A stretch of 64,000 nt of DNA from the IMG/VR virus record IMGVR_UViG_3300033407_000006, positions 1 to 64,000 of that record; one strand, written 5' to 3'. The position numbers and the translations under genes are program-made. This document shows positions 1 to 64,000 of this stretch, in pieces. The stretch comes from a virus (taxonomy: Duplodnaviria > Caudoviricetes). The notes beneath the pieces were generated by a model. The model was not told where the DNA came from. It ran no database searches and worked only from the letters and a program-made list of their open reading frames with translations. Position 1 is the stretch's first letter. Each line of letters starts with the position of its first letter.

Positions 1-142
1 AGATGGAGCGAAGCGCGACGGCGCGGTCGAACTCGGGGTAAAATTCCTGCTCCCAAAGTTCTTCGTTGGCCTCTGCCAGCTCTTGCCAGCGGTCGCTTTC
101 CTGCCGGAACTTGGCGAGTCGTTTTTTCAGCCAGGACAGCAT
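1..142 (-). CDS. P1 gp16-like baseplate protein, 5' part (runs off window start)
   Basis: MLSWLKKRLAKFRQESDRWQELAE...RSI resembles the P1 gp16 N-terminus; lies directly downstream of bplA. Confidence 0.6.
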   Translation of the reverse strand, partial: MLSWLKKRLAKFRQESDRWQELAEANEELWEQEFYPEFDRAVALRSI

Positions 143-151
143 CGGTCAGCC

Positions 152-1543
152 TCAAAGATAGGTCAGGGTAAAGGTGGAACCGGCGAGATCGAAATCAATC
201 AGTTCGTGCAGCATGGTCGGAGTCAGGGTTCCGCCCACGGCAACCTCGAAATAGGCCCTGGAGTCGGAGAAGTGCCCCGTTGCATCAATGGCCGCATAGA
301 TGTCTTTGAGGCTCACGAAGCCCAGGCGGGTCGTGCTGTCCTTGTCGTACCGGGCGGTCAGCGCGGCCTGAATGTCTGCCACGGCGTCGGCAACGATGAC
401 GCTCTTGGCAACCTTGCCGGTGACGGCCACGGTGAACGGGGAAATGCTGGGTGCCCGGAACTCGAATTTCCGGTTGAGCGGGACCACCTCGTTCAGGGCG
501 GCGAGGATTTGGGTGCCGATACTGGCATTGCCCGTCGCGTAGGCGCTGAAGAAAATCTTGTTGATGTTCGCCAGGGCCGCGCCGTTTTCGGCTTCCTCTT
601 CCGTCTCCCCCCAGACATTCGACCATAGGACAGACGGGAAATTGCGGGCGATGAAGAACTCGTAATCGTCCTGCCATACCAGCTTGTCGTTATACATGGG
701 CCAGTAATGCAGGTTGACGCGGGTTTCCGAGATGGGTTCGGGATCGGCTCCCCCGGTCAGGGCTTCGGCGGCCACAATGGTCAGGCTCGCCGGGTCGCTA
801 TTGTCGTCCAGGATCTCGTCCACGGGGGTCAGCTCCTTGCCCGGCAGGAGCAGGGTCTCCCCGTCCGTCAGCCGGGCCAGGATGGTCACGACTGCGCCCG
901 CCGCCGGAATCGCCCCGAAGGTTCCGTTGCCGAAGCGAATCCCGAGAAACCCGTCATGGGTGTAGAACTGGTCGTAGGCCAGGGCCGCAGCCGTGACGTT
1001 CTGGAACAGCCGGGCGTACTCCCAGGGGGTTCCGTCCACCTCCACGGTGAAGCTCGACATCCGGGCGGCGTCCGCCTTGTCGAAAAGGATCTGGTAGAAA
1101 GCCTTCTCTTCGGTGACGGTGTGTTCGATGGTCTTCTCTTCGACCTGCTCCACCGTTACCGCCGCGCTCTGCCCCGCCGGGATCTGCGCCGTGGTCGTGG
1201 TCACATAGAGAAGCTGGTTTTCCCCTTGGAGCGGGACGCCCAAGGCAATCGAAACCTGAGCGCCGCCGTCGTTGGTGACGGTGATATCCCCCGTTGAAGG
1301 TGTCGCCTTGCGGGGGATATACTCCCGGTCTTCGACGTGCGCCAAAACACTCGAATCGTTCACGGCGGTTGAAAGAAAGAACTCCTGCTTGGCCCGCTCG
1401 ACAGCCCAGAGCGCCGAACGCAGCGCCCAGGACAGGAAGATCGCCATGTGCTCAACGAACTGACTCTTTGCCAGCCGAACCCACGTCGCCTTGGTGCCGA
1501 TGATGGATTTGAATTGGTCGATTGCTTCCTGTTTCGTTATCAC
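152..1543 (-). CDS. bplA: Baseplate wedge protein (baseplate J-like)
   Basis: 463 aa; 'GFLGIRFGNGTFG' and 'LTGGADPE' baseplate-J motifs; P1 synteny. Confidence 0.85.
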   Translation of the reverse strand: MITKQEAIDQFKSIIGTKATWVRLAKSQFVEHMAIFLSWALRSALWAVERAKQEFFLSTAVNDSSVLAHVEDREYIPRKATPSTGDITVTNDGGAQVSIALGVPLQGENQLLYVTTTTAQIPAGQSAAVTVEQVEEKTIEHTVTEEKAFYQILFDKADAARMSSFTVEVDGTPWEYARLFQNVTAAALAYDQFYTHDGFLGIRFGNGTFGAIPAAGAVVTILARLTDGETLLLPGKELTPVDEILDDNSDPASLTIVAAEALTGGADPEPISETRVNLHYWPMYNDKLVWQDDYEFFIARNFPSVLWSNVWGETEEEAENGAALANINKIFFSAYATGNASIGTQILAALNEVVPLNRKFEFRAPSISPFTVAVTGKVAKSVIVADAVADIQAALTARYDKDSTTRLGFVSLKDIYAAIDATGHFSDSRAYFEVAVGGTLTPTMLHELIDFDLAGSTFTLTYL

Positions 1544-1884
1544 AGCCTTACCTCGCCTTGATAGATTCCTTGGCCGTAATCAATCAGCACAACGCAAAGG
1601 TCGATTTCGGTGAACTCCACCGCAACCGCCCGGATATTCACGTCCTTCACGTCCCTTGGCAGCTTCTCCAGCAGCGCCATTTCCGCCAGGACGTTCAGGC
1701 TCTCGCTCGGGGGCTCATGCTTGAGGCCGAAGAGGCGATTCCCCCAACTCGGGAGGTCGATATGGTCTCCCTCGGGGGTCAGCAGCCATTCGGTCAGGCG
1801 TTCCTCCACGGCAGCCGCGTCGCCATGGGTGACAACCCCGGAAGGGTCCAGCTCCATCAGGAGATCGAATTCTTCAATGAGCAT
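1540..1884 (-). CDS. pmgA: Baseplate gp25/GPW-like protein
   Basis: 114 aa with 'WLLTPEG...PSWGNRL'; between bplA and tape measure as in P1. Confidence 0.75.
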   Translation of the reverse strand: MLIEEFDLLMELDPSGVVTHGDAAAVEERLTEWLLTPEGDHIDLPSWGNRLFGLKHEPPSESLNVLAEMALLEKLPRDVKDVNIRAVAVEFTEIDLCVVLIDYGQGIYQGEVRL

Positions 1885-1886
1885 GG

Positions 1887-3437
1887 CTATACCCTGTCAT
1901 GGGCCATGAGCTTGAGGTAGGTATCCTCGAACTCCATGTTGACGATCTCGCCGCCGGGGCGAACCTCGAATTGCTGCGGCTTCTGCTTTTCGCTGCGGCT
2001 CTTGTCTTTCACCAGCTCTTCGAGACCTTCGACCTTGACGGTCTGAGGCTTCGCGTCTGCCGGGGCAATGGGCGCTTCGTTTTTCAGCGGTCGCTCCACT
2101 TTCGCCGTGGCTTCGACCTGCTTGCGGCTGAGAACTTCCCCGGTAATTGGATCGTAGGGGAGGGCTTTCTTACCCTGCGCGACACGCTGCCGATTGATTT
2201 TCTCGGTGAATTCCAGGCTGCGCCGGTTCACTTCGGCCCGGTCTGCGTCCGTTTCCTTTGCGCTGATCTCGTAGCTGCCTTCTTCGCTGATCTTCGGCAC
2301 AAGACCCAAGGCCTGGGCCGCCTTCGAGATGATATTGTCCTTGCCGGTGACGGCTGAATATCCGGCGCTGCCCACGGCCCCGGCTGCCGCCGCCCCTGCC
2401 GCCAGAGTCCCGCCCCCGATGGCAGAGACCAGCCCGGCAATTCCCCGGCCCGCGCCGCCCAACAGCTTCCCGCCCGCCCGGCCCGCGCCGCCCAAGACCG
2501 AACCCAAGGGGGCCAGCATCTTGCCGATTCTCCCGAAAGCGCTGCCGATGAACTTCCCGGCCCCCGAAGGGAATCCCGAAGAGTCGCCGCCTTCGATGCC
2601 CTGAACGGCCTCGACAAGCTCCTTGTGGCGCTTTTCGGCTTTGGCTTCCCTTGTTTCTTCCCTGGCTTCCTGGTCGGCCTCTTCGGTGCCTTTGTCGCGG
2701 CTGAAGAAGCCCTTCACCCTGGCGAGGATGCCCTTTTCATCCTCAGCCTTTTCGGCCAAGTCGCTGGTTGCCTGATAGATCTCCTTGGCGGCCTCGTAGA
2801 AGGGTCCGCCCACGCCCGCGCCAGCGGCGTCCTTGACCTCTTCGCCCTTGTCGCCGAAGAGTCCGCCGATGCCCTTTTTCAGGGCCCCGATCAGGCCACT
2901 GTTGCGCTTCTCGTCGTTTCGGCGCTGCCGCTCCTTCTCCCCGGCGGAAAGAAACCTCCCGTCGCTGCCGCGCTTGGCTGTCGGAGCGGGGCGTTCGGAA
3001 TCGGCGTCAATTTGCTGGCGCTGTGCCCGGATGCCCGGCGCGGTTTTCGTGGGCTTCTCGGGCTCCTGCGTCTCCGGCTTCCTGTCGGGCCGGTCTTGCG
3101 CCTTGGCCCGCGCTGGCGTCTCGGGGCGCGTCCGGTTGGCTTTCTGAACTGTCTCCGGCTGCCTTCGTGCGGAACGCTCGCCGCTACCTTCGGCTTCGGC
3201 CTTCTCGACTTGGGGGGGGGGCTCGGTGCGCTGAATGGACGCCCGACGCGCATTCGCTACGGGCAGGCCCGGCTGTAGCATCCTGGTGAGAAGGGCCGTG
3301 TTGCGCTCGATACGCTCCAGCAAGACGATCTCTTCGCTCTTGCGGGGCTGCGCCTCCGGGAAAAGGCTTTCGCGCTCCAGGCTGTCGGCATCCGCCAGGA
3401 GATCCGCAAGGGTCGTTTTATCAAGCTCGTTGCTCAT
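1887..3437 (-). CDS. Tape-measure-like protein (position of P1 sit), short, no lytic transglycosylase domain recognised
   Basis: 516 aa, charged helical regions and a Gly/Ala-rich segment; syntenic position. Confidence 0.6.
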   Translation of the reverse strand: MSNELDKTTLADLLADADSLERESLFPEAQPRKSEEIVLLERIERNTALLTRMLQPGLPVANARRASIQRTEPPPQVEKAEAEGSGERSARRQPETVQKANRTRPETPARAKAQDRPDRKPETQEPEKPTKTAPGIRAQRQQIDADSERPAPTAKRGSDGRFLSAGEKERQRRNDEKRNSGLIGALKKGIGGLFGDKGEEVKDAAGAGVGGPFYEAAKEIYQATSDLAEKAEDEKGILARVKGFFSRDKGTEEADQEAREETREAKAEKRHKELVEAVQGIEGGDSSGFPSGAGKFIGSAFGRIGKMLAPLGSVLGGAGRAGGKLLGGAGRGIAGLVSAIGGGTLAAGAAAAGAVGSAGYSAVTGKDNIISKAAQALGLVPKISEEGSYEISAKETDADRAEVNRRSLEFTEKINRQRVAQGKKALPYDPITGEVLSRKQVEATAKVERPLKNEAPIAPADAKPQTVKVEGLEELVKDKSRSEKQKPQQFEVRPGGEIVNMEFEDTYLKLMAHDRV

Positions 3438-3610
3438 TGCTTCTGACTCCTGCGACGCTTGAACGCCTCATGCAAAGCCACGACGCGGCTTTCAGGCGCA
3501 TTCAGCAACCCTCCCAGATCTTGACCGCCCATGTTGCAGAGGTTGTCCAGAATGACATCCCAGCTCTTCAGGCTATAGCTCTGCAATGTAGTCGTGACAC
3601 CGAAAGGGAA
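3434..3610 (-). CDS. +1-frame extension of pmgB (putative G-T type chaperone tail)
   Basis: Open +1 frame from TTTCCCTTTC (3602-3611) to a TGA overlapping the tape-measure ATG (ATGA). Confidence 0.5.
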   Translation of the reverse strand, partial: FPFGVTTTLQSYSLKSWDVILDNLCNMGGQDLGGLLNAPESRVVALHEAFKRRRSQKQ

Positions 3611-4349
3611 ATCGAATACGGGTAGACCCCCCGGCTACCGGGCAAACATGAACGGGAAGCTCGATATAAACACGGCCCGCTTCGTATACGGTCCTGAGTC
3701 CGTGGGCCATGCTGTCCATGGCCTGCTGCGCTTTTGCCGCCAGCTCCTTGAACTCGCCTTTGCCCATCCGCAGCAGCCTGCTTTTCCTGGTGTCGAAGTC
3801 CTTGGCGTTCTCTTGGTCGCAGTCCTTGAACCGCAGGACCATTGCCAGATAATCGATCCGATCCATGACCTCGGCCCGGCGTCGTTCGGCGTGTTTGCCC
3901 TCATCTTCTAGCACTTTCCGGCCAATGCGCGAAACCTCCAAGTCTTCGGCGGCGGCGCCAGAGAGCGGCACGATCCGCACGGTCTCGCCGCTGTGCTCGA
4001 ACTCCCGGAATGCAGGGCCTTCGAGATCCACGGCTTCGGCGGCGATGTCGCGCCCGTCTTGCAAATAGACGTGGTTTCCATGGCAGAAGGGGCACTCGTA
4101 ATCCACGGGGATTTCAATGTCCCGCGCCGTGTGCAGCCAGTACCAGTAGATCGCCAGCCGCCGGTCTTCGGCGGTCCATTTGAGCGGATCTTCTCCTGGG
4201 GTTTCGAGCACCCGCCCGAGAAAGGCCGTGGTGACTTCCTCTTCGTGGTCAGGATCGGCCCCAGCGATTTCGATGCAGTCGTTGACCGTGGCCTCGCGCA
4301 GGCGGATCTTGCGCTTCGGGTCGCTGGGGAGTTGGAGCGGTGGAATCAC
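3573..4349 (-). CDS. pmgB: Tail assembly chaperone/morphogenesis protein
   Basis: 258 aa; CPFC and CPV motifs, C-terminal 'FPFR'; directly upstream of tape measure. Confidence 0.7.
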   Translation of the reverse strand: MIPPLQLPSDPKRKIRLREATVNDCIEIAGADPDHEEEVTTAFLGRVLETPGEDPLKWTAEDRRLAIYWYWLHTARDIEIPVDYECPFCHGNHVYLQDGRDIAAEAVDLEGPAFREFEHSGETVRIVPLSGAAAEDLEVSRIGRKVLEDEGKHAERRRAEVMDRIDYLAMVLRFKDCDQENAKDFDTRKSRLLRMGKGEFKELAAKAQQAMDSMAHGLRTVYEAGRVYIELPVHVCPVAGGSTRIRFPFRCHDYIAEL

Positions 4350-4350
4350 G

Positions 4351-4926
4351 TCAGTCTCCTATGGATCGGAATTGAACGAAGGTGATGGGGAATTCGAGCA
4401 AGCCCTCGCCGTCTTGGGCTTGGGTCACGTCTCCGCGCCGAAGCGGGAGCATCAGCCATTCATGGGATACGCTTTGGGCCTCGTCGGTCAGCGCGTATTG
4501 GCGAACCTTGCAGAGATAGCCCTCGCGGCCATAGGGCAGGTTGACGGTCCCGTCCGGATTGACCACCAGCGCCGCCAAGGAGTCGAAGAACTTGGAAACG
4601 CGCTCATCGGCATGCTCCCTCATGGTCATCGTGGCCTCAACGGGTGCCGCGCCCGTGGGGAAGCTCATCGTCACCGCCCCGATTTGAACCGGGTCCGTGG
4701 TGATCTCCGTCGGGCCGTAAGAGATGTCCCGGCAGAACAGGTCAAACTCCCGGTACTGCGGGCCGTCGCCTTTGGCAATCTGGCGCTTGAGCATTCCTGC
4801 GTCCACGCGCCCGGCCCGGACGGCCCACTCCGGCGGGTCGATTTCTATCCGCCACTGCCATTGCTGCTTGAACGGGGTGCGCACCAGCGTTTTCGCCAGC
4901 ATCTTGAGGCGGCTGAAGTTTTCCAT
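4351..4926 (-). CDS. tub: Tail tube-like protein
   Basis: 'QWQWRIEID...DLFCRDISY...VVNPDGTVNLP...GDVTQA' resembles P1 Tub. Confidence 0.8.
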   Translation of the reverse strand: MENFSRLKMLAKTLVRTPFKQQWQWRIEIDPPEWAVRAGRVDAGMLKRQIAKGDGPQYREFDLFCRDISYGPTEITTDPVQIGAVTMSFPTGAAPVEATMTMREHADERVSKFFDSLAALVVNPDGTVNLPYGREGYLCKVRQYALTDEAQSVSHEWLMLPLRRGDVTQAQDGEGLLEFPITFVQFRSIGD

Positions 4927-5483
4927 TACAGGACCAGTGCCCCCGCGATGATGGCTTTGCTCTCTTCCATCGCCAGCTCCAGGGCGACAAGGCGCTGTCT
5001 CAGCTCTTCGTCGCCGGGAAGCTCAAGCTGCATCCCCGTTGTCAGGGAGATTTGACGTTCCCGGCGGGTGTTGGGGATATCGATGAGGGCAAAGAGGTAT
5101 TCATGGAGCAGGCCGATACTTTCCGTCGGCAGCTCATAGGTTTTGTTGGTCGCGTTGTTGCGCAGATCCACGAAGTAGCGAAGCTGGATCGGCAGAACGT
5201 CGCTATCGCCCGTGAGGGCGGTCAGCGTCGGTGCCTCGGCGGTCCCGGAATCAACGATCTCAACCCATGTGCCCCGTGCGTCCATGGCCCCGGCACAGGC
5301 CAGATAGTCGGCGGGCCGGTCAAGAACGGTTTCGTCTGCTGGAAACGAGATTGTCTTGACCGGCCCGGCCTTGTCCTGGTAGGTGCCGAGGGCTCGCCGC
5401 AGCAGGCCATTCAGCACAGAGTCTTCGAGATAGATGACTTGGAATTCCGCCTTGACTTCCTGAAGAAGCTCAAGCGGTTTCAT
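4926..5483 (-). CDS. pmgC: Head-tail adaptor/morphogenesis protein
   Basis: 'LLRRALGTYQDKAG...YLFALIDIPNT' closely resembles P1 PmgC. Confidence 0.85.
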   Translation of the reverse strand: MKPLELLQEVKAEFQVIYLEDSVLNGLLRRALGTYQDKAGPVKTISFPADETVLDRPADYLACAGAMDARGTWVEIVDSGTAEAPTLTALTGDSDVLPIQLRYFVDLRNNATNKTYELPTESIGLLHEYLFALIDIPNTRRERQISLTTGMQLELPGDEELRQRLVALELAMEESKAIIAGALVL

Positions 5484-5489
5484 GGGCGA

Positions 5490-6068
5490 TTATCCTGCAA
5501 GCGTGTTGAGAAGGCTGGAGATGATGTCTCCGTTGTCGTCCCATCCAAGGGTTCGACCGCTCCGATCCAGCCAATCGACCCAGTTGTAATGCAGGATGAA
5601 AGGCGGCTTGACGATCTGGGCCCCGTCTTCGACACCGAGATCCGCCGGGTCCATCTCGATCCAGCAGTCTTCCAGTCGGCAGGTTGCGGCGGCAGGGCTT
5701 CCCCCGGCGCTTTCAGAGACGAGGCCCATGGTCACATTGAAGTAGGCCTTGGTGCGCACGGCCTCCCGGATGCCGGAGAGGGCCAGCCCGGAAATGACCT
5801 CCTTGAAGGTGCCGTTGACCTCGCCGAAGTTGATGAAATTGCCCTGCTGGTGATAGCCGATGCCGTGCGGGCCCTTGCCTTCGATGACCTCGCGCTTGAT
5901 GCCGGGCAACTGCGTCGTCTGCACCAGAAACTCATGGTCTTTGAGCGGGCCGTAGTCGAATACCATGCGGAAATCCGCGCCGTTGACCCCTTCGCCAAGG
6001 CTCATAAGCTTTCGGTACGACTTTTTTACGAGGGGAATTCTCCCCGTGCTGCTGCTGATGTTGGGCAT
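5490..6068 (-). CDS. bplB: Tail tube/baseplate protein
   Basis: 'FLVQTTQLP...GPHG...HYNWVDW' resembles P1 BplB. Confidence 0.8.
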   Translation of the reverse strand: MPNISSSTGRIPLVKKSYRKLMSLGEGVNGADFRMVFDYGPLKDHEFLVQTTQLPGIKREVIEGKGPHGIGYHQQGNFINFGEVNGTFKEVISGLALSGIREAVRTKAYFNVTMGLVSESAGGSPAAATCRLEDCWIEMDPADLGVEDGAQIVKPPFILHYNWVDWLDRSGRTLGWDDNGDIISSLLNTLAG

Positions 6069-6079
6069 TTTCAGCCTCC

Positions 6080-6757
6080 CTAGAAAAGTGTCTTGCTGCC
6101 GATGCCCCAGGACGCGGGAATGTCGGAAGCGTTCAGCATGGCCTTGGTGGCGATTTGAAGAGATACTTCAGCCCGGATCAGGTGGCCGTTGCGGTCCCGC
6201 TCCTTGTCGAGCGGGGTGTCCATGCTCTCAATCCGGCAATTGGTCATGACGGCGTTGCGCCCGATGTTGAGCGTCAAGGCCGGGGGCAGCCGCCCCGTGG
6301 CGTCTCCCACGTCGAATCCTTGAGATTCCCCGGTCACGGCGTTCAGGATGTTCCCGGCGGCTTTCTCGATATCCAATGGGATACCGGCATTGACCTGCGG
6401 GCTCGCCATGGCTTCAAGGGCCGCCAAGGGCCTCATGACCTCGTTGAAGGCGTCCGCCAGGGCGTAGAACTGGAGAACGAGATTGAACGTCGTGGGTCGG
6501 TTGCCTTCCCAGATCTGTTCACTGTTGAGAGTGGTCAGGGCGGTGCGGCCCGTCTTGAGCTGCACCAGCCCTGCCGTTTTCTCGAAAACGCTCCCGATGC
6601 TCGATTGCTCAAAGGGACTGTTCCAGTTGGCCTGAAGCTGCCGTGAGGTTCCTTGACCGATGGCGGCGCAGATAAGCACATCCTGGCCCTCGGGCTTGAT
6701 CCAAGCCTTGAGGTAGGGTGAGAGCTTCTTGTCTGCGTTTCCGATGATGGTTGCCAC
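6080..6757 (-). CDS. pmgG: Tail tube initiator-like morphogenesis protein
   Basis: 'LSPYLK...NWNSPF...WEGNRP...TLNIGR' resembles P1 PmgG. Confidence 0.8.
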   Translation of the reverse strand: MATIIGNADKKLSPYLKAWIKPEGQDVLICAAIGQGTSRQLQANWNSPFEQSSIGSVFEKTAGLVQLKTGRTALTTLNSEQIWEGNRPTTFNLVLQFYALADAFNEVMRPLAALEAMASPQVNAGIPLDIEKAAGNILNAVTGESQGFDVGDATGRLPPALTLNIGRNAVMTNCRIESMDTPLDKERDRNGHLIRAEVSLQIATKAMLNASDIPASWGIGSKTLF

Positions 6758-6869
6758 GGGCCGTCCTTTTTTAGAAAAAAGCCCCCCGGTTTGAGCATGC
6801 CAGCCGGGAACGATCCGGCCTTGGCGAAGGAGTTACCGCGCCTTCGGCAGAGGCTTGGGGGGCGTTTTG

Positions 6870-7559
6870 TTACAGGCCGCGCTTGGTGCGCATCTTCATG
6901 GCCTTCTTGCGGGCCAGCTTGGCGGCTCCGGTGAAGGCCTTCATGCGGGCCTTCTTCAGGGCGGCTTTCTGGGCGGAACTCATTTTCTTGGGCCGTCCGA
7001 CGCGCTTTTTCTTCAGCACGACTTTGCCGCCGCGAACAACCTTGATGGTGGCCTCAAGCACCATGTCACCGGAAACGGCGTACTTGGCGATCAGGGTCTC
7101 ATCGTCGCTGTCGCTGGCGTCAAGCTTGCCGGAGACGGCCGCGCCGATACGGGCCCCGGCTTCATCATCTTCGTCGTCCAGGAAGGATTCGACATCCTCG
7201 CTGTCCGCGCCCATGGTGAGGAGGGCATTGGCGACGCCCTGGAACAGCTCGCCGACAAAGGCCTCTTCTTCGTCGCTGAGTTCTTCGTCACCGTCGGCAT
7301 CGGCCATGACGAACACGGCGGCGTTCATGTCCTCATAGGTGAAGTTGCCTTCAGAGGCCCAGGCCAGGGCTGCGCCCATGGCGGCGCTGCGAAGCTGCTG
7401 CTCGCCGAACTCGGCAACGCCCATGCTGTCGCCAGCCGCCTCGAAAATGTTGACCCCGTGCCGCGCCCCCGAGGGCAGGGTGAGATCGGGAACGTCACCG
7501 AAGATCGCGCCTACGCCGGTCTCGTCGAAGTAATTGAAATCCACCACGTTTCTGCTCAT
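6870..7559 (-). CDS. P1 gp21-like protein (acidic body, Lys/Arg-rich tail)
   Basis: C-terminus 'AQKAALKKARMKAFTGAAKLARKKAMKMR' matches P1 gp21. Confidence 0.85.
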   Translation of the reverse strand: MSRNVVDFNYFDETGVGAIFGDVPDLTLPSGARHGVNIFEAAGDSMGVAEFGEQQLRSAAMGAALAWASEGNFTYEDMNAAVFVMADADGDEELSDEEEAFVGELFQGVANALLTMGADSEDVESFLDDEDDEAGARIGAAVSGKLDASDSDDETLIAKYAVSGDMVLEATIKVVRGGKVVLKKKRVGRPKKMSSAQKAALKKARMKAFTGAAKLARKKAMKMRTKRGL

Positions 7560-7609
7560 AACGTCACTCCGTCATTATTGAAGGGCCCCGGCGATGGCCG
7601 GGGCGCTGA

Positions 7610-9328
7610 TTACTTGATGAGGCGGGGCTGTCCGGCGATACGCCGTGCCGCGCCCGTGGGGCAGATGGCCCAATCCACCAGCCACAAATCGATCTCCTGC
7701 TGCGTAATGGTGAAAGTATAGGGCGCGGTCCCGTCCGCAGGGTCGCGGGGAGGAACCAGAGCGCCGGAGTTCACCATTTCGTCCAGGATTTGCGTCATGA
7801 CGTTGGCGAGGCCGGTGCGGGTCAGGCCGTCGGGCTCGAACTTGAGCGCTGCGGCCCCCTCGACAAAGCGATGATCGATGTAGTTGGCGATCCGGTTGAC
7901 CCAGATGAACCGGCGGTAGTCCTGCTTGTACCAGAGGGCAAGGCAGTCATCAATGACCGCGCCGCCGAACTGGCCCGAAATGACGGGATTGATCCGGGCG
8001 GTGTAGAAGTCGTCCCGGTTGATCACGTCGTTGGGATGCAAAGCCTTGATGCCGGTGCGGGAAAGCCGCGCCCGCTCGGTGCCCGCCGGGGCGTAGTGAA
8101 CGCCGGGAGTTGCCCCGGTGAAGTTCTGGGCCCCTTTGGCGCAGGCCGCCGCCGCTTCGCCCGACACGCCCCAGATGGTGCTGCCGCCGTAATAGGCGTC
8201 GGTGGCCGAATAGGGATTGTAATAGACAGCCGCTTGCCGTCCCTGGAGTCCGGTCCCTTTGAGCCAGGTCAGCGCTTGGTCCGGGGGCAGGGCGGGCTGC
8301 ACGTCGAAGAAGAACGATACATGGCGGTCGTCGGCGATATCGATGCAGTTCGCCAGCACCGTCGCATCGTAGTTCCCGGCGGCGAACATGAGATCGGCGG
8401 CGAAGTCCTGATTCCGGAAAATGTCCCAGGCCGCTACCCAATCGGCGGACACGGGCGTCCCGCCGTTGCTGCCGCCGGTAAAGGCGGTCTTGGTCCCGCT
8501 GGCGGTTTGAAGCGCCGTGAGGATGGTTGCGAAGGAGAGTTCTTCATCGTAGTCGCACCGGAAGCGGTCGGATTGCTGCTCCAGGACGGTTTCAATGAAG
8601 GCGCTGCGGCCCAGATCGTCCACGTCGGAGGGGTCGAAGCCTACGAGGTAGGTTTCCAGGAGGTATTCAACCCCCTCATCGTCCTTGTCGTAGAAGTTGA
8701 GCGTTGCGCGGTTGTCGTACTGGCCGTCGTAGACCTTCCAGCGGACGGTCGGGGCGGCCAGGGTCGGGTCCGTGTCGGTCGCAATGTGCGGGGCGACGCA
8801 GATCAGCTTGCCGCCCGTCACTGAAACGACATCGTTCACGGCGTAAACGGCATCGGTGTCGTATGCGCCAAGATCATTGATGACATTGGCAATCTCGAAG
8901 CTGCGATTGGTCGAAGGGTTGCCGTCAATCGGCCACGCCGTAAAGACGTGCCCCGCGCCATTGGCAACAGCGGTCCCGTAGGCGAGGGCTCCGGTGGCGA
9001 TGGTGCCGTCGGCCAGAACCAGCGCCAGAGTAGGGAATGCCGCGTCGCTGGCAACCACGCGAACCACGTTCACATAGTCGCAATCTCGCACGGCATCCGC
9101 GAGGTGGCGAAGCCCTTCCATGCCCACGGACTTCTTGGGCAAGGGCTTTCCGAAAATGTCCTGCCAGTTGTCCGCCGTTACTTGCGTCACCTGCATCACC
9201 GGCCCCTGCGAGGCCATGAGCGCGACAGCTCCGACGGATACGGGCCCGCCCCCTGTTTTCAGGGTGGCGTTTGCCTGAAGCGGCAGGACGGTGATATCAG
9301 CCGCGTTGGTGATGGTCTTCTTCTTCAT
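7610..9328 (-). CDS. Tail sheath protein (P1 gp22-like)
   Basis: 572 aa; sheath C-terminal motifs 'WVNRIANYI...KFEPDG...GAARRIAGQPRLI'. Confidence 0.85.
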   Translation of the reverse strand: MKKKTITNAADITVLPLQANATLKTGGGPVSVGAVALMASQGPVMQVTQVTADNWQDIFGKPLPKKSVGMEGLRHLADAVRDCDYVNVVRVVASDAAFPTLALVLADGTIATGALAYGTAVANGAGHVFTAWPIDGNPSTNRSFEIANVINDLGAYDTDAVYAVNDVVSVTGGKLICVAPHIATDTDPTLAAPTVRWKVYDGQYDNRATLNFYDKDDEGVEYLLETYLVGFDPSDVDDLGRSAFIETVLEQQSDRFRCDYDEELSFATILTALQTASGTKTAFTGGSNGGTPVSADWVAAWDIFRNQDFAADLMFAAGNYDATVLANCIDIADDRHVSFFFDVQPALPPDQALTWLKGTGLQGRQAAVYYNPYSATDAYYGGSTIWGVSGEAAAACAKGAQNFTGATPGVHYAPAGTERARLSRTGIKALHPNDVINRDDFYTARINPVISGQFGGAVIDDCLALWYKQDYRRFIWVNRIANYIDHRFVEGAAALKFEPDGLTRTGLANVMTQILDEMVNSGALVPPRDPADGTAPYTFTITQQEIDLWLVDWAICPTGAARRIAGQPRLIK

Positions 9329-9733
9329 TTAGGGCTCCTGGCGCTTCCTGCCGCGTCTTCCGGGCTTGCCGGGCTTGGGGGCGACTTCCTTCTTCTCGGG
9401 GGGCTTCGCCTCGACTTGCTCTTGCTGATCGGGCTCCGGCGCTCCATCTTCCTGCTCGACTGCGCTGCCCTCTTCGCCTTCGACTTCATCGGTCTCGGGT
9501 ACGTCTGCCTCGGGCTCCGGCGCATCCGCCGTTTCCTTGGCCTTCACCGGCTCGACTTCCGAAATCGAAATCGCAGGGAATCGCTGGTTGATGTAGGCAA
9601 TAACCTTTTCCCGGATCTCTTCGGGAACGTCAAGGACAACGGAGGCACGGCCAGGGACGCTCAGGGTAAAGCGGTGGGCGGGATAGGCCCGGCTCATGCC
9701 GCTGACACTGTGATTCGTGAATTTAAATTTCAT
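9329..9733 (-). CDS. Hypothetical protein with acidic/low-complexity C-terminus
   Basis: 134 aa ORF between capsid and sheath genes, with RBS. Confidence 0.6.
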   Translation of the reverse strand: MKFKFTNHSVSGMSRAYPAHRFTLSVPGRASVVLDVPEEIREKVIAYINQRFPAISISEVEPVKAKETADAPEPEADVPETDEVEGEEGSAVEQEDGAPEPDQQEQVEAKPPEKKEVAPKPGKPGRRGRKRQEP

Positions 9734-9789
9734 GACCTGCGTCCTTTCGTCAACAGGCCCCCGGTGAGGGGGGCCTGTTTGCCGTCAGC

Positions 9790-11385
9790 TTATGCGTTCA
9801 CCAGCGAGAGGGTGGTGAGGTAGTCGCGTCCGTCGAAGGGCTGAAGGTCGCGGTAGGCCAGCTCCCACAGGGTGTTCTTGTACTTCAGGTCGGTCAGCAT
9901 CGAATGCTTGAACGCCATGGCCGGAACCGCATCGCCAGCCACATAGGACGCCTCGCCGATGCCGGTGCCTTTGGCGAAGCAGAGGCAGTCGTAATCGGTG
10001 CCCTGGGGGTCTTCGTAGAGATCCCACATGCCGAAGAGGCGGCCCACATAATGGGGCTGCGCAATGCGGCGGTAGCCGGGGGCGGGCTCGAAGTGGGGCA
10101 TGCGCATCGATTTGAAGATGGAGGCCGACTTGGTATCGGCCACGATACCGACGAGGCCGGATTTGCGGTTTGCGGCCAGCAGGTTCGCATCGATGGTGAG
10201 CAGGACGGCACGAAGGGTCTCGTAGTGGTCCTGGGGGCTGATGCCGGTCGCGGGCACGGTGTAATCAAAGGACTGAGATCCCTTGCGGAAGAAGTAGAGA
10301 TCCTTGAGGTGCTTGCGGTCCTTGTCGGCTGCCAGCAGGTTTCTCATGGCGGTCATTGCCATGTTATCCTGATTCAGGTTGAACTCGCGGCGCATTCCCC
10401 AAAGGGCCTGAAGGGTCGTGCTGGCGGCGATGGCGCTCTCATGGGGATACAGAACCCGGCTGTCCATCTCATGATTCACGGTGGGAATCAGGGTGGGATC
10501 TTTTTCGATGTCGATATCCACCATGACATGAACCTGGATGCCGTTGGCAGGGGCGGTGGAGAACACGGGATGCACAACGCCGGTTGCGTAGTCCACGGTT
10601 CCGGTGACGGTCAAGCCCTGGTAGGTTCCGGAGAGGTTCCCGGCGGCGTCGTCGCGGGCAATGACGTTGCGATCATGGAGAACGCGAACCGACTTCTTTT
10701 TGATCGCATGGGCAGCGCCCAGCACGGCGGTGGAGTTGAAATCGAACTCGTTGCTGGAGCCGGTGATGGTGCCGTTTCCGGTGCCGGTCAGGAAGCGCTG
10801 ATCCATGGCACTGTACTGGCCGCTGTAGGTGTCGGTGATGATGTCACCGGCGGTCAGGTCTCCGAAGGTCTTCCCGGCGATACGGTCCACCTTGAAGATC
10901 TCGGATTGATTGAATTGGCCGGGGATGAACGACACGATATTGCCGGTCACGCTTTGGAGCATGCCGGGCAGGATCAGGGCGATCATGCGATCTCGCATCA
11001 TGGCCTGGGCGCTGTCGGCGGTGTCGAGCTTTGCGCTCTCGAAGATGCCCACGCCCTTAGCGTTACCATGGGAAACCGCGATAGCGTTTTCAGTGGCGGC
11101 GTAGGCGCTCGCCAGCAGGTCGTCGGAGGGCATGCGGCCACGGGTCAGGCAGTATTGCCGCACGGCGTTGGAGTGAGTCGCCTGGATAAAGGCGGCGTTG
11201 GGACCGCAGGACTCGTAAATGGTGTGCTGAGTCTCGGCCTCAAGGCGCTCGTTGCGCTTGCCGCTCTCCAGGATGAACTTGCCGTTTTGGGGGTCGATGA
11301 CGGGCTCGACAATAGCCTTCTTCAGCTTGGTGGCCTTGTCGAGTACGTCGGCAACCTGATTATCGTACTGATCAGTTCCGCGCAT
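9790..11385 (-). CDS. Major capsid protein (P1 gp23-like)
   Basis: 531 aa; 'DIEKDPTLIPTVNHEM...YVAGDAVP...NTLWELAYRDL'; synteny. Confidence 0.85.
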   Translation of the reverse strand: MRGTDQYDNQVADVLDKATKLKKAIVEPVIDPQNGKFILESGKRNERLEAETQHTIYESCGPNAAFIQATHSNAVRQYCLTRGRMPSDDLLASAYAATENAIAVSHGNAKGVGIFESAKLDTADSAQAMMRDRMIALILPGMLQSVTGNIVSFIPGQFNQSEIFKVDRIAGKTFGDLTAGDIITDTYSGQYSAMDQRFLTGTGNGTITGSSNEFDFNSTAVLGAAHAIKKKSVRVLHDRNVIARDDAAGNLSGTYQGLTVTGTVDYATGVVHPVFSTAPANGIQVHVMVDIDIEKDPTLIPTVNHEMDSRVLYPHESAIAASTTLQALWGMRREFNLNQDNMAMTAMRNLLAADKDRKHLKDLYFFRKGSQSFDYTVPATGISPQDHYETLRAVLLTIDANLLAANRKSGLVGIVADTKSASIFKSMRMPHFEPAPGYRRIAQPHYVGRLFGMWDLYEDPQGTDYDCLCFAKGTGIGEASYVAGDAVPAMAFKHSMLTDLKYKNTLWELAYRDLQPFDGRDYLTTLSLVNA

Positions 11386-11558
11386 TGGTTTTGCTCCTTT
11401 TTCTTTGGTGGACGTTTTGCGCGGCCAACCCGCGCCACTTTACAAATCTCTTGCAGCCTACAACCCGGCGGCAAAACGGATAAACAGGCGCAAATGCAAA
11501 AGATTTCGGGCGTCTACGCGGAAAAGATCGCTGTTGCCTTCTTCTCTTCTTTTTTGTG

Positions 11559-11587
11559 TTGACATTTATACGGTGTGAGACTACTGT
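11559..11587 (+). promoter_or_regulatory. sigma70-type promoter of island 1 with palindromic operator over the -10
   Basis: TTGACA-17-TACTGT; GTGAGAC-N4-GTTTCAC; near-identical copy at 56955. Confidence 0.75.
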
Positions 11588-11593
11588 TTCACC

Positions 11594-11899
11594 ATGCGAG
11601 GCGGCAATTGGTGGGAAAGCCTACGGGCAAGTAACGCCGCGAGTTGGTGGCTCGTTAAAATCACCCGGTCTTGGGTTTCGCCAGCCCTCACCGTCACAAA
11701 CGCAGGCGCGTCGGGATGGCACGCACCCGCGAGATCCGGCAGGCAGCAGGGCCTTGACCCTGTTCCGTTCCCCCTGCCGAGAGCCTACCCGGCAAGGGGG
11801 AGAGCGGCCCCCTATGGTCCATTGTCGGCGGGTGCAATGGACAGGAGCCCCGGAAGAGGGGAATAGAGCCCGCACTTAACTTGCACTGGCAGGGGGAGC
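11594..11899 (+). ncRNA. Candidate structured 5' leader / cis-regulatory RNA
   Basis: About 300 nt with several hairpins (GTCCATTG/CAATGGAC, CAGGG/CCCTG) and an anti-SD alternative pairing. Confidence 0.4.
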
Positions 11900-12316
11900 A
11901 TGAACGACACACAAAGCAAAGCCGCAATGAAGATGGTTTTTGAGATGGGGATCGCCCTTGGCGCGATTAGCGGCGACAAGCGGCTGACCCTGATACAGGA
12001 CGGGAAGGGGGATGTTCGTTGGCTCATTGATAATGCAACCCGGTTCAAGGTTCCGGGCGGGTCCATCATCGAACTGATTTGCCGCGAAGGAGAAGACCCG
12101 AAAAAGCACTTCGGCGACATCTACGAAGCCCTTGTCGCGTTCTGGCCTGTCGATAACGACTTGGCCGGATTCGAGTCTCGGGCTGCGGGGCTGTTGAGGG
12201 ATCTGTGGTTGGTAGAGCGTTCGCTAGGGCTTACCGATGCCGTGCGCTTGGCGCAGGAATTGACAACGGCCCTGTCGGCCAAGCGGAAGGAGGGCAACCA
12301 TGCAGCAGCCTCCTGA
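11900..12316 (+). CDS. Hypothetical protein (island 1)
   Basis: 138 aa, RBS GGGGGAG. Confidence 0.65.
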   Translation: MNDTQSKAAMKMVFEMGIALGAISGDKRLTLIQDGKGDVRWLIDNATRFKVPGGSIIELICREGEDPKKHFGDIYEALVAFWPVDNDLAGFESRAAGLLRDLWLVERSLGLTDAVRLAQELTTALSAKRKEGNHAAAS

Positions 12317-12503
12317 GTGCCCCGTCTGCAAGGAAGCCATGACCTTCGTTCATGGCTGCGGTTGGGACTATGACCGCTGGTTTTGTACCAATATGGTCGG
12401 CAGGTTCGAGCTTTGTTCGGAGGAAATAGAGCTTGACGAATCGACGTACCCGGAAGGCGTCGGTGACGTGTCCGGGCTTGGACCGAAAGAGCGGAGGAAA
12501 TAG
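12300..12503 (+). CDS. Small Zn-ribbon-like protein
   Basis: CPVC...C motifs, RBS GGAGG. Confidence 0.6.
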   Translation: MQQPPECPVCKEAMTFVHGCGWDYDRWFCTNMVGRFELCSEEIELDESTYPEGVGDVSGLGPKERRK

Positions 12504-12567
12504 GGGCCTCTTCGCCCTTTTGCGTATCAAAACCAGTAAAAATGAGAAACAAGGGAGGTTGTGTATC

Positions 12568-12828
12568 ATGGGTGAAGCACAAGAGACTGAAAAGACCGAC
12601 ACTATTTTCGTTTTGGCCCGCAATATCGCCGACGCAAAGGCCTATGCACATAAGCGCAGGTTTGGTTTTTCTAGAATGGTTTACGTCACACGGGTGAGCA
12701 AGATGAAGTCAATCAGCGGGAAAGCGCTCCATGTCGTCAATGGGGCACAGAATCGCGGCGATTATTCTAGGCTGCTGGAGGAAGCCAGAAAACATAACAT
12801 TCAAATCCGACTTGTGGAATGCCCTTAG
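12568..12828 (+). CDS. Hypothetical protein (island 1)
   Basis: RBS GGGAGG before the ATG at 12568; followed by a terminator. Confidence 0.55.
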   Translation: MGEAQETEKTDTIFVLARNIADAKAYAHKRRFGFSRMVYVTRVSKMKSISGKALHVVNGAQNRGDYSRLLEEARKHNIQIRLVECP

Positions 12829-12857
12829 ACCGATAGGGTATCTCTTTCTCTTTCCTC

Positions 12858-12886
12858 AAAGGGCCTTGCGAACAAGGCCCTTTTTT
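12858..12886. terminator. Bidirectional intrinsic terminator
   Basis: AAAGGGCCTTG-CGAA-CAAGGCCCTTTTTT between convergent genes. Confidence 0.85.
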
Positions 12887-12894
12887 ATTCCTGT

Positions 12895-13797
12895 CTACAT
12901 CGGCGCGCTCGGCGTCGAGGTCGTCCCGCCGCCGTCGCCCGTCTCCTGGTGCGTGTGCGTATTGTAAACGCCCCTCATAGCCGCCATGGTCCCGGTCGGG
13001 TCGGAAACGCTCGTTGCCGAAGAGAGCGCCCCGGTCACAACGGCTGTCCCGGCCACGGTCAACGCTCCCTGAACGGCCAAGTTCCCGCTGCACGTTGTCT
13101 GCGGAGCCGTCAAGTTGACGCTGGTTGCCGTTACCGTGGCGGTTTCCGTGGTAACGCTTGTGCTGCCCGTGATATCCGCCGTCAAGTTGCCCGTGACGGC
13201 GGCATCCACGTTGCCGCCCACGGTAATTTCGGCGTTCCCTTCGGCTGAAGCGTACAAATCGCCTTGGCCGTGAATGATGATGTTCCCGTCCTTGTCGATA
13301 GCGATCTCTGACCCGGTGGCCCGGTGGACGACGGAGACAGCCCCTTGCCGCTTGACCTGGATCGAAATGCCGTGCTGAGTGAAAACAACGTCCTCATGGT
13401 AGGCGCTCGGGTCCGGCGCAGGCTGGCCCCCCGTGCGCGAGTGCTCATGCGCTTGCGCCCCGGAGAACGCTTCGTGGGGAACGTCCGGCACCTTGCCCGG
13501 CGCGAAGTGCATAGAGCCGGTGATCCTCGGGCGGCGGGTATCGCCTTGGTACGGGAAATCGACCCAGATCCAATCACCCGTTTTCACCGGGCAGAATCCG
13601 CCCTCGTTGGCCCTGGCCCCCAGGGGTAGCCGGTATTCGGCCCAGGGGAGGCCGCTCTTGGGAACGTCGTCGGGGAAGATGCCCACGGGTCGGACTTGAA
13701 CGCGCAACATCCCTTCCGGGTCATCCACGCTGACCACTTGCGCCGGAACCTCGCCGAAGACGCGGCTTGTTTCGGCCTTGTCGTGCTGTTTTTTCAT
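12895..13797 (-). CDS. Baseplate spike/gpV (P1 gp5-like)
   Basis: OB-fold 'DDPEGMLRVQVR...LPWA...GDWIWVDF..GDTRRP' plus beta-helix and 'HTH' tip. Confidence 0.9.
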   Translation of the reverse strand: MKKQHDKAETSRVFGEVPAQVVSVDDPEGMLRVQVRPVGIFPDDVPKSGLPWAEYRLPLGARANEGGFCPVKTGDWIWVDFPYQGDTRRPRITGSMHFAPGKVPDVPHEAFSGAQAHEHSRTGGQPAPDPSAYHEDVVFTQHGISIQVKRQGAVSVVHRATGSEIAIDKDGNIIIHGQGDLYASAEGNAEITVGGNVDAAVTGNLTADITGSTSVTTETATVTATSVNLTAPQTTCSGNLAVQGALTVAGTAVVTGALSSATSVSDPTGTMAAMRGVYNTHTHQETGDGGGTTSTPSAPM

Positions 13798-14762
13798 AGG
13801 ACGGCCCCTTTCACCCGGCAGACGTATTTCTGCGATTGGTAATGGTGCGCCACGGACTCCACAAGCACCTTCTCGGGCACGGACTCATCCAATGGGCTAT
13901 CCACACGCTCCACGGCAAAGCGAAGCGCCAGTGTCAGCCCTGGAGCAATGCCTCCGTTCCCGCTGGCGGTGAAATCGATAGCCGGGACCGGAAGGGTCCA
14001 GTGATTGTCGAGCGCAAACGGCGTCCGGCAGGGAAGGAACTCTTCAGGTTCGCCCCGGCCCTTGCTGCCCCGCACTGGCCCCCGCACCATGTCCCAGCCG
14101 ATGTACTGCCGGTCAATGCGGTCCCGAATCAACGAGGCCGCTCCGGGAAGGCTGTAGTGCGCGACGGAAAGCGGCTCCCTCGGGGCGTTGTGAAAGTAGG
14201 TCATGGCGGCTTCGGCGGCGAAGAGATCCGCCAGGGCCTCGAAGTGCAGAACCCCGCGCCGGTAGAAACAAGCCGCGCCGTTTTCCGTCGCCATTTGCCT
14301 CAGCAGCTTCGTGGGCCGCATTCCTGGCAAGAGGTGATAGGTCGCCTCCGGGAAGCGCCCGGCCTGATGCTTACCCGGCACCAGTTGAGCCAGGATGGTC
14401 TTGATGGGTTTGCGGGCGAAGAGCTGCGCCTTCTTGGCCGGTTGCTTCAGTGCCCAAACGGTGCTCTCGAACCCCTGGAAGGTCACATAGTCGCCTTTGA
14501 CAACCGGCGTCGTGGTCGTGAGGCTGAAAACGCGGTCAAGCTGATCCTCGCCGAAGCGGTCTGAAAGAAAAACCTCGAACTCATCCCCTGCAACGACGCG
14601 GAGATCGTCCCGGAAGAGCCGGTAGGGGTCTCTCAGGGTGAACTCGAATCTCGGCCCGGACAGATCCATGGTCTCCACCAGCGTGAAGGAACTCAGCCAC
14701 GACAGATCCAGGTCTTGCCCGCTGCGCTTATGGGTGATTCGCTGGACGAGGATGTCCGCCAT
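13794..14762 (-). CDS. Baseplate hub (P1 gp6-like)
   Basis: 322 aa; syntenic with gp5. Confidence 0.7.
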   Translation of the reverse strand: MADILVQRITHKRSGQDLDLSWLSSFTLVETMDLSGPRFEFTLRDPYRLFRDDLRVVAGDEFEVFLSDRFGEDQLDRVFSLTTTTPVVKGDYVTFQGFESTVWALKQPAKKAQLFARKPIKTILAQLVPGKHQAGRFPEATYHLLPGMRPTKLLRQMATENGAACFYRRGVLHFEALADLFAAEAAMTYFHNAPREPLSVAHYSLPGAASLIRDRIDRQYIGWDMVRGPVRGSKGRGEPEEFLPCRTPFALDNHWTLPVPAIDFTASGNGGIAPGLTLALRFAVERVDSPLDESVPEKVLVESVAHHYQSQKYVCRVKGAVL

Positions 14763-15448
14763 TACCGTATGAACTCCGTCATGTTGAAGATGACCGTCAC
14801 CGGGTCCGCCGGGGTCGCGCCTTCGCCGAAAATGAGCTGCGTGTTGACCGTCAAGGACGTTGAGACCATGAACAGCCGCCCCTCGCTGCGCTGCTTGCTC
14901 TCGTCGGTGAGCAATACGGCCTTGTGGTCATTGATCGCCGCCCGGACATCGAACACGTCCGCTCCCAAGCGATAGGGCACGGTGAAGGCGTCATTGAACG
15001 CGGCATGGCGATACCACGCCAAGCACAGCTTATCCAGGGAGGGCTTATCCCATGAGGCGAAGCGCAAGGTGTATTCCAGTTGACAGGGCAGGACTTCGAG
15101 CTGGTAGGCGTTGCTCAGGGCGTCGTTGTAGCCCCAGCGGCCCCGGACGTTTCCATACTGATCCCCGTTGGTCAGGCCCGGCTTGCGGGTGTAGTAGGCC
15201 AGCGGGAGATCCACGGCGTTTGTGGTCTTCCCGTCAGCGGCGCGGGCCCCGGCCTTCTGCTTCAGCACGGCCTTGAGGACATCGGCGGGCATATCCCCGT
15301 CGTAGCGGAAGATCTGCCGATTCGTGGGCCGGGCAAGAAATCCCTGCCATTCCTTCGGCCCGGTGTTCGGGTTGTGCCCGGTGAAGGCGGCGGCAATGTA
15401 AGCACCTATGGCGAAATCGACGGCCTGGAGTTCGCTGGTTTCGATCAT
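14762..15448 (-). CDS. P1 gp24-like tail/baseplate protein
   Basis: 228 aa; synteny 5-6-24-7-25. Confidence 0.6.
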   Translation of the reverse strand: MIETSELQAVDFAIGAYIAAAFTGHNPNTGPKEWQGFLARPTNRQIFRYDGDMPADVLKAVLKQKAGARAADGKTTNAVDLPLAYYTRKPGLTNGDQYGNVRGRWGYNDALSNAYQLEVLPCQLEYTLRFASWDKPSLDKLCLAWYRHAAFNDAFTVPYRLGADVFDVRAAINDHKAVLLTDESKQRSEGRLFMVSTSLTVNTQLIFGEGATPADPVTVIFNMTEFIR

Positions 15449-15945
15449 GGCGTGTTCCTTTCACCGTCGCCGAAGGCCCGGAACGGGACGCAGAAGTGCT
15501 TTTTCCAGATATGCGGGGCGCTGCCTATGGCCTCGCTGTTCTGAACGTAGTAGTTGACGATCACGGCCTCGTCCTGGTTGACGTATTCCTCGAACTGGAT
15601 AACGGTCTGCTTCGGCACGTCGTTTTCACTCAGCAGCAGGAGGATCGGCTCATCGGTCTGCCCGTCGTTTTCGTCGCCGCCGTCATCCACCAGCCCCATG
15701 GCGAAGGGAGACGGCAGGCGCACGCGCACGGCCCGCGCTTCGATGGGGTCGCGGTATTCCATGTGCCGCTCATCCAGGTCCAGCGCCCCGACGACATCGG
15801 CGTTTTCGGCCACGGTTTCGGCGGTCGAATAATCAGGAACGAACAGCAGCACCTCGAAGGCGTCCGGGTGCATGTCGATATGCGTTTGCAGGTTCGACTT
15901 TACGGCGGCTGCCGTATCGCGGTAATCCCTCGGCTTCAAGGTCAT
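15445..15945 (-). CDS. P1 gp7-like tail stability/head-closure protein
   Basis: 166 aa, 'HPDAFEVLLF'; synteny. Confidence 0.6.
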   Translation of the reverse strand: MTLKPRDYRDTAAAVKSNLQTHIDMHPDAFEVLLFVPDYSTAETVAENADVVGALDLDERHMEYRDPIEARAVRVRLPSPFAMGLVDDGGDENDGQTDEPILLLLSENDVPKQTVIQFEEYVNQDEAVIVNYYVQNSEAIGSAPHIWKKHFCVPFRAFGDGERNTP

Positions 15946-17138
15946 AGCAGCCCCTCATCCTTGGCTATCTGCATCAGGTCGTCTTTGGATGCCCCAGGCG
16001 TGTTCTTTACCAAGTTATCGATCATCGTCTCCAGCGGGGCCCCGGTCGCCGCCAGGGTCTTGAGAATGCCGGTCCACTGGTTGCGGACCTGCGTTTGCAG
16101 CCGCCTGCGCTCTTCGATCTCCCTCTTCGCAACCTTCTCGGCTACGGCCCTCTCCATTTTGGCCCGCATTGCTTTCTTGTTCGCCTCCCTGAGTCGTTCC
16201 TGTGCGTCTTTGGTGGCCTTGCTCGATGCTTTCCGGGCAAAGGCCTCTTGAGCCTTCTTGTAGAGCTGCCATTCCTTTTGTGCTTCCTGCTCTTCAAACT
16301 GCTTCCGGGCTCGCTCTGTCTTCTTGACCTCATCTTTCTTGAGGTACTTGGCGACGCGCTTCGGGTCGCCGGTGAAGGAAACCGCCGCGCTCTGCTCTTC
16401 GAGCTTCTTGGCGAGAATCCCTTGGACGGACGGCGATTGCAGCATGCTGATGCACTTCAGGACGTGCTTGCAGCAGGCCCCGCGCAGCTTGGGATTTCGG
16501 ATTTTCGGAAAGGCATGCTCGAAGGGCCGCAGGGCGAAGCCGCCGATGGTGGCGATGTACCGATACCAGTATTGATGCCGCCCGCAGTCGCAGTCAAAAG
16601 AGATCCGCCCCTTGGCGACGCGCCGCGCTGCCGGAAGGGGGGCTTCGATGCCGGTCACGGCGCTGTTCCACTCTTCGAGGCGGATTCTTACCTGATGGTG
16701 ACGGTGCTCGCTGCGGTCTGAGGCGTTGACCCGAAAATGCGTCTCATCCCCCCGGACGGCGTAGAGGACGGCGGTGCGGATGCCGCTGCCGTCCTTGACC
16801 CGGTTATTCGCCCTGGCGAGGTCGATAGACTGGCTGGCGGATACCAGTTGCAGCGCCGGGACGCCCTTTGTGTCTTTGCCGAACTTCTTTGCGGCGGCAT
16901 CCGCCTCTTTGGCGAACTTCTGGAGATCCTGAAGGCTGTACTGAACCGTGAGCCCCTGCCGCCCGTAATCCAGCACCAGATCTTTGCCGGACTTGAGGTG
17001 CTTTCGCAGCAGGGTCGGGGTCAGCGTCCCGACGGCCTGGGTCCGCTTCTCGCTCTTGGCGGATCGGACGGCTTTGAATTGGCGGGAGAACCGCTTGAAA
17101 TCGTCCTGGGTGTATTCGCGGTTCGTCTTCAGGGCCAC
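15942..17138 (-). CDS. P1 gp25-like protein with SWIM-type Zn finger
   Basis: 'FDCDCGRHQYWYRYIATIGG...CCKHVL'. Confidence 0.75.
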   Translation of the reverse strand: MALKTNREYTQDDFKRFSRQFKAVRSAKSEKRTQAVGTLTPTLLRKHLKSGKDLVLDYGRQGLTVQYSLQDLQKFAKEADAAAKKFGKDTKGVPALQLVSASQSIDLARANNRVKDGSGIRTAVLYAVRGDETHFRVNASDRSEHRHHQVRIRLEEWNSAVTGIEAPLPAARRVAKGRISFDCDCGRHQYWYRYIATIGGFALRPFEHAFPKIRNPKLRGACCKHVLKCISMLQSPSVQGILAKKLEEQSAAVSFTGDPKRVAKYLKKDEVKKTERARKQFEEQEAQKEWQLYKKAQEAFARKASSKATKDAQERLREANKKAMRAKMERAVAEKVAKREIEERRRLQTQVRNQWTGILKTLAATGAPLETMIDNLVKNTPGASKDDLMQIAKDEGLL

Positions 17139-17141
17139 GGG

Positions 17142-17417
17142 TTATTTCCCGTCACGCTCGTAAAGCGCCTGCCTGAGATAGACGGTCAAGTCGAGGGCTT
17201 CCTGATAGGCGTCCTTGAGCACGTCGCGCCCGTTGTGGGCCCGGAGTCGAACGCCGTGCTTCTTCTCGCCCATCTTGTCGCGCTCATCGATATCTTTGAG
17301 AACGAGATCCCACATGAACGGGCTTTCGCTGGGGATGGACTTGGGCTGCTTCTCGTTGTTGCTGGAGCAGGTGCAGTTCCCGCCGCAGCCGGTGATGGGG
17401 TTAGTCAACAAGTTCAT
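17142..17417 (-). CDS. Phage protein, MazG/NTP-PPase-like helical family
   Basis: 'RDKMGEKKHG..L...NGRDVLKDAYQEALDL..YL' common phage motif. Confidence 0.55.
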   Translation of the reverse strand: MNLLTNPITGCGGNCTCSSNNEKQPKSIPSESPFMWDLVLKDIDERDKMGEKKHGVRLRAHNGRDVLKDAYQEALDLTVYLRQALYERDGK

Positions 17418-17430
17418 TTCTCCTTCTCGT

Positions 17431-17673
17431 TCACCTTTGAGGCGTGAAGGCTTGCGTAGCACGGGCACGAAGCTGGCTCTGAACATCCGGCAGGCTCATT
17501 TGCTCCTGCGTAGGCACGACGCGCATTCTCACAGGGTTTTCCTCTTTGCTGTCCAGCGTCCACCGGCTTTCGCATTTTCGGCACCTCGCTACAACGTCAA
17601 CCTTCTTTTCGCCGTAATAGTCGATCCTGCCGTCGCACAGGGCACAGCAGGGCACTTCCTTAACCTCGCCCAT
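17431..17673 (-). CDS. Zn-ribbon hypothetical protein
   Basis: CALC...CRKC. Confidence 0.55.
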   Translation of the reverse strand: MGEVKEVPCCALCDGRIDYYGEKKVDVVARCRKCESRWTLDSKEENPVRMRVVPTQEQMSLPDVQSQLRARATQAFTPQR

Positions 17674-17838
17674 GTTGCCGCAGCAGTCGTTTCCGCTGGC
17701 GCTTGCTCATGCCGTCACCGTCAGGCCGGGTCGGTATCTCAACCGATCTGGGCAGAGTCGCGGGCGGCATGGTGCGCACGGGCGGGGCCGGGTGCGCATT
17801 GGCGGCAAGGCCGATCCAGAGCATGAGGGTTGCGATCA

Positions 17839-18285
17839 TCAGAAAGCCTTTCCGTGCAGATAGGGGCGGGCCGCGTTCTTCTCGATCTTCGTCAGCAGCG
17901 CCGTTGCCAGCAGGCCGCCCTGCCCATTGCCCCCGGCATAGGAGAAGACGCGGATCAGGATGTCCGCCAGCTCTTCATAGAGTTTTTCACGATCCGCCAC
18001 GCTGGAGCCGTCGCGGTAGCCTTCGGCCTCCTTGCGATACGTCTCGAACTCCTGCACCAGCATCCGCAGCCCCTTGATGAACGCCGCCGTTACCGGGTTC
18101 TCGGGCAGCGTCAGATGCTCCAGGGCCTCGGCAACCTCCGTAGCTACCAGCGCAACCTGTGTCCCGTGTTGGCCGGTATCGAAACCCTTGCTCTTGGCGA
18201 TGCTGCCGCAGAGTTCGCACAGGTCCGAGATCTGGTAAAAGATGGACCCGAGACTTTCGGGTATCACCGCTTGTTCTTGGCTCAT
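17839..18285 (-). CDS. MazG-like nucleotide pyrophosphohydrolase
   Basis: 'LVATEVAEALE...EELADILIRVF'. Confidence 0.75.
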   Translation of the reverse strand: MSQEQAVIPESLGSIFYQISDLCELCGSIAKSKGFDTGQHGTQVALVATEVAEALEHLTLPENPVTAAFIKGLRMLVQEFETYRKEAEGYRDGSSVADREKLYEELADILIRVFSYAGGNGQGGLLATALLTKIEKNAARPYLHGKAF

Positions 18286-18377
18286 TTTCCCCTCCGGGCT
18301 TTCTTGAGGTCACAACCGCAAGTCGGGCAAAGGCGCTTCTCCTTGGCGACCTTCTTGCTGCATTCAGGGCATTTCAC
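18282..18377 (-). CDS. Mini zinc-ribbon protein (31 aa)
   Basis: VKCPECSKKVAKEKRLCPTCG; RBS AAGGAG; stop overlaps next start. Confidence 0.5.
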   Translation of the reverse strand: MKCPECSKKVAKEKRLCPTCGCDLKKARRGK

Positions 18378-18438
18378 GATGTCAGTTCTCCTTATCTAGC
18401 ACAGCCGGGCCGCTGCGCGAAACAGGGCCGGGCTCCGT

Positions 18439-19335
18439 TCATTGAATCATGTGATCGATCAGGGCGAGGATCTGGCGGGCGCGGGTGATATGGGCGGGGT
18501 TGTCGGGTTCGGACATGGCGTCTTCTGCGGCCCCCTGGATCAGCCGCCAGCCGTCGCGGGCGGTCAGGTTGAGGCTTCCGATAGCTTCAGGCAGTTGCTC
18601 CACTTGGCTTTCTCGCTCAGGGCTCGCCGCTGCGGCGTGAAGTCTTCCTTCTTCACGGGTTCGTCCAGGTGATAGTCCCACTCCATCTGAACTGTCTTCC
18701 CTGTCGCATCCTTCAGCGTCATTTTGCCGTAAATTTTGAGTACTTTCCTCAATCCCGCCACTTGTCGCCTCCTGTTGTGTTGGCTTTCCTTGGGGAAGAT
18801 CCCACTCCTTGACGGTTTTGCCCCCGTTCTTAACCTTGAGCGGCAACGGGCCAAGGTCAACTGCTTCCCTTTTTTGCGGCTCTATTCCGTCTTCCTCGCA
18901 GGGCAAGCAGGTCAGGCACAGGTAATCGATGACAGCTTCGTTTTGGCAGTCCGGCATAATACATTTGCCCGCTCGACCTGCTGCTTTGTTTTTTTGCATC
19001 CGCTTATAATCCCTTGTGCGAAGGCCCATGGCGTTATGTTCCCGGTCGCATCCGCGTACTTTGCAGAGCTTGGGCTCGGCTTTCGGTTTTTCCTTGACCG
19101 GCGCTGGCTGTAGAGGTTTGACGGGTTTCTTTTCCTCGATCATTTCGGGCCGGTGAGGTGTCCCGGCCTTGCATTTCGTGGCATTGCAGCCGCCGCCGGG
19201 GAGTTGTCGGGTGCGGCATTGTTGCGCCCAGAAGTTCAAAGATCCGCGCTTCCCGCCCGATTCGGGACAGTGCATGTCCGGCTCCAGTGCGGGGAGTTGG
19301 ATGTCTTGGGGCTCTCCTGTCGAGAAACTAGGCAT
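18439..19335 (-). CDS. Cys-rich hypothetical protein
   Basis: 298 aa with several CxxxxC motifs. Confidence 0.55.
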   Translation of the reverse strand: MPSFSTGEPQDIQLPALEPDMHCPESGGKRGSLNFWAQQCRTRQLPGGGCNATKCKAGTPHRPEMIEEKKPVKPLQPAPVKEKPKAEPKLCKVRGCDREHNAMGLRTRDYKRMQKNKAAGRAGKCIMPDCQNEAVIDYLCLTCLPCEEDGIEPQKREAVDLGPLPLKVKNGGKTVKEWDLPQGKPTQQEATSGGIEESTQNLRQNDAEGCDREDSSDGVGLSPGRTREEGRLHAAAASPERESQVEQLPEAIGSLNLTARDGWRLIQGAAEDAMSEPDNPAHITRARQILALIDHMIQ

Positions 19336-19450
19336 CGTGGCGCTCCATGGGCAGGCCGCAGCAGCGGAAGGCCCCGAAGGGCTTTCCGGGTGACGGGTGA
19401 TAGCGCTCTTCGCGTCCGCACTTTCGACAACGGTAAACAGGCGTTTTCAT
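19328..19450 (-). CDS. Mini Zn-binding protein (40 aa)
   Basis: MKTPVYRCRKCG...CCGLPM; overlaps next start. Confidence 0.45.
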   Translation of the reverse strand: MKTPVYRCRKCGREERYHPSPGKPFGAFRCCGLPMERHDA

Positions 19451-19470
19451 GACACGCTCCACGGTGTTCG

Positions 19471-19935
19471 TCAGAAGGGAATATCATCGTCAGGGTTGAA
19501 ATCGGGCTCGACGCCTGCGTACCCGCCCTGGGGCCCGCCATAGCCGCCTCTCTGCTCCCCGCCCGGCTGCCCGCCGCGAGGTTGGTTGCCGCCTCCCTGG
19601 CCCTCTTCGCGTCCGCCAAGCATCTGCATCTGGTCGGCCACGATCTCGGTGACGTACCGCTTGTTGCCGTCCTTGTCGTCGTAGGAGCGGGTCTGGATTT
19701 TACCCTCGATATAGACCTGCTTGCCCTTGTGCAGGTACTTGCCGCAGATCTCGGCCAACTGCCGCCATGCTACGACGTTGTGCCATTCGGTTTTCTCCTG
19801 CTGCTGGCCGTCGCGGTCCTTGAACCGCTCCGTCGTCGCCATTGAAAACGTAGCGACGGCTGTGCCGCCCGGAGTGTAGCGTAATTCGGGGTCTTTCCCG
19901 AGGTGTCCTACGAGTATCACTTTGTTGACGCTCAT
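19471..19935 (-). CDS. ssb: Single-stranded DNA-binding protein
   Basis: '[19 protein letters not shown]...TEWH...DDDIPF'. Confidence 0.97.
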
Positions 19936-20053
19936 GCTTCATTGCTCCTGTTCATTGAAAACTCCCCTCCCCCGCCCGTGTCCTGTGGATTCAATGGGTC
20001 AATCCCACGGGCTGGCCGGACCACCCGGCGCGAAGGGGAGGGGGTGCTATACC

Positions 20054-20356
20054 TTACTTAAATGAATCGCTTCGCCATTCGCCCCTGTTCAAGCCAGCAG
20101 CTCCGTTCGCCTTTTTGACAAAGCCAGTTGCCTCGAAACGGAAGAATCCGCCGAAACAATCACGCAGGCCAACACGGTCAACCTGAATAGTTTTGCCTTT
20201 GTGGCTGTAAACATTGACGACAACATCATCACCGATCTTTACAGGGGAATGCCGTTCGATTATCTCTTGTTTGTGGGCCAAGGCCCGCTGTTCCGCAGCA
20301 ACAACTTCAGCCTTGAGTTCTTCGAGTTTCTTGAGGTCTTCCGAAATGCTGTTCAT
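20054..20356 (-). CDS. Hypothetical protein
   Basis: 100 aa, RBS GGAGGG, preceded by conserved promoter motif. Confidence 0.7.
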   Translation of the reverse strand: MNSISEDLKKLEELKAEVVAAEQRALAHKQEIIERHSPVKIGDDVVVNVYSHKGKTIQVDRVGLRDCFGGFFRFEATGFVKKANGAAGLNRGEWRSDSFK

Positions 20357-20376
20357 TTATTCCCTCCTTTTTCACC

Positions 20377-20411
20377 ACCATAGCACCGGGAATTTATCAA
20401 CCCATTCATTA
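20377..20411 (-). promoter_or_regulatory. Conserved phage promoter motif, copy 1
   Basis: TAATGAATGGGTTGATAAATTC-N4-TG-C-TATGGT. Confidence 0.65.
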
Positions 20412-20702
20412 TTCCGACAGCGCCTTAATTCTTTCCCGCACAAACGTCAGCGGCGGCAGGATTATCTTCACGCCCGCCTCCATGGCCTCACGGGGGTCGT
20501 CCAGCCCTGCGGCAATTCGCACCGCCCAGGCCATGTCTTCGGTGCCGTAGTGGCGGTAGGCAATCAGCTCGGGGCGCAACACCTCATCGGGCTGGATTTC
20601 TCGTTCGCGCCAGCCCACGGCCCCGGCCCGGATCTCCCGGTAAAGAGTCGCCCGCTTCAGGTCGTCGGCAATGTTGTGGGGGGAGAGTCTCGACAGGGCC
20701 AT
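20409..20702 (-). CDS. Baseplate protein (P1 gp26-like)
   Basis: 'DEVLRPELIAYRHYG...WAVRIAAGLDD...LPP' resembles P1 gp26. Confidence 0.8.
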   Translation of the reverse strand: MALSRLSPHNIADDLKRATLYREIRAGAVGWREREIQPDEVLRPELIAYRHYGTEDMAWAVRIAAGLDDPREAMEAGVKIILPPLTFVRERIKALSE

Positions 20703-20704
20703 GG

Positions 20705-20908
20705 CTATTTCGCCTTTCCAGATGCGACGCGGGCACAGTAGCGGCCAAGAAGAAACAGGCACCAATAGAGAACTGTCACCGTCACAGCAAAGGGCCAAAC
20801 CATCCATTCTGAAAGAAAAAATTTCCAGACGTATGCCGCGCCCCATGCCAAAGCGACACATGCGGCAATCACCGCCATAAACCTGAAGAACGCTCCGTTT
20901 TCCGTCAC
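20705..20908 (-). CDS. Small membrane protein
   Basis: Two hydrophobic segments. Confidence 0.55.
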   Translation of the reverse strand: MTENGAFFRFMAVIAACVALAWGAAYVWKFFLSEWMVWPFAVTVTVLYWCLFLLGRYCARVASGKAK

Positions 20909-21559
20909 CTACTTGCTCCTTTCTTCTATGCCCGCAGCCAATGCGCGGGCCCGTTGTCTCTCGCCTTCTTCCAGCGCCCGCGCAAACGCGACAGCAGGGT
21001 GCAACTCTTCGTCGTCCGGCGTGTCCAGGTAGGTGCAAAACTCATCGATAAAGCGGCGGCTGACCGGCTCCTGCATCGCGGCCACGGCGCACATGAGCAC
21101 GGCGCGGAACCCGCCATTGAAGACGCTCCAGTTGACGTTGTAGACCGTGCGGCCCTTGTCGTCCTGGCGCTTCTCCACCTTCGCGCCCTCGCCGCCGATA
21201 CGGATCGCGTACTGCTGGCAGTCGGAGTGAAGGATCACGTTGTCCAGGTCCGAAAGGGCAAAGTACCAATCCAGTGCGTCATAGAAGTTGCTTTGGCCGC
21301 TGTCGCCTTCCTCTTCGAGCAGGTAGCGGGTGCCGTGGCGGGCGATATGATCAGTCCGCTCTTCGACGAGGACGGCGAACCCGGCGTCGCGCTTCTGTTT
21401 CACTTCGTCAATGAGGGGCTGCTTCCACGTCCCGAACATGCCGGTAATGGGGATCACGTCCGTCACCATGAGCTGTCCGGCGTCGTAGACGGCGTAGGCC
21501 TTGAACTTCTTCACGGACATCAGCGATACGGTCATGATTTTCAGGGTTTTTTCTGCCAC
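20909..21559 (-). CDS. Hypothetical protein
   Basis: 216 aa, phage-like codon usage. Confidence 0.75.
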   Translation of the reverse strand: MAEKTLKIMTVSLMSVKKFKAYAVYDAGQLMVTDVIPITGMFGTWKQPLIDEVKQKRDAGFAVLVEERTDHIARHGTRYLLEEEGDSGQSNFYDALDWYFALSDLDNVILHSDCQQYAIRIGGEGAKVEKRQDDKGRTVYNVNWSVFNGGFRAVLMCAVAAMQEPVSRRFIDEFCTYLDTPDDEELHPAVAFARALEEGERQRARALAAGIEERSK

Positions 21560-21595
21560 CGGAAACCTCTTTTTTGCGGGTTAAAAAGCCGTGTT

Positions 21596-21617
21596 GGCGG
21601 GCTAAACTATGTTATAA
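21596..21617 (+). other. attI-like half site at head of cassette array A
   Basis: GGCGGGCTAAACTAT-GTTATAA; 20 bp identical to 36881-36900; no R''/L'' half. Confidence 0.6.
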
Positions 21618-21818
21618 GTCGCTCGTCAATTTGAAGTTGAACGGCCTCTCCGGGGTGTAGTGCTCGCGGATTGAGCGGTCACGCTCTCGCAGTTGCTCAA
21701 CGATCCAGGCCTCTGCGAACTTTTCCAGCGTCGGGTAAAAGGTTCGCGTTTTCGTGCTGTCGTTGCCGGTCACGATATAGCCGTTATCAATGCGCTCTAT
21801 CTGTACGTCAATTTCCAT
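21612..21818 (-). CDS. Cassette A1 hypothetical protein
   Basis: 68 aa; TAA stop formed by the GTTA box. Confidence 0.75.
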   Translation of the reverse strand: MEIDVQIERIDNGYIVTGNDSTKTRTFYPTLEKFAEAWIVEQLRERDRSIREHYTPERPFNFKLTSDL

Positions 21819-21839
21819 CAGTACCTCCGTTTAGGCGAC

Positions 21840-21942
21840 TCATAACCCGTCGCTGAAGACGACGCGCAATAGCTGTCGGGTTCGCGTTCGATTCAGTGGT
21901 GCGCCGTCGTCGGCGCGGCGCGTCTTACCTTTGTCGTTATGC
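21840..21942 (+). repeat. attC site A1 (103 bp)
   Basis: TCATAAC-5-GCT(G)AAGAC...GTCTTACC-6-GTTATGC. Confidence 0.8.
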
Positions 21943-22155
21943 GCCAGCATCACCATCCATCAGTCCACAACCAATGGCGCAATCTTCACAGTGAGGGTTT
22001 CCATCACCATCCACAATAGAGTCCTCTTCGCAGTGGCCTGTCGGCTCCTCACATTTGCTGCAAAGCTGCAAAGTTCCAGGGTAGTTATCTGCGTTCCAAT
22101 GGGCGTGCTCCTCTTGCGTCATTGCATGTCTGCGTCCGCCTGGCCATGTGTTCAT
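21937..22155 (-). CDS. Cassette A2 Cys-rich small protein
   Basis: 72 aa, CSKC/CEDC; stop in the R' box. Confidence 0.7.
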   Translation of the reverse strand: MNTWPGGRRHAMTQEEHAHWNADNYPGTLQLCSKCEEPTGHCEEDSIVDGDGNPHCEDCAIGCGLMDGDAGA

Positions 22156-22178
22156 GGTGTTTCTCCTGTCCGCAAGAT

Positions 22179-22197
22179 GTTTAGCTAATTGTTATGC
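22179..22197 (+). other. Degenerate attC / simple recombination site A2
   Basis: GTTTAGC-TAATT-GTTATGC; no matching TAAC or hairpin upstream. Confidence 0.45.
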
Positions 22198-22509
22198 GTA
22201 CAAACATTCACGCCCAGCCATCTCTGCGGAAATCCAGTCTCCATCCATCGCATTTCCATTGATGGCCTTCTCCAGTTGCCGCAGCGTGTCCCGCAAGGAT
22301 TTCTCTAAATCGTTTATCCGGTCTTGCTTTATGCTCACAGTACCCTTCAGCTTCACGTTCTCGTCCCGCAGGTCTTTCAGTTCTGCGGCTATCGTGTCCA
22401 AAAAACCAACTGGATCTGCACTTGCCAACAGATTACCGCCGCTTATCATGTCGGCGAGTCTTCCAAAAGCCGCGTCAATTCTCGCCAGTTTCCCTTTCAT
22501 GCTTCCCAT
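22192..22509 (-). CDS. Cassette A3 coiled-coil hypothetical protein
   Basis: RBS GGAGG before the ATG at 22509; stop in the R' box. Confidence 0.7.
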   Translation of the reverse strand: MGSMKGKLARIDAAFGRLADMISGGNLLASADPVGFLDTIAAELKDLRDENVKLKGTVSIKQDRINDLEKSLRDTLRQLEKAINGNAMDGDWISAEMAGRECLYA

Positions 22510-22526
22510 AGTTTCCTCCAAAATTC

Positions 22527-22592
22527 GCATAACCAGCGGGTCAACTCGGATTGCGCAAACTGCCGCGCAACCGGTTACCCTTGTCGTTATAA
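22527..22592 (+). repeat. attC site A3 (66 bp)
   Basis: GCATAAC-5-GGT(C)AAC...TTGCGC/GCGCAA...GTTACC-6-GTTATAA. Confidence 0.9.
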
Positions 22593-22778
22593 ATCTTTGT
22601 GCGAAAGAGTGGCGGCACGTACGTACTCGCTTGGAGTAATTCCTGCCACCACAGCTTTGCGCTCTACCTCATCCCACTCTTCAGCCGTCCAGCGGGTTTG
22701 CTTAACAACGTCCCGCACAGGTTTGCGGCTGGTCGATCCTTGCGGCCTGCCCCCGCCTCGCCATCCTCCTTTAGGCAT
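22587..22778 (-). CDS. Cassette A4 ribbon-helix-helix DNA-binding protein
   Basis: 'GGGRPQG...TRWTAEEWDEVERKA..AGITPSEYVR'. Confidence 0.7.
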   Translation of the reverse strand: MPKGGWRGGGRPQGSTSRKPVRDVVKQTRWTAEEWDEVERKAVVAGITPSEYVRAATLSHKDL

Positions 22779-23004
22779 GGTCGCCCTCCACAAATGAGCA
22801 TGGTGCATAATCAAGAGGATCTCCACCGAGCATCCCCGGCTTTATGTTCCATCCACAGCGCCAGGGGTCAATCATACTTGCCAGCTCCGAGCGCAGTGCG
22901 TTCTTTTGCAGGACAAAGCCGGTGAATCGCTGCCGGTATCTGCACCCCGCCGCACATTCGGGCGGGGTGCCGGTATTCGTTGGGTCTGCCGGTAGTGGCC
23001 TCAT
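22771..23004 (-). CDS. Cassette A4 small Cys-containing protein
   Basis: ATG overlaps upstream stop (ATGA); coupled to RHH gene. Confidence 0.5.
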   Translation of the reverse strand: MRPLPADPTNTGTPPECAAGCRYRQRFTGFVLQKNALRSELASMIDPWRCGWNIKPGMLGGDPLDYAPCSFVEGDHA

Positions 23005-23189
23005 ACCCACCCCCCAGTTTCTGGGTCATATGCTTGGCGGCCACAAAAAACCGGATCAGGGCTGTGCGAAACGCGCACCAACGAAGCAGCACCAACAAGA
23101 CGGGCAGACTCGAAGCGCAGGTACGCGAGGCCAGCAAGCGGGGTGGAATCAGCGAGGGTGCCATTGATGTGAATTTCATAAGTTTCCAT
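23001..23189 (-). CDS. Cassette A4 small protein
   Basis: 62 aa, RBS AGGAG, behind a strong promoter. Confidence 0.65.
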   Translation of the reverse strand: METYEIHINGTLADSTPLAGLAYLRFESARLVGAASLVRVSHSPDPVFCGRQAYDPETGGWV

Positions 23190-23209
23190 GTTTGTTCTCC
23201 TATGTCGTT

Positions 23210-23249
23210 AAGTTGATTTAAATATATTTCAACTTTGTTTTCTTGTCAA
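23210..23249 (-). promoter_or_regulatory. Internal sigma70 promoter and operator of cassette A4
   Basis: TTGACA-17-TATATT; palindrome AAGTTGA-N12-TCAACTT (23210-23235). Confidence 0.75.
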
Positions 23250-23301
23250 TACAAAAAAACAACTAAACTATTAATTTGCCACGGAAGAGACGCCCAAAGA
23301 T

Positions 23302-23359
23302 TTATAACAAGTCAATCAACCGGATTCGCTACGCTCTCCGGTTATTTCAGTCGTTAGAT
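23302..23359 (+). repeat. attC site A4 (58 bp)
   Basis: TTATAAC-5-AAT(C)AACCGGA...TCCGGTTATT-6-GTTAGAT. Confidence 0.9.
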
Positions 23360-23376
23360 TCTAAATCTGCGCAAAA

Positions 23377-24171
23377 TCAGACAAAGCACATGCCGCTCGA
23401 ACAGTATCCGCCCGCATCGAATAGGGTCGGTTCTGCGGTAAAGTCCACCTGGTCCAGCGGTGTGCATGATCGGTGCAGCCAGGCGCACGGGTCGAACGCC
23501 TGCATTTCCCTCTCGAACGCCACCGCTTGAGCAAATTCGTCCGGTGCGTTCTCCTTCAGGTCTTTCCATTCGTCGTCGGCTTGGTTCGGGCACATCCAGC
23601 AACGCGACCTGGGCGGCTTCGGCCACCCCATCTTCTCGACTTCGCGGATTCCGTGGTGCCTCTTCATCGGCACATCGTGAATCATCGGAAACCGGATAAG
23701 CCCTTTTTCCCATTCCGGCCCCGCCATCATTCGCAAAGCCCGGCGCGTTTCGTCCATGCTGAATCCGATCCACATTTTCACCTTTGAGCGGGTCAAACCG
23801 AATGTCTTGCTCAAAAAACTCTGAATGACTCGGTTTTTCCATTTGCTTGAACAAAACCCCGGCATCTTGCCGACGTTCCCGGTCTCGTCTGTCCATGTTG
23901 GCAAAATCATGGTCTTCCCGCTCGGGTCAAGCCAGTTCGGATCTTTTGCATAATGACCGCCCCACTCATCGCAGCACACACGATGAATTTCTACCCCTAC
24001 CCCTGCCAGTGCAGGCAACGTAACGGCGTTAAGGTATTGCCACGTTGTCCCGCATTCCCGACCAGTGTCGGCAATCACCGCAAGATCCGGCTTCGGCAGC
24101 TTTCCTTGAATTATCAGCGAAGCGATACAGTTGCTTTGCGTCCCGCCTCCGCTGCTAAAAACCTCAACCAT
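23377..24171 (-). CDS. Cassette A5 PAPS-reductase-like (adenine nucleotide alpha hydrolase) protein
   Basis: 'FSSGGGTQS...ADTGRE...PRSRCWMCPNQ'. Confidence 0.8.
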   Translation of the reverse strand: MVEVFSSGGGTQSNCIASLIIQGKLPKPDLAVIADTGRECGTTWQYLNAVTLPALAGVGVEIHRVCCDEWGGHYAKDPNWLDPSGKTMILPTWTDETGNVGKMPGFCSSKWKNRVIQSFLSKTFGLTRSKVKMWIGFSMDETRRALRMMAGPEWEKGLIRFPMIHDVPMKRHHGIREVEKMGWPKPPRSRCWMCPNQADDEWKDLKENAPDEFAQAVAFEREMQAFDPCAWLHRSCTPLDQVDFTAEPTLFDAGGYCSSGMCFV

Positions 24172-24210
24172 TTAACCCCCTATCGGGCTGCGCCCGAGCG
24201 CAGATTTAGA

Positions 24211-24268
24211 ACCTAACCCAGCGGTGAAGCGGATTCGCTCCGCTCTCCGCTTACCTCAATCGTTACCT
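24211..24268 (+). repeat. attC site A5 (58 bp, last of array A)
   Basis: ACCTAAC-5-GGT(G)AAGCGGA...TCCGCTTACC-6-GTTACCT. Confidence 0.9.
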
Positions 24269-24287
24269 TGCAAGTTCTACATTTCAT
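24213..24287 (-). CDS. 24-aa mini-ORF reading through attC A5
   Basis: GGAGG-5-ATG; MKCRTCKVTIEVSGERSESASPLG*. Confidence 0.35.
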   Translation of the reverse strand: MKCRTCKVTIEVSGERSESASPLG

Positions 24288-24433
24288 AGTTGCCTCCAAC
24301 GCCTCAGACCCCGGCGCACAGGGCTGCCGCCAGGGTCGCCGCTGTCCACCTCAATGGCGATCTGGTCGTAGCTGGGCCGTATCCCCGCCGCCGCCTCGCC
24401 TGGGCTGTCAATTTCAAAGATGATTTTCTTCAT
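24284..24433 (-). CDS. Short hypothetical protein, possibly truncated
   Basis: 49 aa; RBS present; stop overlaps mini-ORF ATG. Confidence 0.4.
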   Translation of the reverse strand: MKKIIFEIDSPGEAAAGIRPSYDQIAIEVDSGDPGGSPVRRGLRRWRQL

Positions 24434-24743
24434 AGACCTCTCCCTCGTTCAGCTCTTTTGCCATGCCGAGCGGCCACCAGCGGGATATACAGCCGGGGCT
24501 CCGCATTGAAATGACCATCTCGGACGCTTCGAGCTTATTTAGAAGCCTGCGCGTGTTCTCAATGCTTTTCCCGGCAACTTCGGCGATGCTGACGGTCAAC
24601 GGCCCAATATCAACGGCCACGGCGTCGCCTTTTGAAACGTAGTAGTTCATGCAAAAACTGCTTTTAGCCACATGAGTCCGGCAGCAGGCTTTGAGCGCTT
24701 CGAGAACTTTTTCTGCTTCGGCGGAAATGACTCTGTTTTTCAT
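24414..24743 (-). CDS. Winged-helix-like hypothetical protein
   Basis: 'SIAEVAGKSIENTRRLLNKLEASEMV'. Confidence 0.6.
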   Translation of the reverse strand: MKNRVISAEAEKVLEALKACCRTHVAKSSFCMNYYVSKGDAVAVDIGPLTVSIAEVAGKSIENTRRLLNKLEASEMVISMRSPGCISRWWPLGMAKELNEGEVYEENHL

Positions 24744-24766
24744 GGCTCCCTCCCTTCTATGCCTTC

Positions 24767-24801
24767 AGTATCGCAAAAGGAATTTATCAACCCATTCACT
24801 A
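24767..24801 (-). promoter_or_regulatory. Conserved phage promoter motif, copy 2 (upstream of array A)
   Basis: TAGTGAATGGGTTGATAAATTC-N4-TG-C-GATACT. Confidence 0.65.
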
Positions 24802-24802
24802 T

Positions 24803-27283
24803 TCAATCGTTCCCTGCCAAAATCTTTTTGGCCCGCTCCAGCGCCTCGTTTCTCTCCCGGTCGCTGGCCTCTTCAACCGGCGTGTAATCGACCAAGTAGA
24901 AGAAGCAAACGGTATCGAAAAGGTCCGGGGATTTGATGCCCTGCGAGGCCATTTGATCCTTGGGAAGGATGGAGTAGCGGCCCTTTTCGTCCATCTTGTA
25001 AGGGATTTTGCTGCCCTGCTCCACGATCTTCTTGTTGCGGGGGATATGAATGCGCTGCTGCCTTAAGGCCTCCCTGGCCTGATACGAGGCGTAGGCCCGC
25101 AGGTTCTTGTATCGGCGCTTGTCGGTCTCCGAAAACGGCGGAAGGCCCCAATGGATTGTTTCGCACGGAACGCCCAGCTCTTCGAGCGTCAGGATGACGG
25201 TGCGACCCGGCCCGTCGCCGTCGATTGCAACGGTGATGTTGGGGAAGTCTTGAACCCGCTGATAGATCTCTCGGGCAAAGGCCAATTCGTCCTTGTCCAG
25301 GTATTCGACCGTCTCCACGATATCGACCTTGCGATCCGGGCCGTAGCCGCTCACTTTGGCGATGGACCAAACGGACGAATCCCGGAACTTCCCTTCAGCA
25401 ACGTCTGCGGTCAGAATCCAGCCCCAGGCCTCTTTGTGCTCAATCTGATTGGTCTGCGCATCCTCAAGCCATGATTTCGGAATGAGAAAGCCGCTCATGT
25501 TGTCGGGTAGCCGCCCCAGAACCTTGATCTGGTACTCAGGGCTGTGGTGCCCGCCGTACTCAATCAGCTTCATTTCGATGAATTCGCGGGTGACAAGCGG
25601 ACTTTCTTCGGAGTTGAGATTCAACGTCTTGTAAAGACTGGAGTTTTGCCCCCACGCGTCGGCAAAGTGACCGTTTGCCCGCGTCGGCTGCGAGACCATG
25701 ATATATCGGTTTCCGGCTTGGGTCAGGGCGCCGCGCAAAACGCCGTGAATGACATCATCCACGCCCGAGGCCTCATCCACCACGCACAGGTAATTTTCGT
25801 TGTGCTGGCCCGCCAGTGATTCCGGCTTGGACTTCGAGGCGGTACGGGGGATGACGTACCACGAATCTTTCCAGTGCTTGTTGAAGTACCGCTTTGTTTC
25901 CTTGACGAAGTGGCCCCGCTGGTAAGGGTTGATAGCCTCCACGTCGGCGATGACCTCATCCATGTACTTCCATACGCCCGTGCGGCACTGGTCGATGCTG
26001 TTTGCGGTCAATAGGGCGTTGCTCAAGGGGTAAACGCGAAGATGCCAATCGAAGAGCCAAGCGAGCAGAAAGGTCTTGCCGGTATTATGAAGAACGGTGA
26101 AGTCTCCACCAAGAAATTTGCTGTTTCCGTCGAGGATGAAGCCGTAATAGTCACCTTCGCCTAGTGGAGCGCAGCTTCTTATCCCGAAATTAAGGTTGGG
26201 CCGGTTCTTGTTTCTATCTATCGGTTTCCTTCTTTCTACTCGGACAGGTATCTTGTCGATATTTCTGCCTATGTTGATCCGCCAATAATCTCCCACCGCT
26301 CCGGTGTTGCAGCATTTTTTTCGAGTCTTATTAACTGTAGCATGACAACCAATCGATTTAGCCAGCCACACAATATCTCTTGCGAATCTTTCGCTCTTTT
26401 GAACAACGTCGAATGCTGTGCCCGCGCTTGCTAAAAACCCATCAGTATCAATAATGCCAGCCAAAAGCTCTAGCCTGTCTTGGTATGGCGCAAGCAAGTA
26501 TTTTTTAGGTATGTGCAGTTCATCTGTTAAACCATGTGCTCGAAGAGTTTCGATGAATGGATTGGCCCTCCCTTTTCCTATCCCAATGTGCCACATCCTG
26601 GCTTTGCCGCTCGCCCCCCAATAGGTAAGCCTGTAGCCCTTAGAAACTGCATACCGGCCCCATGCCTCGCTTACTTCTCTATCTGGTGTCGTTATCGTTG
26701 GCGTGTGAATATGTCCATCTCCTAGCCAGAGTCCGAGTATATATGCCGGGATCGGTAGCTCTTCGGGCTCCCAGCCGAAATCATTTACACTCGCCCTGTA
26801 GACAGCATGGCAACGCTTTCTATCGGCTCCCCATTGCAGCCAATCCCTAACCGTCACCTCAGTTTTCTCTCCAGACTCTCTGCGGCCTTTTGAGTTTGTT
26901 GCGACAAGGCAAAGGATATGACTTTCGTTGAAGACGTGGCTAGACCCGTCGTTGTAGGTGAAGCGATACAGCGCCTCCCGGCCACGTTTTAGCGCCAAGA
27001 CGTTTCGCGGCGTACCGTCATCGCCCATAAGGATGTCGCCCACATTCACGCTCTCAACCGGCTTTATCTCGCCGCTATGCAGCATGATTTCGGTTCCAAG
27101 GCCGAAGCAGCCGTGCCCGGACGCTACCGCAACCTGGGCCCCGTGCTCCTGCGCCAAGCGAATGAAATCCTCCTGCTGCCAGGACATCCGCTGTCGACAA
27201 TGGTGATCGACGTAATCCATGAGGTTGTTACGGTAGCGGGCGCAGAAATCGATGTAATCGGGATTGGAAAAGAGGGTGCTCAT
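24803..27283 (-). CDS. pacB: Terminase large subunit with intein
   Basis: Split Walker A 'ASGHG/TGKT', Walker B 'VVDEASGV', RuvC-like 'TADVAEG'; 484 aa after splicing. Confidence 0.92.
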   Translation of the reverse strand: MSTLFSNPDYIDFCARYRNNLMDYVDHHCRQRMSWQQEDFIRLAQEHGAQVAVASGHGCFGLGTEIMLHSGEIKPVESVNVGDILMGDDGTPRNVLALKRGREALYRFTYNDGSSHVFNESHILCLVATNSKGRRESGEKTEVTVRDWLQWGADRKRCHAVYRASVNDFGWEPEELPIPAYILGLWLGDGHIHTPTITTPDREVSEAWGRYAVSKGYRLTYWGASGKARMWHIGIGKGRANPFIETLRAHGLTDELHIPKKYLLAPYQDRLELLAGIIDTDGFLASAGTAFDVVQKSERFARDIVWLAKSIGCHATVNKTRKKCCNTGAVGDYWRINIGRNIDKIPVRVERRKPIDRNKNRPNLNFGIRSCAPLGEGDYYGFILDGNSKFLGGDFTVLHNTGKTFLLAWLFDWHLRVYPLSNALLTANSIDQCRTGVWKYMDEVIADVEAINPYQRGHFVKETKRYFNKHWKDSWYVIPRTASKSKPESLAGQHNENYLCVVDEASGVDDVIHGVLRGALTQAGNRYIMVSQPTRANGHFADAWGQNSSLYKTLNLNSEESPLVTREFIEMKLIEYGGHHSPEYQIKVLGRLPDNMSGFLIPKSWLEDAQTNQIEHKEAWGWILTADVAEGKFRDSSVWSIAKVSGYGPDRKVDIVETVEYLDKDELAFAREIYQRVQDFPNITVAIDGDGPGRTVILTLEELGVPCETIHWGLPPFSETDKRRYKNLRAYASYQAREALRQQRIHIPRNKKIVEQGSKIPYKMDEKGRYSILPKDQMASQGIKSPDLFDTVCFFYLVDYTPVEEASDRERNEALERAKKILAGND
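26084..27109 (-). mobile_element. Intein (342 aa) with LAGLIDADG homing endonuclease
   Basis: Starts CFGLGTEIML, ends VLHN before Thr; 'LGLWLGDG' and 'LAGIIDTDG'; lower GC. Confidence 0.93.
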
Positions 27284-27567
27284 AGATGCAGCCAAGGCTT
27301 TGCGGCGATATCGGGGATCAACTCCAGAAGCTCCCCTTCGGTTGCGATTGAAGCCTCGAACGATTCTCTTCCGGCATGGACGGCAACGCCCCGGCCCCCT
27401 TGCCGGTGATGTGCCGGGCAAAGGGGGATTCTCGGGGCGTTGCCGCGCTTTGAGCCACCGCGCCGGATATGGTGAATTTCAGCCGGTGACGTGCCGTAGC
27501 CGAGGCGGTGACAGGCCATGCAGCCGAACGAGGCGAGTTGCGAATCGGTGAAGTCTGTGTCGGTCAT
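27280..27567 (-). CDS. ref: Ref-like RecA-dependent HNH nuclease
   Basis: 'GCMAC...EIHH...IPLCPAHHR...VH'. Confidence 0.7.
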   Translation of the reverse strand: MTDTDFTDSQLASFGCMACHRLGYGTSPAEIHHIRRGGSKRGNAPRIPLCPAHHRQGGRGVAVHAGRESFEASIATEGELLELIPDIAAKPWLHL

Positions 27568-28196
27568 GTCGCGGCGGGAATATCTGCCAGGGCGAAGACG
27601 ATCCCCCGGCAGAATTGTTCATCCTCTTCCACGATGATAAAAGTTTTGTGAGGGATATCGGTCTCGAATTCCCAAAAGGGATCACCCAGGTCGTTCCAGA
27701 TAGCCTTGATCTTGGCCGCTTCTTCTTTCTGGCGGGAATACTGGCGGCACTCAGGGTTATGGCACTCGTTTCTGAGCAAGCCCTTGTCGGTCACAAAGAT
27801 TTCGGTGCCGTTGTAGGCGTCAACTTCGTCATCGATTGCTCCAAGGAGCCGGACAAGATCGTCGCTGTCGCCATGGACGATGACGATCCCGGCCTGCTTG
27901 GCCGCATCGATAATGAATTGCGGAACCATGTCGCGCCCGTATTCTGCGCCATAAAGATATCCTGCGATTTCCGTTGTGGTCATTGAATCCCCCCCCGCCC
28001 CGTAAGGCGCTCCGAGTTTGGAAGCAGCGGCATCCATCCTGCGCAGGTGCGTTTGCTGTTTTTTTTGCAGTTGGTTTATCACGCCAGAAGTGCCCTTGAC
28101 CCGCTCAAGCAATTCTATGGCGGCATGGGTCAATTCGAAATCTGTGTGTGCGCGTTGGAATTCAATGAGATGCTTTCTTCGCGTCTTAGCGTCCAT
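27564..28196 (-). CDS. Hypothetical protein, probable fusion of two small genes
   Basis: Internal Met after a G8 run; C-terminal 'VHGDSDDL..GAIDDE' phage family motif. Confidence 0.6.
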   Translation of the reverse strand: MDAKTRRKHLIEFQRAHTDFELTHAAIELLERVKGTSGVINQLQKKQQTHLRRMDAAASKLGAPYGAGGDSMTTTEIAGYLYGAEYGRDMVPQFIIDAAKQAGIVIVHGDSDDLVRLLGAIDDEVDAYNGTEIFVTDKGLLRNECHNPECRQYSRQKEEAAKIKAIWNDLGDPFWEFETDIPHKTFIIVEEDEQFCRGIVFALADIPAAT

Positions 28197-28205
28197 CGTC
28201 TCCTC

Positions 28206-28586
28206 CTAGATTTTCCGTTTCAACTCAATATCGAGAAGCCCCTTTTGATAGGCCTCCCGGATCTGTGCCGTCACCTCCTCGCGGCCCATTTCGACCGCAG
28301 AGACCCATGACGGTGTTGTTCCCATAGCCTTTGCCAGCTCCCGGACGGTCACATCCTCGGCTTCCCGCAACTTCGCCAGGACTTTGCCGTCGCTGTAATG
28401 CGGGCCGCGAGATATGGGCAGTTGCCCATACTTTTGCTCATATTGCTCATGGGTGAGGAATTCGTGCTTTCCGTCTTTGTTGACGTGGGTCATGACCTCA
28501 CCTCCATCAGCTTGCCGCAGCACTTCGGCGCTGTGCTGTCCTGAAAATACGGTATCCACGCCTTGCGAGTGCCGCACTTGGGACAT
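28206..28586 (-). CDS. XRE-family HTH protein (start uncertain)
   Basis: 'LREAEDVTVRELAKAMGTTPSWVSAVEMG'. Confidence 0.7.
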   Translation of the reverse strand: MSQVRHSQGVDTVFSGQHSAEVLRQADGGEVMTHVNKDGKHEFLTHEQYEQKYGQLPISRGPHYSDGKVLAKLREAEDVTVRELAKAMGTTPSWVSAVEMGREEVTAQIREAYQKGLLDIELKRKI

Positions 28587-28622
28587 TCGTACTCCTTGGG
28601 GCCGGTCAGGATTCCCACTTTC

Positions 28623-28898
28623 CTACTCATGGCTGGCCTGCGGCTGGTCCGTGCCGCCCTCTTCATGGCGCAAGACCTCTTCGGCCCGCGCCATGAAGTC
28701 GGCCATCATCTCCATGGTTTGCCGTGCCAGCCTGGGGTCTACGGGCAGTTGCACCCGGATCACCTTCTCACTCGCAAGGTTGTGGATAAGCGCCTGCCGT
28801 CTCATTCCTGCGGCAACGCCGACGTTGTAGGCCGTCACCACAAGGCCGATCAGGGCCACTACTGGAACTACCCAAGGTAAACAATTCATGGTCTTCAT
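28623..28898 (-). CDS. Membrane-anchored hypothetical protein
   Basis: N-terminal TM segment. Confidence 0.5.
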   Translation of the reverse strand: MKTMNCLPWVVPVVALIGLVVTAYNVGVAAGMRRQALIHNLASEKVIRVQLPVDPRLARQTMEMMADFMARAEEVLRHEEGGTDQPQASHE

Positions 28899-28941
28899 CA
28901 CTTCCCCTTGTCTGAATGCGTCTCGAACCGTGCCGGAATAC

Positions 28942-29172
28942 TCACAAGCTATCAGAACCTTTGCCACTTTCTTCCCCTCCCAATACGTCGAAAATGCTCA
29001 ACTGATTCAGGCCGTCGTTTATGCCGCCGCCGATCTTGGCCCTGCCGACACTCCCGCGCCGCCTCTTGGCGAACTCTCCGTGGGCCTTGAGCCAGCAGGT
29101 GCGGCCATAGCCCCGCTTGATGCTCTCGGCGTCCTTCAGCTCCCGGTGACAGAGATGACAACGCGGCTTCAT
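28942..29172 (-). CDS. DUF6011-like Zn-binding phage protein
   Basis: 'CHLCHRELKDAESIKRGYGRTC'. Confidence 0.6.
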   Translation of the reverse strand: MKPRCHLCHRELKDAESIKRGYGRTCWLKAHGEFAKRRRGSVGRAKIGGGINDGLNQLSIFDVLGGEESGKGSDSL

Positions 29173-29453
29173 CCCGGATACCTCCGGAGTTGCCCGTCGT
29201 CCGCTTCAGCTTTGGCGATCCGGCGGCTCAGGTAGGCATCTAAAGGAAGAGTCAAAGGAAGCAAGAGCAGATACAGCAACCAGAGAGCCGCCCGAGTAAA
29301 GCCGAGCCCGGCGCAGGACAGGCCGGCGACGACATCGCCCGCGCCCGCCAGCGCATCCTTGCCGCCGCTGAAGAACCAGATCCGCAGGCATTTACGGGCA
29401 TGCCACCGCAGGGGCTTGGCCGCGAGTTGTTTTGTGGTGAGATACTGCGCCAT
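29169..29453 (-). CDS. Small membrane protein
   Basis: Hydrophobic segments. Confidence 0.5.
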   Translation of the reverse strand: MAQYLTTKQLAAKPLRWHARKCLRIWFFSGGKDALAGAGDVVAGLSCAGLGFTRAALWLLYLLLLPLTLPLDAYLSRRIAKAEADDGQLRRYPG

Positions 29454-29462
29454 GGCTCCCTC

Positions 29463-30149
29463 TCAGTGGAAAAGTTGACCCTGTTTCAATTCGTCTTCGA
29501 TCCGCTTGCATGCCAAATCGAACGCCACCCGCCGGATCTCGCAGCCGATGAACTTTCGCCCGTTGGTCACGGCGGCAACGCCTGTTGTCGCCCGGCCCAT
29601 GCAGGGGTCAAAAATGGTTTCCCCCACGTCGGTGAAGTCGTGAACGAAGTGGCTCAGGAGAGACAGCGGTTTCTCTGTCGGGTAGAGCGCTCCCCTGGCG
29701 ACGGGTACGCTCCAGGTTCCCGCCTTGCCGCCACCGTTCCACCGCTTGCGGCCTTCCCGATGCAGGATTGCCACGGCCTCGAAACCTTGGCCCGGCCTGT
29801 CGCCGGAAATTTGCGGCGTCGGATTCGGCTTGACCCAGATCCCGTGCCGGACAAACTCGGGCCAATCGTACAGCAGCGGGATATGTTGGAAGTCGCAGGT
29901 GGAAACCACCCACCGCAGAGACACCCGCAGGAACTCCGCAAAGAACGTGGCGAATTCTTCGCCGCTGATGGAGCTAAAATCGATGAATTCCTCGGCCCCG
30001 GCCTTATTGGTCTTGGCGTTACTGTGCGTCCTGTTGTGGTACGGCACGTCGGTGATGATGTGATCAACGCTACCCTCTTCCCATGACGCCATCAGCTCCC
30101 GCGAGTCTCCCAGGTACAGCGTTGCGTCTCCGATAATTTCCTTTTCCAT
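29463..30149 (-). CDS. N6/N4 DNA methyltransferase (beta class), variant motifs
   Basis: 'LYLGD', 'ITDVPY', 'YPTEKP', 'FDPCMGRATTGVAA...RKFIGCE'. Confidence 0.8.
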   Translation of the reverse strand: MEKEIIGDATLYLGDSRELMASWEEGSVDHIITDVPYHNRTHSNAKTNKAGAEEFIDFSSISGEEFATFFAEFLRVSLRWVVSTCDFQHIPLLYDWPEFVRHGIWVKPNPTPQISGDRPGQGFEAVAILHREGRKRWNGGGKAGTWSVPVARGALYPTEKPLSLLSHFVHDFTDVGETIFDPCMGRATTGVAAVTNGRKFIGCEIRRVAFDLACKRIEDELKQGQLFH

Positions 30150-30171
30150 GTTCCCTCCTGTCGGTCCAAAC

Positions 30172-30206
30172 ACCTTAACATTGTGAATTTATCAACCCAC
30201 TCACTA
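30172..30206 (-). promoter_or_regulatory. Conserved phage promoter motif, copy 3
   Basis: TAGTGAGTGGGTTGATAAATTC-N4-TG-T-TAAGGT. Confidence 0.65.
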
Positions 30207-30237
30207 AACGATGTCAGGAGAGAAAAAACAAAAAAAA

Positions 30238-30603
30238 TCAGGCCCGATACCATTTGCCATCCCGCCAATGAAAAGGGGCCGGGGCCGTGCCGCCGCGCTT
30301 GGCCTTGTCCACCCAGCGGCGATGCACGGCGCTACAGGTTTTGCACATGCGATATCTGGAGTTCCCGTCGAAGAAATCCCCGTCGCAGCCGACAACGGTG
30401 CAGGGCGTCATCTGCATGCGGCTGATGGAGCCGAAAGTGACTTCCCGCGTCATCTTGCTGGAGACCTCCTGCTCCACGCGCCAGCTACAGAGGCGGCAGC
30501 GCACGACTCGCACCAGAATCATCGCTTCGGTCAGGTAATCGTCTTCCACCACAAGGTTTGACCCTGGGGCCCGGCATTTACCGCAAGCGCAATCACCGGC
30601 CAT
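30238..30603 (-). CDS. Cys-rich Zn-binding hypothetical protein
   Basis: CGKC, CRLC, CTVVGC, CKTC. Confidence 0.55.
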   Translation of the reverse strand: MAGDCACGKCRAPGSNLVVEDDYLTEAMILVRVVRCRLCSWRVEQEVSSKMTREVTFGSISRMQMTPCTVVGCDGDFFDGNSRYRMCKTCSAVHRRWVDKAKRGGTAPAPFHWRDGKWYRA

Positions 30604-31513
30604 CGCCTTCCTCCCATTGCTCAGAGTCTTTGAGGCGGGCCTTGCTCTCTTCGATTTCGGCCCGGCGCTGGGGTACAAACTGCTCCCGCTGCTCTTCGCG
30701 GGCCTTTCGCATCTCGGCAGCCCGGCGCTCCAGCTCTTCCGTTGAAGGCGGCTTGGCGAACCTGTCTTCGAGGCCTTCTTCCTTCATGATCGCCAGTTCC
30801 AGCACCTTGGGCAGGGGCAGCCCCAGGCAAGCGAACTCGAAGCCGCCTTCCTTGGCCGTGATCTCCCCGCTCTGAACCCGTCGCAGGATCTTGGCCTGGG
30901 CATCGGTGACGCGCTGGTGCGCCTCGCTGAAGAGCTTCTGATACCGACCCATCATCTCGCGGGCCTTCTGAACGTCGTGGGCCTTCACCTTGACTTTGCG
31001 GACCCGGCCCAGGACGGGATTGCCTTCGGCGTCGGTGTCGATTTCCTCCAACACCTCTTCCACGTCGATTTCCCGGATCTGGGCAAGCTGGTCCGGGGTC
31101 GCCTTCTTCAGGTTGAGGATCGGCATGCCGCGCTCGTCCACGTCGAAGAAATCGAACATGCTGGCCCGCGCCGTATTGGAAATCAGGCGCAAATTCTCAT
31201 CAATGGTAAGAATCGCCTCTTTTTCCCGCCCGGCTATCAGTTCTTTCATGAGTTCTGCAACTTGAACCTTTTTAAACAAGGCGCTGGCCTTGGTCCCGGC
31301 AGAGCTTTTGGAGTAGTTGGTGTAGATTTTCAGATAAGCGTTGGTCATGGAAAGCGTCGGATCTTTGACGCGCTCCATGACGACAAGCCAATCCTTATGG
31401 GTAAGGCCGTAGCTGTTGCGTTTTACTGTAGGCTCTCGTTTTTTCTGGGTTTTTTTCTTCGCGGCAGGTTTTTTAGGCGCTGGTTTCGTGGCCCGTGCTT
31501 TCTTTTCAGTCAC
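30593..31513 (-). CDS. pacA: Terminase small subunit
   Basis: Terminase_2-like N-terminus ('ASMFDFF...AHDVQKAREMMGRYQKLF'); PacA-like C-terminus. Confidence 0.7.
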   Translation of the reverse strand: MTEKKARATKPAPKKPAAKKKTQKKREPTVKRNSYGLTHKDWLVVMERVKDPTLSMTNAYLKIYTNYSKSSAGTKASALFKKVQVAELMKELIAGREKEAILTIDENLRLISNTARASMFDFFDVDERGMPILNLKKATPDQLAQIREIDVEEVLEEIDTDAEGNPVLGRVRKVKVKAHDVQKAREMMGRYQKLFSEAHQRVTDAQAKILRRVQSGEITAKEGGFEFACLGLPLPKVLELAIMKEEGLEDRFAKPPSTEELERRAAEMRKAREEQREQFVPQRRAEIEESKARLKDSEQWEEGDGR

Positions 31514-31706
31514 GGGCCCCTCCATCCACAAAGTCGAACCAGTTTTCTTTCCAGCGGTCCAGGTCCGTGACGCGCCCGCACCAGTGCCCTCCGATTTTGA
31601 CGATGGGGATGTCGAGCCGCGCCTTCCACTTCTTGACCCAAGTGGGGGATCTGCCGATATGGTCGGCGATTGCCACCATTCCCCAGATTTTGCCGTCGCG
31701 TGTCAT
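31506..31706 (-). CDS. Excisionase/AlpA-like HTH protein
   Basis: 'IADHIGRSPTWVKKW...IPIVKIGGHW'. Confidence 0.65.
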   Translation of the reverse strand: MTRDGKIWGMVAIADHIGRSPTWVKKWKARLDIPIVKIGGHWCGRVTDLDRWKENWFDFVDGGARD

Positions 31707-31926
31707 GCCTTCCTCCTTTTAAAGCCTTATTGCTGAATAACAATGAAAAATCAAGCACTTTTCCAGATTGAAATAACGCGGCGGTGCGCCAGCTTCCGTG
31801 TTGCTTTGCGGTATCCAATGCGGCGGATGATGCCCATGTGAGAGGCGGCAATGAACAGGCCGCCCCATGCGTTCGGGTGCGGCGGGTCGCCAACATTTCC
31901 TGCAATTTGCCATGAGCTACCCCCCT

Positions 31927-32991
31927 TTAGTCCGCGTTTTCGTACCACACTATGACGGGCAGCATCGGACTCGGTGCCGTGGTTCTGTATTCCAGAAACC
32001 TCTTGAACTTCTCGCGGAAGAGGTTGAGGCCGGTCTCGATAAGCGCCAGCTTCTCGGTGCAGACCGCCAGCCGCTCAAGCTCTTCGTCGTCAGCGGCCTT
32101 GTCGAGCACGACAGAAGGGGTCTTCATGCTCTTGATGTCGAAAGTTTCTGCGTCCAGGTTGAAGGACCAGACATCTTCCCCTTTTTCCATGACGATGTGC
32201 GCTTCGACAATCGACTTGCCCGCCAGGAGGGCAGACTTTATTTCGGTGAAGCTGAACTCGGGTCCACTCACGGCGACCTTGCCGCCGTCGTCTTTGAGGA
32301 CCACCTTTTCGCAGATGTACGCAGAGCCGTCGTTGTCGGTGTCCGTCTTCCATGCCAGCCACTTCAGGAACTCTGCTCCGAGGTTCGAGTTTTGAGAGAC
32401 GCGCAGCAGGTAATCATCGTCCTTGCTCCCCTCGTCCAGCCCGGCGGCTTTCTCGCCGAGCAGCTCGTAGGCGATATCAATCGGCGCGATGGGAACGAAT
32501 CTCAGGCCGGGCGCGGTCAATCGAAAGAGATCCGTCACCGTGTCGCACTCCCTGGCGGACGAGGTGAAAATCATGGCTGAAGTGCTGGAGATACAGAACT
32601 GCGTGACCTTCGCAATGGGGTAGGTTTTCGGCAGCAGTTCGGCGATCACCGCTTCGAGCATCGCCTCCTTCTTCCCCTTGGGAACACGCTTGAGGCCGGG
32701 GTGTTCTGCCAGGAAGGCCGCGCTTGCAGCCGCAAGGTGCCGCTTGACGACCGACGGGGGGATTTTCCGCCGGTCCTGGCGCATGGCGAACAGCCTGTTG
32801 TCTTCGTGGGTCAACCTGCTGAGTTCCGTGAAGCGCTCAGGGTCGAGCGGATCGACGAACCCGACGGATTCGGCTCTTGCCACCTCATCGATGGGCTGGA
32901 ATGCCAGTTGGGTGATGTTCTTGCCCTCCTGGGCATCTTCGGCGACGACGCGGTATTGCTTGATTGCAGTTTTGCTTTTGAACAGGCTCAT
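31927..32991 (-). CDS. rdgC: RdgC-like recombination-associated protein (P1 HrdC-like)
   Basis: 'ESVGFVDPL...MRQDRRKIP...WSFNLDAETF'. Confidence 0.75.
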   Translation of the reverse strand: MSLFKSKTAIKQYRVVAEDAQEGKNITQLAFQPIDEVARAESVGFVDPLDPERFTELSRLTHEDNRLFAMRQDRRKIPPSVVKRHLAAASAAFLAEHPGLKRVPKGKKEAMLEAVIAELLPKTYPIAKVTQFCISSTSAMIFTSSARECDTVTDLFRLTAPGLRFVPIAPIDIAYELLGEKAAGLDEGSKDDDYLLRVSQNSNLGAEFLKWLAWKTDTDNDGSAYICEKVVLKDDGGKVAVSGPEFSFTEIKSALLAGKSIVEAHIVMEKGEDVWSFNLDAETFDIKSMKTPSVVLDKAADDEELERLAVCTEKLALIETGLNLFREKFKRFLEYRTTAPSPMLPVIVWYENAD

Positions 32992-33003
32992 TTCTTCCCT
33001 CCG

Positions 33004-33339
33004 CTACACGGTTTTGATGATGACAGGGTACAGGTCTTCTACCTGGGCCCGCTTGAGTTTGAAGGTTTCGGTCTCAAATCCCTTGGTATCCACGAAATGA
33101 ACGGTGCCATCCGCGTGAAACTCTTGGAAATCGATGACGTACCGGATATTCCCCGGTAGATGAAAAGGCACTTGCCGCAGGAAGAAAAGAACCTCCCCGG
33201 CCTTCTGTCTTAGCTTCAGCTCGCTGTAGTACCGCGCCTCTTTCTTGGAATCGAAGCGGATGCCGTCAACGACAACGGCCTGTGCGGCGTACTTGCTTTT
33301 CTTCTGGCCCGTGAATTTGTGCCGGACGATTCTGGTCAC
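33004..33339 (-). CDS. DUF1064-like PD-(D/E)XK nuclease
   Basis: 'DGIRFDSKKEARYY...YVIDF...VDTKG'. Confidence 0.8.
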   Translation of the reverse strand: MTRIVRHKFTGQKKSKYAAQAVVVDGIRFDSKKEARYYSELKLRQKAGEVLFFLRQVPFHLPGNIRYVIDFQEFHADGTVHFVDTKGFETETFKLKRAQVEDLYPVIIKTV

Positions 33340-33351
33340 TTGAGCTGCCTT

Positions 33352-33735
33352 TCAGTGGATTGTCTTCGATTGTGGCACATTGAATTTGTCATCCCATTCA
33401 CTAAAATCGTGGTCCCTCGACAAATCTGCGCCGCGATTGATGCCGAAGTGCTCCGACGAATGGTATTTGCCGCGCCCGAGGAAAAAGCCGTTGAGCCCCT
33501 GGGTCTGGAGCTTGCGGAAAAACGTGGGGTAGGGCACGTCCATCAACTCCGCAGCCTTGCGGCGGGAATAGCCCTGTTGGGCGAGTTCCTGAACGGCGTC
33601 TTTATCCAGCAGCCGGGAAGCCTCCAAGCACTCGCGGGAACAATAGCGCTGGTGCATCCGGCTTTCGGTGACGTGGAATTTCTGCCTGCATCGCTCGTTC
33701 TCGCACTCAACGGCGTACCTTGTGTGTCTACGCAT
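33352..33735 (-). CDS. Zn/HTH hypothetical protein
   Basis: 'YCSREC', 'GYSRRKAAELMDVPYPTF'. Confidence 0.6.
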   Translation of the reverse strand: MRRHTRYAVECENERCRQKFHVTESRMHQRYCSRECLEASRLLDKDAVQELAQQGYSRRKAAELMDVPYPTFFRKLQTQGLNGFFLGRGKYHSSEHFGINRGADLSRDHDFSEWDDKFNVPQSKTIH

Positions 33736-34012
33736 CTCCCTGCCCCCTTCTGGTTTTCATGGACGCTGCCGCGCCGCGCCGGGCGTAGGTTCTCAGGGAC
33801 GTTGCCCATTTGCGGCCCGCTGGCTTCGATGACTTCTTCGCCAGCTTGTCCATGCTCTGCGCCTGGGTGCATCCGGCGCACAGCTCTCCGTTGTCTCCGT
33901 TGCGGTACTGCTCGCAGGCGAAGGGGGCGATCCTGGCGTTGTGCAGATCGCACTTGACCGCGTTTTTCTCCAACCATTCCTCCTGGTGCGTCTTGTCCAT
34001 GGTTCCCTCCAT
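33728..34012 (-). CDS. Cys-rich hypothetical protein
   Basis: 94 aa. Confidence 0.55.
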   Translation of the reverse strand: MEGTMDKTHQEEWLEKNAVKCDLHNARIAPFACEQYRNGDNGELCAGCTQAQSMDKLAKKSSKPAGRKWATSLRTYARRGAAASMKTRRGQGDA

Positions 34013-34135
34013 GTCAAAGTTTTGAAATTTCAGTTTTAAGGCCGATATTTTTTTCGGGCCCTTGCCTTGGTATGTCTTCCTCGGCCTTTTGCGGCCCTAG
34101 GGGTCATTCTGTGCCGACTGCGTTGATTTACGGTC

Positions 34136-34939
34136 TTACTCTGTGAGGGCTGAAGATAATTTTTTTTGCAAATCGGACTTGAGCTTCTCTTTCCGGTCTC
34201 GGATTTGAGCTATTTCCTGCCTAAGCTCTTCGTCCTTCATCCGCCGCTGCTGTTCATCACGAATTCTGCCCTTCTCTTCCAGGTCTTCGCGCAGCTTGCG
34301 AAGTTTCGCCAGAAAGACCGGCTTCAGGTTTTCAGTGGGTTGTTCAGCCCCGGCCACCATGGAAATGAGAGCCCGGCCTTCCGCAGTCGTATCCTGTTGC
34401 AGCAGGTTGGAGACAGCGGCCCTGGGCAAAATCCCTTGTTCAACCGCCTCCCGCGCCACGGCTGCGCGGTGTTCCGGGTCAAAGCCTTCGGAGAGATACC
34501 AGCGAGCCAGCCCGCCTCGTTCTTTTGCGCGAGCAACCGCCCGGTCGTATGCGTCCCGAAAGCAAACCCTCGCCCCAACCTCATCCCCGCTCTGAAAAAT
34601 CGCCCGGCATGCGCTCCAGGCTTCCAAAATCTCCGGGCAGATGACGGCACTCTTGCTCTCGTCCGACAAGCCGAGCGCCTTTGCCCAGGCCTCGTTGCCG
34701 GACAAAAAGCCGTCAGGGTTTTCGGCTTCAATCGCTTCGATGAAATCGGCGGGGAGGGGGAAAGTCCGAAACTTGTGAGTTCGGCTCACCCTCTCTATCG
34801 CCCGAAAAACTTTGTCCTTGCCGTAGGGGGCCAGAATGTCCTCATAGGCCCGGATTTTGGTTGCAGAGACATCAACGCTGATTAACTCCGACAAGGCAAA
34901 GAGTCTGCACCCTATCGCCTTCCTGGTTTCCTCGTTCAT
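34136..34939 (-). CDS. Replication protein P-like (helicase loader-type)
   Basis: 'FPLPADF...EAW...GDEVGARVCFRDAY'; follows the initiator gene. Confidence 0.65.
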   Translation of the reverse strand: MNEETRKAIGCRLFALSELISVDVSATKIRAYEDILAPYGKDKVFRAIERVSRTHKFRTFPLPADFIEAIEAENPDGFLSGNEAWAKALGLSDESKSAVICPEILEAWSACRAIFQSGDEVGARVCFRDAYDRAVARAKERGGLARWYLSEGFDPEHRAAVAREAVEQGILPRAAVSNLLQQDTTAEGRALISMVAGAEQPTENLKPVFLAKLRKLREDLEEKGRIRDEQQRRMKDEELRQEIAQIRDRKEKLKSDLQKKLSSALTE

Positions 34940-35874
34940 CGGCCCTCCATGTATCGCCGGAACTCTTCCCGGTTCCGATCCGTCGTTGTGGCGGCGCGGC
35001 CTGCGTTGTTTTTAGCGCCACCACGGTCCTGCTCCCTTGAAAGCCAATTGACAAGGAACGCCTTGATCCCGCTTTTGGTTTTCCGACGCTTGGGGTTCGC
35101 GTCCGACCATGCCGCTGCCTTGCGAAGCTCCTGCAACACATCGACCGCCGGGAAAAGCTGCGTCCACTGGTCAATGTCCGACTGCGGGACGTGGTGCGCC
35201 TCGCCCCCTACCAGTGGGATCTGAATCACTGATCCGCCCTCGGGGGGCAAGACTTCGATGGTCGGCTCTGAGTTTTGCTCAGAGCAAGAATCTTCGTAAG
35301 AAGATTCCTCTCCTTTTGTTTTTAAAGGAGAAGGAGAAGGAGAAGGAGAAGGAGAAGGGGTTCGGTCGAACGTCCGAACGCTGCGTTCGGGGTTGTTCGA
35401 TTTTCGTTGCGTAACATCTTGATTTTTACGGCTTTCTGTTTTTGCTTCGTTCGGGCTGTTTTTGGTGGTCGTTCGGGAGCCGTTCGGGAGAGGTTGCGCG
35501 GTCCCTTTTTGTGCCTTTCGAGCCGCCGCACTTGCCTTCCCGGCCTTCCTTGCAGCCGCCTTTCTTTGCTCACCGTTTACCGCCCAAGGCTGGTGTTCTT
35601 CCCAATCTTTCGGGGCGTACCCGTTGGGTGTTTCGATCAGGAACTTTGCTTCGAGCATGCCCCTTACGAACACGCCGGGCTCCCCTTCCCAGCCAGCAAC
35701 GTCTTCAATGTCTTCGTTCGACCACCCGTTCAACACTCCGTTCGGGCGTTGTTCGGCAACTGTGGTCCAGAAGCAGATCAGGTTTTCCATGGCGGTGGGG
35801 CCCACCATGCGTCGCAATCGCTTGAATTTCCTATGTCTCGGCAATTTCACGTCTATGCGAATGTCAGTGTTCAT
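34936..35874 (-). CDS. Phage replication initiator (lambda O-like)
   Basis: N-terminal wHTH, SPSPSP linker, C-terminal 'KRRKT...FLVNWL'. Confidence 0.75.
   Translation of the reverse strand: MNTDIRIDVKLPRHRKFKRLRRMVGPTAMENLICFWTTVAEQRPNGVLNGWSNEDIEDVAGWEGEPGVFVRGMLEAKFLIETPNGYAPKDWEEHQPWAVNGEQRKAAARKAGKASAAARKAQKGTAQPLPNGSRTTTKNSPNEAKTESRKNQDVTQRKSNNPERSVRTFDRTPSPSPSPSPSPLKTKGEESSYEDSCSEQNSEPTIEVLPPEGGSVIQIPLVGGEAHHVPQSDIDQWTQLFPAVDVLQELRKAAAWSDANPKRRKTKSGIKAFLVNWLSREQDRGGAKNNAGRAATTTDRNREEFRRYMEGR
35361..35490. repeat. Iteron-like repeats, probable lytic origin
   Basis: CGTTCGG at 35384, 35448, 35470, 35481 (CGTTCGGGAG twice) plus an inverted copy at 35374, inside the initiator gene. Confidence 0.5.
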
Positions 35875-35896
35875 TGGCTCAACCTAGTGCCTGGAG

Positions 35897-36094
35897 TTAT
35901 TTCAAATCTGCATACCCTGGAACCTTCTTTGCTTCTTCTTCAAGTTGGCGGATTTTCTTGCGGTGCGCTGTTTGCGGCTCATGGTTTTCATTCTCCCATG
36001 TCCGCCAGGTGTTGCGGTGAACTTTAACCCTGGAAGCGGCTTGCTCCTGCGTCAATTCCAGCGCTTCCCGGATAAGCTCAAATCGGTTTTTCAT
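35897..36094 (-). CDS. XRE HTH protein
   Basis: 'LELTQEQAASRVKVHRNTWRTWE'; own TTGACG-18-TACAGT promoter. Confidence 0.75.
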   Translation of the reverse strand: MKNRFELIREALELTQEQAASRVKVHRNTWRTWENENHEPQTAHRKKIRQLEEEAKKVPGYADLK

Positions 36095-36190
36095 GGCTTG
36101 GCCTTTCTTTTATTGTTGTTCTTTTTCTTACACTGTAAGGCGCACGAATGCCAGCCGTCAATCCCTTTTTCGCAAAAACGCGAAAAGGTC

Positions 36191-36538
36191 TCAGCTCATG
36201 CCGTAGCCGCGCTGCTCAGAGCGCCTGCTTGCCTCTCTGGTGCGCAGCAACTCCGCTTCGAGGCTCACTCCCTCCATGCGGACGCGCAGCGACTCATAGG
36301 CGATTGTGGCCCGCTCCAAGTCGTCCAGATAGACCATGTACCCGTCACTGGCGTAGGCCTCCCGCTCCTGTGCCGCCGCTGTCTTGTGGCCCTCCTTCCC
36401 GGCTTGCACCATTTCGAGCGCAAGCCGGGTTTTTTTCATCTCTTCGAGCTTCTTCATGCGGGCTTTGGCAACGGGGATTTCGGCGGCGCAGCGGCGATAC
36501 TCCGACATCAGCCTTTCAATTTTTATGTCAAGATCCAT
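36191..36538 (-). CDS. Coiled-coil phage protein
   Basis: 'AAQEREAYAS..Y', common phage family. Confidence 0.65.
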   Translation of the reverse strand: MDLDIKIERLMSEYRRCAAEIPVAKARMKKLEEMKKTRLALEMVQAGKEGHKTAAAQEREAYASDGYMVYLDDLERATIAYESLRVRMEGVSLEAELLRTREASRRSEQRGYGMS

Positions 36539-36541
36539 GCG

Positions 36542-36637
36542 TTACCGGCACGGGCTGTAGCCGCAATGGGGGTAGATAGGGCACCCTCCTTGCGGGATCA
36601 TTTTGTTGCCGCAGTCGGGGCAGGTTGTAGCCTTCAT
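36542..36637 (-). CDS. Mini Zn-ribbon protein (31 aa)
   Basis: CPDCG...GGC...CGYSPC; overlapping start and stop. Confidence 0.45.
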   Translation of the reverse strand: MKATTCPDCGNKMIPQGGCPIYPHCGYSPCR

Positions 36638-36834
36638 TCGTCAACTTCCTCCTTCATAAATTCATGGTACGGGCTGCCATTGATGAGTCCGTGCATGGCG
36701 TCTTCCCTGGCACCTTCTGAGCGGTAGCGTCTGAAGACAATCCATTCGTCGCCGTAGAGGCGTTGCCCGTTTTTGTCCGGCTTGCTCCGGTACAGAATCG
36801 CATAGGGCTTTCGATGTTGAGGGCGGTAGGCCAT
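36634..36834 (-). CDS. Hypothetical protein
   Basis: 66 aa, RBS AAGGAG. Confidence 0.6.
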   Translation of the reverse strand: MAYRPQHRKPYAILYRSKPDKNGQRLYGDEWIVFRRYRSEGAREDAMHGLINGSPYHEFMKEEVDE

Positions 36835-36880
36835 AAGGCTCCTTCATTCTTGGTTTGGACCGGAATTAGACGGCCAGATC

Positions 36881-36902
36881 GGCGGGCTAAACTATGTTAT
36901 GC
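36881..36902 (+). other. attI-like half site at head of cassette array B
   Basis: GGCGGGCTAAACTAT-GTTATGC. Confidence 0.6.
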
Positions 36903-37133
36903 CTTAAAGCCGTACGATTTACGGCCCCTCCCAAAAGGTCCGGCATTTATCCTCTCCTCCCCTGCTCGCGCTGTCCACTTCGCCTTCCAAATTTTCTTCC
37001 CAGGCTCGGTATCTTGTGTTCCCTCAATGACATCCCCACCCCAAGCTTTTTCGATAGCCTCGGCTTCGGTGGCTGCCTCAACGCAACACATTGTTTGGGT
37101 GCTTTCGTAGCCTTCCACGTAAAAAATAGGCAT
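36897..37133 (-). CDS. Cassette B1 hypothetical protein
   Basis: ATG inside the R'' box, SD (AAGGA) inside attC B1, stop in the R' box. Confidence 0.7.
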   Translation of the reverse strand: MPIFYVEGYESTQTMCCVEAATEAEAIEKAWGGDVIEGTQDTEPGKKIWKAKWTARAGEERINAGPFGRGRKSYGFKA

Positions 37134-37187
37134 AACCAATCCTTTCAGCGGACTCGCTCCGCTCGCGGCTGAAGTCAGTTGTTAGGC
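37130..37187 (+). repeat. attC site B1 (58 bp)
   Basis: GCATAAC-5-CTT(T)CAGC...GCTGAAG-6-GTTAGGC. Confidence 0.85.
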
Positions 37188-37510
37188 AGCCCCAACAGTT
37201 GCCGAGCCGCCGCAATGTCGGCAGCGGTCACGCCGGTCGGCACGCTCTTGTACTCAAGGTCGCGCTTCAAGCCGTCCCATGCTTTGTGTAGCGCCATCAC
37301 GCCTTCATGGTGTTCTTGGCTCAGGTAGCAGCAGCCAGGCGCCGAGAAACCCCCTCCGTCAGCCACCAGCGTTTCGAGATCAATCCGCTCGCGGTTGTCG
37401 AGTTGAGCCCACTTGCGGCCGACCTTCGTCACTGTCACTTCTCGTGGCAGCGCGTGCCGCTGGCTTTGCGGCACCCACCAAAGTATTTGCCCTTCCGTCA
37501 GTTTTTCCAT
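37175..37510 (-). CDS. Cassette B2 hypothetical protein
   Basis: 111 aa, 'VTVTKVGRKWA' phage family motif. Confidence 0.75.
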   Translation of the reverse strand: MEKLTEGQILWWVPQSQRHALPREVTVTKVGRKWAQLDNRERIDLETLVADGGGFSAPGCCYLSQEHHEGVMALHKAWDGLKRDLEYKSVPTGVTAADIAAARQLLGLPNN

Positions 37511-37521
37511 TCTCCGATCCC

Positions 37522-37613
37522 TTCTAACTTATCGTTGCAGGCGACCGCCGAACAGCCGCCTATAGCTTCCTCTTGCGCTCCTGCGCGGCGTCGCCTGAAC
37601 TCAGACGTTATCT
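37522..37613 (+). repeat. attC site B2 (92 bp)
   Basis: TTCTAAC-5-GTT(G)CAGGCGAC...GTCGCCTGAAC-6-GTTATCT. Confidence 0.88.
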
Positions 37614-37811
37614 GCTCAGTGCCTCACCGATAGCGGTTACCAAATTACTTTGATCTTGGCTTTTGCACTCAATGTGTGGCAGCGCATCGGTCAGCATTTT
37701 TCTAAGGGTTTCGTTTTCTTCCCTCAACTCATCCGAGCAGGCCCGCGACATCCGCAGGTGCATTTCAATGTCGGTGATTTTGTCTACTAACTCTCTTTCT
37801 CGTTTGTCCAC
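37608..37811 (-). CDS. Cassette B3 coiled-coil small protein
   Basis: GGAGG-6-GTG; stop in the R' box. Confidence 0.65.
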   Translation of the reverse strand: MDKRERELVDKITDIEMHLRMSRACSDELREENETLRKMLTDALPHIECKSQDQSNLVTAIGEALSR

Positions 37812-37824
37812 TTTTGACCTCCGC

Positions 37825-37889
37825 AGATAACCAATCGTTGCAAGCGGACTCGGCAAACTGCGCCGAGCCCTTGACCTCAGTCGTTATGC
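37825..37889 (+). repeat. attC site B3 (65 bp)
   Basis: AGATAAC-5-GTT(G)CAAG...CTCGGC/GCCGAG...CTTGACC-6-GTTATGC. Confidence 0.88.
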
Positions 37890-38152
37890 AACTCGTCACC
37901 GCCCCACGGCGCTCCCGACTCCCGCAACGCCAACTTGAGCGGCAGAAGCGTGCATACATCACCGTCGGCCAGGTGGCCGTTTGCGTCGAGCGTCTGGCAA
38001 ATTGCGGCGCGCAGCCTTTCAACTTCCGCCGAAAGAATCTCGGCAATATCCACACTGCCGTAACCGCTGCCGGTCATGTCGTCATCTTCGTCGGTCGGCC
38101 CGGCTATCTCGTAGCAAAGGCGCCTCGCCAAATCTATGCTGCCTCGTTTCAT
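37877..38152 (-). CDS. Cassette B4 hypothetical protein
   Basis: 91 aa, RBS GGAGG. Confidence 0.65.
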   Translation of the reverse strand: MKRGSIDLARRLCYEIAGPTDEDDDMTGSGYGSVDIAEILSAEVERLRAAICQTLDANGHLADGDVCTLLPLKLALRESGAPWGGDELHND

Positions 38153-38167
38153 TTCTCAACCTCCGTT

Positions 38168-38235
38168 GCATAACCCGGCAGTCCACCTGACCTGCCGCAT
38201 AAAGCCGCGTCAGTCAGGTGACTTTTGCGTTAGGG
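38168..38235 (+). repeat. attC site B4 (68 bp)
   Basis: GCATAAC-5-AGT(C)CACCTGAC...GTCAGGTGACT-5-GTTAGGG. Confidence 0.9.
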
Positions 38236-38424
38236 TGCTTCGGGGCGGCTCTGTTTTGCGTACAGCTCCAGCCACGCAAAAGCCAAACCCGGCGGGCGTC
38301 TCCCGCTCGGCCCGTCATCTTCCCAACTCTGCCAAGTGCGGTACGGTGTCCCCGTCAACCTGGCCGCTTCTGCCATAGAGAGACCCGACTTCTGCCGGGT
38401 CTCTCTCAGTTCCTTGGCAGTCAC
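38230..38424 (-). CDS. Cassette B5 XRE HTH protein
   Basis: 'ELRETRQKSGLSMAEAARLTGTPYRTWQSWE'; GTGA overlap with upstream gene. Confidence 0.75.
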   Translation of the reverse strand: MTAKELRETRQKSGLSMAEAARLTGTPYRTWQSWEDDGPSGRRPPGLAFAWLELYAKQSRPEAP

Positions 38425-38657
38425 TGGTTGCCATCCGGACGGACGATTTCTGCCCCTTCCTCGACAAGACGGGAGCAAAGGTCAATACACTCCTGACTTC
38501 CTACTCCATAGCCAATTTTTCCGCGCAGTTCGTCGGGGACAGGACAGGCCGCGACCCCTTCGTCACTCATTGGATCGCCGTCGTAACTTTTGACCTGTTC
38601 CGCATTCGCCGGCCAGCAGAATTGTCCGTCATTCATTACTACGTATTTGCTTTTCAT
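38421..38657 (-). CDS. Cassette B5 small protein
   Basis: 78 aa, RBS AAGGAG, behind a strong promoter. Confidence 0.7.
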   Translation of the reverse strand: MKSKYVVMNDGQFCWPANAEQVKSYDGDPMSDEGVAACPVPDELRGKIGYGVGSQECIDLCSRLVEEGAEIVRPDGNQ

Positions 38658-38706
38658 GGCTGTACTCCTTCTGGTTTGGGTTATTTGTTCCGCTTTCTTG
38701 ATTCTA

Positions 38707-38756
38707 ATTATATGCACATTGTGACTGATTGCAAGTAAAATAATTCACTTTGTGCA
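38707..38756 (-). promoter_or_regulatory. Internal sigma70 promoter and operators of cassette B5
   Basis: TTGCAA-16-TATAAT; inverted pair TGCACATTGTGA / TCACTTTGTGCA. Confidence 0.75.
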
Positions 38757-38781
38757 TTTTTATTTGAGCGGCGCAAAATCA

Positions 38782-38850
38782 CCCTAACCAGTCGGTCAAT
38801 CGGACCGTCGCGAAAGTGCCGCGCCGATCCGCTTACCTTTATCGTTAGTT
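38782..38850 (+). repeat. attC site B5 (69 bp)
   Basis: CCCTAAC-5-GGT(C)AATCGGA...TCCGCTTACC-6-GTTAGTT. Confidence 0.88.
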
Positions 38851-39096
38851 TGCTTGTGGCACTTCCAGCGGCCCGTACCACTTCCCACCGATCTTATTGA
38901 CACGCTCGCGGTAGCCGGTAAGCGGGCGGCACCCAACAAAACCACACGCGGCTTTAATGACTTGGTAAATTTCTACGCTGTTCGCCCTTCCTCCGCCGTC
39001 ATCGTTCCAATAAAAACCTTCGGCGGTCGGTTCCTCTTTCGACCAGCGCAAACTAACACCAGTTTCGAGCGGACGGTTTTCACTTTCCGTTTCCAT
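38845..39096 (-). CDS. Cassette B6 hypothetical protein; RBS and first 15 codons lie inside attC B6
   Basis: GGAGGAGG and ATG in the attC loop; stop in the R' box. Confidence 0.7.
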   Translation of the reverse strand: METESENRPLETGVSLRWSKEEPTAEGFYWNDDGGGRANSVEIYQVIKAACGFVGCRPLTGYRERVNKIGGKWYGPLEVPQAN

Positions 39097-39136
39097 GGGT
39101 TGCGGCCTCCTCCGCCGCTCAAACTAAACGTTAGGC
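39051..39136 (+). repeat. attC site B6 (86 bp, last of array B)
   Basis: AACTAAC-5-TTT(C)GAGCGG...CCGCTCAAA-6-GTTAGGC. Confidence 0.85.
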
Positions 39137-39189
39137 CAGATATTCAGCTTCTCAAGGGTTTCACGATCTTTGAGCCTCTCGTAAATCAC
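39124..39189 (-). CDS. 21-aa mini-ORF ending inside attC B6
   Basis: GGAGG upstream of GTG; VIYERLKDRETLEKLNIWPNV*. Confidence 0.3.
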   Translation of the reverse strand: MIYERLKDRETLEKLNIWPNV

Positions 39190-39201
39190 TCCCACCTCCT
39201 C

Positions 39202-39453
39202 CTACCAAGCCAACCCCTTGACGCTGAAAAACTCGCCGCACCCAGAACACCGAACGCTTTTCACTTCAAACTTTTCATGCGCTTCGAGCCAATGCCCCTG
39301 ATAAGGGCAGGCCTGCTTGATAATAGCGCCATCTTCGTTCAAATCCTGGTGCGCGGTATCGTCCGTATCCAGCAGGTTCAAATACTTGTCGCAATGAGGG
39401 CAGTCAACGACTACTTCGATAATGAGGTTTGCTTCAACTGTTTTGCCTGCCAT
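39202..39453 (-). CDS. Zn-ribbon hypothetical protein
   Basis: CPHC...CSGC. Confidence 0.7.
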   Translation of the reverse strand: MAGKTVEANLIIEVVVDCPHCDKYLNLLDTDDTAHQDLNEDGAIIKQACPYQGHWLEAHEKFEVKSVRCSGCGEFFSVKGLAW

Positions 39454-39456
39454 ATA

Positions 39457-39702
39457 TCAATCTCCATTGCTTTTTGCTGATTTAAGTTCTGATTCGGCTT
39501 TCTTTAGCGCCTTGAGCAGATCTCTGCAAAGAGAATCAAGACCAACAAGGCTGGTCTTTGCCTCCATAAGGTTGTATTGGTCTCCAAGGCTAATGTTATA
39601 ATCTTCTTCTTTTGCGATGCCACTCAATGCACTTGCAAGCATTTTTGTGTCATCAAAGTTTTTATACACGTTCAAGAGTTGGTCGTAGTTGGGCTTGCTC
39701 AT
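39457..39702 (-). CDS. AT-rich hypothetical protein
   Basis: 81 aa. Confidence 0.65.
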   Translation of the reverse strand: MSKPNYDQLLNVYKNFDDTKMLASALSGIAKEEDYNISLGDQYNLMEAKTSLVGLDSLCRDLLKALKKAESELKSAKSNGD

Positions 39703-39721
39703 ATCAGACTCTCGCTTTCTC

Positions 39722-39759
39722 GCCGTATGTTCCCGAAATCTGTTTCGGGAACATACGGC
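39722..39759. repeat. Perfect 17-bp inverted repeat with 4-nt spacer
   Basis: GCCGTATGTTCCCGAAA-TCTG-TTTCGGGAACATACGGC. Confidence 0.9.
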
Positions 39760-39771
39760 AAATAGTTGTTT

Positions 39772-42207
39772 TTATTGGATAGTCACGCCACCTCGATCGA
39801 GGCGGATGCAGGCGTCGGCAGCTTCGATCAGCTCCGGGGTCTGCGTGATGAAAAACTCCCGGCTGTGCGTCCCGATTTCCTGCGCCCGGCGCTTGATGGC
39901 GATGAATTCGACCTTGCGATCCGCGTCAAGAGCGCCGTCTTTTTCGTCGGTGAACAGCGTCTCGAATGGGCGGCTTGTGCGGCTCAGGGAAACCAGAGCA
40001 AAGGCCCTGGTGATAGCGTCTTCAATAATGGTCACTTCCCCGCCGGACATATCCCGGATGCTCTTCTCTTCGTTGCGCTCCCCATCGTAAACGGTGATGT
40101 CGAAAGTCTCCTTCAGGCCACCGTCAACTTTCTCCTTCTGGGTCTCCAGCCGCACCGAGAACCGGGGGCCGTAGCAGGACCGAAGCAGGTCGTTTGTGAG
40201 GCTGGAGATCATCGGCCCGGAATCGTCGATTTCGAGCTGGATGATTCCGTCGTTGCTGCATGCCTTCGCCAGCACTTTCCAGCCGGTCATTTCGTCGTTC
40301 AGTCGCTCAATTTCTTCCGCGATGATCTGGGCCTTCTCCCGCTTCTCCTTCAGCGCTTCAATGCGGCCACGAATGGAGCCGAGGCGTTCCGAAGCCGCTT
40401 TCAGCTCGGCCTCTTTCCCGTCGAGGGCGATGGTGCGGAAGCGGCGCTTTTCCTTGAGTTCGGCCAGGGTCTTTTCCATGTCGCCGCTCAGGGTCGCTTC
40501 GAGCTGGGAGATCTCCACCTTCAGTTCAGCGATGACCGCTTCCGCCGCAGCCAGGAGCTTGACGGCCTCGCGTTCCACGATCTCCTTTTCATTTTCGGAT
40601 TGTCTCGACTCGGCCAAGAACTCGGTTTCCGCTTTGGAGTAGCGATCCTTTGCCCCGTCAAGATCCGCCTGAATCTCAGCGATGCGCATTGAGGCGCTTT
40701 CCAACTCGGGCAGCTTCGCCGCCAGGGCTTTGAGCCGGTTCGCCCTGCTGGTTGTCTCTTCGAGAGTTTGCCGCAGCTTTGCCCCGTGGGCTTCCAGCCG
40801 CCGCAGCTCTTCGGTGAGCGAGGGCAGCTCTTCGAGCTTCAGGGCATGGCCGCTGATTCGCTCCTGAATGACGGGAATCAGCCCCTTGGCCTCCACGGCG
40901 TCCTTGAGCAGGGGGCATGCCTCGTTGACCCATGAACTGCCGTCAGCGCGGCAATCCAGCGCACCCAGCGCGGACACGCGACGTTGCAGCGAGGCGAGTT
41001 CGACCTGCGCCGTCTCCATGGCAGCCTTGATGCCGCTCAGGGCCGTCACCTTCTCCCGTGCCTCCGAATAGGCGCTACGGGTCGCCTCAAGCTCGGCCTG
41101 CGTCGTCTGGATATCGGACTCGCACTTTGCGAGGGCCTGCGCCGCGCTGCGGATGTCCTCGCACATGGCAACGATGGCGTCCAGTGTCTTGGCGCGAGCC
41201 TCCAAGGTAGTGACCGTGTTTTCGAGTTCGGCCTTGGCCGACGTGTACTTCCGACTCAGCGCTTCCGCTTTGGCCGCATACTCCCGCCGCTTCTTTTCGA
41301 GCTGACCGTTCAGGGCGGCGGCGTTGTCCTTTGCCTTGTCCAGCGCCCGGCGCTTATCGTCAAGGCGATTCCTGGAGACGGCTTCGGCGGCGTTGGTAAG
41401 CTCCACGTCGCGGATCTGGCTGTCCATTGCCGCAACCGCGTCGCGCAGGGCCGCGATGTCGGATGCTCCGACTTCCAAGGCCGCAACAGCTTCGGCTTCC
41501 TGCTGGGTGAGTCTGTCGAAAATGGACGTCTCGGCTTCGATGGCGTTCAAGTCCCGTGTCCGGCTGACTACCTGATCGGCGAGGTGGTTCACGACGCCCT
41601 GGGCCTTTTCGCCCTGCTGCCGGATGTGATCCAGATCGAGCAGCTCGGTGACGATGCCGAGGATTTCAGAGCGGGGGTAGCTGGAGAGCTTGCGGGCCTC
41701 CTGGGCCCTGAAAACGCTGGTGAAGAACAGCGACGGAGAGCCCACCAGCTCTTCGATGGCGGCGTCATAATCGCGGGTCTTGCCGTCCTTGACCGATTCG
41801 TTGTAGGGAACCCAAGCGGACTGGTTGGGGTTGTTCCACTGAAGGCCGGATTCGTCCCGGAACAGGTAGCACTCCTGCTTGCGCTTCTCTGCGTCGATCA
41901 GCAGCAGGGAACGATAGACGCAGCCGCCCACCTCGAAAATCAGTTCCTTCATGGCGTCGCGGCCATAGCACTGATCGTAGTAGCTGAAGGCGTTCGGGCT
42001 CCAGTCTTTGCTTTCCCGCAACTTGTAGGGCATCAGACGGTAAGGGTGCAGGTTGTCGGTGATGGTCGTCTTGCCGCTGCCGTTGCTCCCGCAGATGGCA
42101 ATCAGCCCTTTGGCCGGAAGCGTTGTCAGGTCCAGGACGAGTTCTTCCAGCCCCATCCCTGCGCGGATACCCTTGAATCCTCGAAGCGTCAATTTAATCG
42201 GTTTCAT
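39772..42207 (-). CDS. sbcC: SbcC/Rad50-like ATPase
   Basis: Walker A GSNGSGKT, long coiled coil, 'MSGGE', 'LFTDEKDGALD'. Confidence 0.92.
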   Translation of the reverse strand: MKPIKLTLRGFKGIRAGMGLEELVLDLTTLPAKGLIAICGSNGSGKTTITDNLHPYRLMPYKLRESKDWSPNAFSYYDQCYGRDAMKELIFEVGGCVYRSLLLIDAEKRKQECYLFRDESGLQWNNPNQSAWVPYNESVKDGKTRDYDAAIEELVGSPSLFFTSVFRAQEARKLSSYPRSEILGIVTELLDLDHIRQQGEKAQGVVNHLADQVVSRTRDLNAIEAETSIFDRLTQQEAEAVAALEVGASDIAALRDAVAAMDSQIRDVELTNAAEAVSRNRLDDKRRALDKAKDNAAALNGQLEKKRREYAAKAEALSRKYTSAKAELENTVTTLEARAKTLDAIVAMCEDIRSAAQALAKCESDIQTTQAELEATRSAYSEAREKVTALSGIKAAMETAQVELASLQRRVSALGALDCRADGSSWVNEACPLLKDAVEAKGLIPVIQERISGHALKLEELPSLTEELRRLEAHGAKLRQTLEETTSRANRLKALAAKLPELESASMRIAEIQADLDGAKDRYSKAETEFLAESRQSENEKEIVEREAVKLLAAAEAVIAELKVEISQLEATLSGDMEKTLAELKEKRRFRTIALDGKEAELKAASERLGSIRGRIEALKEKREKAQIIAEEIERLNDEMTGWKVLAKACSNDGIIQLEIDDSGPMISSLTNDLLRSCYGPRFSVRLETQKEKVDGGLKETFDITVYDGERNEEKSIRDMSGGEVTIIEDAITRAFALVSLSRTSRPFETLFTDEKDGALDADRKVEFIAIKRRAQEIGTHSREFFITQTPELIEAADACIRLDRGGVTIQ

Positions 42208-43415
42208 ACCTTCCCTCCCCTGGTCATCTCAATCAGCTCTGCGTGTTCGCGGCCCTCAATCACTTCGGCGATCTCCAGCGTTGCCGCCGGGATCTCAATC
42301 GCGTTTGCCTCGCCCCATCGCCGGACCTTCTCGGGCAAAGAAGACATCTGCGATATCCCCGCCGCCCGTTGCCGGGTCACGGGAATGATGGTCATTTCGA
42401 TTTTCACACTGCGGGCTCCGGCCTGAAGCAATTTCGCCTCGAAAGCCTCGCGGTCAACCTTATGGCGCTCTTCGTCGGGGATGCTGTACCGCACCCGAAC
42501 CGTTGCGTTGTCCACGCCGTCCATGATGGCCTCAGCGACGGCTATTTCGATACGCTCCCAGGCGTCTTCAATGGTCAGCAGGCGGCGGGCCGGGGTTTTG
42601 TGGAAAGTGGAAGCCTTTACTTCGCCGATCTCATGCAGGAAAAAGCCTTTCTCTTCCGCCTCGCCGAAATTCAACCGCCCAGGGCTGCCGCTGTAATGGA
42701 TGTTGCCGGGGAAGGATTGCATCTTGTGAACGTGGCCGAAGCAGGAAACGTCACAATGCGCGGCCTGAATATCGGACACCGAAAACTCGAAATCCTCCCC
42801 GGTCGCGGTCACGCCGCCGTAGGCCGCGCCCGTGATCATTCCGTGGGCAACAAGAACCGTCGGGCGGTTGGTGACGGCATTGGCCGCTCCGAACGCCGCC
42901 AGCACGTCGCCGATAGCTTCCCGCGCCAGCATGGATGTCACCTTGCGGGACTCGCCGCCGAACTGTGCGATCAGATTCGCTTTGTCGGGGCTGGGGATGC
43001 AGGTGAAGACCGCAGCGGGGGCGATAGAGATGGTTCCGGGCTCCACGAACTCCGCGCCGCCGACGTGCTGATGCAGTTCGACCTGCTCGATCTCTGTTGC
43101 GACGTGGATGGGAAACTTCGAGCGCAGCGCCCGGAAGATGTACGGAGCTTCCCGGTCGTGGCTGCGGGTGCCGCGCACGATGAGGACCGGGCAGATATCG
43201 GCCAGCGCGGACACGAACCGGATCGCGGCCCTGGCGGCGTCCGAATCCAGCCGGATCGGGCCGTCGTGTTCGTCTACGGTATCCCCGGCCAGAACGGAGA
43301 CATCCGGTTCCAGATTCGCGGCCTGCTTCAGAATGTAATTTGTGACGGTGATGGTCTCTGCCAGTTTCTCGGGCTTATTCGAGAAGTGCAGATCGGCGGT
43401 GTGCAGGATTTTCAT
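42204..43415 (-). CDS. sbcD: SbcD/Mre11-like nuclease
   Basis: 'HTADLH', 'AGDT', 'GTRSHD', 'GHVH', 'YSGS'. Confidence 0.92.
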   Translation of the reverse strand: MKILHTADLHFSNKPEKLAETITVTNYILKQAANLEPDVSVLAGDTVDEHDGPIRLDSDAARAAIRFVSALADICPVLIVRGTRSHDREAPYIFRALRSKFPIHVATEIEQVELHQHVGGAEFVEPGTISIAPAAVFTCIPSPDKANLIAQFGGESRKVTSMLAREAIGDVLAAFGAANAVTNRPTVLVAHGMITGAAYGGVTATGEDFEFSVSDIQAAHCDVSCFGHVHKMQSFPGNIHYSGSPGRLNFGEAEEKGFFLHEIGEVKASTFHKTPARRLLTIEDAWERIEIAVAEAIMDGVDNATVRVRYSIPDEERHKVDREAFEAKLLQAGARSVKIEMTIIPVTRQRAAGISQMSSLPEKVRRWGEANAIEIPAATLEIAEVIEGREHAELIEMTRGGKV

Positions 43416-43600
43416 TTTCCCTCCAAAATATCGGTTACAGGAACCAGATCAAGGGCCGGGGGCAACTCGACAAGTTTAATTCCCCCGCCGCAAGCGGCGG
43501 CGATCATAGCTACCAGCGCGTTTATACTGACAGTGCCAGTATCGACAAGGTAATTCTTGCCTTCGCTTGTCATGTAGATGGTGACATTCTCGACGTTCAT
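43412..43600 (-). CDS. Small hypothetical protein
   Basis: 62 aa, in operon. Confidence 0.55.
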   Translation of the reverse strand: MNVENVTIYMTSEGKNYLVDTGTVSINALVAMIAAACGGGIKLVELPPALDLVPVTDILEGK

Positions 43601-43609
43601 TCCCTCCCC

Positions 43610-44839
43610 CTATTCCGTCACGCCGAACTCTTCGGCTCTCGCTTTGACTGCTGCCCCGAAACCCTCGGGGTTTGTGCGCACTTCCTCGCGGATCTTGTTC
43701 GCCAGCGCCCTGAGTTGGTCCAGGGGAAGATCCGAGACGGAAACGCCGTCGGTTTCGTCCAGCGCCGCCCATGCGACGAGCTGCTGATAGCTGACACCGA
43801 TATGCTTTGCAGCTCCGGTCATGTAGCTGTGAATTCTGGCCCTTGCCTCTTCTTCCGTGGGCCCTGTGTCAGAAAGGCGTTCCTTTGGTGCAGGCTCGGC
43901 TTCCTTGACGGCGGGCTTCGCGTTGAAGACCTTGGCGGCTTTCTGCCCTCGCTCGGCGCGGCCTTCGGCGTACCGGGCCAGCTCCATGGCATCGATGGAC
44001 AGCTCCAACAGCGGAATCCACTGAGTCTGTTTTTTCCCCTCGGGCGTCGTGACCTCTTCGGGGCTCTTGACGATCTCCAGGTATGATTCGCCGCCAAGCA
44101 GCCCGTCGAACCGCCCGAGAATGGACCGGATGCGGCGCAGCAACGCCACGCTGTAGCTGAAGCCGTACCAGCTCTTCGAGGGGATCATGATTTCGTCCAG
44201 GCCTCGCAGCCCGGCGACGTGGAAACGGTAGATGCCGCCGAACTGCATGACGCGGCCCGTGGGGTCCACCGGCTTTTCAGGGTTGAGCGGCGCAACCTTC
44301 CAATCGTCCTTGGTCGCACGTCCCTTGTGGCCCTTGGGCAGGTAGCGCACCATGAGCTTCGATCCCTCGTAGAAACTCGCGGCTTGAACGCTGCCGCTGC
44401 CGTCGAAGGCCTTGAATCCGTGATGCAGGGCCTTTTCCAGCTCCCCGACGGACAACCAGACGGGAATGCGCCGAACATGCCCGTCCGGGTCGGCATAGTT
44501 TCCCCGAATGAACTGAGCATCGGCGGGCCGCGTGAAATCGCAATCCCGAATCACGAAATGATCCGCGTTCTTCGGGTAAAGCTTCGATGTCCGCGTCTTG
44601 GGCGCTCCCCCCAGGGCCCGGTCGATCTCGTCGTAGGGCATGCCCTGGGCTTCCAGTTCCTTGAACTTGGCGAGTTCCTGGGTACTGAGGCCCTGCTTCG
44701 GCACCTTGACGCCCGTGCGGATGATCCCCCCGCAACGAACGCGGTCCTTGTGGCCCAGGAGAAGCGCGACTTCCTCTTCATCGCCTCCTTCGATGGCGTA
44801 TGCCATGGCCGTGTTGTGGTCCAAATTTTCTTCCATCAT
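43610..44839 (-). CDS. Recombination-associated protein (Gp3-like/annealing family, tentative)
   Basis: 'GGIIRTGVK...PKNADHFV'; upstream of sbcDC. Confidence 0.5.
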   Translation of the reverse strand: MMEENLDHNTAMAYAIEGGDEEEVALLLGHKDRVRCGGIIRTGVKVPKQGLSTQELAKFKELEAQGMPYDEIDRALGGAPKTRTSKLYPKNADHFVIRDCDFTRPADAQFIRGNYADPDGHVRRIPVWLSVGELEKALHHGFKAFDGSGSVQAASFYEGSKLMVRYLPKGHKGRATKDDWKVAPLNPEKPVDPTGRVMQFGGIYRFHVAGLRGLDEIMIPSKSWYGFSYSVALLRRIRSILGRFDGLLGGESYLEIVKSPEEVTTPEGKKQTQWIPLLELSIDAMELARYAEGRAERGQKAAKVFNAKPAVKEAEPAPKERLSDTGPTEEEARARIHSYMTGAAKHIGVSYQQLVAWAALDETDGVSVSDLPLDQLRALANKIREEVRTNPEGFGAAVKARAEEFGVTE

Positions 44840-44859
44840 TCCCTCCCGTTTCTGCCCCT

Positions 44860-45060
44860 TCAGGGCTTCTTTGCCCGGCGGCGCTCCGCCGTTCTTTTTT
44901 TGATTCGCTCCGCATTCGCGGCCACCGGGTCCGCTGAACCCAAGATGCTTACCATGGCTATTCCGCCCGCCGGTTCCGGCTGGGCCTTCTCTGCGCGTAA
45001 GAGACCCACCTCACGACGTAAGGCCCTCAGCTCCGACAAAATGACATCAGCTTTTTCCAT
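44860..45060 (-). CDS. Small hypothetical protein
   Basis: 66 aa. Confidence 0.55.
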   Translation of the reverse strand: MEKADVILSELRALRREVGLLRAEKAQPEPAGGIAMVSILGSADPVAANAERIKKRTAERRRAKKP

Positions 45061-45202
45061 GCACCGGCCCCATGGAGATTTCGCCGCGCTTTTCCGCCTC
45101 GGATACCGGCAAACCGTCCGCCCAGCGGCCCACGCAAAAGCTGAAACTCAGGATGAACACCAAGATAGAAACCCCGTAACAAAATACGGCAACGATTTTC
45201 AT
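45047..45202 (-). CDS. Small membrane protein (51 aa)
   Basis: MKIVAVFCYGVSILVFILSFSF TM segment; overlaps the cro stop. Confidence 0.5.
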   Translation of the reverse strand: MKIVAVFCYGVSILVFILSFSFCVGRWADGLPVSEAEKRGEISMGPVHGKS

Positions 45203-45390
45203 AGCAATCCATCCTCCCTGAGCTTTGCGAGCACCTGCTCGGTTGTTGTTCCCTTGCGGACTCCGCTGATCGCAGCGTAAACCGAGGACCGTTTGAACCC
45301 GTTCTTCTCGGCCCAGACAGGGACCGTGAGCCCCTTGGCCGTCATTTTTGCGCGGACCCTTTGAGAGACATTTCTTTTTTGCGTTGACAT
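45199..45390 (-). CDS. Cro/Ner-like DNA-binding protein
   Basis: 'GLTVPVWAEKNGFKRSSVYAAISG'; divergent from the repressor. Confidence 0.75.
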   Translation of the reverse strand: MSTQKRNVSQRVRAKMTAKGLTVPVWAEKNGFKRSSVYAAISGVRKGTTTEQVLAKLREDGLL

Positions 45391-45409
45391 GCTATTTCCT
45401 TTCTGTAGT

Positions 45410-45484
45410 GTGGACGAAGTTCACGCTGTTCCGTGTATTTCGTCCACGGGTAAGGAATATTCCACAGCGTAAAAACATTGTCAA
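45410..45484. promoter_or_regulatory. Immunity switch: two 15-bp operators and a leftward promoter
   Basis: GTGGACGAAGTTCAC (45410) and GTGTATTTCGTCCAC (45433), inverted relative to each other; TTGACA-17-AATATT on the minus strand. Confidence 0.6.
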
Positions 45485-45497
45485 CGGAGATTTTACG

Positions 45498-45833
45498 ATG
45501 TCGGATGTTTTGGCCGTTATCGACCGGATGAAGCGAGCCCTTGGCGTTGATACGGACTCGCAAATGCTCGAAACCCTTAAACTTTCTTCCGGGGCTGCGG
45601 CTCAGTGGAAAAAGAGGGGGAAAGTCCCGAGGCCTTACGTCCAGCTCGTCAGCGAGCGCACAGGCTACCGAGAGCAATGGATCGAAACAGGTAGCGGCGA
45701 GGTCCGGTTTGAGCGCAAAAAAAGGGCGCTGGATTCGCTGCCGAAGGGGCGGGCCACCAACGCTTGCGCCATGATGTTTAAAAGGTTTAAGGGCCGGACG
45801 AAAAGCCTAAGACGAAACACGGATTACCACTAA
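45498..45833 (+). CDS. cI: CI-like repressor (HTH domain only)
   Basis: 'IDRMKRALGV.TD....L..S...QWKKRGKVP...WIETGSG' Phage_CI_repr pattern; no S24 peptidase domain. Confidence 0.75.
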   Translation: MSDVLAVIDRMKRALGVDTDSQMLETLKLSSGAAAQWKKRGKVPRPYVQLVSERTGYREQWIETGSGEVRFERKKRALDSLPKGRATNACAMMFKRFKGRTKSLRRNTDYH

Positions 45834-45892
45834 GGTAAGAGTCGCAAGACATTAACCATTGATTCGTAAGTGAAAATCAGCTCGATTCGTTT

Positions 45893-45938
45893 ACTGAAAA
45901 TCCTCGTGTCGGCGGTTCGATTCCGTCTCTGGGCACCA
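45893..45938 (+). tRNA. 3' fragment of tRNA-Phe(GAA), anticodon loop to CCA (att core, not a full tRNA)
   Basis: ACTGAAAATCCTCGTGTCGGCGGTTCGATTCCGTCTCTGGGCACCA; D-arm and 5' acceptor strand absent. Confidence 0.85.
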
Positions 45939-45943
45939 AAAAC

Positions 45944-45978
45944 AAAGGGATTCCGGCCGCTTGTCGGAATCCCTTTTT
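45944..45978. terminator. Intrinsic terminator after the att core
   Basis: AAAGGGATTCCG-9-CGGAATCCCTTTTT. Confidence 0.85.
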
Positions 45979-46015
45979 CTTCGCCCTCGCCTATGGCTTA
46001 CCACGGCTTACCACT

Positions 46016-46549
46016 TCAGCCGATGCGCTGATACAGGTCGATTACCGGCTGATCCGCCGTCACCAACTGGTTCGGAAAGGCCTTGCTCGAAAGCGTGTAG
46101 CAGCCGCCGCGCACCACGTCGAACGTGGCGACTCCGCCAGCGTCCGTCGTCACCTCGAATTTGCCGGGATGCAGCACGGACGCCGCCGCCAGGGTCGGAT
46201 GGTCCTGGAGCGTCACGGCGATCTTGACCCCGGCAGCCGGGGCACCGCTGATGTGCCGCACCGTGACGGTCAAGGTCGAAAGATCCGGGTCCGCCGGGGC
46301 TGGAACGATCCCCCTCGAATCTCCTTCGACCTCCACGGCACCGACGACGCGCACGAACGACAGCCAGGAGTATTGAGCCGGGTCGGCGGCGGCTTCGGCG
46401 AGGATTTTTTTTCCCGCGCCGTCATCTGGCAGGGCATCAACGTCGGTGTCCGTGCCGACAATAGATCGTGCGCCGTCCGCCGTGGCGCTTTGCCGCAGCC
46501 GGACGAACAGCCCGGCCTCTGCCGGGGGAGTGAATTTGAACGTGAGCAT
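46016..46549 (-). CDS. Virion-associated protein with Ig/prealbumin-like C-terminal domain
   Basis: 'GAPAAGVKIAVT...TTDAGGVATFDV'. Confidence 0.55.
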   Translation of the reverse strand: MLTFKFTPPAEAGLFVRLRQSATADGARSIVGTDTDVDALPDDGAGKKILAEAAADPAQYSWLSFVRVVGAVEVEGDSRGIVPAPADPDLSTLTVTVRHISGAPAAGVKIAVTLQDHPTLAAASVLHPGKFEVTTDAGGVATFDVVRGGCYTLSSKAFPNQLVTADQPVIDLYQRIG

Positions 46550-46558
46550 TTGCAGCCC

Positions 46559-46741
46559 CTATCCGTATACGAGGTTTTCAACGGGCGGAACGGTCAGAAT
46601 CTCAAGCCCCTGGGGCGTCTCCGGCGATGCTTGTGCGGACCCCGAGAGCGTTCCGGTCAACTCATCAAAGTCGCCATAGACGACGCCGGACTGAACGGCG
46701 CTTTCCTGCGGATAATTGCCCACAAAGCCGACGGAAAACAT
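46559..46741 (-). CDS. Small hypothetical protein
   Basis: 60 aa, 'YP..SAVQSGVVYG'. Confidence 0.45.
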   Translation of the reverse strand: MFSVGFVGNYPQESAVQSGVVYGDFDELTGTLSGSAQASPETPQGLEILTVPPVENLVYG

Positions 46742-47187
46742 TATTCGACGTTCCTCTTCAGGTGCGGCGACAGCAGCAGGTCGCGGGGCGTGATCCGGCT
46801 CAGGCTACCAAAATTGAGCAGCCCAGGTAAAGCATGCGCAGCCAGCTCCGAACAGACCCAAGCCGAAGGATCTTGCCAGTGCCGATGGAAAAACAGAAAC
46901 CCGCCAATCCAGCGGACATCGTAGGGGCGTCCGATCTGCCGATTCGCCCTTTTAAATGCTTCTTCGCGCTGCTGTTCGGGTAAATCGATCCGATACCGCT
47001 CCACCCTTGTTCCGGGCGAAAACGTCCGGTCAAACCGGCGGACCACGCCATAGGGCCAAAGGGATTCGATCATGCTCCCGTCTGAGAGTTCAAGCAAAAC
47101 ATGGGATGACCAATGGATCGTTGCGAGCCTGATTGCCACGGCTCCGATCTCGCGGCTTCCGATGAAAATCAAGTTCTCGACTCTCAT
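46741..47187 (-). CDS. Permuted papain-like (YiiX/NlpC-P60) amidase-type protein
   Basis: 'WSSHV', 'GRPYD', 'WVCSELAA'. Confidence 0.7.
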   Translation of the reverse strand: MRVENLIFIGSREIGAVAIRLATIHWSSHVLLELSDGSMIESLWPYGVVRRFDRTFSPGTRVERYRIDLPEQQREEAFKRANRQIGRPYDVRWIGGFLFFHRHWQDPSAWVCSELAAHALPGLLNFGSLSRITPRDLLLSPHLKRNVE

Positions 47188-47828
47188 GGTCTCAGTGCCT
47201 CCAGTGCGGCAAGCGCCGTTTCCCTGGCAGTATCCATGTCGGCCTTGTCCTGCGCGGCTGCAACGGCGATTTTGCCGCTTCTGCGGTACAGTTCGATCTG
47301 CGCTGCAAGCTGAACCCATTGATCCCTCTGGGCAAGAATGATGTCACAAGCTACTTGGCCTGTAACGCCTTGGGTAGTAGCCTCTGCGTTCACCATAGGG
47401 TAGCTGGCAATTTCCGCTTCAGGATACCCTGTGGACTTGAAAGCCTCGCACTGGGCTTCCTTGATTTGGTAGGTTACTTCCTGCCCCGGAGACACGGTAA
47501 TATATATACTACGAATCTCACCTGCTTTAGCATCAATCTCTTGAGAGGCTGCTGCTTTGAGCGTTAGAAGCTCTTCTGGTGTAGGCTCCGGTATGAGCAC
47601 CGCAGGCACTCTCAGGATATGGCCCTCGACGATACCGTCCTCGATGCTGCCCCGCTGCTCACCTGCTGCCGGGGTGTCGTGCTGCACCTCGTAGATGCGG
47701 CGCTCGATGAGTCCGGCAGGGGTGAGGCGTCCGGGCTGTGTGCCCCAGGCTTGAGTCGTGGTGGAGCATCTTTTGGTTTCGATGTTGGTCGTTGCCGGAT
47801 AGCCCGGCAGGTATGCGTAGGTTTTCAT
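47184..47828 (-). CDS. Tail fibre assembly-like protein
   Basis: 'EIDAKAGEIRSIYIT..PGQEVTYQIKE' chaperone pattern. Confidence 0.65.
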   Translation of the reverse strand: MKTYAYLPGYPATTNIETKRCSTTTQAWGTQPGRLTPAGLIERRIYEVQHDTPAAGEQRGSIEDGIVEGHILRVPAVLIPEPTPEELLTLKAAASQEIDAKAGEIRSIYITVSPGQEVTYQIKEAQCEAFKSTGYPEAEIASYPMVNAEATTQGVTGQVACDIILAQRDQWVQLAAQIELYRRSGKIAVAAAQDKADMDTARETALAALEALRP

Positions 47829-47831
47829 TTA

Positions 47832-48437
47832 CTATACCGCTCCTTTCGGCCACCCTGGAATAAACCCCTCAATTGGGTACTTTAGGGGGGTTGCTCCTGC
47901 ATTCACTCTCAGCCCCAACCCACCCAAGTAAAGCGAGATAGCCGGGCTGAAGTATCTATTCGTCATAGTAGTCCAAGTTTCAGTGAACGACAATGTTCCG
48001 TTTATGTAGGCATGGTATGCAATAGCGGCCAAGTCTATACCTATTGTCAGGGTATCCCCAACCTGTGCAATTGGCCTATTTCTATATTGTGCACCGTTAT
48101 AATAAAATCTACCTGCGTGTACCATCCACGACCCGTTAGGGTATTTCCTTTGGTGATCATCGTAGTTACCAAAAAAGACGCCATACTCCCCTACTCCCAC
48201 CATGCAAGCATTAGTGTCTAGCAGCTCAACCTCGAAAATCATTTTTCCGGGGTTATTTTGTGGTGTGTATATGTCATCTGCAAACGCAGTTGCCCACCCA
48301 TCCGGAGCGAGCTTTGTCAGCATTAAACCGCTTTCTGATACCGTGATATTTGGGCTTTTTATTGTCGTAAAGACAGTACCATCTATACCTTGTGCCACCT
48401 GCGGCCTATGCACCCGTCTCAATCCACAAGCCTTCAT
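47832..48437 (-). CDS. SPRY/B30.2-like (ConA-fold) protein, AT-rich
   Basis: 'IFEVE...MVGV...GDTLTIGIDL...YING...SPAISL'; ATGA overlap with the fibre gene. Confidence 0.65.
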   Translation of the reverse strand: MKACGLRRVHRPQVAQGIDGTVFTTIKSPNITVSESGLMLTKLAPDGWATAFADDIYTPQNNPGKMIFEVELLDTNACMVGVGEYGVFFGNYDDHQRKYPNGSWMVHAGRFYYNGAQYRNRPIAQVGDTLTIGIDLAAIAYHAYINGTLSFTETWTTMTNRYFSPAISLYLGGLGLRVNAGATPLKYPIEGFIPGWPKGAV

Positions 48438-50872
48438 GGCGCGGCCACCTGCACCAGATATGGCTGGTCCACAATCGACCAGTAGGCGCTCCCAGCAATC
48501 CTCGCCCAGCTCACCACCTCCGTCTCCCCTGCTGCCGTAGCAGCCCATTCAGACGGGGCCTCGATGTTCGCGGTGTTGATTCCAATAGCATGAGGTCCGC
48601 CTGTGTGAGTGATTGACACCACCACCTGTATTTCCTCTCCGGCACTCAGGGAGTCCAGAATGTCATTGATGGTAAATGCTCCATTGGCGTCTATATGCAC
48701 CCTGGCAGCTTTGCCTGTTGCTGCGCCGGTTGCGTCGATATCAATACTGCCCGTTGGGTTAGCGATGGTCTGAAACTCCCATTTGGGGCTGCGAAAGAGG
48801 GCATTCAGCACGGCTGATTTTATAGCCTGCCAAACCCGCACAACGCTCCAACTCCGCAGTGCAACCTCCGTCCCGGCCTCGGCTTCTCCTTGCGTTACCG
48901 CAGTAGGGTTAGCCTCGGCATTGCTAGGAGCATGGGCTGATTGGCTGTGCGCCAGGGCCGCAGCCAAGTCAGCCGCCTCCTGAACCGTCAGGAATGAGCT
49001 TGGCTTGCCGGTGATGTTGCTCCAATCGACGACGATATCCAGCCCTTCCTGTTCGCTGAGCTTCACCCAGGACGGATTCACCCAGCGGTAAATCGCCCAT
49101 CCGCTATCCACGGTCGCGTCGGCGCTGGCATCGGCAACAAACACATGTGGGTACTGCGCCCCGTCCAGCAAATCTCTGGCGGCGATGTCGAGGACACCCA
49201 GGGCGGGCTGGCGGGACTCGGGCGGCAGTTGGGAAAGCGGAACCAAGCCGCCCACCAGATCCGCCTTTGCATTCAAGGCCGCCTGCTGCGCCGTCGATAC
49301 CGGCTTGTCCGCGTCCGCCGTGTTGTCCACGTTGCCGAGGCCGATATCGGCCTTTGTCGTGCCATGCGGGTTTCCGGTCACGTCCCGGTGCGCGTTGTTG
49401 GCGGTGATGTCGGCCTGCTCCTGCGACGTGGTGCCGTGCTGCGTCCCTGCGAGGTGCGCCGCAACGGCCCCTTGCGCCTCGAAAGCTCCCCGGCTCCCGT
49501 CCGCGAGGGCGTATTGCGGGTGATCATCGTCAGTCAGCCCCGTAGAGCTGCCATGGTCCTGTTGGGCGGACTGCGTGATGCTGGCCCGGCTTCCGACGAC
49601 CTTGACCAGCCGGACAATCGCCGCCCGGATGCTGTTGGTGTAGGCTTGGGGAGCGTTTGCGTTACGGCGCAGCGTCACCTGAGCAATCGGGGCCATTTCC
49701 TGAAACGGCAATTCATCCCAGGTGATGTTTGCCACCGTCTCGGCATGAGCGGCCTCCGGTGTTGCGAAAACCTGTTGCCCAGGAACGATGACGATTTGCC
49801 GGGTTGCTGCTGGCGTCGGGGTAATGGCCGTCGTCGGCAGGGCCGGGAGGGCGAAAACAAAGACGTTGCAGTAATTGTCTTCAGGCACGGCGGTGCGCTG
49901 CCAGGTCGCGCCCGTGAACTGGTTGTACTGAAGCAGGTTCCCGCTGTAAAGACAGGGCAATGCCTGATTCGGCGTGAGAATCCAGGTGCCGTCCGCCCCG
50001 GCCCGCTCGGCCAGCATGTAGGGGCCACCCACCGGCAGCGCCTCGGTGACAACCGAGATGTCTTCGTCCACCACCGTTCCAGAGGCCACGGCAAACGTCA
50101 GCGCCGCGTCGCTGGCTCCGTCGTCAAGGACGTACCCACTGACGCCGAAACCCTCGTAGCTCATGGTCCCGTCAAGCAGGTGCAGGCGTTGATGCAGCCA
50201 TACGTCGCGCCCGGCATGGTGCAGCTCGAAGAAGGGGATCGCCACCGAGTTCGTCATGCACCACATGACGTAGGAGACCGGCGCGGTCTGAGGCAGATAC
50301 CAGACGGATTGAGATGTCACCAGCGACCCTGTGTTGTCCACATAGATGAAGTGTCCGCCCTGCGTCGCCGGGTGCTGAATGGATCGCGCCCCGGTAAAGA
50401 CATACTCCGTGCCGTCCACGAAGACGCTGAAGGTCGCTCCCGTGGGCGTAATGGTCAGCGTTCGAGTCGTTTCGTTGTAGTTCAGCGAGACGAAATAGTT
50501 GCCCTCGGCATCCGCCGGGAAGCCGCTCAACCTCGCCCGTGCTGAAATGGCCGCAGCCGTCGCTGCCGCGTCGGCTTTGTCCGCCGGGTCGATATGGGTC
50601 TGGTATTTCAGCCAAATTCCGGCCCCGCCGTTGTACGCGGCATCCGCAGGAAGCCCGCCGATCCGCAGGTGATAGACGCCGGTGTCCGCCCGGTGAAAAA
50701 GCTCGCCGTCCTCCGGGGCCGGATACGGATTCGGCAGCGGGTTGCCGTCCACGTCGGCAATGGCCGCCAGGGTGCCCGTGTTGGTCCCGTGGTCAAAGCC
50801 TTGCGCCTCGTAGACGGCAATGCTTGTCCCGGCTGGAAACGGCGCGATGCGGACGTTCTGCGCGGCTTCCAT
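48434..50872 (-). CDS. Tail fibre/spike-like protein
   Basis: 812 aa; 'GLGNVDNTADADKPVSTAQQAAL' fibre motif; N-terminus paralogous to 51606-52709. Confidence 0.8.
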   Translation of the reverse strand: MEAAQNVRIAPFPAGTSIAVYEAQGFDHGTNTGTLAAIADVDGNPLPNPYPAPEDGELFHRADTGVYHLRIGGLPADAAYNGGAGIWLKYQTHIDPADKADAAATAAAISARARLSGFPADAEGNYFVSLNYNETTRTLTITPTGATFSVFVDGTEYVFTGARSIQHPATQGGHFIYVDNTGSLVTSQSVWYLPQTAPVSYVMWCMTNSVAIPFFELHHAGRDVWLHQRLHLLDGTMSYEGFGVSGYVLDDGASDAALTFAVASGTVVDEDISVVTEALPVGGPYMLAERAGADGTWILTPNQALPCLYSGNLLQYNQFTGATWQRTAVPEDNYCNVFVFALPALPTTAITPTPAATRQIVIVPGQQVFATPEAAHAETVANITWDELPFQEMAPIAQVTLRRNANAPQAYTNSIRAAIVRLVKVVGSRASITQSAQQDHGSSTGLTDDDHPQYALADGSRGAFEAQGAVAAHLAGTQHGTTSQEQADITANNAHRDVTGNPHGTTKADIGLGNVDNTADADKPVSTAQQAALNAKADLVGGLVPLSQLPPESRQPALGVLDIAARDLLDGAQYPHVFVADASADATVDSGWAIYRWVNPSWVKLSEQEGLDIVVDWSNITGKPSSFLTVQEAADLAAALAHSQSAHAPSNAEANPTAVTQGEAEAGTEVALRSWSVVRVWQAIKSAVLNALFRSPKWEFQTIANPTGSIDIDATGAATGKAARVHIDANGAFTINDILDSLSAGEEIQVVVSITHTGGPHAIGINTANIEAPSEWAATAAGETEVVSWARIAGSAYWSIVDQPYLVQVAAP

Positions 50873-51603
50873 CAGGCAAAGGCTCCTGCGACAAGGGCGT
50901 CAATTTCTTCCCTTGTGGCCGTTTCCGGCAGAGCCGCAAGGGCATCAAGCGCGGCCTGCTGTTTGCCGAGAATCGCCCCGGAAGCGGCCTTGAAGGCGTT
51001 CGCGTTCGCCAAGATCTTCCCGGCAAGTTCGGCCTTGGAGATGCCGCGCCCGGCGGCGAGAGCGTCAAGCATCGGCGTCTCAGCGGAAGGGTCGGCAAGG
51101 TGCGCCCTGGCCTCTGCCTGCTGATCGGCCCAGGTCTCGCGCTCTTCGGGGCGATAGGGGGTTGCCAGCGCCTTCAGCCGATTTGCCCCTTCGCCACGGA
51201 CGCGCTTTTTTGCGAGTTCGAGCAGTTGGGCCACGGTCAGCGGATCGGGATAAACAGCAACGGGAAAGCCGTTTTCATCGGGCTGAATCGTCGCGCCGAG
51301 ACTTTGCTCTTTCAGAATCTCCGCATGCCGTTCTTCGGTGATCTCTACGGCGTCATCCGGGATCGATGAGGCCAGATTCGGGATATCCACCGTGGGCGGC
51401 TGAACGGAAAAGTCCGGGACGGAAACCGTGACGGTCTCTTCCGTGTCGTTGCGGCGCTCTTCACCGTGGACCGTGACGGCCTCCCCAGGCTCCAAGCTGA
51501 ACTCCACCATGGGCCTTACCCAATCAGGATCTTGGACCGTGAGCTTTTTCGCGCCATGGATGTCGTCTCGATAAAACCCAGCCTTGTAATAGATTTTTCC
51601 CAT
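50872..51603 (-). CDS. Tail fibre assembly chaperone
   Basis: 'GFY..DIHG...IPDDAVEITEERH...G..I.PDENGFP'. Confidence 0.8.
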   Translation of the reverse strand: MGKIYYKAGFYRDDIHGAKKLTVQDPDWVRPMVEFSLEPGEAVTVHGEERRNDTEETVTVSVPDFSVQPPTVDIPNLASSIPDDAVEITEERHAEILKEQSLGATIQPDENGFPVAVYPDPLTVAQLLELAKKRVRGEGANRLKALATPYRPEERETWADQQAEARAHLADPSAETPMLDALAAGRGISKAELAGKILANANAFKAASGAILGKQQAALDALAALPETATREEIDALVAGAFA

Positions 51604-51605
51604 CG

Positions 51606-52709
51606 CTATCTCCCTATCGCAAGCCAGAAAAAACCGTAGCCGGTCTTGTCGGAGTCCGCATTTGCGTCATGGACTTTGTAAGTGAAGCTGGCAAGGTCGT
51701 TGTTGGCAAAATCGACTACCTCGGTGAACGTGTCCCAGTTGACGGTTGAGGCAGTCCGCTTGTTGGTGATCTGGATATTGTCGCAGGAGGCCGTAAATTG
51801 AACGGGGAAGTTGATGGTCGCGTCATAGAAATCGGAGAACTCGCCGATAGTGACGAACCCCCACTGGATGATCGTCCTGGCGTCAGGCAAGCCAAACCCT
51901 GCCGGGAGGATCTGGTATCCGCTTGTTCCGCCGTGGACGCTGTGGAATGCGGCGCTGTATCGGTGCAGAACGCTCCCGCCCGTCAATGCCCATGCCGAAC
52001 CCGTGAAGGTGAATGTCGCGGAATCCCCGATCTCCAGGATCACCCCGCTGGTAACTCCGCTGTCCGGAGGGACCAGCATGTTCGATCCGGTCAGTTGCAG
52101 GTAGTCGCTTCCGTGGTTGACCACTTCAATTTTTTGCCCGGCGGACAAGGACGCCGTTGGCGGCATGGCAACCGTGCTTGCAGAGTCTATGGCTACCCGG
52201 ACGGTTTTGCCGACGTGCGTTGCGTCCAGGTCGCCTCCGCTGGTTTTGGTGACGTACCCGCTACGCAGACCCACGGCGGAAACGGCTCCGGGCAAAACAG
52301 CCGGGGTCATTACCCTGGCCGCGTCCGTCAGTGCGTTGGCCTCGGCTTGGGTCGCCAGTTCCACCACGCCCGCCGCTTCCGTCGTGGCCGCGCCCGCTGC
52401 CGCAGGAATATCCGCCGGGTCGAAGTGGGTCACGAAGAGCATCCAGGCACCAGCCCCGCCGTTATAGGCGTTGTCCGCCGCGCTGCCGCTTCCGCCGATC
52501 CGCAGATGGTAGATGCCCGAGGCGGCCCGGTGAAAAAACTCGCTGTAGGCCGTCGTTGCGTAAGGGTTCGCCAGGGCGTTGCCGCTGGCGTCGAAGATGC
52601 TGGAGAGCGTTCCCGTCTTGGTTCCCAGGTTGAAGCCCGCGCTATTGTAGACCGCGACGGTAACGCCAGCAGGGAAAGGCGGGACGCGAAGGTTCTGAAT
52701 CGCTTCCAT
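51606..52709 (-). CDS. Tail fibre protein
   Basis: 'ATTEAAGVVELATQAE' fibre repeat; 'GYQILP...IIQWG' C-terminal domain. Confidence 0.82.
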   Translation of the reverse strand: MEAIQNLRVPPFPAGVTVAVYNSAGFNLGTKTGTLSSIFDASGNALANPYATTAYSEFFHRAASGIYHLRIGGSGSAADNAYNGGAGAWMLFVTHFDPADIPAAAGAATTEAAGVVELATQAEANALTDAARVMTPAVLPGAVSAVGLRSGYVTKTSGGDLDATHVGKTVRVAIDSASTVAMPPTASLSAGQKIEVVNHGSDYLQLTGSNMLVPPDSGVTSGVILEIGDSATFTFTGSAWALTGGSVLHRYSAAFHSVHGGTSGYQILPAGFGLPDARTIIQWGFVTIGEFSDFYDATINFPVQFTASCDNIQITNKRTASTVNWDTFTEVVDFANNDLASFTYKVHDANADSDKTGYGFFWLAIGR

Positions 52710-52723
52710 GGTTGGTCCTTGTG

Positions 52724-53002
52724 TCAGCAGTTGTTTTTAAGTTCGCACTTTGTCTCGACTTTTTTTAGACGTTCCCGGAGATCGCTGTTTTCGTCTTTGA
52801 GCGTGTCAATGCGGGCATGGAGTTTCGCGTTTTCCGCTTCCATTTTTTTCATCGACCGTTCGACCACTTCACCATGCTCATCGATGGTCCGCTCAAGCCG
52901 TTTGAAGTAGTCTTTCCAGGACTTAAAAAGCAGCCCGACGGCGGCAACGAACAAGGCCAAAAGGATATCAGTGTGCTCTGTCAGGCTCCCCGGATTCGTC
53001 AT
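52724..53002 (-). CDS. TM plus coiled-coil lysis-region protein
   Basis: One TM segment followed by a coiled coil. Confidence 0.55.
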   Translation of the reverse strand: MTNPGSLTEHTDILLALFVAAVGLLFKSWKDYFKRLERTIDEHGEVVERSMKKMEAENAKLHARIDTLKDENSDLRERLKKVETKCELKNNC

Positions 53003-53219
53003 TGGTCGCGTCCTTCTCTAGTTTTTGAAGTCTTTCTTTCCGACGCGCCAAAGTCTCTTCCCGTTTTTTACAGAGGCGGCGCAAGTCCCACCATGCTTTC
53101 GCCATCAACGCAACAAGCATGATCCCGATTACGATAACCAAGGGAACGCCTAAGTAACAAAAAACGCAGGCGAGACAAGCAGAACCGGCGGTATGAGGGT
53201 CAGGTAGTGTGCTAATCAC
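52968..53219 (-). CDS. Small membrane protein (lysis region)
   Basis: Long hydrophobic segment, basic tail. Confidence 0.5.
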   Translation of the reverse strand: MISTLPDPHTAGSACLACVFCYLGVPLVIVIGIMLVALMAKAWWDLRRLCKKREETLARRKERLQKLEKDATNDESGEPDRAH

Positions 53220-53704
53220 TTACCGCCCCCTTTGCTCTCCATGAGCTTGATGATCAGCGGCATGACGTTTTTTACGGCCCGCTCACCAAAGAGGAAGCCC
53301 AGGACCAGGATATTGATGATGATCAAAGCGTTCTCTTGCTTCACGGTAAACGTGCCACCGGAAAAGAACCATTGGCAGTCAATCCAGAAAGTTCCGAACC
53401 CCCACACAATGCGCTGAGAGCCCCGAAAAAACAGCATCAGCGGCCCGAAGAACCTGATCTCCTTTAGGTCGGAAGCCGTTCCCTCCATCTCTTTTGTCCG
53501 GTCGTTGAACTGCGCCGTAGCCTCATTGACGAGTTGCTGTGTCTGCAAATCCCTGGCGGCTTCGGCGTCCTTGATCTTGATGGACAACTCCGCTTTTTCT
53601 TTTTCGGTCATGGACGGGGGGAAGTATTTCGTCACCGTGTCCACGATGGAACTCCCGCCGCCCAGGAAAGATGTGACGGCCTTCCCGATACTCAAAATAT
53701 CCAT
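53216..53704 (-). CDS. Holin (GTA 3TM-like)
   Basis: Hydrophobic helices and 'LGFLFGER'; follows the endolysin. Confidence 0.65.
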   Translation of the reverse strand: MDILSIGKAVTSFLGGGSSIVDTVTKYFPPSMTEKEKAELSIKIKDAEAARDLQTQQLVNEATAQFNDRTKEMEGTASDLKEIRFFGPLMLFFRGSQRIVWGFGTFWIDCQWFFSGGTFTVKQENALIIINILVLGFLFGERAVKNVMPLIIKLMESKGGGK

Positions 53705-53708
53705 GGTG

Positions 53709-54155
53709 CTACGCCTCCACGATTTCGATAGTGACTTCTTCGCCGCGCTCCAGCAGGGCCAAAGCTGCCAGTTGGTAGAGTTCGGTGTAGGCCTCCACGG
53801 AACGCCCGACGGAAAACTCGTTGTCCGTGCAGATCCCCGTGAAGCCCACCAGCAAACAGCCCTCGGTATGCTTTTCGGTGTTCCCGATATGCAGATAGAT
53901 GTACTCGAAACCCGGCACGTCGCGCAGCCAGAGCATGCCCTTGTGAAACGGAAACCGCTCGGCGTATTTCTGCGTCATGCCGCCTTCGGTTCTCAGCGTG
54001 ATTCGGTACGTCCCGGCGGGGATGCGGGTCTCCCCGGCCACCTTCACGGCCCGCGCCTCATCCTCGCAGACGTGGCAGAAGAAAACGCCGTTGACGAACA
54101 GGAGCGATCCGGTTGAGTTCTTGCCGTGTCCGTAGCGGTAGAGCCTCAGTTTCAT
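53709..54155 (-). CDS. DUF5675-family putative endolysin
   Basis: 'ETRIPAGTY...IYLHIGN...TEGCLLVG'. Confidence 0.75.
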   Translation of the reverse strand: MKLRLYRYGHGKNSTGSLLFVNGVFFCHVCEDEARAVKVAGETRIPAGTYRITLRTEGGMTQKYAERFPFHKGMLWLRDVPGFEYIYLHIGNTEKHTEGCLLVGFTGICTDNEFSVGRSVEAYTELYQLAALALLERGEEVTIEIVEA

Positions 54156-54162
54156 GGCGGCC

Positions 54163-55173
54163 TCAGATCAGGGTGTTGGGGTCGGAGAACTCGGGGGCGC
54201 TGTTGGCCCGCCCGAAGTGGACATCCTGCTTTTTCGTTTCGGTCGTCTTCGACAGGTAGATTGCCCGGCTTTCACCGATAGGCAGACCCGAGATATTCAC
54301 CGTTTTCGCGCTCTCGAAGAAGCCGACAAGGGTGTTGAAATCGTCTTCCCCGGCCATGCTGATAATGGCCTTGACCACTTTGTCGGGAACAACGACGGGG
54401 CTTTTCTTGGCGGCCTCGAAGATCATCTGTTCCCGTAGAGACTGAGATGCTTTCCCGTTCTTCAGCGCCTCCAGTTCGCGGCGGGCGGCGGCGAGGTCAT
54501 CGCGCAAGGCGCTCTCCAGAATGGCGGCTTCTTCAAGGTGTCCCTGCATTTCAATGGCGCGGACGTGCTCGGTTGCCGCCCAATACTGAAGGTAGCCCTC
54601 GGCCTTGCCTTCCTTGATTCCGGCGGACTTGCAGATGCTTTCCAGGATCAGATCGTGGACCTTGCCCCCGTCTCCGGCGCTCTCCAGGATGTAGCCGCGA
54701 TTCAGCGCGAATCCGGGGTTCATCACATAGTCGAACCCCTGGATTTCGGTGATCTTGGTCGCACCCATCGCGCCGCCGTCGCTGCCGCCGCAGGCCCAGG
54801 AAAACCCGCCCACGCGAGACTCATTCAGCGCCTTGACGACCTTGCCCGGCTCGGTGTTCATGATCTCCTGCGTGTGCGTGACGTTGCCGTTGTCGTCGAT
54901 TTCCAGTGCGGTCGTGACGTTGGAAGGCACGTTTTCCACCAGCAACGGCGCTCCTGTGGGGCCCTTGATGATCTCCACCTCGGAGACGGCCAGCTTGCGG
55001 GCGATTTCGCGCCGCCCGTGCCCGAGATACCCCAGGAGTTCCCGCAGCCTCATCGCCTCTCTCGTTTCGGGGGCGTAACAGGCTTTGCGGGCGTTCTCCA
55101 GGATGTACTTTCGATGGTGCCCGGTGTACTTCCGGCCTTCCTCGAACAGATTGAATCTGCACTCAATTTTCAT
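54163..55173 (-). CDS. pro: Prohead protease
   Basis: 'LGYLGHGRR...GGFSWA...GFDYVMNPGF' resembles P1 Pro. Confidence 0.85.
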   Translation of the reverse strand: MKIECRFNLFEEGRKYTGHHRKYILENARKACYAPETREAMRLRELLGYLGHGRREIARKLAVSEVEIIKGPTGAPLLVENVPSNVTTALEIDDNGNVTHTQEIMNTEPGKVVKALNESRVGGFSWACGGSDGGAMGATKITEIQGFDYVMNPGFALNRGYILESAGDGGKVHDLILESICKSAGIKEGKAEGYLQYWAATEHVRAIEMQGHLEEAAILESALRDDLAAARRELEALKNGKASQSLREQMIFEAAKKSPVVVPDKVVKAIISMAGEDDFNTLVGFFESAKTVNISGLPIGESRAIYLSKTTETKKQDVHFGRANSAPEFSDPNTLI

Positions 55174-55176
55174 CGT

Positions 55177-56823
55177 TCAGTCCTTTCCCTCGTACAGCCG
55201 GTCAAGGTAGTCATTGACTGACCTGTCCAGCGCCGATTCAAACATGGCATCATCTTCCGGAGGTTCCTCGCCGCCCTCTTCCTGGGGGGCTTCGGCTTTC
55301 TTCGCCGGGAAAATCTGCGCGTATTTCTCTTCGGGAACCTTCATCACGTCGGTCCACAAGTAATTGTGGAGAGCGGGCCGGTCCACGGTTTGAAATTCGG
55401 GGTCCGTGGTCTGGATGAGCTGCCCCATCATGGTTGCGAACGTGGCCCGGCTTTCCATGTTCTCCTGCTCCTCGCGCTCCATCGCCGTCGAGACGCTGTT
55501 GAAGACGATGCGCCAGGGGCGTTCGTTGGGCAGGAAGACCTTGCCGTATTTGTAGGCGACGTGAATGTCGCACAGCCGCATTGCCGCGTCGGATACGGCC
55601 TTTCGGAGCATCTGGGCCTTGATTGCCGCCTGAATGGAGAGGCGGAAGAAGCCCCCGTCGCCAAGCCCGCCGGAGAGCAGTTCCCCGAAGCCAAGCAGCG
55701 CCGGATCGATGCCGACGGCGGACCCGAGGCGCTTGACGTGAAACTCGATATCCGCCAAGGCCTCGATATTCGGCGTCCCCTCAATAGCGTTGATGTCCAG
55801 CCGGGCCCGCCCGTCGCCGAAGATGGGGATCAGGTGATTCACGACGGTTTGAACGAAGCCCCGCTTCAGGCTGCGCTCTGCGTCCGCCTTGTTGGCGTTG
55901 TGGATCTGCTTCGCCACCACGTTGAGATATTCGGCGGCCTTGCGCGGGTCCAGCTTGCCGGTGTTGACGCCCACCATGCGCTCCAGGCGGCTGGCATTCT
56001 TCCGGCTCATGTTCAGCGACACGATTGCGTCCTGAAGGTCCATCCACGGGACATAGGCCGTTTCAATAAGGCTGGTTCCGTAATTCTGGCTTTCGTGGAT
56101 CGGCTCGTTGTCGAGGTCTTCCGAAGAGAGGTCGAACAGGTTTGCATCGATGCGCAACGGCTCAACGTCCGGCGTCTGCCAGAGCGGGATGCGAATCGGG
56201 ATCAGCTTCCAGGGCTCCAGCAGTCTCAAGCCCCCGGCCTGGGCCTGCTGATAGGTGGAGACGTAGCCTACGATCTGCCCGCCGCGCTCATAGGCGGCAA
56301 TGTTTTTCGGGTGCGTGTAGAAGTCGCTGCGGACGTTGGTGATGCCCTTTCCACGGTCGCCATAGACGCGGGCGAAGTAGCTGCCATACAGGGCCGCGTT
56401 GTAGGCCCAAAAGTGGCAATTACTGTTCAGGATGTCGGCAAGGGCGTTGCGCAGCTCAAGGACGATGGGGTTCTTTTCGTCGCCGATGGATTCGATAGCG
56501 ATGATCTCGCCGGTGTCTTTCCGGGGCGAGAGTGCCTCGGTGACGTGCATCTTCAGGGCGCTGTCAATCGTGGGGTCTTCGGCCATGGCCCGGTAGATGC
56601 CGTAGCGCTCAAGACGGGATTTTGGCAGCTCGTAAATGGCCTTGCCGTCGCTGTCCTTCGCCGTCGTCGCCAGCGCCGACTGAATACCGCCGCCCAAGAA
56701 ATCCTCATAGGCCGTGGCGGGGGGCGCTATCGCCGATGCGGCAAGGGCGCTCGATTGGTGATCGGTGCTGGTCGTCCCTGGGAAGAGCTGGCCCCAGATC
56801 GTTTTTTTCTTTTTCTCAGCCAC
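55177..56823 (-). CDS. prt: Portal protein
   Basis: 'MAEDPTIDSALKMH...GFGELLSGGLGDGGFFR' resembles P1 Prt. Confidence 0.88.
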   Translation of the reverse strand: MAEKKKKTIWGQLFPGTTSTDHQSSALAASAIAPPATAYEDFLGGGIQSALATTAKDSDGKAIYELPKSRLERYGIYRAMAEDPTIDSALKMHVTEALSPRKDTGEIIAIESIGDEKNPIVLELRNALADILNSNCHFWAYNAALYGSYFARVYGDRGKGITNVRSDFYTHPKNIAAYERGGQIVGYVSTYQQAQAGGLRLLEPWKLIPIRIPLWQTPDVEPLRIDANLFDLSSEDLDNEPIHESQNYGTSLIETAYVPWMDLQDAIVSLNMSRKNASRLERMVGVNTGKLDPRKAAEYLNVVAKQIHNANKADAERSLKRGFVQTVVNHLIPIFGDGRARLDINAIEGTPNIEALADIEFHVKRLGSAVGIDPALLGFGELLSGGLGDGGFFRLSIQAAIKAQMLRKAVSDAAMRLCDIHVAYKYGKVFLPNERPWRIVFNSVSTAMEREEQENMESRATFATMMGQLIQTTDPEFQTVDRPALHNYLWTDVMKVPEEKYAQIFPAKKAEAPQEEGGEEPPEDDAMFESALDRSVNDYLDRLYEGKD

Positions 56824-56954
56824 GTTGCCCCCGCTTTTCGGATTCTGCAACAGCATAGGAGAGGGACAAGGGTAGATAAACAAGCGCAAGGCGATTGAAA
56901 ACATTGCGCTTTCCCGGCTACGGCCCCGGTTTCTCTTCTTGTATCTTTTTTGTG

Positions 56955-56983
56955 TTGACAGATATAGGATGTGAGACTAGAGT
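56955..56983 (+). promoter_or_regulatory. sigma70-type promoter of island 2 (copy of 11559)
   Basis: TTGACA-17-TAGAGT; GTGAGAC-N4-GTTTCAC. Confidence 0.75.
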
Positions 56984-57052
56984 TTCACCATGAAAGGCGG
57001 CGCGGGGCTGCCGGGGCGGACAAGCCGACTCAGGGAGAGGGAGGAAATAGTC

Positions 57053-57295
57053 ATGGGTGCTCAGTTGGTAGAATCGACATGCTCTTACTGCAAAGGTAGC
57101 GGAAAGGCTGAGAGATTGATGGAACAAAACTTCACCGGGGATTGGGTTCCTAACACCATACTAGGGCACGACATTGCAGACGCATGGATCGCCGAGGACA
57201 ATCAAGCCCCGATACGCTGGGAGGATTGCGAGTGTCCGATTTGCGCAGGTGTTGGTAAGTATGAGCTGGAGACAACGCCTTGCCGGATATTTTAA
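57053..57295 (+). CDS. Zn-binding small protein (island 2)
   Basis: CSYCKGSG...CPICAGVG (DnaJ-like CxxCxGxG). Confidence 0.6.
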   Translation: MGAQLVESTCSYCKGSGKAERLMEQNFTGDWVPNTILGHDIADAWIAEDNQAPIRWEDCECPICAGVGKYELETTPCRIF

Positions 57296-57344
57296 CAACT
57301 TGAAGCTACGGGAAACCGGGCTGCCCAACAAAAAGGAGGCAATC

Positions 57345-57875
57345 ATGAGCACATATCGCGTGAGAATCCACGAACTTTCAAGACGCGAGGACGCGGTTGA
57401 TTTGACAACCAACGTCCGCGCCGAAGACCGCAAGGAAGCTGTCGAAAAGGCTACCAAGAAGCTCTTTGGGAAAAACTGCTTCTGGTTCCCGGACAGCGGC
57501 CTCGGCTTCTTTTACGGCCAAGTCTTCAAGCCCGTGTCGCAGAAGCTCGGGGGCGGAAACTCGTCTCAGACCTGCCGGGCCCGCGCCTACGTGGAAGCGG
57601 TCGGCTTCGAGTCGGTTTGGTATTCGCCGCGCAACTTCAACAACGAGGGCTATTATATTTACGGGTCCGCAGGCGAGATCCACGCCTTTTTCAAGGAAAA
57701 GGTTGCCGGAGACGCGGATTCGGGATGGGGCATGCACCGGGACCACCGAACCCTTGAGGGGGCCAGGAACCGGGCCGAAAAGTCCGCACGAAGCGACAAT
57801 GCCGGACACATCCGTTGCGGAGAGATTGCCTGTATCTCTGCGGTCCACGTCTCGGAGATTTGGGAGGGAAAATGA
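57345..57875 (+). CDS. Hypothetical protein (island 2)
   Basis: RBS AAGGAGG. Confidence 0.7.
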   Translation: MSTYRVRIHELSRREDAVDLTTNVRAEDRKEAVEKATKKLFGKNCFWFPDSGLGFFYGQVFKPVSQKLGGGNSSQTCRARAYVEAVGFESVWYSPRNFNNEGYYIYGSAGEIHAFFKEKVAGDADSGWGMHRDHRTLEGARNRAEKSARSDNAGHIRCGEIACISAVHVSEIWEGK

Positions 57876-58207
57876 AAACCTATCGTTTTGACGGTAACAG
57901 CCATTGTGCCCCGGCCTATACATGCAGCATCCCCGGCGACAACTCCGGGGATTACCTTCGTCTTGAAGAGGTAGAAGAGGTCATGGCTGCCGAGATCCTG
58001 CGGCTGGAAGAAAAGGGGCTCCATGCCGCCATGAATCTGGGAATTGGCGCCCAGGTAGCGATCCACGCCGATGAAAGAGCGGCGCGGTTTCATTTCGCAC
58101 TGGTGACAGGGACCGCAGTTTCTGGACATCACCTTGAGGAACGCCTTGCAAAAGCCAAGGCACGGGTCAGGGCGAAGCAGGAGGCAAATCGTGTTCGTGG
58201 TGGTTGA
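57872..58207 (+). CDS. Hypothetical protein (island 2)
   Basis: ATGA overlap, RBS GGAGGG. Confidence 0.6.
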   Translation: MKTYRFDGNSHCAPAYTCSIPGDNSGDYLRLEEVEEVMAAEILRLEEKGLHAAMNLGIGAQVAIHADERAARFHFALVTGTAVSGHHLEERLAKAKARVRAKQEANRVRGG

Positions 58208-58373
58208 TACGGCGGAACAGGGCAGCGGCTACCTGGGCCGGATCTTGTCGCAGCATCGCAGTATCGCAGTTGCGGAAAAGCACCGGCCCGATGCACAGGG
58301 TATCCGCGTTGTGGAGACATGTTGTTTACTCAGGCGCGGCGAGAAGCTGCATTGGACGGAAGTGAAAGCGTAG
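58191..58373 (+). CDS. Small hypothetical protein (island 2)
   Basis: GGAGG before GTG. Confidence 0.5.
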   Translation: MFVVVDTAEQGSGYLGRILSQHRSIAVAEKHRPDAQGIRVVETCCLLRRGEKLHWTEVKA

Positions 58374-58429
58374 AGGGTGCGGAATCGAGACTTTTTTAAA
58401 GCGGCCATAACGGCCAAAGGAGAACACCA

Positions 58430-58606
58430 ATGCCAAAACACGAAATAAAACATACCTCTGGTGGAAGTGCCGAAATGAGCTGGATTCAACCTGTTTGTTC
58501 CTGTGGCTGGGTCGGGTCGAAACGCTACGGCTACGAAGATTACCAGTACGCATTGGTCAAGCAACAAGAAGCGGCACACCTTGCAAGACCGGACCAGTCG
58601 CCGTAA
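58430..58606 (+). CDS. Small hypothetical protein (island 2)
   Basis: 58 aa, 'CSCGW', RBS AAGGAG. Confidence 0.55.
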   Translation: MPKHEIKHTSGGSAEMSWIQPVCSCGWVGSKRYGYEDYQYALVKQQEAAHLARPDQSP

Positions 58607-58651
58607 AACGAATCTCGTTCATTGAACGAGATTCTTCACATTTCAACGCAT

Positions 58652-58685
58652 AAAAAAAGGCCCCTCGTTTCCAAGGGGCCTTTTT
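58652..58685. terminator. Bidirectional terminator
   Basis: A7-GGCCCCT-8-AGGGGCC-T5. Confidence 0.8.
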
Positions 58686-58708
58686 CGTGCACCGATAGGG
58701 AGGGAGGT

Positions 58709-59122
58709 CTATCGGTACAGCTTCCGGGCAATCGAAACGCGCTCTGCGTCGTCGTCGGTAAGCGTATAGCTGAGAGTTTCGCCGCCGTCAATCTCGAAAG
58801 TGTGAACAACCCGGTTGCGGTCGATCTCGAACATGACGTTGTAATAGCTCATGGCGGCAAGTAGGTTCGTGGTTTCATCGCCGTAATCCAGGGCGGCGAA
58901 GGCGGCGTCATCGATATCTTCGCCGAAGTCGAGAGTCCCACGGTCAATCAGGGCCTTCTTCACCAGCCACCAGTAAGGACCGAAGGCCCGGTAATGGTCG
59001 GGGTTCCTGATCAGATACCGGGTCATGGTTGCGGTGAATTTGTTTGCCCAATCCTCGGGCTTGATCTTGGCCGTGGCCTGCAACAGCAGGGGGGCAAGCT
59101 CTTCCTTGGTCGGTTTGCGGAT
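58709..59122 (-). CDS. ulx: Ulx-like protein
   Basis: 'RNPDHYRAFGPYWWLVKKALIDRG' resembles P1 Ulx 'KNPRLYRSYGPYWPEIKKLLLERG'; downstream of darB. Confidence 0.7.
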   Translation of the reverse strand: MRKPTKEELAPLLLQATAKIKPEDWANKFTATMTRYLIRNPDHYRAFGPYWWLVKKALIDRGTLDFGEDIDDAAFAALDYGDETTNLLAAMSYYNVMFEIDRNRVVHTFEIDGGETLSYTLTDDDAERVSIARKLYR

Positions 59123-59130
59123 TCGCTCTA

Positions 59131-59373
59131 TCATAGCAGGGCCTCTTTCAAAAGTTGCTCGCACAAGGGGGCGAGTTCGTGGTTTTGTTCGCTCAGAACC
59201 TTCAGCGCCTTCTCCAGCGCCGCCGTTTCGTGAAAGCGGGTCTCTTTCATCCCGGTGACTTCCGCCGCGAACTGGAAGACCTTTTTTGCGTCCGCGCTGA
59301 TGCGGTAATGAACGTGCTCTCGCCGTCCACCTCGGGGAACCTTGAATTTTCCGTACTTTCCGGCCTTGGGCAT
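59131..59373 (-). CDS. Ribbon-helix-helix-like protein
   Basis: 'HVHYRISADAKKVFQFAAEVTG'. Confidence 0.55.
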   Translation of the reverse strand: MPKAGKYGKFKVPRGGRREHVHYRISADAKKVFQFAAEVTGMKETRFHETAALEKALKVLSEQNHELAPLCEQLLKEALL

Positions 59374-59427
59374 TTGCTACCTCCTTGTGAAGAAGGTAGC
59401 AAGCCCATCTTTTTTGTCAACACAAAA

Positions 59428-62400
59428 TTACGACAGGATTTCGTACAGGTCTTCGAGGTTGACCGTCGAAGGCACATGCCACCAAGAGCCCTTGAACTCT
59501 CCGGGTTCATCAGAAAAGTACTTGGCATCGTAGCGGGCTTTAAGGGTTTCTTTCCGCGCTCTCAGGTTCCCGTTCCATCCCTTTGTATCCTGAATCAGCA
59601 GGCGGCTGAACGGGGCGAAGGTCTTGCGGGAAACGACAAGGTTGCCGGTGTTGATTTTCACGATCATGCCGATTTTACGGAAAGCCTCAACGATGTTTTC
59701 GGGCACTTCCTTGTAATTCGGGTCGGCCTTCAGGGCTTCCTGCTTGGCCAGCTCCGCTTCTTCCTGCTCGGCCCTGGCGATCCGCTCGGCCTCTTCCTTG
59801 ATGGCCTGGGCCCGCCCGTCGATTTCCGACTTCTTGGCCTTCATGAAGTCATTCGCCCATTGCTGGATTTCGGCCCGGTTGTCTCCAAGCGCGAAGCCAG
59901 CGCTTTGAAGCGCGGTTGACCAACTCCCCACCGAACGCCAGGGCCCGTAATAGCCCCCGTTGTTGATGGCCTCCTTCAGGATCGCGTCCGTCCAGGGACC
60001 GGACGTGTTCGCCGCCTTGGCCGATTCGACAAAGGCTTCATGAGCGGACGCCAGCGCCTCCAGCACGTCGCCTTGCGTTGCTCTTGTCCCGTACTCGACA
60101 GCCTGGGTCTCAAATCCGGCCCCGAAAAGTTCGGCCATGGTCCGTTTGACGGCGTAGAGGCTTGATGCTCCCGAACGGACCATGCCCAGGTAAAACTTGA
60201 AAGCGATCTCTCTGAACGAGGAATCGTTTTTGTCCGGGTAAAGCAGGGTGTTTTTCTCCCGGTCGAAGTAATCGAACGCGACGCCTCCATCAGGGTTGCG
60301 AACGAAAACAGGGTTGTAGACCTGGACCTTCACCTTGTCGTAATGCTCCAGAAAGGTTTCCTTGTCGATTCCGGCAGCCAAGTCCGCATAGGCAAACTCG
60401 GTATTGAGCACCTTCACCAGATTGAGTTCGGCCTCGGAGTAAGTGACCTGCATCGCCTCTTCACGGTCAAGCGTCCGAATCTCGCGCCAGCCGTGGACCG
60501 TCTTGCCCTCGAAGTCTTTCGCGTACTCGAATTTCGTGGCGGGCAGCGAATTGCCGATGATCATCTCTGCGGTGAAGCCGCGCAATTCGTGGTTCACCTC
60601 CTTGATTTTGAAAATGCGCGTCGTGCTGCTATCGGCCCGATATTCCCAGGTATCGCCCACGGCAACCAGCTTCCCGCCTGGCGTCGATAGGACTTCCCCG
60701 GCCCGCTCTATCAGCTCGGCATCGAATGGCAGGTCGTTCTTCGCCGCCTTGGCCTTCAGTTCGAGCTTTGTCCGGGTGATCTTGGCCGCCAGATCCGTCT
60801 TCTTGGCGTCGAAGCGAACGTCAAGCGTTGCCAGCAGGTTTTCGGCCTTCTTGAGGTTGTCCTGCTTTTTCCCGATTTTGGACCCGATAGATTTCCGCTC
60901 GTCGCCGGTTGCGCTTTGGCCTTTGGTTTTCAGGGCGTCGATTTCCAGGGTCAGAGTGCGGATCTCTTCGGCGAGGTTCTTGCGCTGCTCTTCACGGCCT
61001 GCTTCCAGCTTGGAGAGCGCCGCCTCGTTGGATGCGAGTACCTGGAGTTTGTTGACCGATGCGGCCCGGCTGCGCTCCCGGTCTTTTTCCTCCTTGGCCT
61101 TCCTGATTTCAGCGAGCTTTTGCTTTGCCGCCTCGGGGTCCGCCTCGAACATCAGCATGAGTTCGTCGGTGTCCGTGGCGTTGGCGTTCTTTGCCGTGGC
61201 CTCGCCGTTTTTGCTGAACAGTTCGTTGAGCCAGCCCTTCTTGGTGTTGAGCGTGTTCAGCCGGTAGCTGTCGAAACTGCGCTTGGCCTGATAGTAGTAG
61301 ATTCGGACCTTGCCCGCCGTGTTGCCCTGGCGCAGGCCGCGCCCGTTGCGCTGGGTGATGCTTGCCGGGGTCCAGGGGAAGGTCAGGTGGTGGATTCCCG
61401 TCGTCCCCTTCTGGAGATTCAGGCCCACCTCGGCCTTCTTGTTGGCGATGACGATGCGGACGGAACCGGAGTTGTACGCCGCCGCGATTTGCTGAACCAC
61501 ATCGTCCTTGGCTTCGTCGGCATTGATGATGGCGATCTTGGTTTCGTCCATGCCGAGATTGTGCGCCAGGATGCGCCGCAGCTTGCCGTGCTGGGTCTTC
61601 TCGTCGGTGAAGATGATTTGCTTTCCGTTCGCCTCCACCTCCGTGCGGCAATTCTCTACCAGCTTGGCGTACTTGGGGGTCAGGGGGTGCGATACCGATT
61701 GAGGGTCGATTTTGAATTTGCCGAACTTCTTGACGATCTCGCCCTCGTAGCCCTGATTGACCGTCACGATGTAGGTTTCGCCGGATTCCTTTTTCACCAG
61801 TGCGTCAGCAAGGCGAATGGTGCGCTTGATGGCTTTTTGAGGCTTGCCCTGCTCCGAAAGATCCTCGTTGAAGTCCGGGTCTCCGATCCGGGGGGTGACG
61901 CTGATTTCAATCGACTCCTTTTGAGCCGCGAGCAGGGCATCCACCTTGCTCTTTTCGGACGCCTGAAAATGGAAGGTGATAACGCCCCGGAAAAGATCCA
62001 TGTCGGTCGTCACCGTCTCCATGTCGCGCATGATGGAGAAGATCGGCCTGGGGTTCGCGCTCGGTACGCCCTTGAGCATGTCGGACGCTTCGCGGCGCAG
62101 GCGTTCGTAGTTGGTCTCCTGCTCCGGGGCCATGCCCACTTCTTCGTTCAGCTCTTCGCCTTCTGGCAGCTCCAGCCCTACATCGTTGGCGTTTTTGAGC
62201 GTCGCGTATTTGTTGAACAGCGCCCGCAGGCCGTCAAGGTTCTTGAAGCCGACAAGGCCCTCCTTGGTGACGGTTTCGGCGGCAACGGTCAGCTTGTCCA
62301 CCATGGCCGTCTCCCCGAACTCGCGCATGAAATCGTCGGGGTTGGAGATGCCCCTCGCCTCGAATTCCTCGAAAGGAATCACCTGGGCCAGGGAGTTGAA

Positions 62401-64000
62401 GATCTCCAGCGGGGAGTTGGTCACGGGGGTTGCCGAGAGCTGATAGACGCCGCGCCCGCCGTTCATCTCCCGGATGACATCGGCCTTGAGCTGCATGTCA
62501 AGGCCGCGCTGAGAGGGGTTGATCTGGGAGACGAAAGCGAGGCTGCTGGTTTTCTCCCCTCCGGCGAAGCTGTTCTTGAACGCATGGGATTCGTCGGTGA
62601 TGATGTCAGTAAAGCCCAGATCTTCCAGGTAGGGGAGCTGGTCTTTTTTGTCTCCGATGTTCGAGAGGTCTCCCTCCAGCCGCTCGGCCTTTACGGCATC
62701 GCCGTAAGAAACCTTGTCGTTCTTCTCGGCATCTTTCAGGGTTTTTTCGTCCATCAGGCCGCGCTTCGTCCATTTATCGACGAAGGCGCTCATGGTTGCG
62801 GGCTTGACGGGGATATCCTTGAGCTTTTCGTGTGTCATGACGATCAGGGAGTAGTTCGACTGCGGAATCCTCCACATATCCCGAAGCACGTCTTCCCGGT
62901 CGTTCCGCACGATGAGCCGATCCCGCCACATGGGATTGCCGTTCTTGTCCGTGGCCTGATTGCCCTCTTCGTCAAGAACGGGCTCCTGCATGACGGTTCC
63001 GTCTTTGCCGAGTTCGGGCTCCAGCCCGACGAAAAGAACCTGATCCATGTTGCCGAGGAAGGTCTTGGATTCGTGATACCAGTTCGACAAGACTGAGTTG
63101 GGAACGGCGATGCAGGTTCGCTTGGAGCGTCCCATCTGCTTGTTGTAGGCGTAGAGGCCCAGGGCGGTGAACGTCTTGCCCACGCCGACATCGAAACCGA
63201 TAAGACCGCCGCCCATTTCGGAGCGGTTGCGGATCTCTTCGTTCTGGTGAGGCTTCAGCGTGATTTGCCCCGAGACGTTTCTCAGCCCCAGGTCTTCGCC
63301 GCTGTGCTCGAAGGGCAGATACCCGTTGTATTTACGGTCGTAGGCGTCCAGAACGTCGGATATGTCGCCGTGGCTCTTCATCCAGGCGTTGAACTGCTCT
63401 TCGATCCCCTGGATATACTCGAAGTATTCCGTTTTCGCCTCAGAAGCGGTTGCATCGGCCCGGTTGCCCCCGCGCACGTTGTCACCGTTGAGGTACTTCT
63501 CGAACTGGTTGCGCTCTTTCTGGAGCGACTTTCCAGCCTCAAGCTGCCACTCACCGAAGGGGTTGTCCGTGTTCTCCACAAACTGTTTTTTCTCTTCGGT
63601 CTGCCCGTTGTAGGGGTTCTCCGTCGTCACCAGCTCAACGGCCCCGTAGCGGGCCTTGGGGAATCCGAATTGACGCAGGAACGCCAGGGGATACTTCTTG
63701 TCGATCCACTTGGAACGCAGGGAGAATGTCAGGCGCTCGGGGTCGATGCGGGGGCGCAGTTCATCGATCCGGCGGACCTGTGACAGGAATTTCGCCCGAA
63801 GGCGTTCGTCCTTTTCCGAAGCCGCAGCGTCGTACAGGGCCGCGATCTTCGGGAAGATATCGCCGCTGCAATACCGCCCCATGGGTTCAATCATGCCGCC
63901 GGGGGTAATGGCGATACCCTCCACGTCCGCCAGATCGGCCATGGATTCGATTTTGCGCCCGCCGGTATAGAGATCCTTGATGGTCTCCAGGTCGATTTCC
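59428..64000 (-). CDS. darB: DarB-like giant SNF2 helicase (antirestriction), 5' end outside the window
   Basis: 'FDVGVGKT', 'ITDESHAFKN', 'LSATPVTNSP', 'TQRNGRGLRQGN'; frame stays open to 64000. Confidence 0.88.
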   Translation of the reverse strand, partial: EIDLETIKDLYTGGRKIESMADLADVEGIAITPGGMIEPMGRYCSGDIFPKIAALYDAAASEKDERLRAKFLSQVRRIDELRPRIDPERLTFSLRSKWIDKKYPLAFLRQFGFPKARYGAVELVTTENPYNGQTEEKKQFVENTDNPFGEWQLEAGKSLQKERNQFEKYLNGDNVRGGNRADATASEAKTEYFEYIQGIEEQFNAWMKSHGDISDVLDAYDRKYNGYLPFEHSGEDLGLRNVSGQITLKPHQNEEIRNRSEMGGGLIGFDVGVGKTFTALGLYAYNKQMGRSKRTCIAVPNSVLSNWYHESKTFLGNMDQVLFVGLEPELGKDGTVMQEPVLDEEGNQATDKNGNPMWRDRLIVRNDREDVLRDMWRIPQSNYSLIVMTHEKLKDIPVKPATMSAFVDKWTKRGLMDEKTLKDAEKNDKVSYGDAVKAERLEGDLSNIGDKKDQLPYLEDLGFTDIITDESHAFKNSFAGGEKTSSLAFVSQINPSQRGLDMQLKADVIREMNGGRGVYQLSATPVTNSPLEIFNSLAQVIPFEEFEARGISNPDDFMREFGETAMVDKLTVAAETVTKEGLVGFKNLDGLRALFNKYATLKNANDVGLELPEGEELNEEVGMAPEQETNYERLRREASDMLKGVPSANPRPIFSIMRDMETVTTDMDLFRGVITFHFQASEKSKVDALLAAQKESIEISVTPRIGDPDFNEDLSEQGKPQKAIKRTIRLADALVKKESGETYIVTVNQGYEGEIVKKFGKFKIDPQSVSHPLTPKYAKLVENCRTEVEANGKQIIFTDEKTQHGKLRRILAHNLGMDETKIAIINADEAKDDVVQQIAAAYNSGSVRIVIANKKAEVGLNLQKGTTGIHHLTFPWTPASITQRNGRGLRQGNTAGKVRIYYYQAKRSFDSYRLNTLNTKKGWLNELFSKNGEATAKNANATDTDELMLMFEADPEAAKQKLAEIRKAKEEKDRERSRAASVNKLQVLASNEAALSKLEAGREEQRKNLAEEIRTLTLEIDALKTKGQSATGDERKSIGSKIGKKQDNLKKAENLLATLDVRFDAKKTDLAAKITRTKLELKAKAAKNDLPFDAELIERAGEVLSTPGGKLVAVGDTWEYRADSSTTRIFKIKEVNHELRGFTAEMIIGNSLPATKFEYAKDFEGKTVHGWREIRTLDREEAMQVTYSEAELNLVKVLNTEFAYADLAAGIDKETFLEHYDKVKVQVYNPVFVRNPDGGVAFDYFDREKNTLLYPDKNDSSFREIAFKFYLGMVRSGASSLYAVKRTMAELFGAGFETQAVEYGTRATQGDVLEALASAHEAFVESAKAANTSGPWTDAILKEAINNGGYYGPWRSVGSWSTALQSAGFALGDNRAEIQQWANDFMKAKKSEIDGRAQAIKEEAERIARAEQEEAELAKQEALKADPNYKEVPENIVEAFRKIGMIVKINTGNLVVSRKTFAPFSRLLIQDTKGWNGNLRARKETLKARYDAKYFSDEPGEFKGSWWHVPSTVNLEDLYEILS

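Follow-up and report, generated by a model that had tools for sequence, protein, structure and literature searches.

A tailed phage known from a metagenome assembly very probably carries a genuine six-cassette integron array, one of two in a genome without an integrase. The array (array B, positions 36881–39136) lies in a 64,000-nt window, the whole stretch of DNA analysed here (positions 1–64,000 of IMG/VR record IMGVR_UViG_3300033407_000006). The entire genome measures 74.9 kb and has direct terminal repeats, despite which CheckV puts its completeness at 77%. Array B is flanked by minus-strand sbcCD-like genes (39772–43415) on one side and a minus-strand replication-initiation-like gene (34936–35874) on the other, which bears out the position between recombination and replication genes given in a first-pass annotation of the sequence. 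That annotation also counted two arrays in one phage, and a second is indeed present at 21.8–24.3 kb. Array A (21596–24268, plus strand) is built like array B and opens with the same 20-bp head.

The evidence for attC sites comes from a covariance model, R1, built from 31 bona fide attCs upstream of IntI1-like genes in bacterial genomes only. Two plasmid intI1 loci were discarded from the reference, being truncated copies beside ISCR1. The model superseded a simpler search for attC-like hairpins by regular expressions and folding, which proved too noisy. R1 matches the window exactly ten times at E ≤ 0.04 (range 1e-13 to 0.04), always on the plus strand; six matches fall in array B and four in array A, and the eleventh-ranked match has E > 2. 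The first-pass annotation had placed complete attCs of 58–92 nt at 37130, 37522, 37825, 38168, 38782 and 39051, and had named a covariance model as one way to check them. All six are R1 matches, scoring 24.5–60.2 bits on the plus strand (E 1e-13 to 4e-4) and at most ∼10 bits on the minus strand. As positive controls, R1 finds the three published attCs of phage TJE1 and those of a bacterial integron locus (L072). It finds no match in the other 12.9 kb of the genome or in two relatives, and in 168 kb from 24 unrelated viral loci no match falls below E 0.26. Only two of 20 related phage loci (412 kb) contain matches, and across ∼630 kb of other phage DNA the matches are confined to two related contigs. 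These controls exclude a chance origin of the array B sites. A scan of 20–41 kb with Rfam, which holds no attC family, returned just one chance miRNA-like match.

The aligned sites share the layout of integron attCs. All six array B sites read xxxTAAC ... GTTAxxx, i.e. an R'' box (RYYYAAC) and an R' box (G|TTRRRY). In the ten sites of the two arrays, the inner four R-box pairs never vary, and pairing of the outer three R-box positions with the adjacent R' is largely absent. Each site follows the order R'', 5 nt, L'' with an extra base, GA(C/T), loop, L', 5 to 6 nt, R'. A bulge at model column 16 and the GA(C/T) triplet occur in every site; these features and the unequal spacers on the two sides set the polarity of an attC, and the geometry of the array B sites is that of attC-aadA2 read in the gene sense. 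Pairing in the L helix reaches 93% over the ten sites, six of the nine pairs show compensatory double changes, and the covariation score is 0.41 vs 0.13 in shuffles. The mean pairwise identity of the six array B sites is just 57%. The combination of diverse sequences and invariant box geometry that the annotation described thus holds up, and it is the conserved structure with little conserved sequence that characterizes attC. By every sequence and structure criterion tested, the array B sites are integron-type attC; as such, their folded bottom strands may be substrates for an IntI integrase at G|TT.

The cassette boundaries are equally regular. The G|TT crossovers of array B lie at 36896, 37181, 37607, 37883, 38229, 38844 and 39130, and the unit lengths that had been read from the sequence (285, 426, 276, 346, 615 and 286 bp) are exact between successive G|TT points. 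Each unit opens with the TT of one G|TTRRRY core, closes with the G of the following core and contains one or two small genes and a terminal attC. In five of the six array B cassettes, the leading bases complement the cassette's own R'' over 9–10 nt vs 4–5 nt for the adjacent box; B2 is the exception (5 vs 4 nt). In array A, cassettes A3 and A4 have cognate complementarity of 14–20 nt. Across both arrays, adjacent R' boxes match over 4–6 nt, and cognate complementarity of 9–20 nt is intact in eight of ten cassettes. Because each cassette start complements its own and not its neighbour's R'', the units would once have been circles joined at G|TT; past integron-type joins are thus implied by the sequence. 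This signature, which spans each gene, agrees with the annotation's description of the units as integron-type cassettes.

Could these sites instead be structures of the phage's own, formed between genes in RNA or DNA and serving for example as terminators, RNase III sites or hairpins for translational coupling, with a mere likeness to attC? They do lie between co-directional genes and overlap stop codons, Shine-Dalgarno sequences and start codons, and attC sites have been described as weak terminators (PMC9892861). We nonetheless regard such convergence as highly improbable. No site has a T-run or a terminator-like score, none of the six array B sites is among the terminator-like matches, and at ∼57% likeness they do not behave as REP elements. 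Their asymmetry (extra bases, 5- vs 6-nt spacers) matches the top strands of bacterial attCs and lies on the untranscribed strand, and 22 of the 23 bases in the 5' arm of attC B4 are those of an attC from a bacterial integron. An RNA role would also leave the cognate complementarity across each gene unexplained, and a homologous cassette is found in a bacterial integron (see below).

Array B begins with the head site (36881–36900, plus strand), GGCGGGCTAAACTATG|TTAT, with the crossover G at 36896. Cassette B1 (36897–37181, plus strand) encodes a 78-aa protein of no assigned family on the minus strand (36897–37133). The ATG of this gene lies within the complement of R'' and its TAA within the complement of the preceding R'; the cassette start complements the cassette's own R'' over 9 nt vs 4 nt for the adjacent R'. 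The gene's codon score is +12.6, vs −41.6 for the plus-strand ORF. The 58-nt attC B1 (37130–37187, plus strand) scores 41.3 bits (E 1e-8; 10.3 bits on the minus strand). Cassette B2 (37182–37607, plus strand) carries a minus-strand gene (37175–37510) for a 111-aa Phage_ProQ_C_like protein (Pfam PF24203, E 1e-15) with 20 homologs at 46–68% identity. Its TGA stop (37175–37177) lies in the TCAG spacer of attC B1, 5–7 nt past the 37181|37182 boundary, and the cognate complementarity of the cassette is the weakest of the set. The 92-nt attC B2 (37522–37613, plus strand; 37 bits, E 2e-7) folds on the bottom strand into a long imperfect hairpin (z −1.6). Cassette B3 (37608–37883, plus strand) encodes ∼67 aa on the minus strand (37608–37811) from a GTG start with GGAGG 6 nt upstream. 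The cassette start pairs with the cassette's own R'' over 9 nt vs 5 nt for the adjacent R', the codon score is +9.2 vs −24 for the plus-strand ORF, and the 65-nt attC B3 occupies 37825–37889 (plus strand; 24.5 bits, E 4e-4).

In cassette B4 (37884–38229, plus strand), a minus-strand gene (37877–38152) encodes 91 aa with no assigned family and ends in the TCAG spacer of attC B3. The gene has a codon score of +19.2 and GGAGG 7 nt ahead of its ATG, and the cassette start pairs with the cassette's own R'' over 10 nt vs 4 nt for the adjacent R'. The 68-nt attC B4 (38168–38235, plus strand) has the top R1 score (60.2 bits, E 1e-13) and a bottom-strand fold z of −2.9. Cassette B5 (38230–38844, plus strand) contains two minus-strand genes, one for a 78-aa protein of no assigned family (38421–38657) and one, whose start is uncertain, for an HTH protein (38230–38478; HTH_31 E 6e-5, phrog_2104 E 1e-6). 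An AT-rich region holds a predicted sigma-70-like promoter (38734 to 38707; TTGCAA, 16 nt, TATAAT; 10 of 12 positions match). Cognate complementarity is 9 vs 5 nt, and the 69-nt attC B5 (38782–38850, plus strand; 44.8 bits, E 1.5e-9) has a bottom-strand fold z of −3.4. Cassette B6 (38845–39130, plus strand) encodes 83 aa with no assigned family on the minus strand (38845–39096). The loop of the cassette's attC contains the first ∼15 codons of this gene and its Shine-Dalgarno sequence GGAGGAGG; the cassette start pairs with the cassette's own R'' over 10 nt vs 5 nt for the adjacent R', and the codon score is +5.2 vs −17.5. The 86-nt attC B6 (39051–39136, plus strand; 32.7 bits, E 2e-6) is the final site of the array, and downstream of its G|TTAGGC the phage backbone resumes. 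NCBIfam, PADLOC and PHROGs searches returned nothing for the B1, B3, B4, B6 or 78-aa B5 proteins. A protein atlas likewise gave no usable match for the latter, leaving a toxin-antitoxin role for the B5 pair unsupported.

All attC top strands lie on the plus strand and all cassette genes on the minus strand, co-directional with sbcCD and the replication genes. Integron ORFs typically, though not by strict definition, lie on the attC top strand and are read from Pc; here they lie on the bottom strand in all ten cassettes, vs 33 of 34 cassettes in the sense orientation at the bacterial reference loci. The codon-usage score favours the minus-strand ORF in every one of the ten, and Pfam matches and Shine-Dalgarno sequences also back minus-strand coding. 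A 'longest ORF' rule called the wrong strand in four phage cassettes, because the real ORFs end a few bases past the G|TT boundary; we therefore used codon scoring. The named cargo families are a ProQ-C-like protein and an HTH pair in array B, and a PAPS-reductase/DndC-like enzyme and an RHH protein in array A. A guess from these family names would be that the cargo has a probable role in host takeover or counter-defence.

Array A has the same plan. Its attCs (21840–21942, 22527–22592, 23302–23359 and 24211–24268, all plus strand) match R1 at 16.6–45.8 bits and close cassettes of 325, 650, 767 and 909 bp. The 650-bp unit possibly represents a fusion of two cassettes at a degenerate site near 22179–22192, and the final cassette encodes a PAPS-reductase/DndC/SspD-like protein. 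The array A head (21596–21615, plus strand) and the array B head are exact duplicates, and these 20 bp occur in the 74.9-kb genome only at 21596 and 36881; the DNA flanking the two heads is otherwise dissimilar. R1 does not match the array B head, which has no hairpin partner, and neither strand of the head folds better than shuffles (z ∼0).

The head loosely resembles the attI1 simple site, GCCCTAAAACAAAG|TTAG: written as GGGCTAAAC-TATG|TTA, it can be set beside GCCCTAAAACAAAG|TTA. Like attI1, it would be a hairpin-less, double-stranded site opening an array, though the phage candidate has a shorter spacer and no adjoining integrase gene. It is similar, too, to the 3' half of the weak attC with which an array of another phage (G001) begins, and may therefore be a truncated attC rather than an attI-like site. 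The head sequence is absent from 80 IntI1-type integron loci, and a search of viral contigs with the head motif found nothing; in metagenome contigs the motif matches four times, each time in unrelated coding DNA with neither attC nor phage similarity.

Neither array has an integrase beside it. Searches with PF00589, TIGR02249 and PF00239 gave no match anywhere in the 74.9-kb genome, which thus encodes no tyrosine or serine recombinase; for an intI adjoining an array, TIGR02249 and PF00589 yielded no candidate. With six co-oriented attCs in 2.0 kb, four more 13 kb off and no intI, the phage carries a CALIN, an integrase-less cluster that would depend on a host IntI. With no recombinase gene of its own, the phage would have to borrow the host IntI to operate the cassettes. 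The 'dedicated, site-specific system' for swapping genes that the annotation suggested is supported by the attC and cassette signature and by signs of exchange (see below); the phage has no recombinase of its own, and the enzyme would come from the host.

Mis-joining of bacterial integron fragments into a phage contig could in principle produce such a picture, the record being a metagenome-assembled genome and attC repeats being able to confuse assemblers. We consider an assembly chimera very unlikely, however. Both arrays are bordered on each side by same-strand phage genes, one 20-bp head opens both, and cassette B2 holds a phage-family gene. The stretch occurs in only one sequencing run, probably the source sample, and array A with its flanks lies there on contigs of even depth (∼12.4). 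Contigs from this sample placed on the stretch (none is displayed for array B) show no joints at cassette boundaries. Moreover, a different phage record from another sample, G001, has the same arrangement.

This second phage and a bacterial integron also provide the evidence for cassette exchange, as judged by sequence. The SbcC of G001 is just 28% identical to that of the present phage, and the G001 arrays flank sbcC. A three-gene cassette homologous to A3 sits at a different position in this distant phage: the central ORF of A3 (767 bp) is 64% identical (E 2.5e-29) to an ORF in a 762-bp G001 cassette. Similarly, the third cassette of an integron from Burkholderiales (L072) encodes, again antisense, a homolog of protein A2a at 59% identity (E 1e-19); among 401 genomes sampled from the class concerned, only one contains it. 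Closer relatives did not emerge. A megablast of 34–44 kb against 50,697 phage records gave no match, IMG/VR loci found by way of SbcC do not exceed 42% identity, and the nearest SbcC protein relative is 49% identical.

How active such exchange might be today bears on a further explanation, in which IntI-type capture happened once or a few times and the arrays are now fixed phage genes with decaying, non-recombining attCs. The missing integrase fits this account, as does uneven site quality, and some or all cassettes may be fossils. R1 scores are variable and partly weak (B3 at 24.5 bits), array A has its degenerate site, and the B6 gene starts within its attC. The bottom strands of B4 and B5 fold convincingly and that of B1 poorly, since at minimum energy attC B1 departs from the canonical hairpin (z 0.1); another four sites do just modestly better than shuffles. 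The megablast, SbcC and head-motif searches also found no polymorphic relatives. Set against decay are the intact cognate complementarity in most cassettes, the well-paired L-box helix, the identity of the two 20-bp heads and the presence of the same cassette elsewhere in a distant phage; source-sample contigs also suggest a second context for one array A segment. On balance, we think fossil arrays possible but rather doubtful.

The arrays suggest that the phage swaps small accessory genes via its host's integron enzyme. On infection of an integron-bearing host, the host IntI would fold and cut attC bottom strands, here the coding, non-template strand, and excise cassettes as circles; it could then put these back into the head site or into other attCs. 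Co-infecting phages might in this way trade early accessory genes with one another and with the host integron. Read-through from the phage operon would express the cassette genes, to which cassette 5 may add its own predicted promoter. intI is SOS-inducible. We tentatively conjecture, as an idea with less than even prospects, that a lineage of soil phages with sbcCD maintains, within the early operon, cassette platforms that lack an integrase, each with a dedicated attI-like landing site and a phage-specific pool of inverted cassettes, borrowing SOS-induced host IntI to trade accessory (probably counter-defence) genes with other phages and with integrons. With genes on the attC bottom strand, phage transcription would both express the genes and expose the recombinogenic strand. 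If this conjecture is true, antisense cassettes in bacterial integrons would be phage-derived.

Phage cassette arrays are of a kind already published: integrase-less attC clusters were first described in virulent phages in 2023, with 17 CALINs among 10,705 genomes, and IntI1 recombines such phage attCs (Qi et al., PMC9892861). The inverted polarity seen here is the unusual feature. Tetrasphaera phage TJE1 likewise has canonical attC arrays between small accessory genes and no intI, and R1 finds its sites. However, TJE1 genes are sense to the attC top strand, whereas those of the present phage are antisense in all ten cassettes. Three sites were found in TJE1, compared with ten sites in two arrays with an identical 20-bp head here; the present arrays also sit in a replication/recombination operon, a layout that recurs in a distant relative. 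Together with cassettes common to another phage and a bacterial integron, these features make for a much richer case than the 2023 reports.

Integrons are the best-known bacterial gene-capture machines. Those of Betaproteobacteria (L046–L085: Thauera, Methyloversatilis and Burkholderiales MAGs; chromosomal and class-1-type) share the attC sequence type and the G|TT boundaries with the phage. Methyloversatilis and Thauera sites have long stretches in common with phage attCs B4, B2 and B5 (the 22 of 23 bases of the B4 5' arm belong to a Methyloversatilis attC, L071), and L072 shares one cassette protein. Unlike these integrons, the phage lacks intI and Pc, its head is unlike any attI there, and its cassettes are antisense rather than sense. 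Integron cassettes often encode anti-phage defences (bioRxiv 10.1101/2024.07.02.601686, 10.1101/2024.07.02.601719). If the phage arrays are active, phages could use a host integrase to shuffle early accessory genes, and genes could flow between phage and integron cassette pools in both directions.

In position and content, between recombination and replication functions, the arrays recall the lambda nin region and moron hot spots, which are runs of small, mostly uncharacterised, dispensable-looking genes in early operons. Those regions vary by homologous or illegitimate recombination, and to our knowledge have no site-specific recombination sites between their genes. Cassette B2 would then give a tangible starting point for studying the origin of cassettes: its gene family lies inside a cassette here but outside cassettes in 24 other phages, whose contigs have no attC within 4 kb of the homologs.

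Array B was examined with an attC covariance model built from sites of genuine integrons, since the test had to avoid circularity. With a plasmid-integron intI1 as the probe, 80 bacterial loci encoding IntI1-like integrases (73–100% identity) were collected, attC sites were taken from the strand upstream of intI, and 31 non-redundant sites of 55–72 nt were aligned, with the R and L helices as the structure. Run with filters off, the model returned ten matches in the window at E ≤ 0.04; all remaining matches had E > 2. Six of the ten, all on the + strand, make up array B: B1 (37130–37187, 41.3 bits), B2 (37522–37613, 37.0 bits), B3 (37825–37889, 24.5 bits), B4 (38168–38235, 60.2 bits), B5 (38782–38850, 44.8 bits) and B6 (39051–39136, 32.7 bits). 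These coincide exactly with the six attC reported by the first-pass annotation, in intergenic positions that by eye carry xxxTAAC at one end, GTTAxxx at the other and paired inner boxes. The other four, also on the + strand (21840–21942, 22527–22592, 23302–23359 and 24214–24265), bear out its claim of a second, independent array, array A. The − strand of the same ten sites scores at most 10 bits. As positive controls, the model recovered the three attCs in the published CALIN (an attC cluster without an integrase) of Tetrasphaera phage TJE1, and those of a bacterial locus, L072. There were no matches in the rest of the phage genome or in two distant relatives, and a further 24 viral contigs (168 kb) gave none below E 0.26.

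The distances between successive crossover points (G|TT) in array B are 285, 426, 276, 346, 615 and 286 bp, exactly the cassette lengths first proposed. The description of diverse sequences with an invariant geometry also stands: the six array B sites average 57% identity, and pairing in the L helix reaches 93% across all ten, with compensatory double changes in six of nine pairs. The last six bases of an R′ box are, in an integron array, part of the following cassette. A cassette is therefore expected to have an R″ box that matches the TTRRRY at its own start, not the adjacent R′. Complementarity between own start and own R″ extends over 9 nt in B1, B3 and B5 and 10 nt in B4 and B6, with B2 as the exception (5 nt), and over up to 14–20 nt in two array A cassettes; the adjacent R′ offers only 4–6 nt, the conserved GTTA core. 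In agreement with this cognate pattern, pairing is mostly absent at the three outer R-box positions of the linear array. Such complementarity is hard to explain except by once-circular units joined at G|TT, and we conclude from these sequence signatures that the array B units are cassettes, more than mere hairpins.

The IMG/VR virus record is 74,876 bp long with direct terminal repeats, and the window covers its bases 1–64000. The phage genes in the window, nearly all on the minus strand, include a portal, tail-fibre-like proteins, a small terminase, RdgC, SbcC-like and SbcD-like nucleases and a replication-initiation-like protein; this gene content marks the source as a tailed phage. Neither a tyrosine recombinase (TIGR02249, PF00589) nor a serine recombinase (PF00239) was detected across the whole genome. 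By its sequence the array is thus a real, well-formed phage-borne CALIN. This kind of element is already known, since a screen of 10,705 phage genomes yielded three complete integrons and 17 CALINs, some in virulent phages; of the six phage attCs assayed in that study (Qi et al. 2023, PMC9892861), five were recombined by IntI1 at G|TT. In the literature searched we found no description of uniformly inverted gene polarity, of a duplicated head site without an integrase, or of attC arrays recurring in a distantly related phage of the same group.

Though the genome lacks any integrase, a 409-aa protein (43610–44839, minus) matches the Pfam Gp3-like family ‘recombination directionality factor-like’ (E 7e-7). 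An 872-aa protein (24803–27421, minus) combines an intein-type Hint domain with a LAGLIDADG homing-endonuclease domain. The gene that harbours this insertion is of unclear family; its PHROG matches comprise unknown families and weak hits to terminase and primase.

The cassette genes are inverted relative to their sites. In the gene sense attC-aadA2 has a 5-nt spacer and an extra base in its 5′ half; by this geometry and by the covariance model, the attC top strand is the + strand at all ten sites. Genes lie on the minus strand in all ten cassettes, antisense to the attC top strand. Codon-usage scoring, with 17 long phage genes as the training set, prefers the minus-strand ORF in every cassette, and the minus-strand starts are preceded by strong Shine-Dalgarno sequences. 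The genes stop at a TAA in the R′ complement or a TGA in the conserved TCAG spacer, and two start at the ATG of GTTATGC. Cassettes of TJE1 are sense, and the bacterial reference loci, with 34 distinct cassettes, have 33 in the sense orientation; the comparison (10/10 antisense versus 1/34) gives a Fisher exact p of ∼4e-9, with strand criteria that differ between the sets.

The cargo is varied. For the B2 ORF, Pfam gives Phage_ProQ_C_like (E 1e-15), and 20 homologs were found. In 24 other viral contigs, homologs of the B2 gene lack an attC within 4 kb, so a phage gene that normally stands free is packaged here as a cassette. The second B5 ORF encodes an HTH protein, and array A contributes a NikA-like RHH protein together with a PAPS-reductase/DndC/SspD-like protein. 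The latter, from cassette A4 (23377–24171, minus), has 264 aa (phrog_424, E 4e-27; PADLOC SspD, E 3e-10). Because its family takes in DNA phosphorothioation enzymes, it may modify DNA as a cassette-borne counter-restriction function.

Both arrays open, on the + strand, with an identical 20-bp sequence, GGCGGGCTAAACTATG|TTAT, found in the whole genome only at 21596 and 36881, in surroundings that are otherwise dissimilar. This head has no hairpin partner, either strand folds no better than shuffles, and the covariance model does not match it. Its likeness to the attI1 simple site GCCCTAAAACAAAG|TTAG is no more than loose, and it is also like the 3′ half of a weak attC that opens an array in another phage. 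The head may be a landing site of the attI type, or else an attC that has been truncated.

We found no close relative of the phage in the collections searched. Aligning SbcC homologs gave 21 IMG/VR loci, two of which contain attC matches; one has a single site at a contig end. The other, a 65-kb phage record (G001) whose SbcC is 28% identical, likewise has no tyrosine recombinase and carries six co-oriented attC on both sides of sbcC, antisense to the genes, sbcC included (6914–9532 and 13312–14750 of its locus), with the cognate R′/R″ pattern of the window phage. One of its cassettes (762 bp, three small ORFs) has a central ORF 64% identical (E 2.5e-29) to an ORF of the 767-bp array A cassette A3, at a different place in the genome. 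The third cassette of L072, a Burkholderiales MAG integron, holds a homolog (59% identical) of A2a, a gene of the 650-bp array A unit; there too the gene is antisense and starts beside its own R″ (L072 282–627). Of the 401 genomes sampled in that class, one has this homolog. The next L072 cassette also appears to finish on an antisense TAA within the complement of R′, so that array may hold several ‘inverted’ cassettes.

Starting from the observed array structure, past joins at G|TT and missing recombinase, we infer the remaining steps. A host IntI would act in trans on folded attC bottom strands, here the non-template strand of the operon, cutting out cassettes and re-inserting them at attCs or the head site; first capture could have used IntI-catalysed insertion of cassettes outside att sites, as reported in a preprint (bioRxiv 10.1101/2022.09.11.507474). 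Cassette genes would be expressed by read-through, and cassette 5 has in addition a sigma-70-like promoter (TTGCAA-16-TATAAT). Terminator-like features were not found among the array B attCs. The bottom strands of B4 and B5 fold convincingly, those of B2, B3 and B6 modestly and that of B1 poorly, so some sites may be weak or dead.

The gap between A2a and its neighbour A2b (22155–22200) lacks a proper attC, and its GTTTAGCTAATTG|TTATGCG resembles the head motif GCTAAACTATG|TTATGC. Either the 650-bp unit arose from two cassettes when the attC between them decayed, or the sequence is a third site of the head type. In the one sequencing run that contains this DNA, positions 22221–22521 form a 301-nt contig of depth 18.2 between phage contigs of depth 12.4. 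A 1,501-nt contig of depth 5.4 comes in from unrelated sequence at ∼22190, only 2 nt away from the crossover point (G|TT) at 22192. These depths add up, so the A2b segment seems, from contigs rather than reads, to have a second genomic context in the same sample, its left break falling at a predicted cassette boundary. The terminal 38 nt of another source-sample contig (436 nt, depth 9.7) equal the 3′ half of attC B3 (37850–37887) with two differences, so similar attC sites occur in other genomes of the same soil community.
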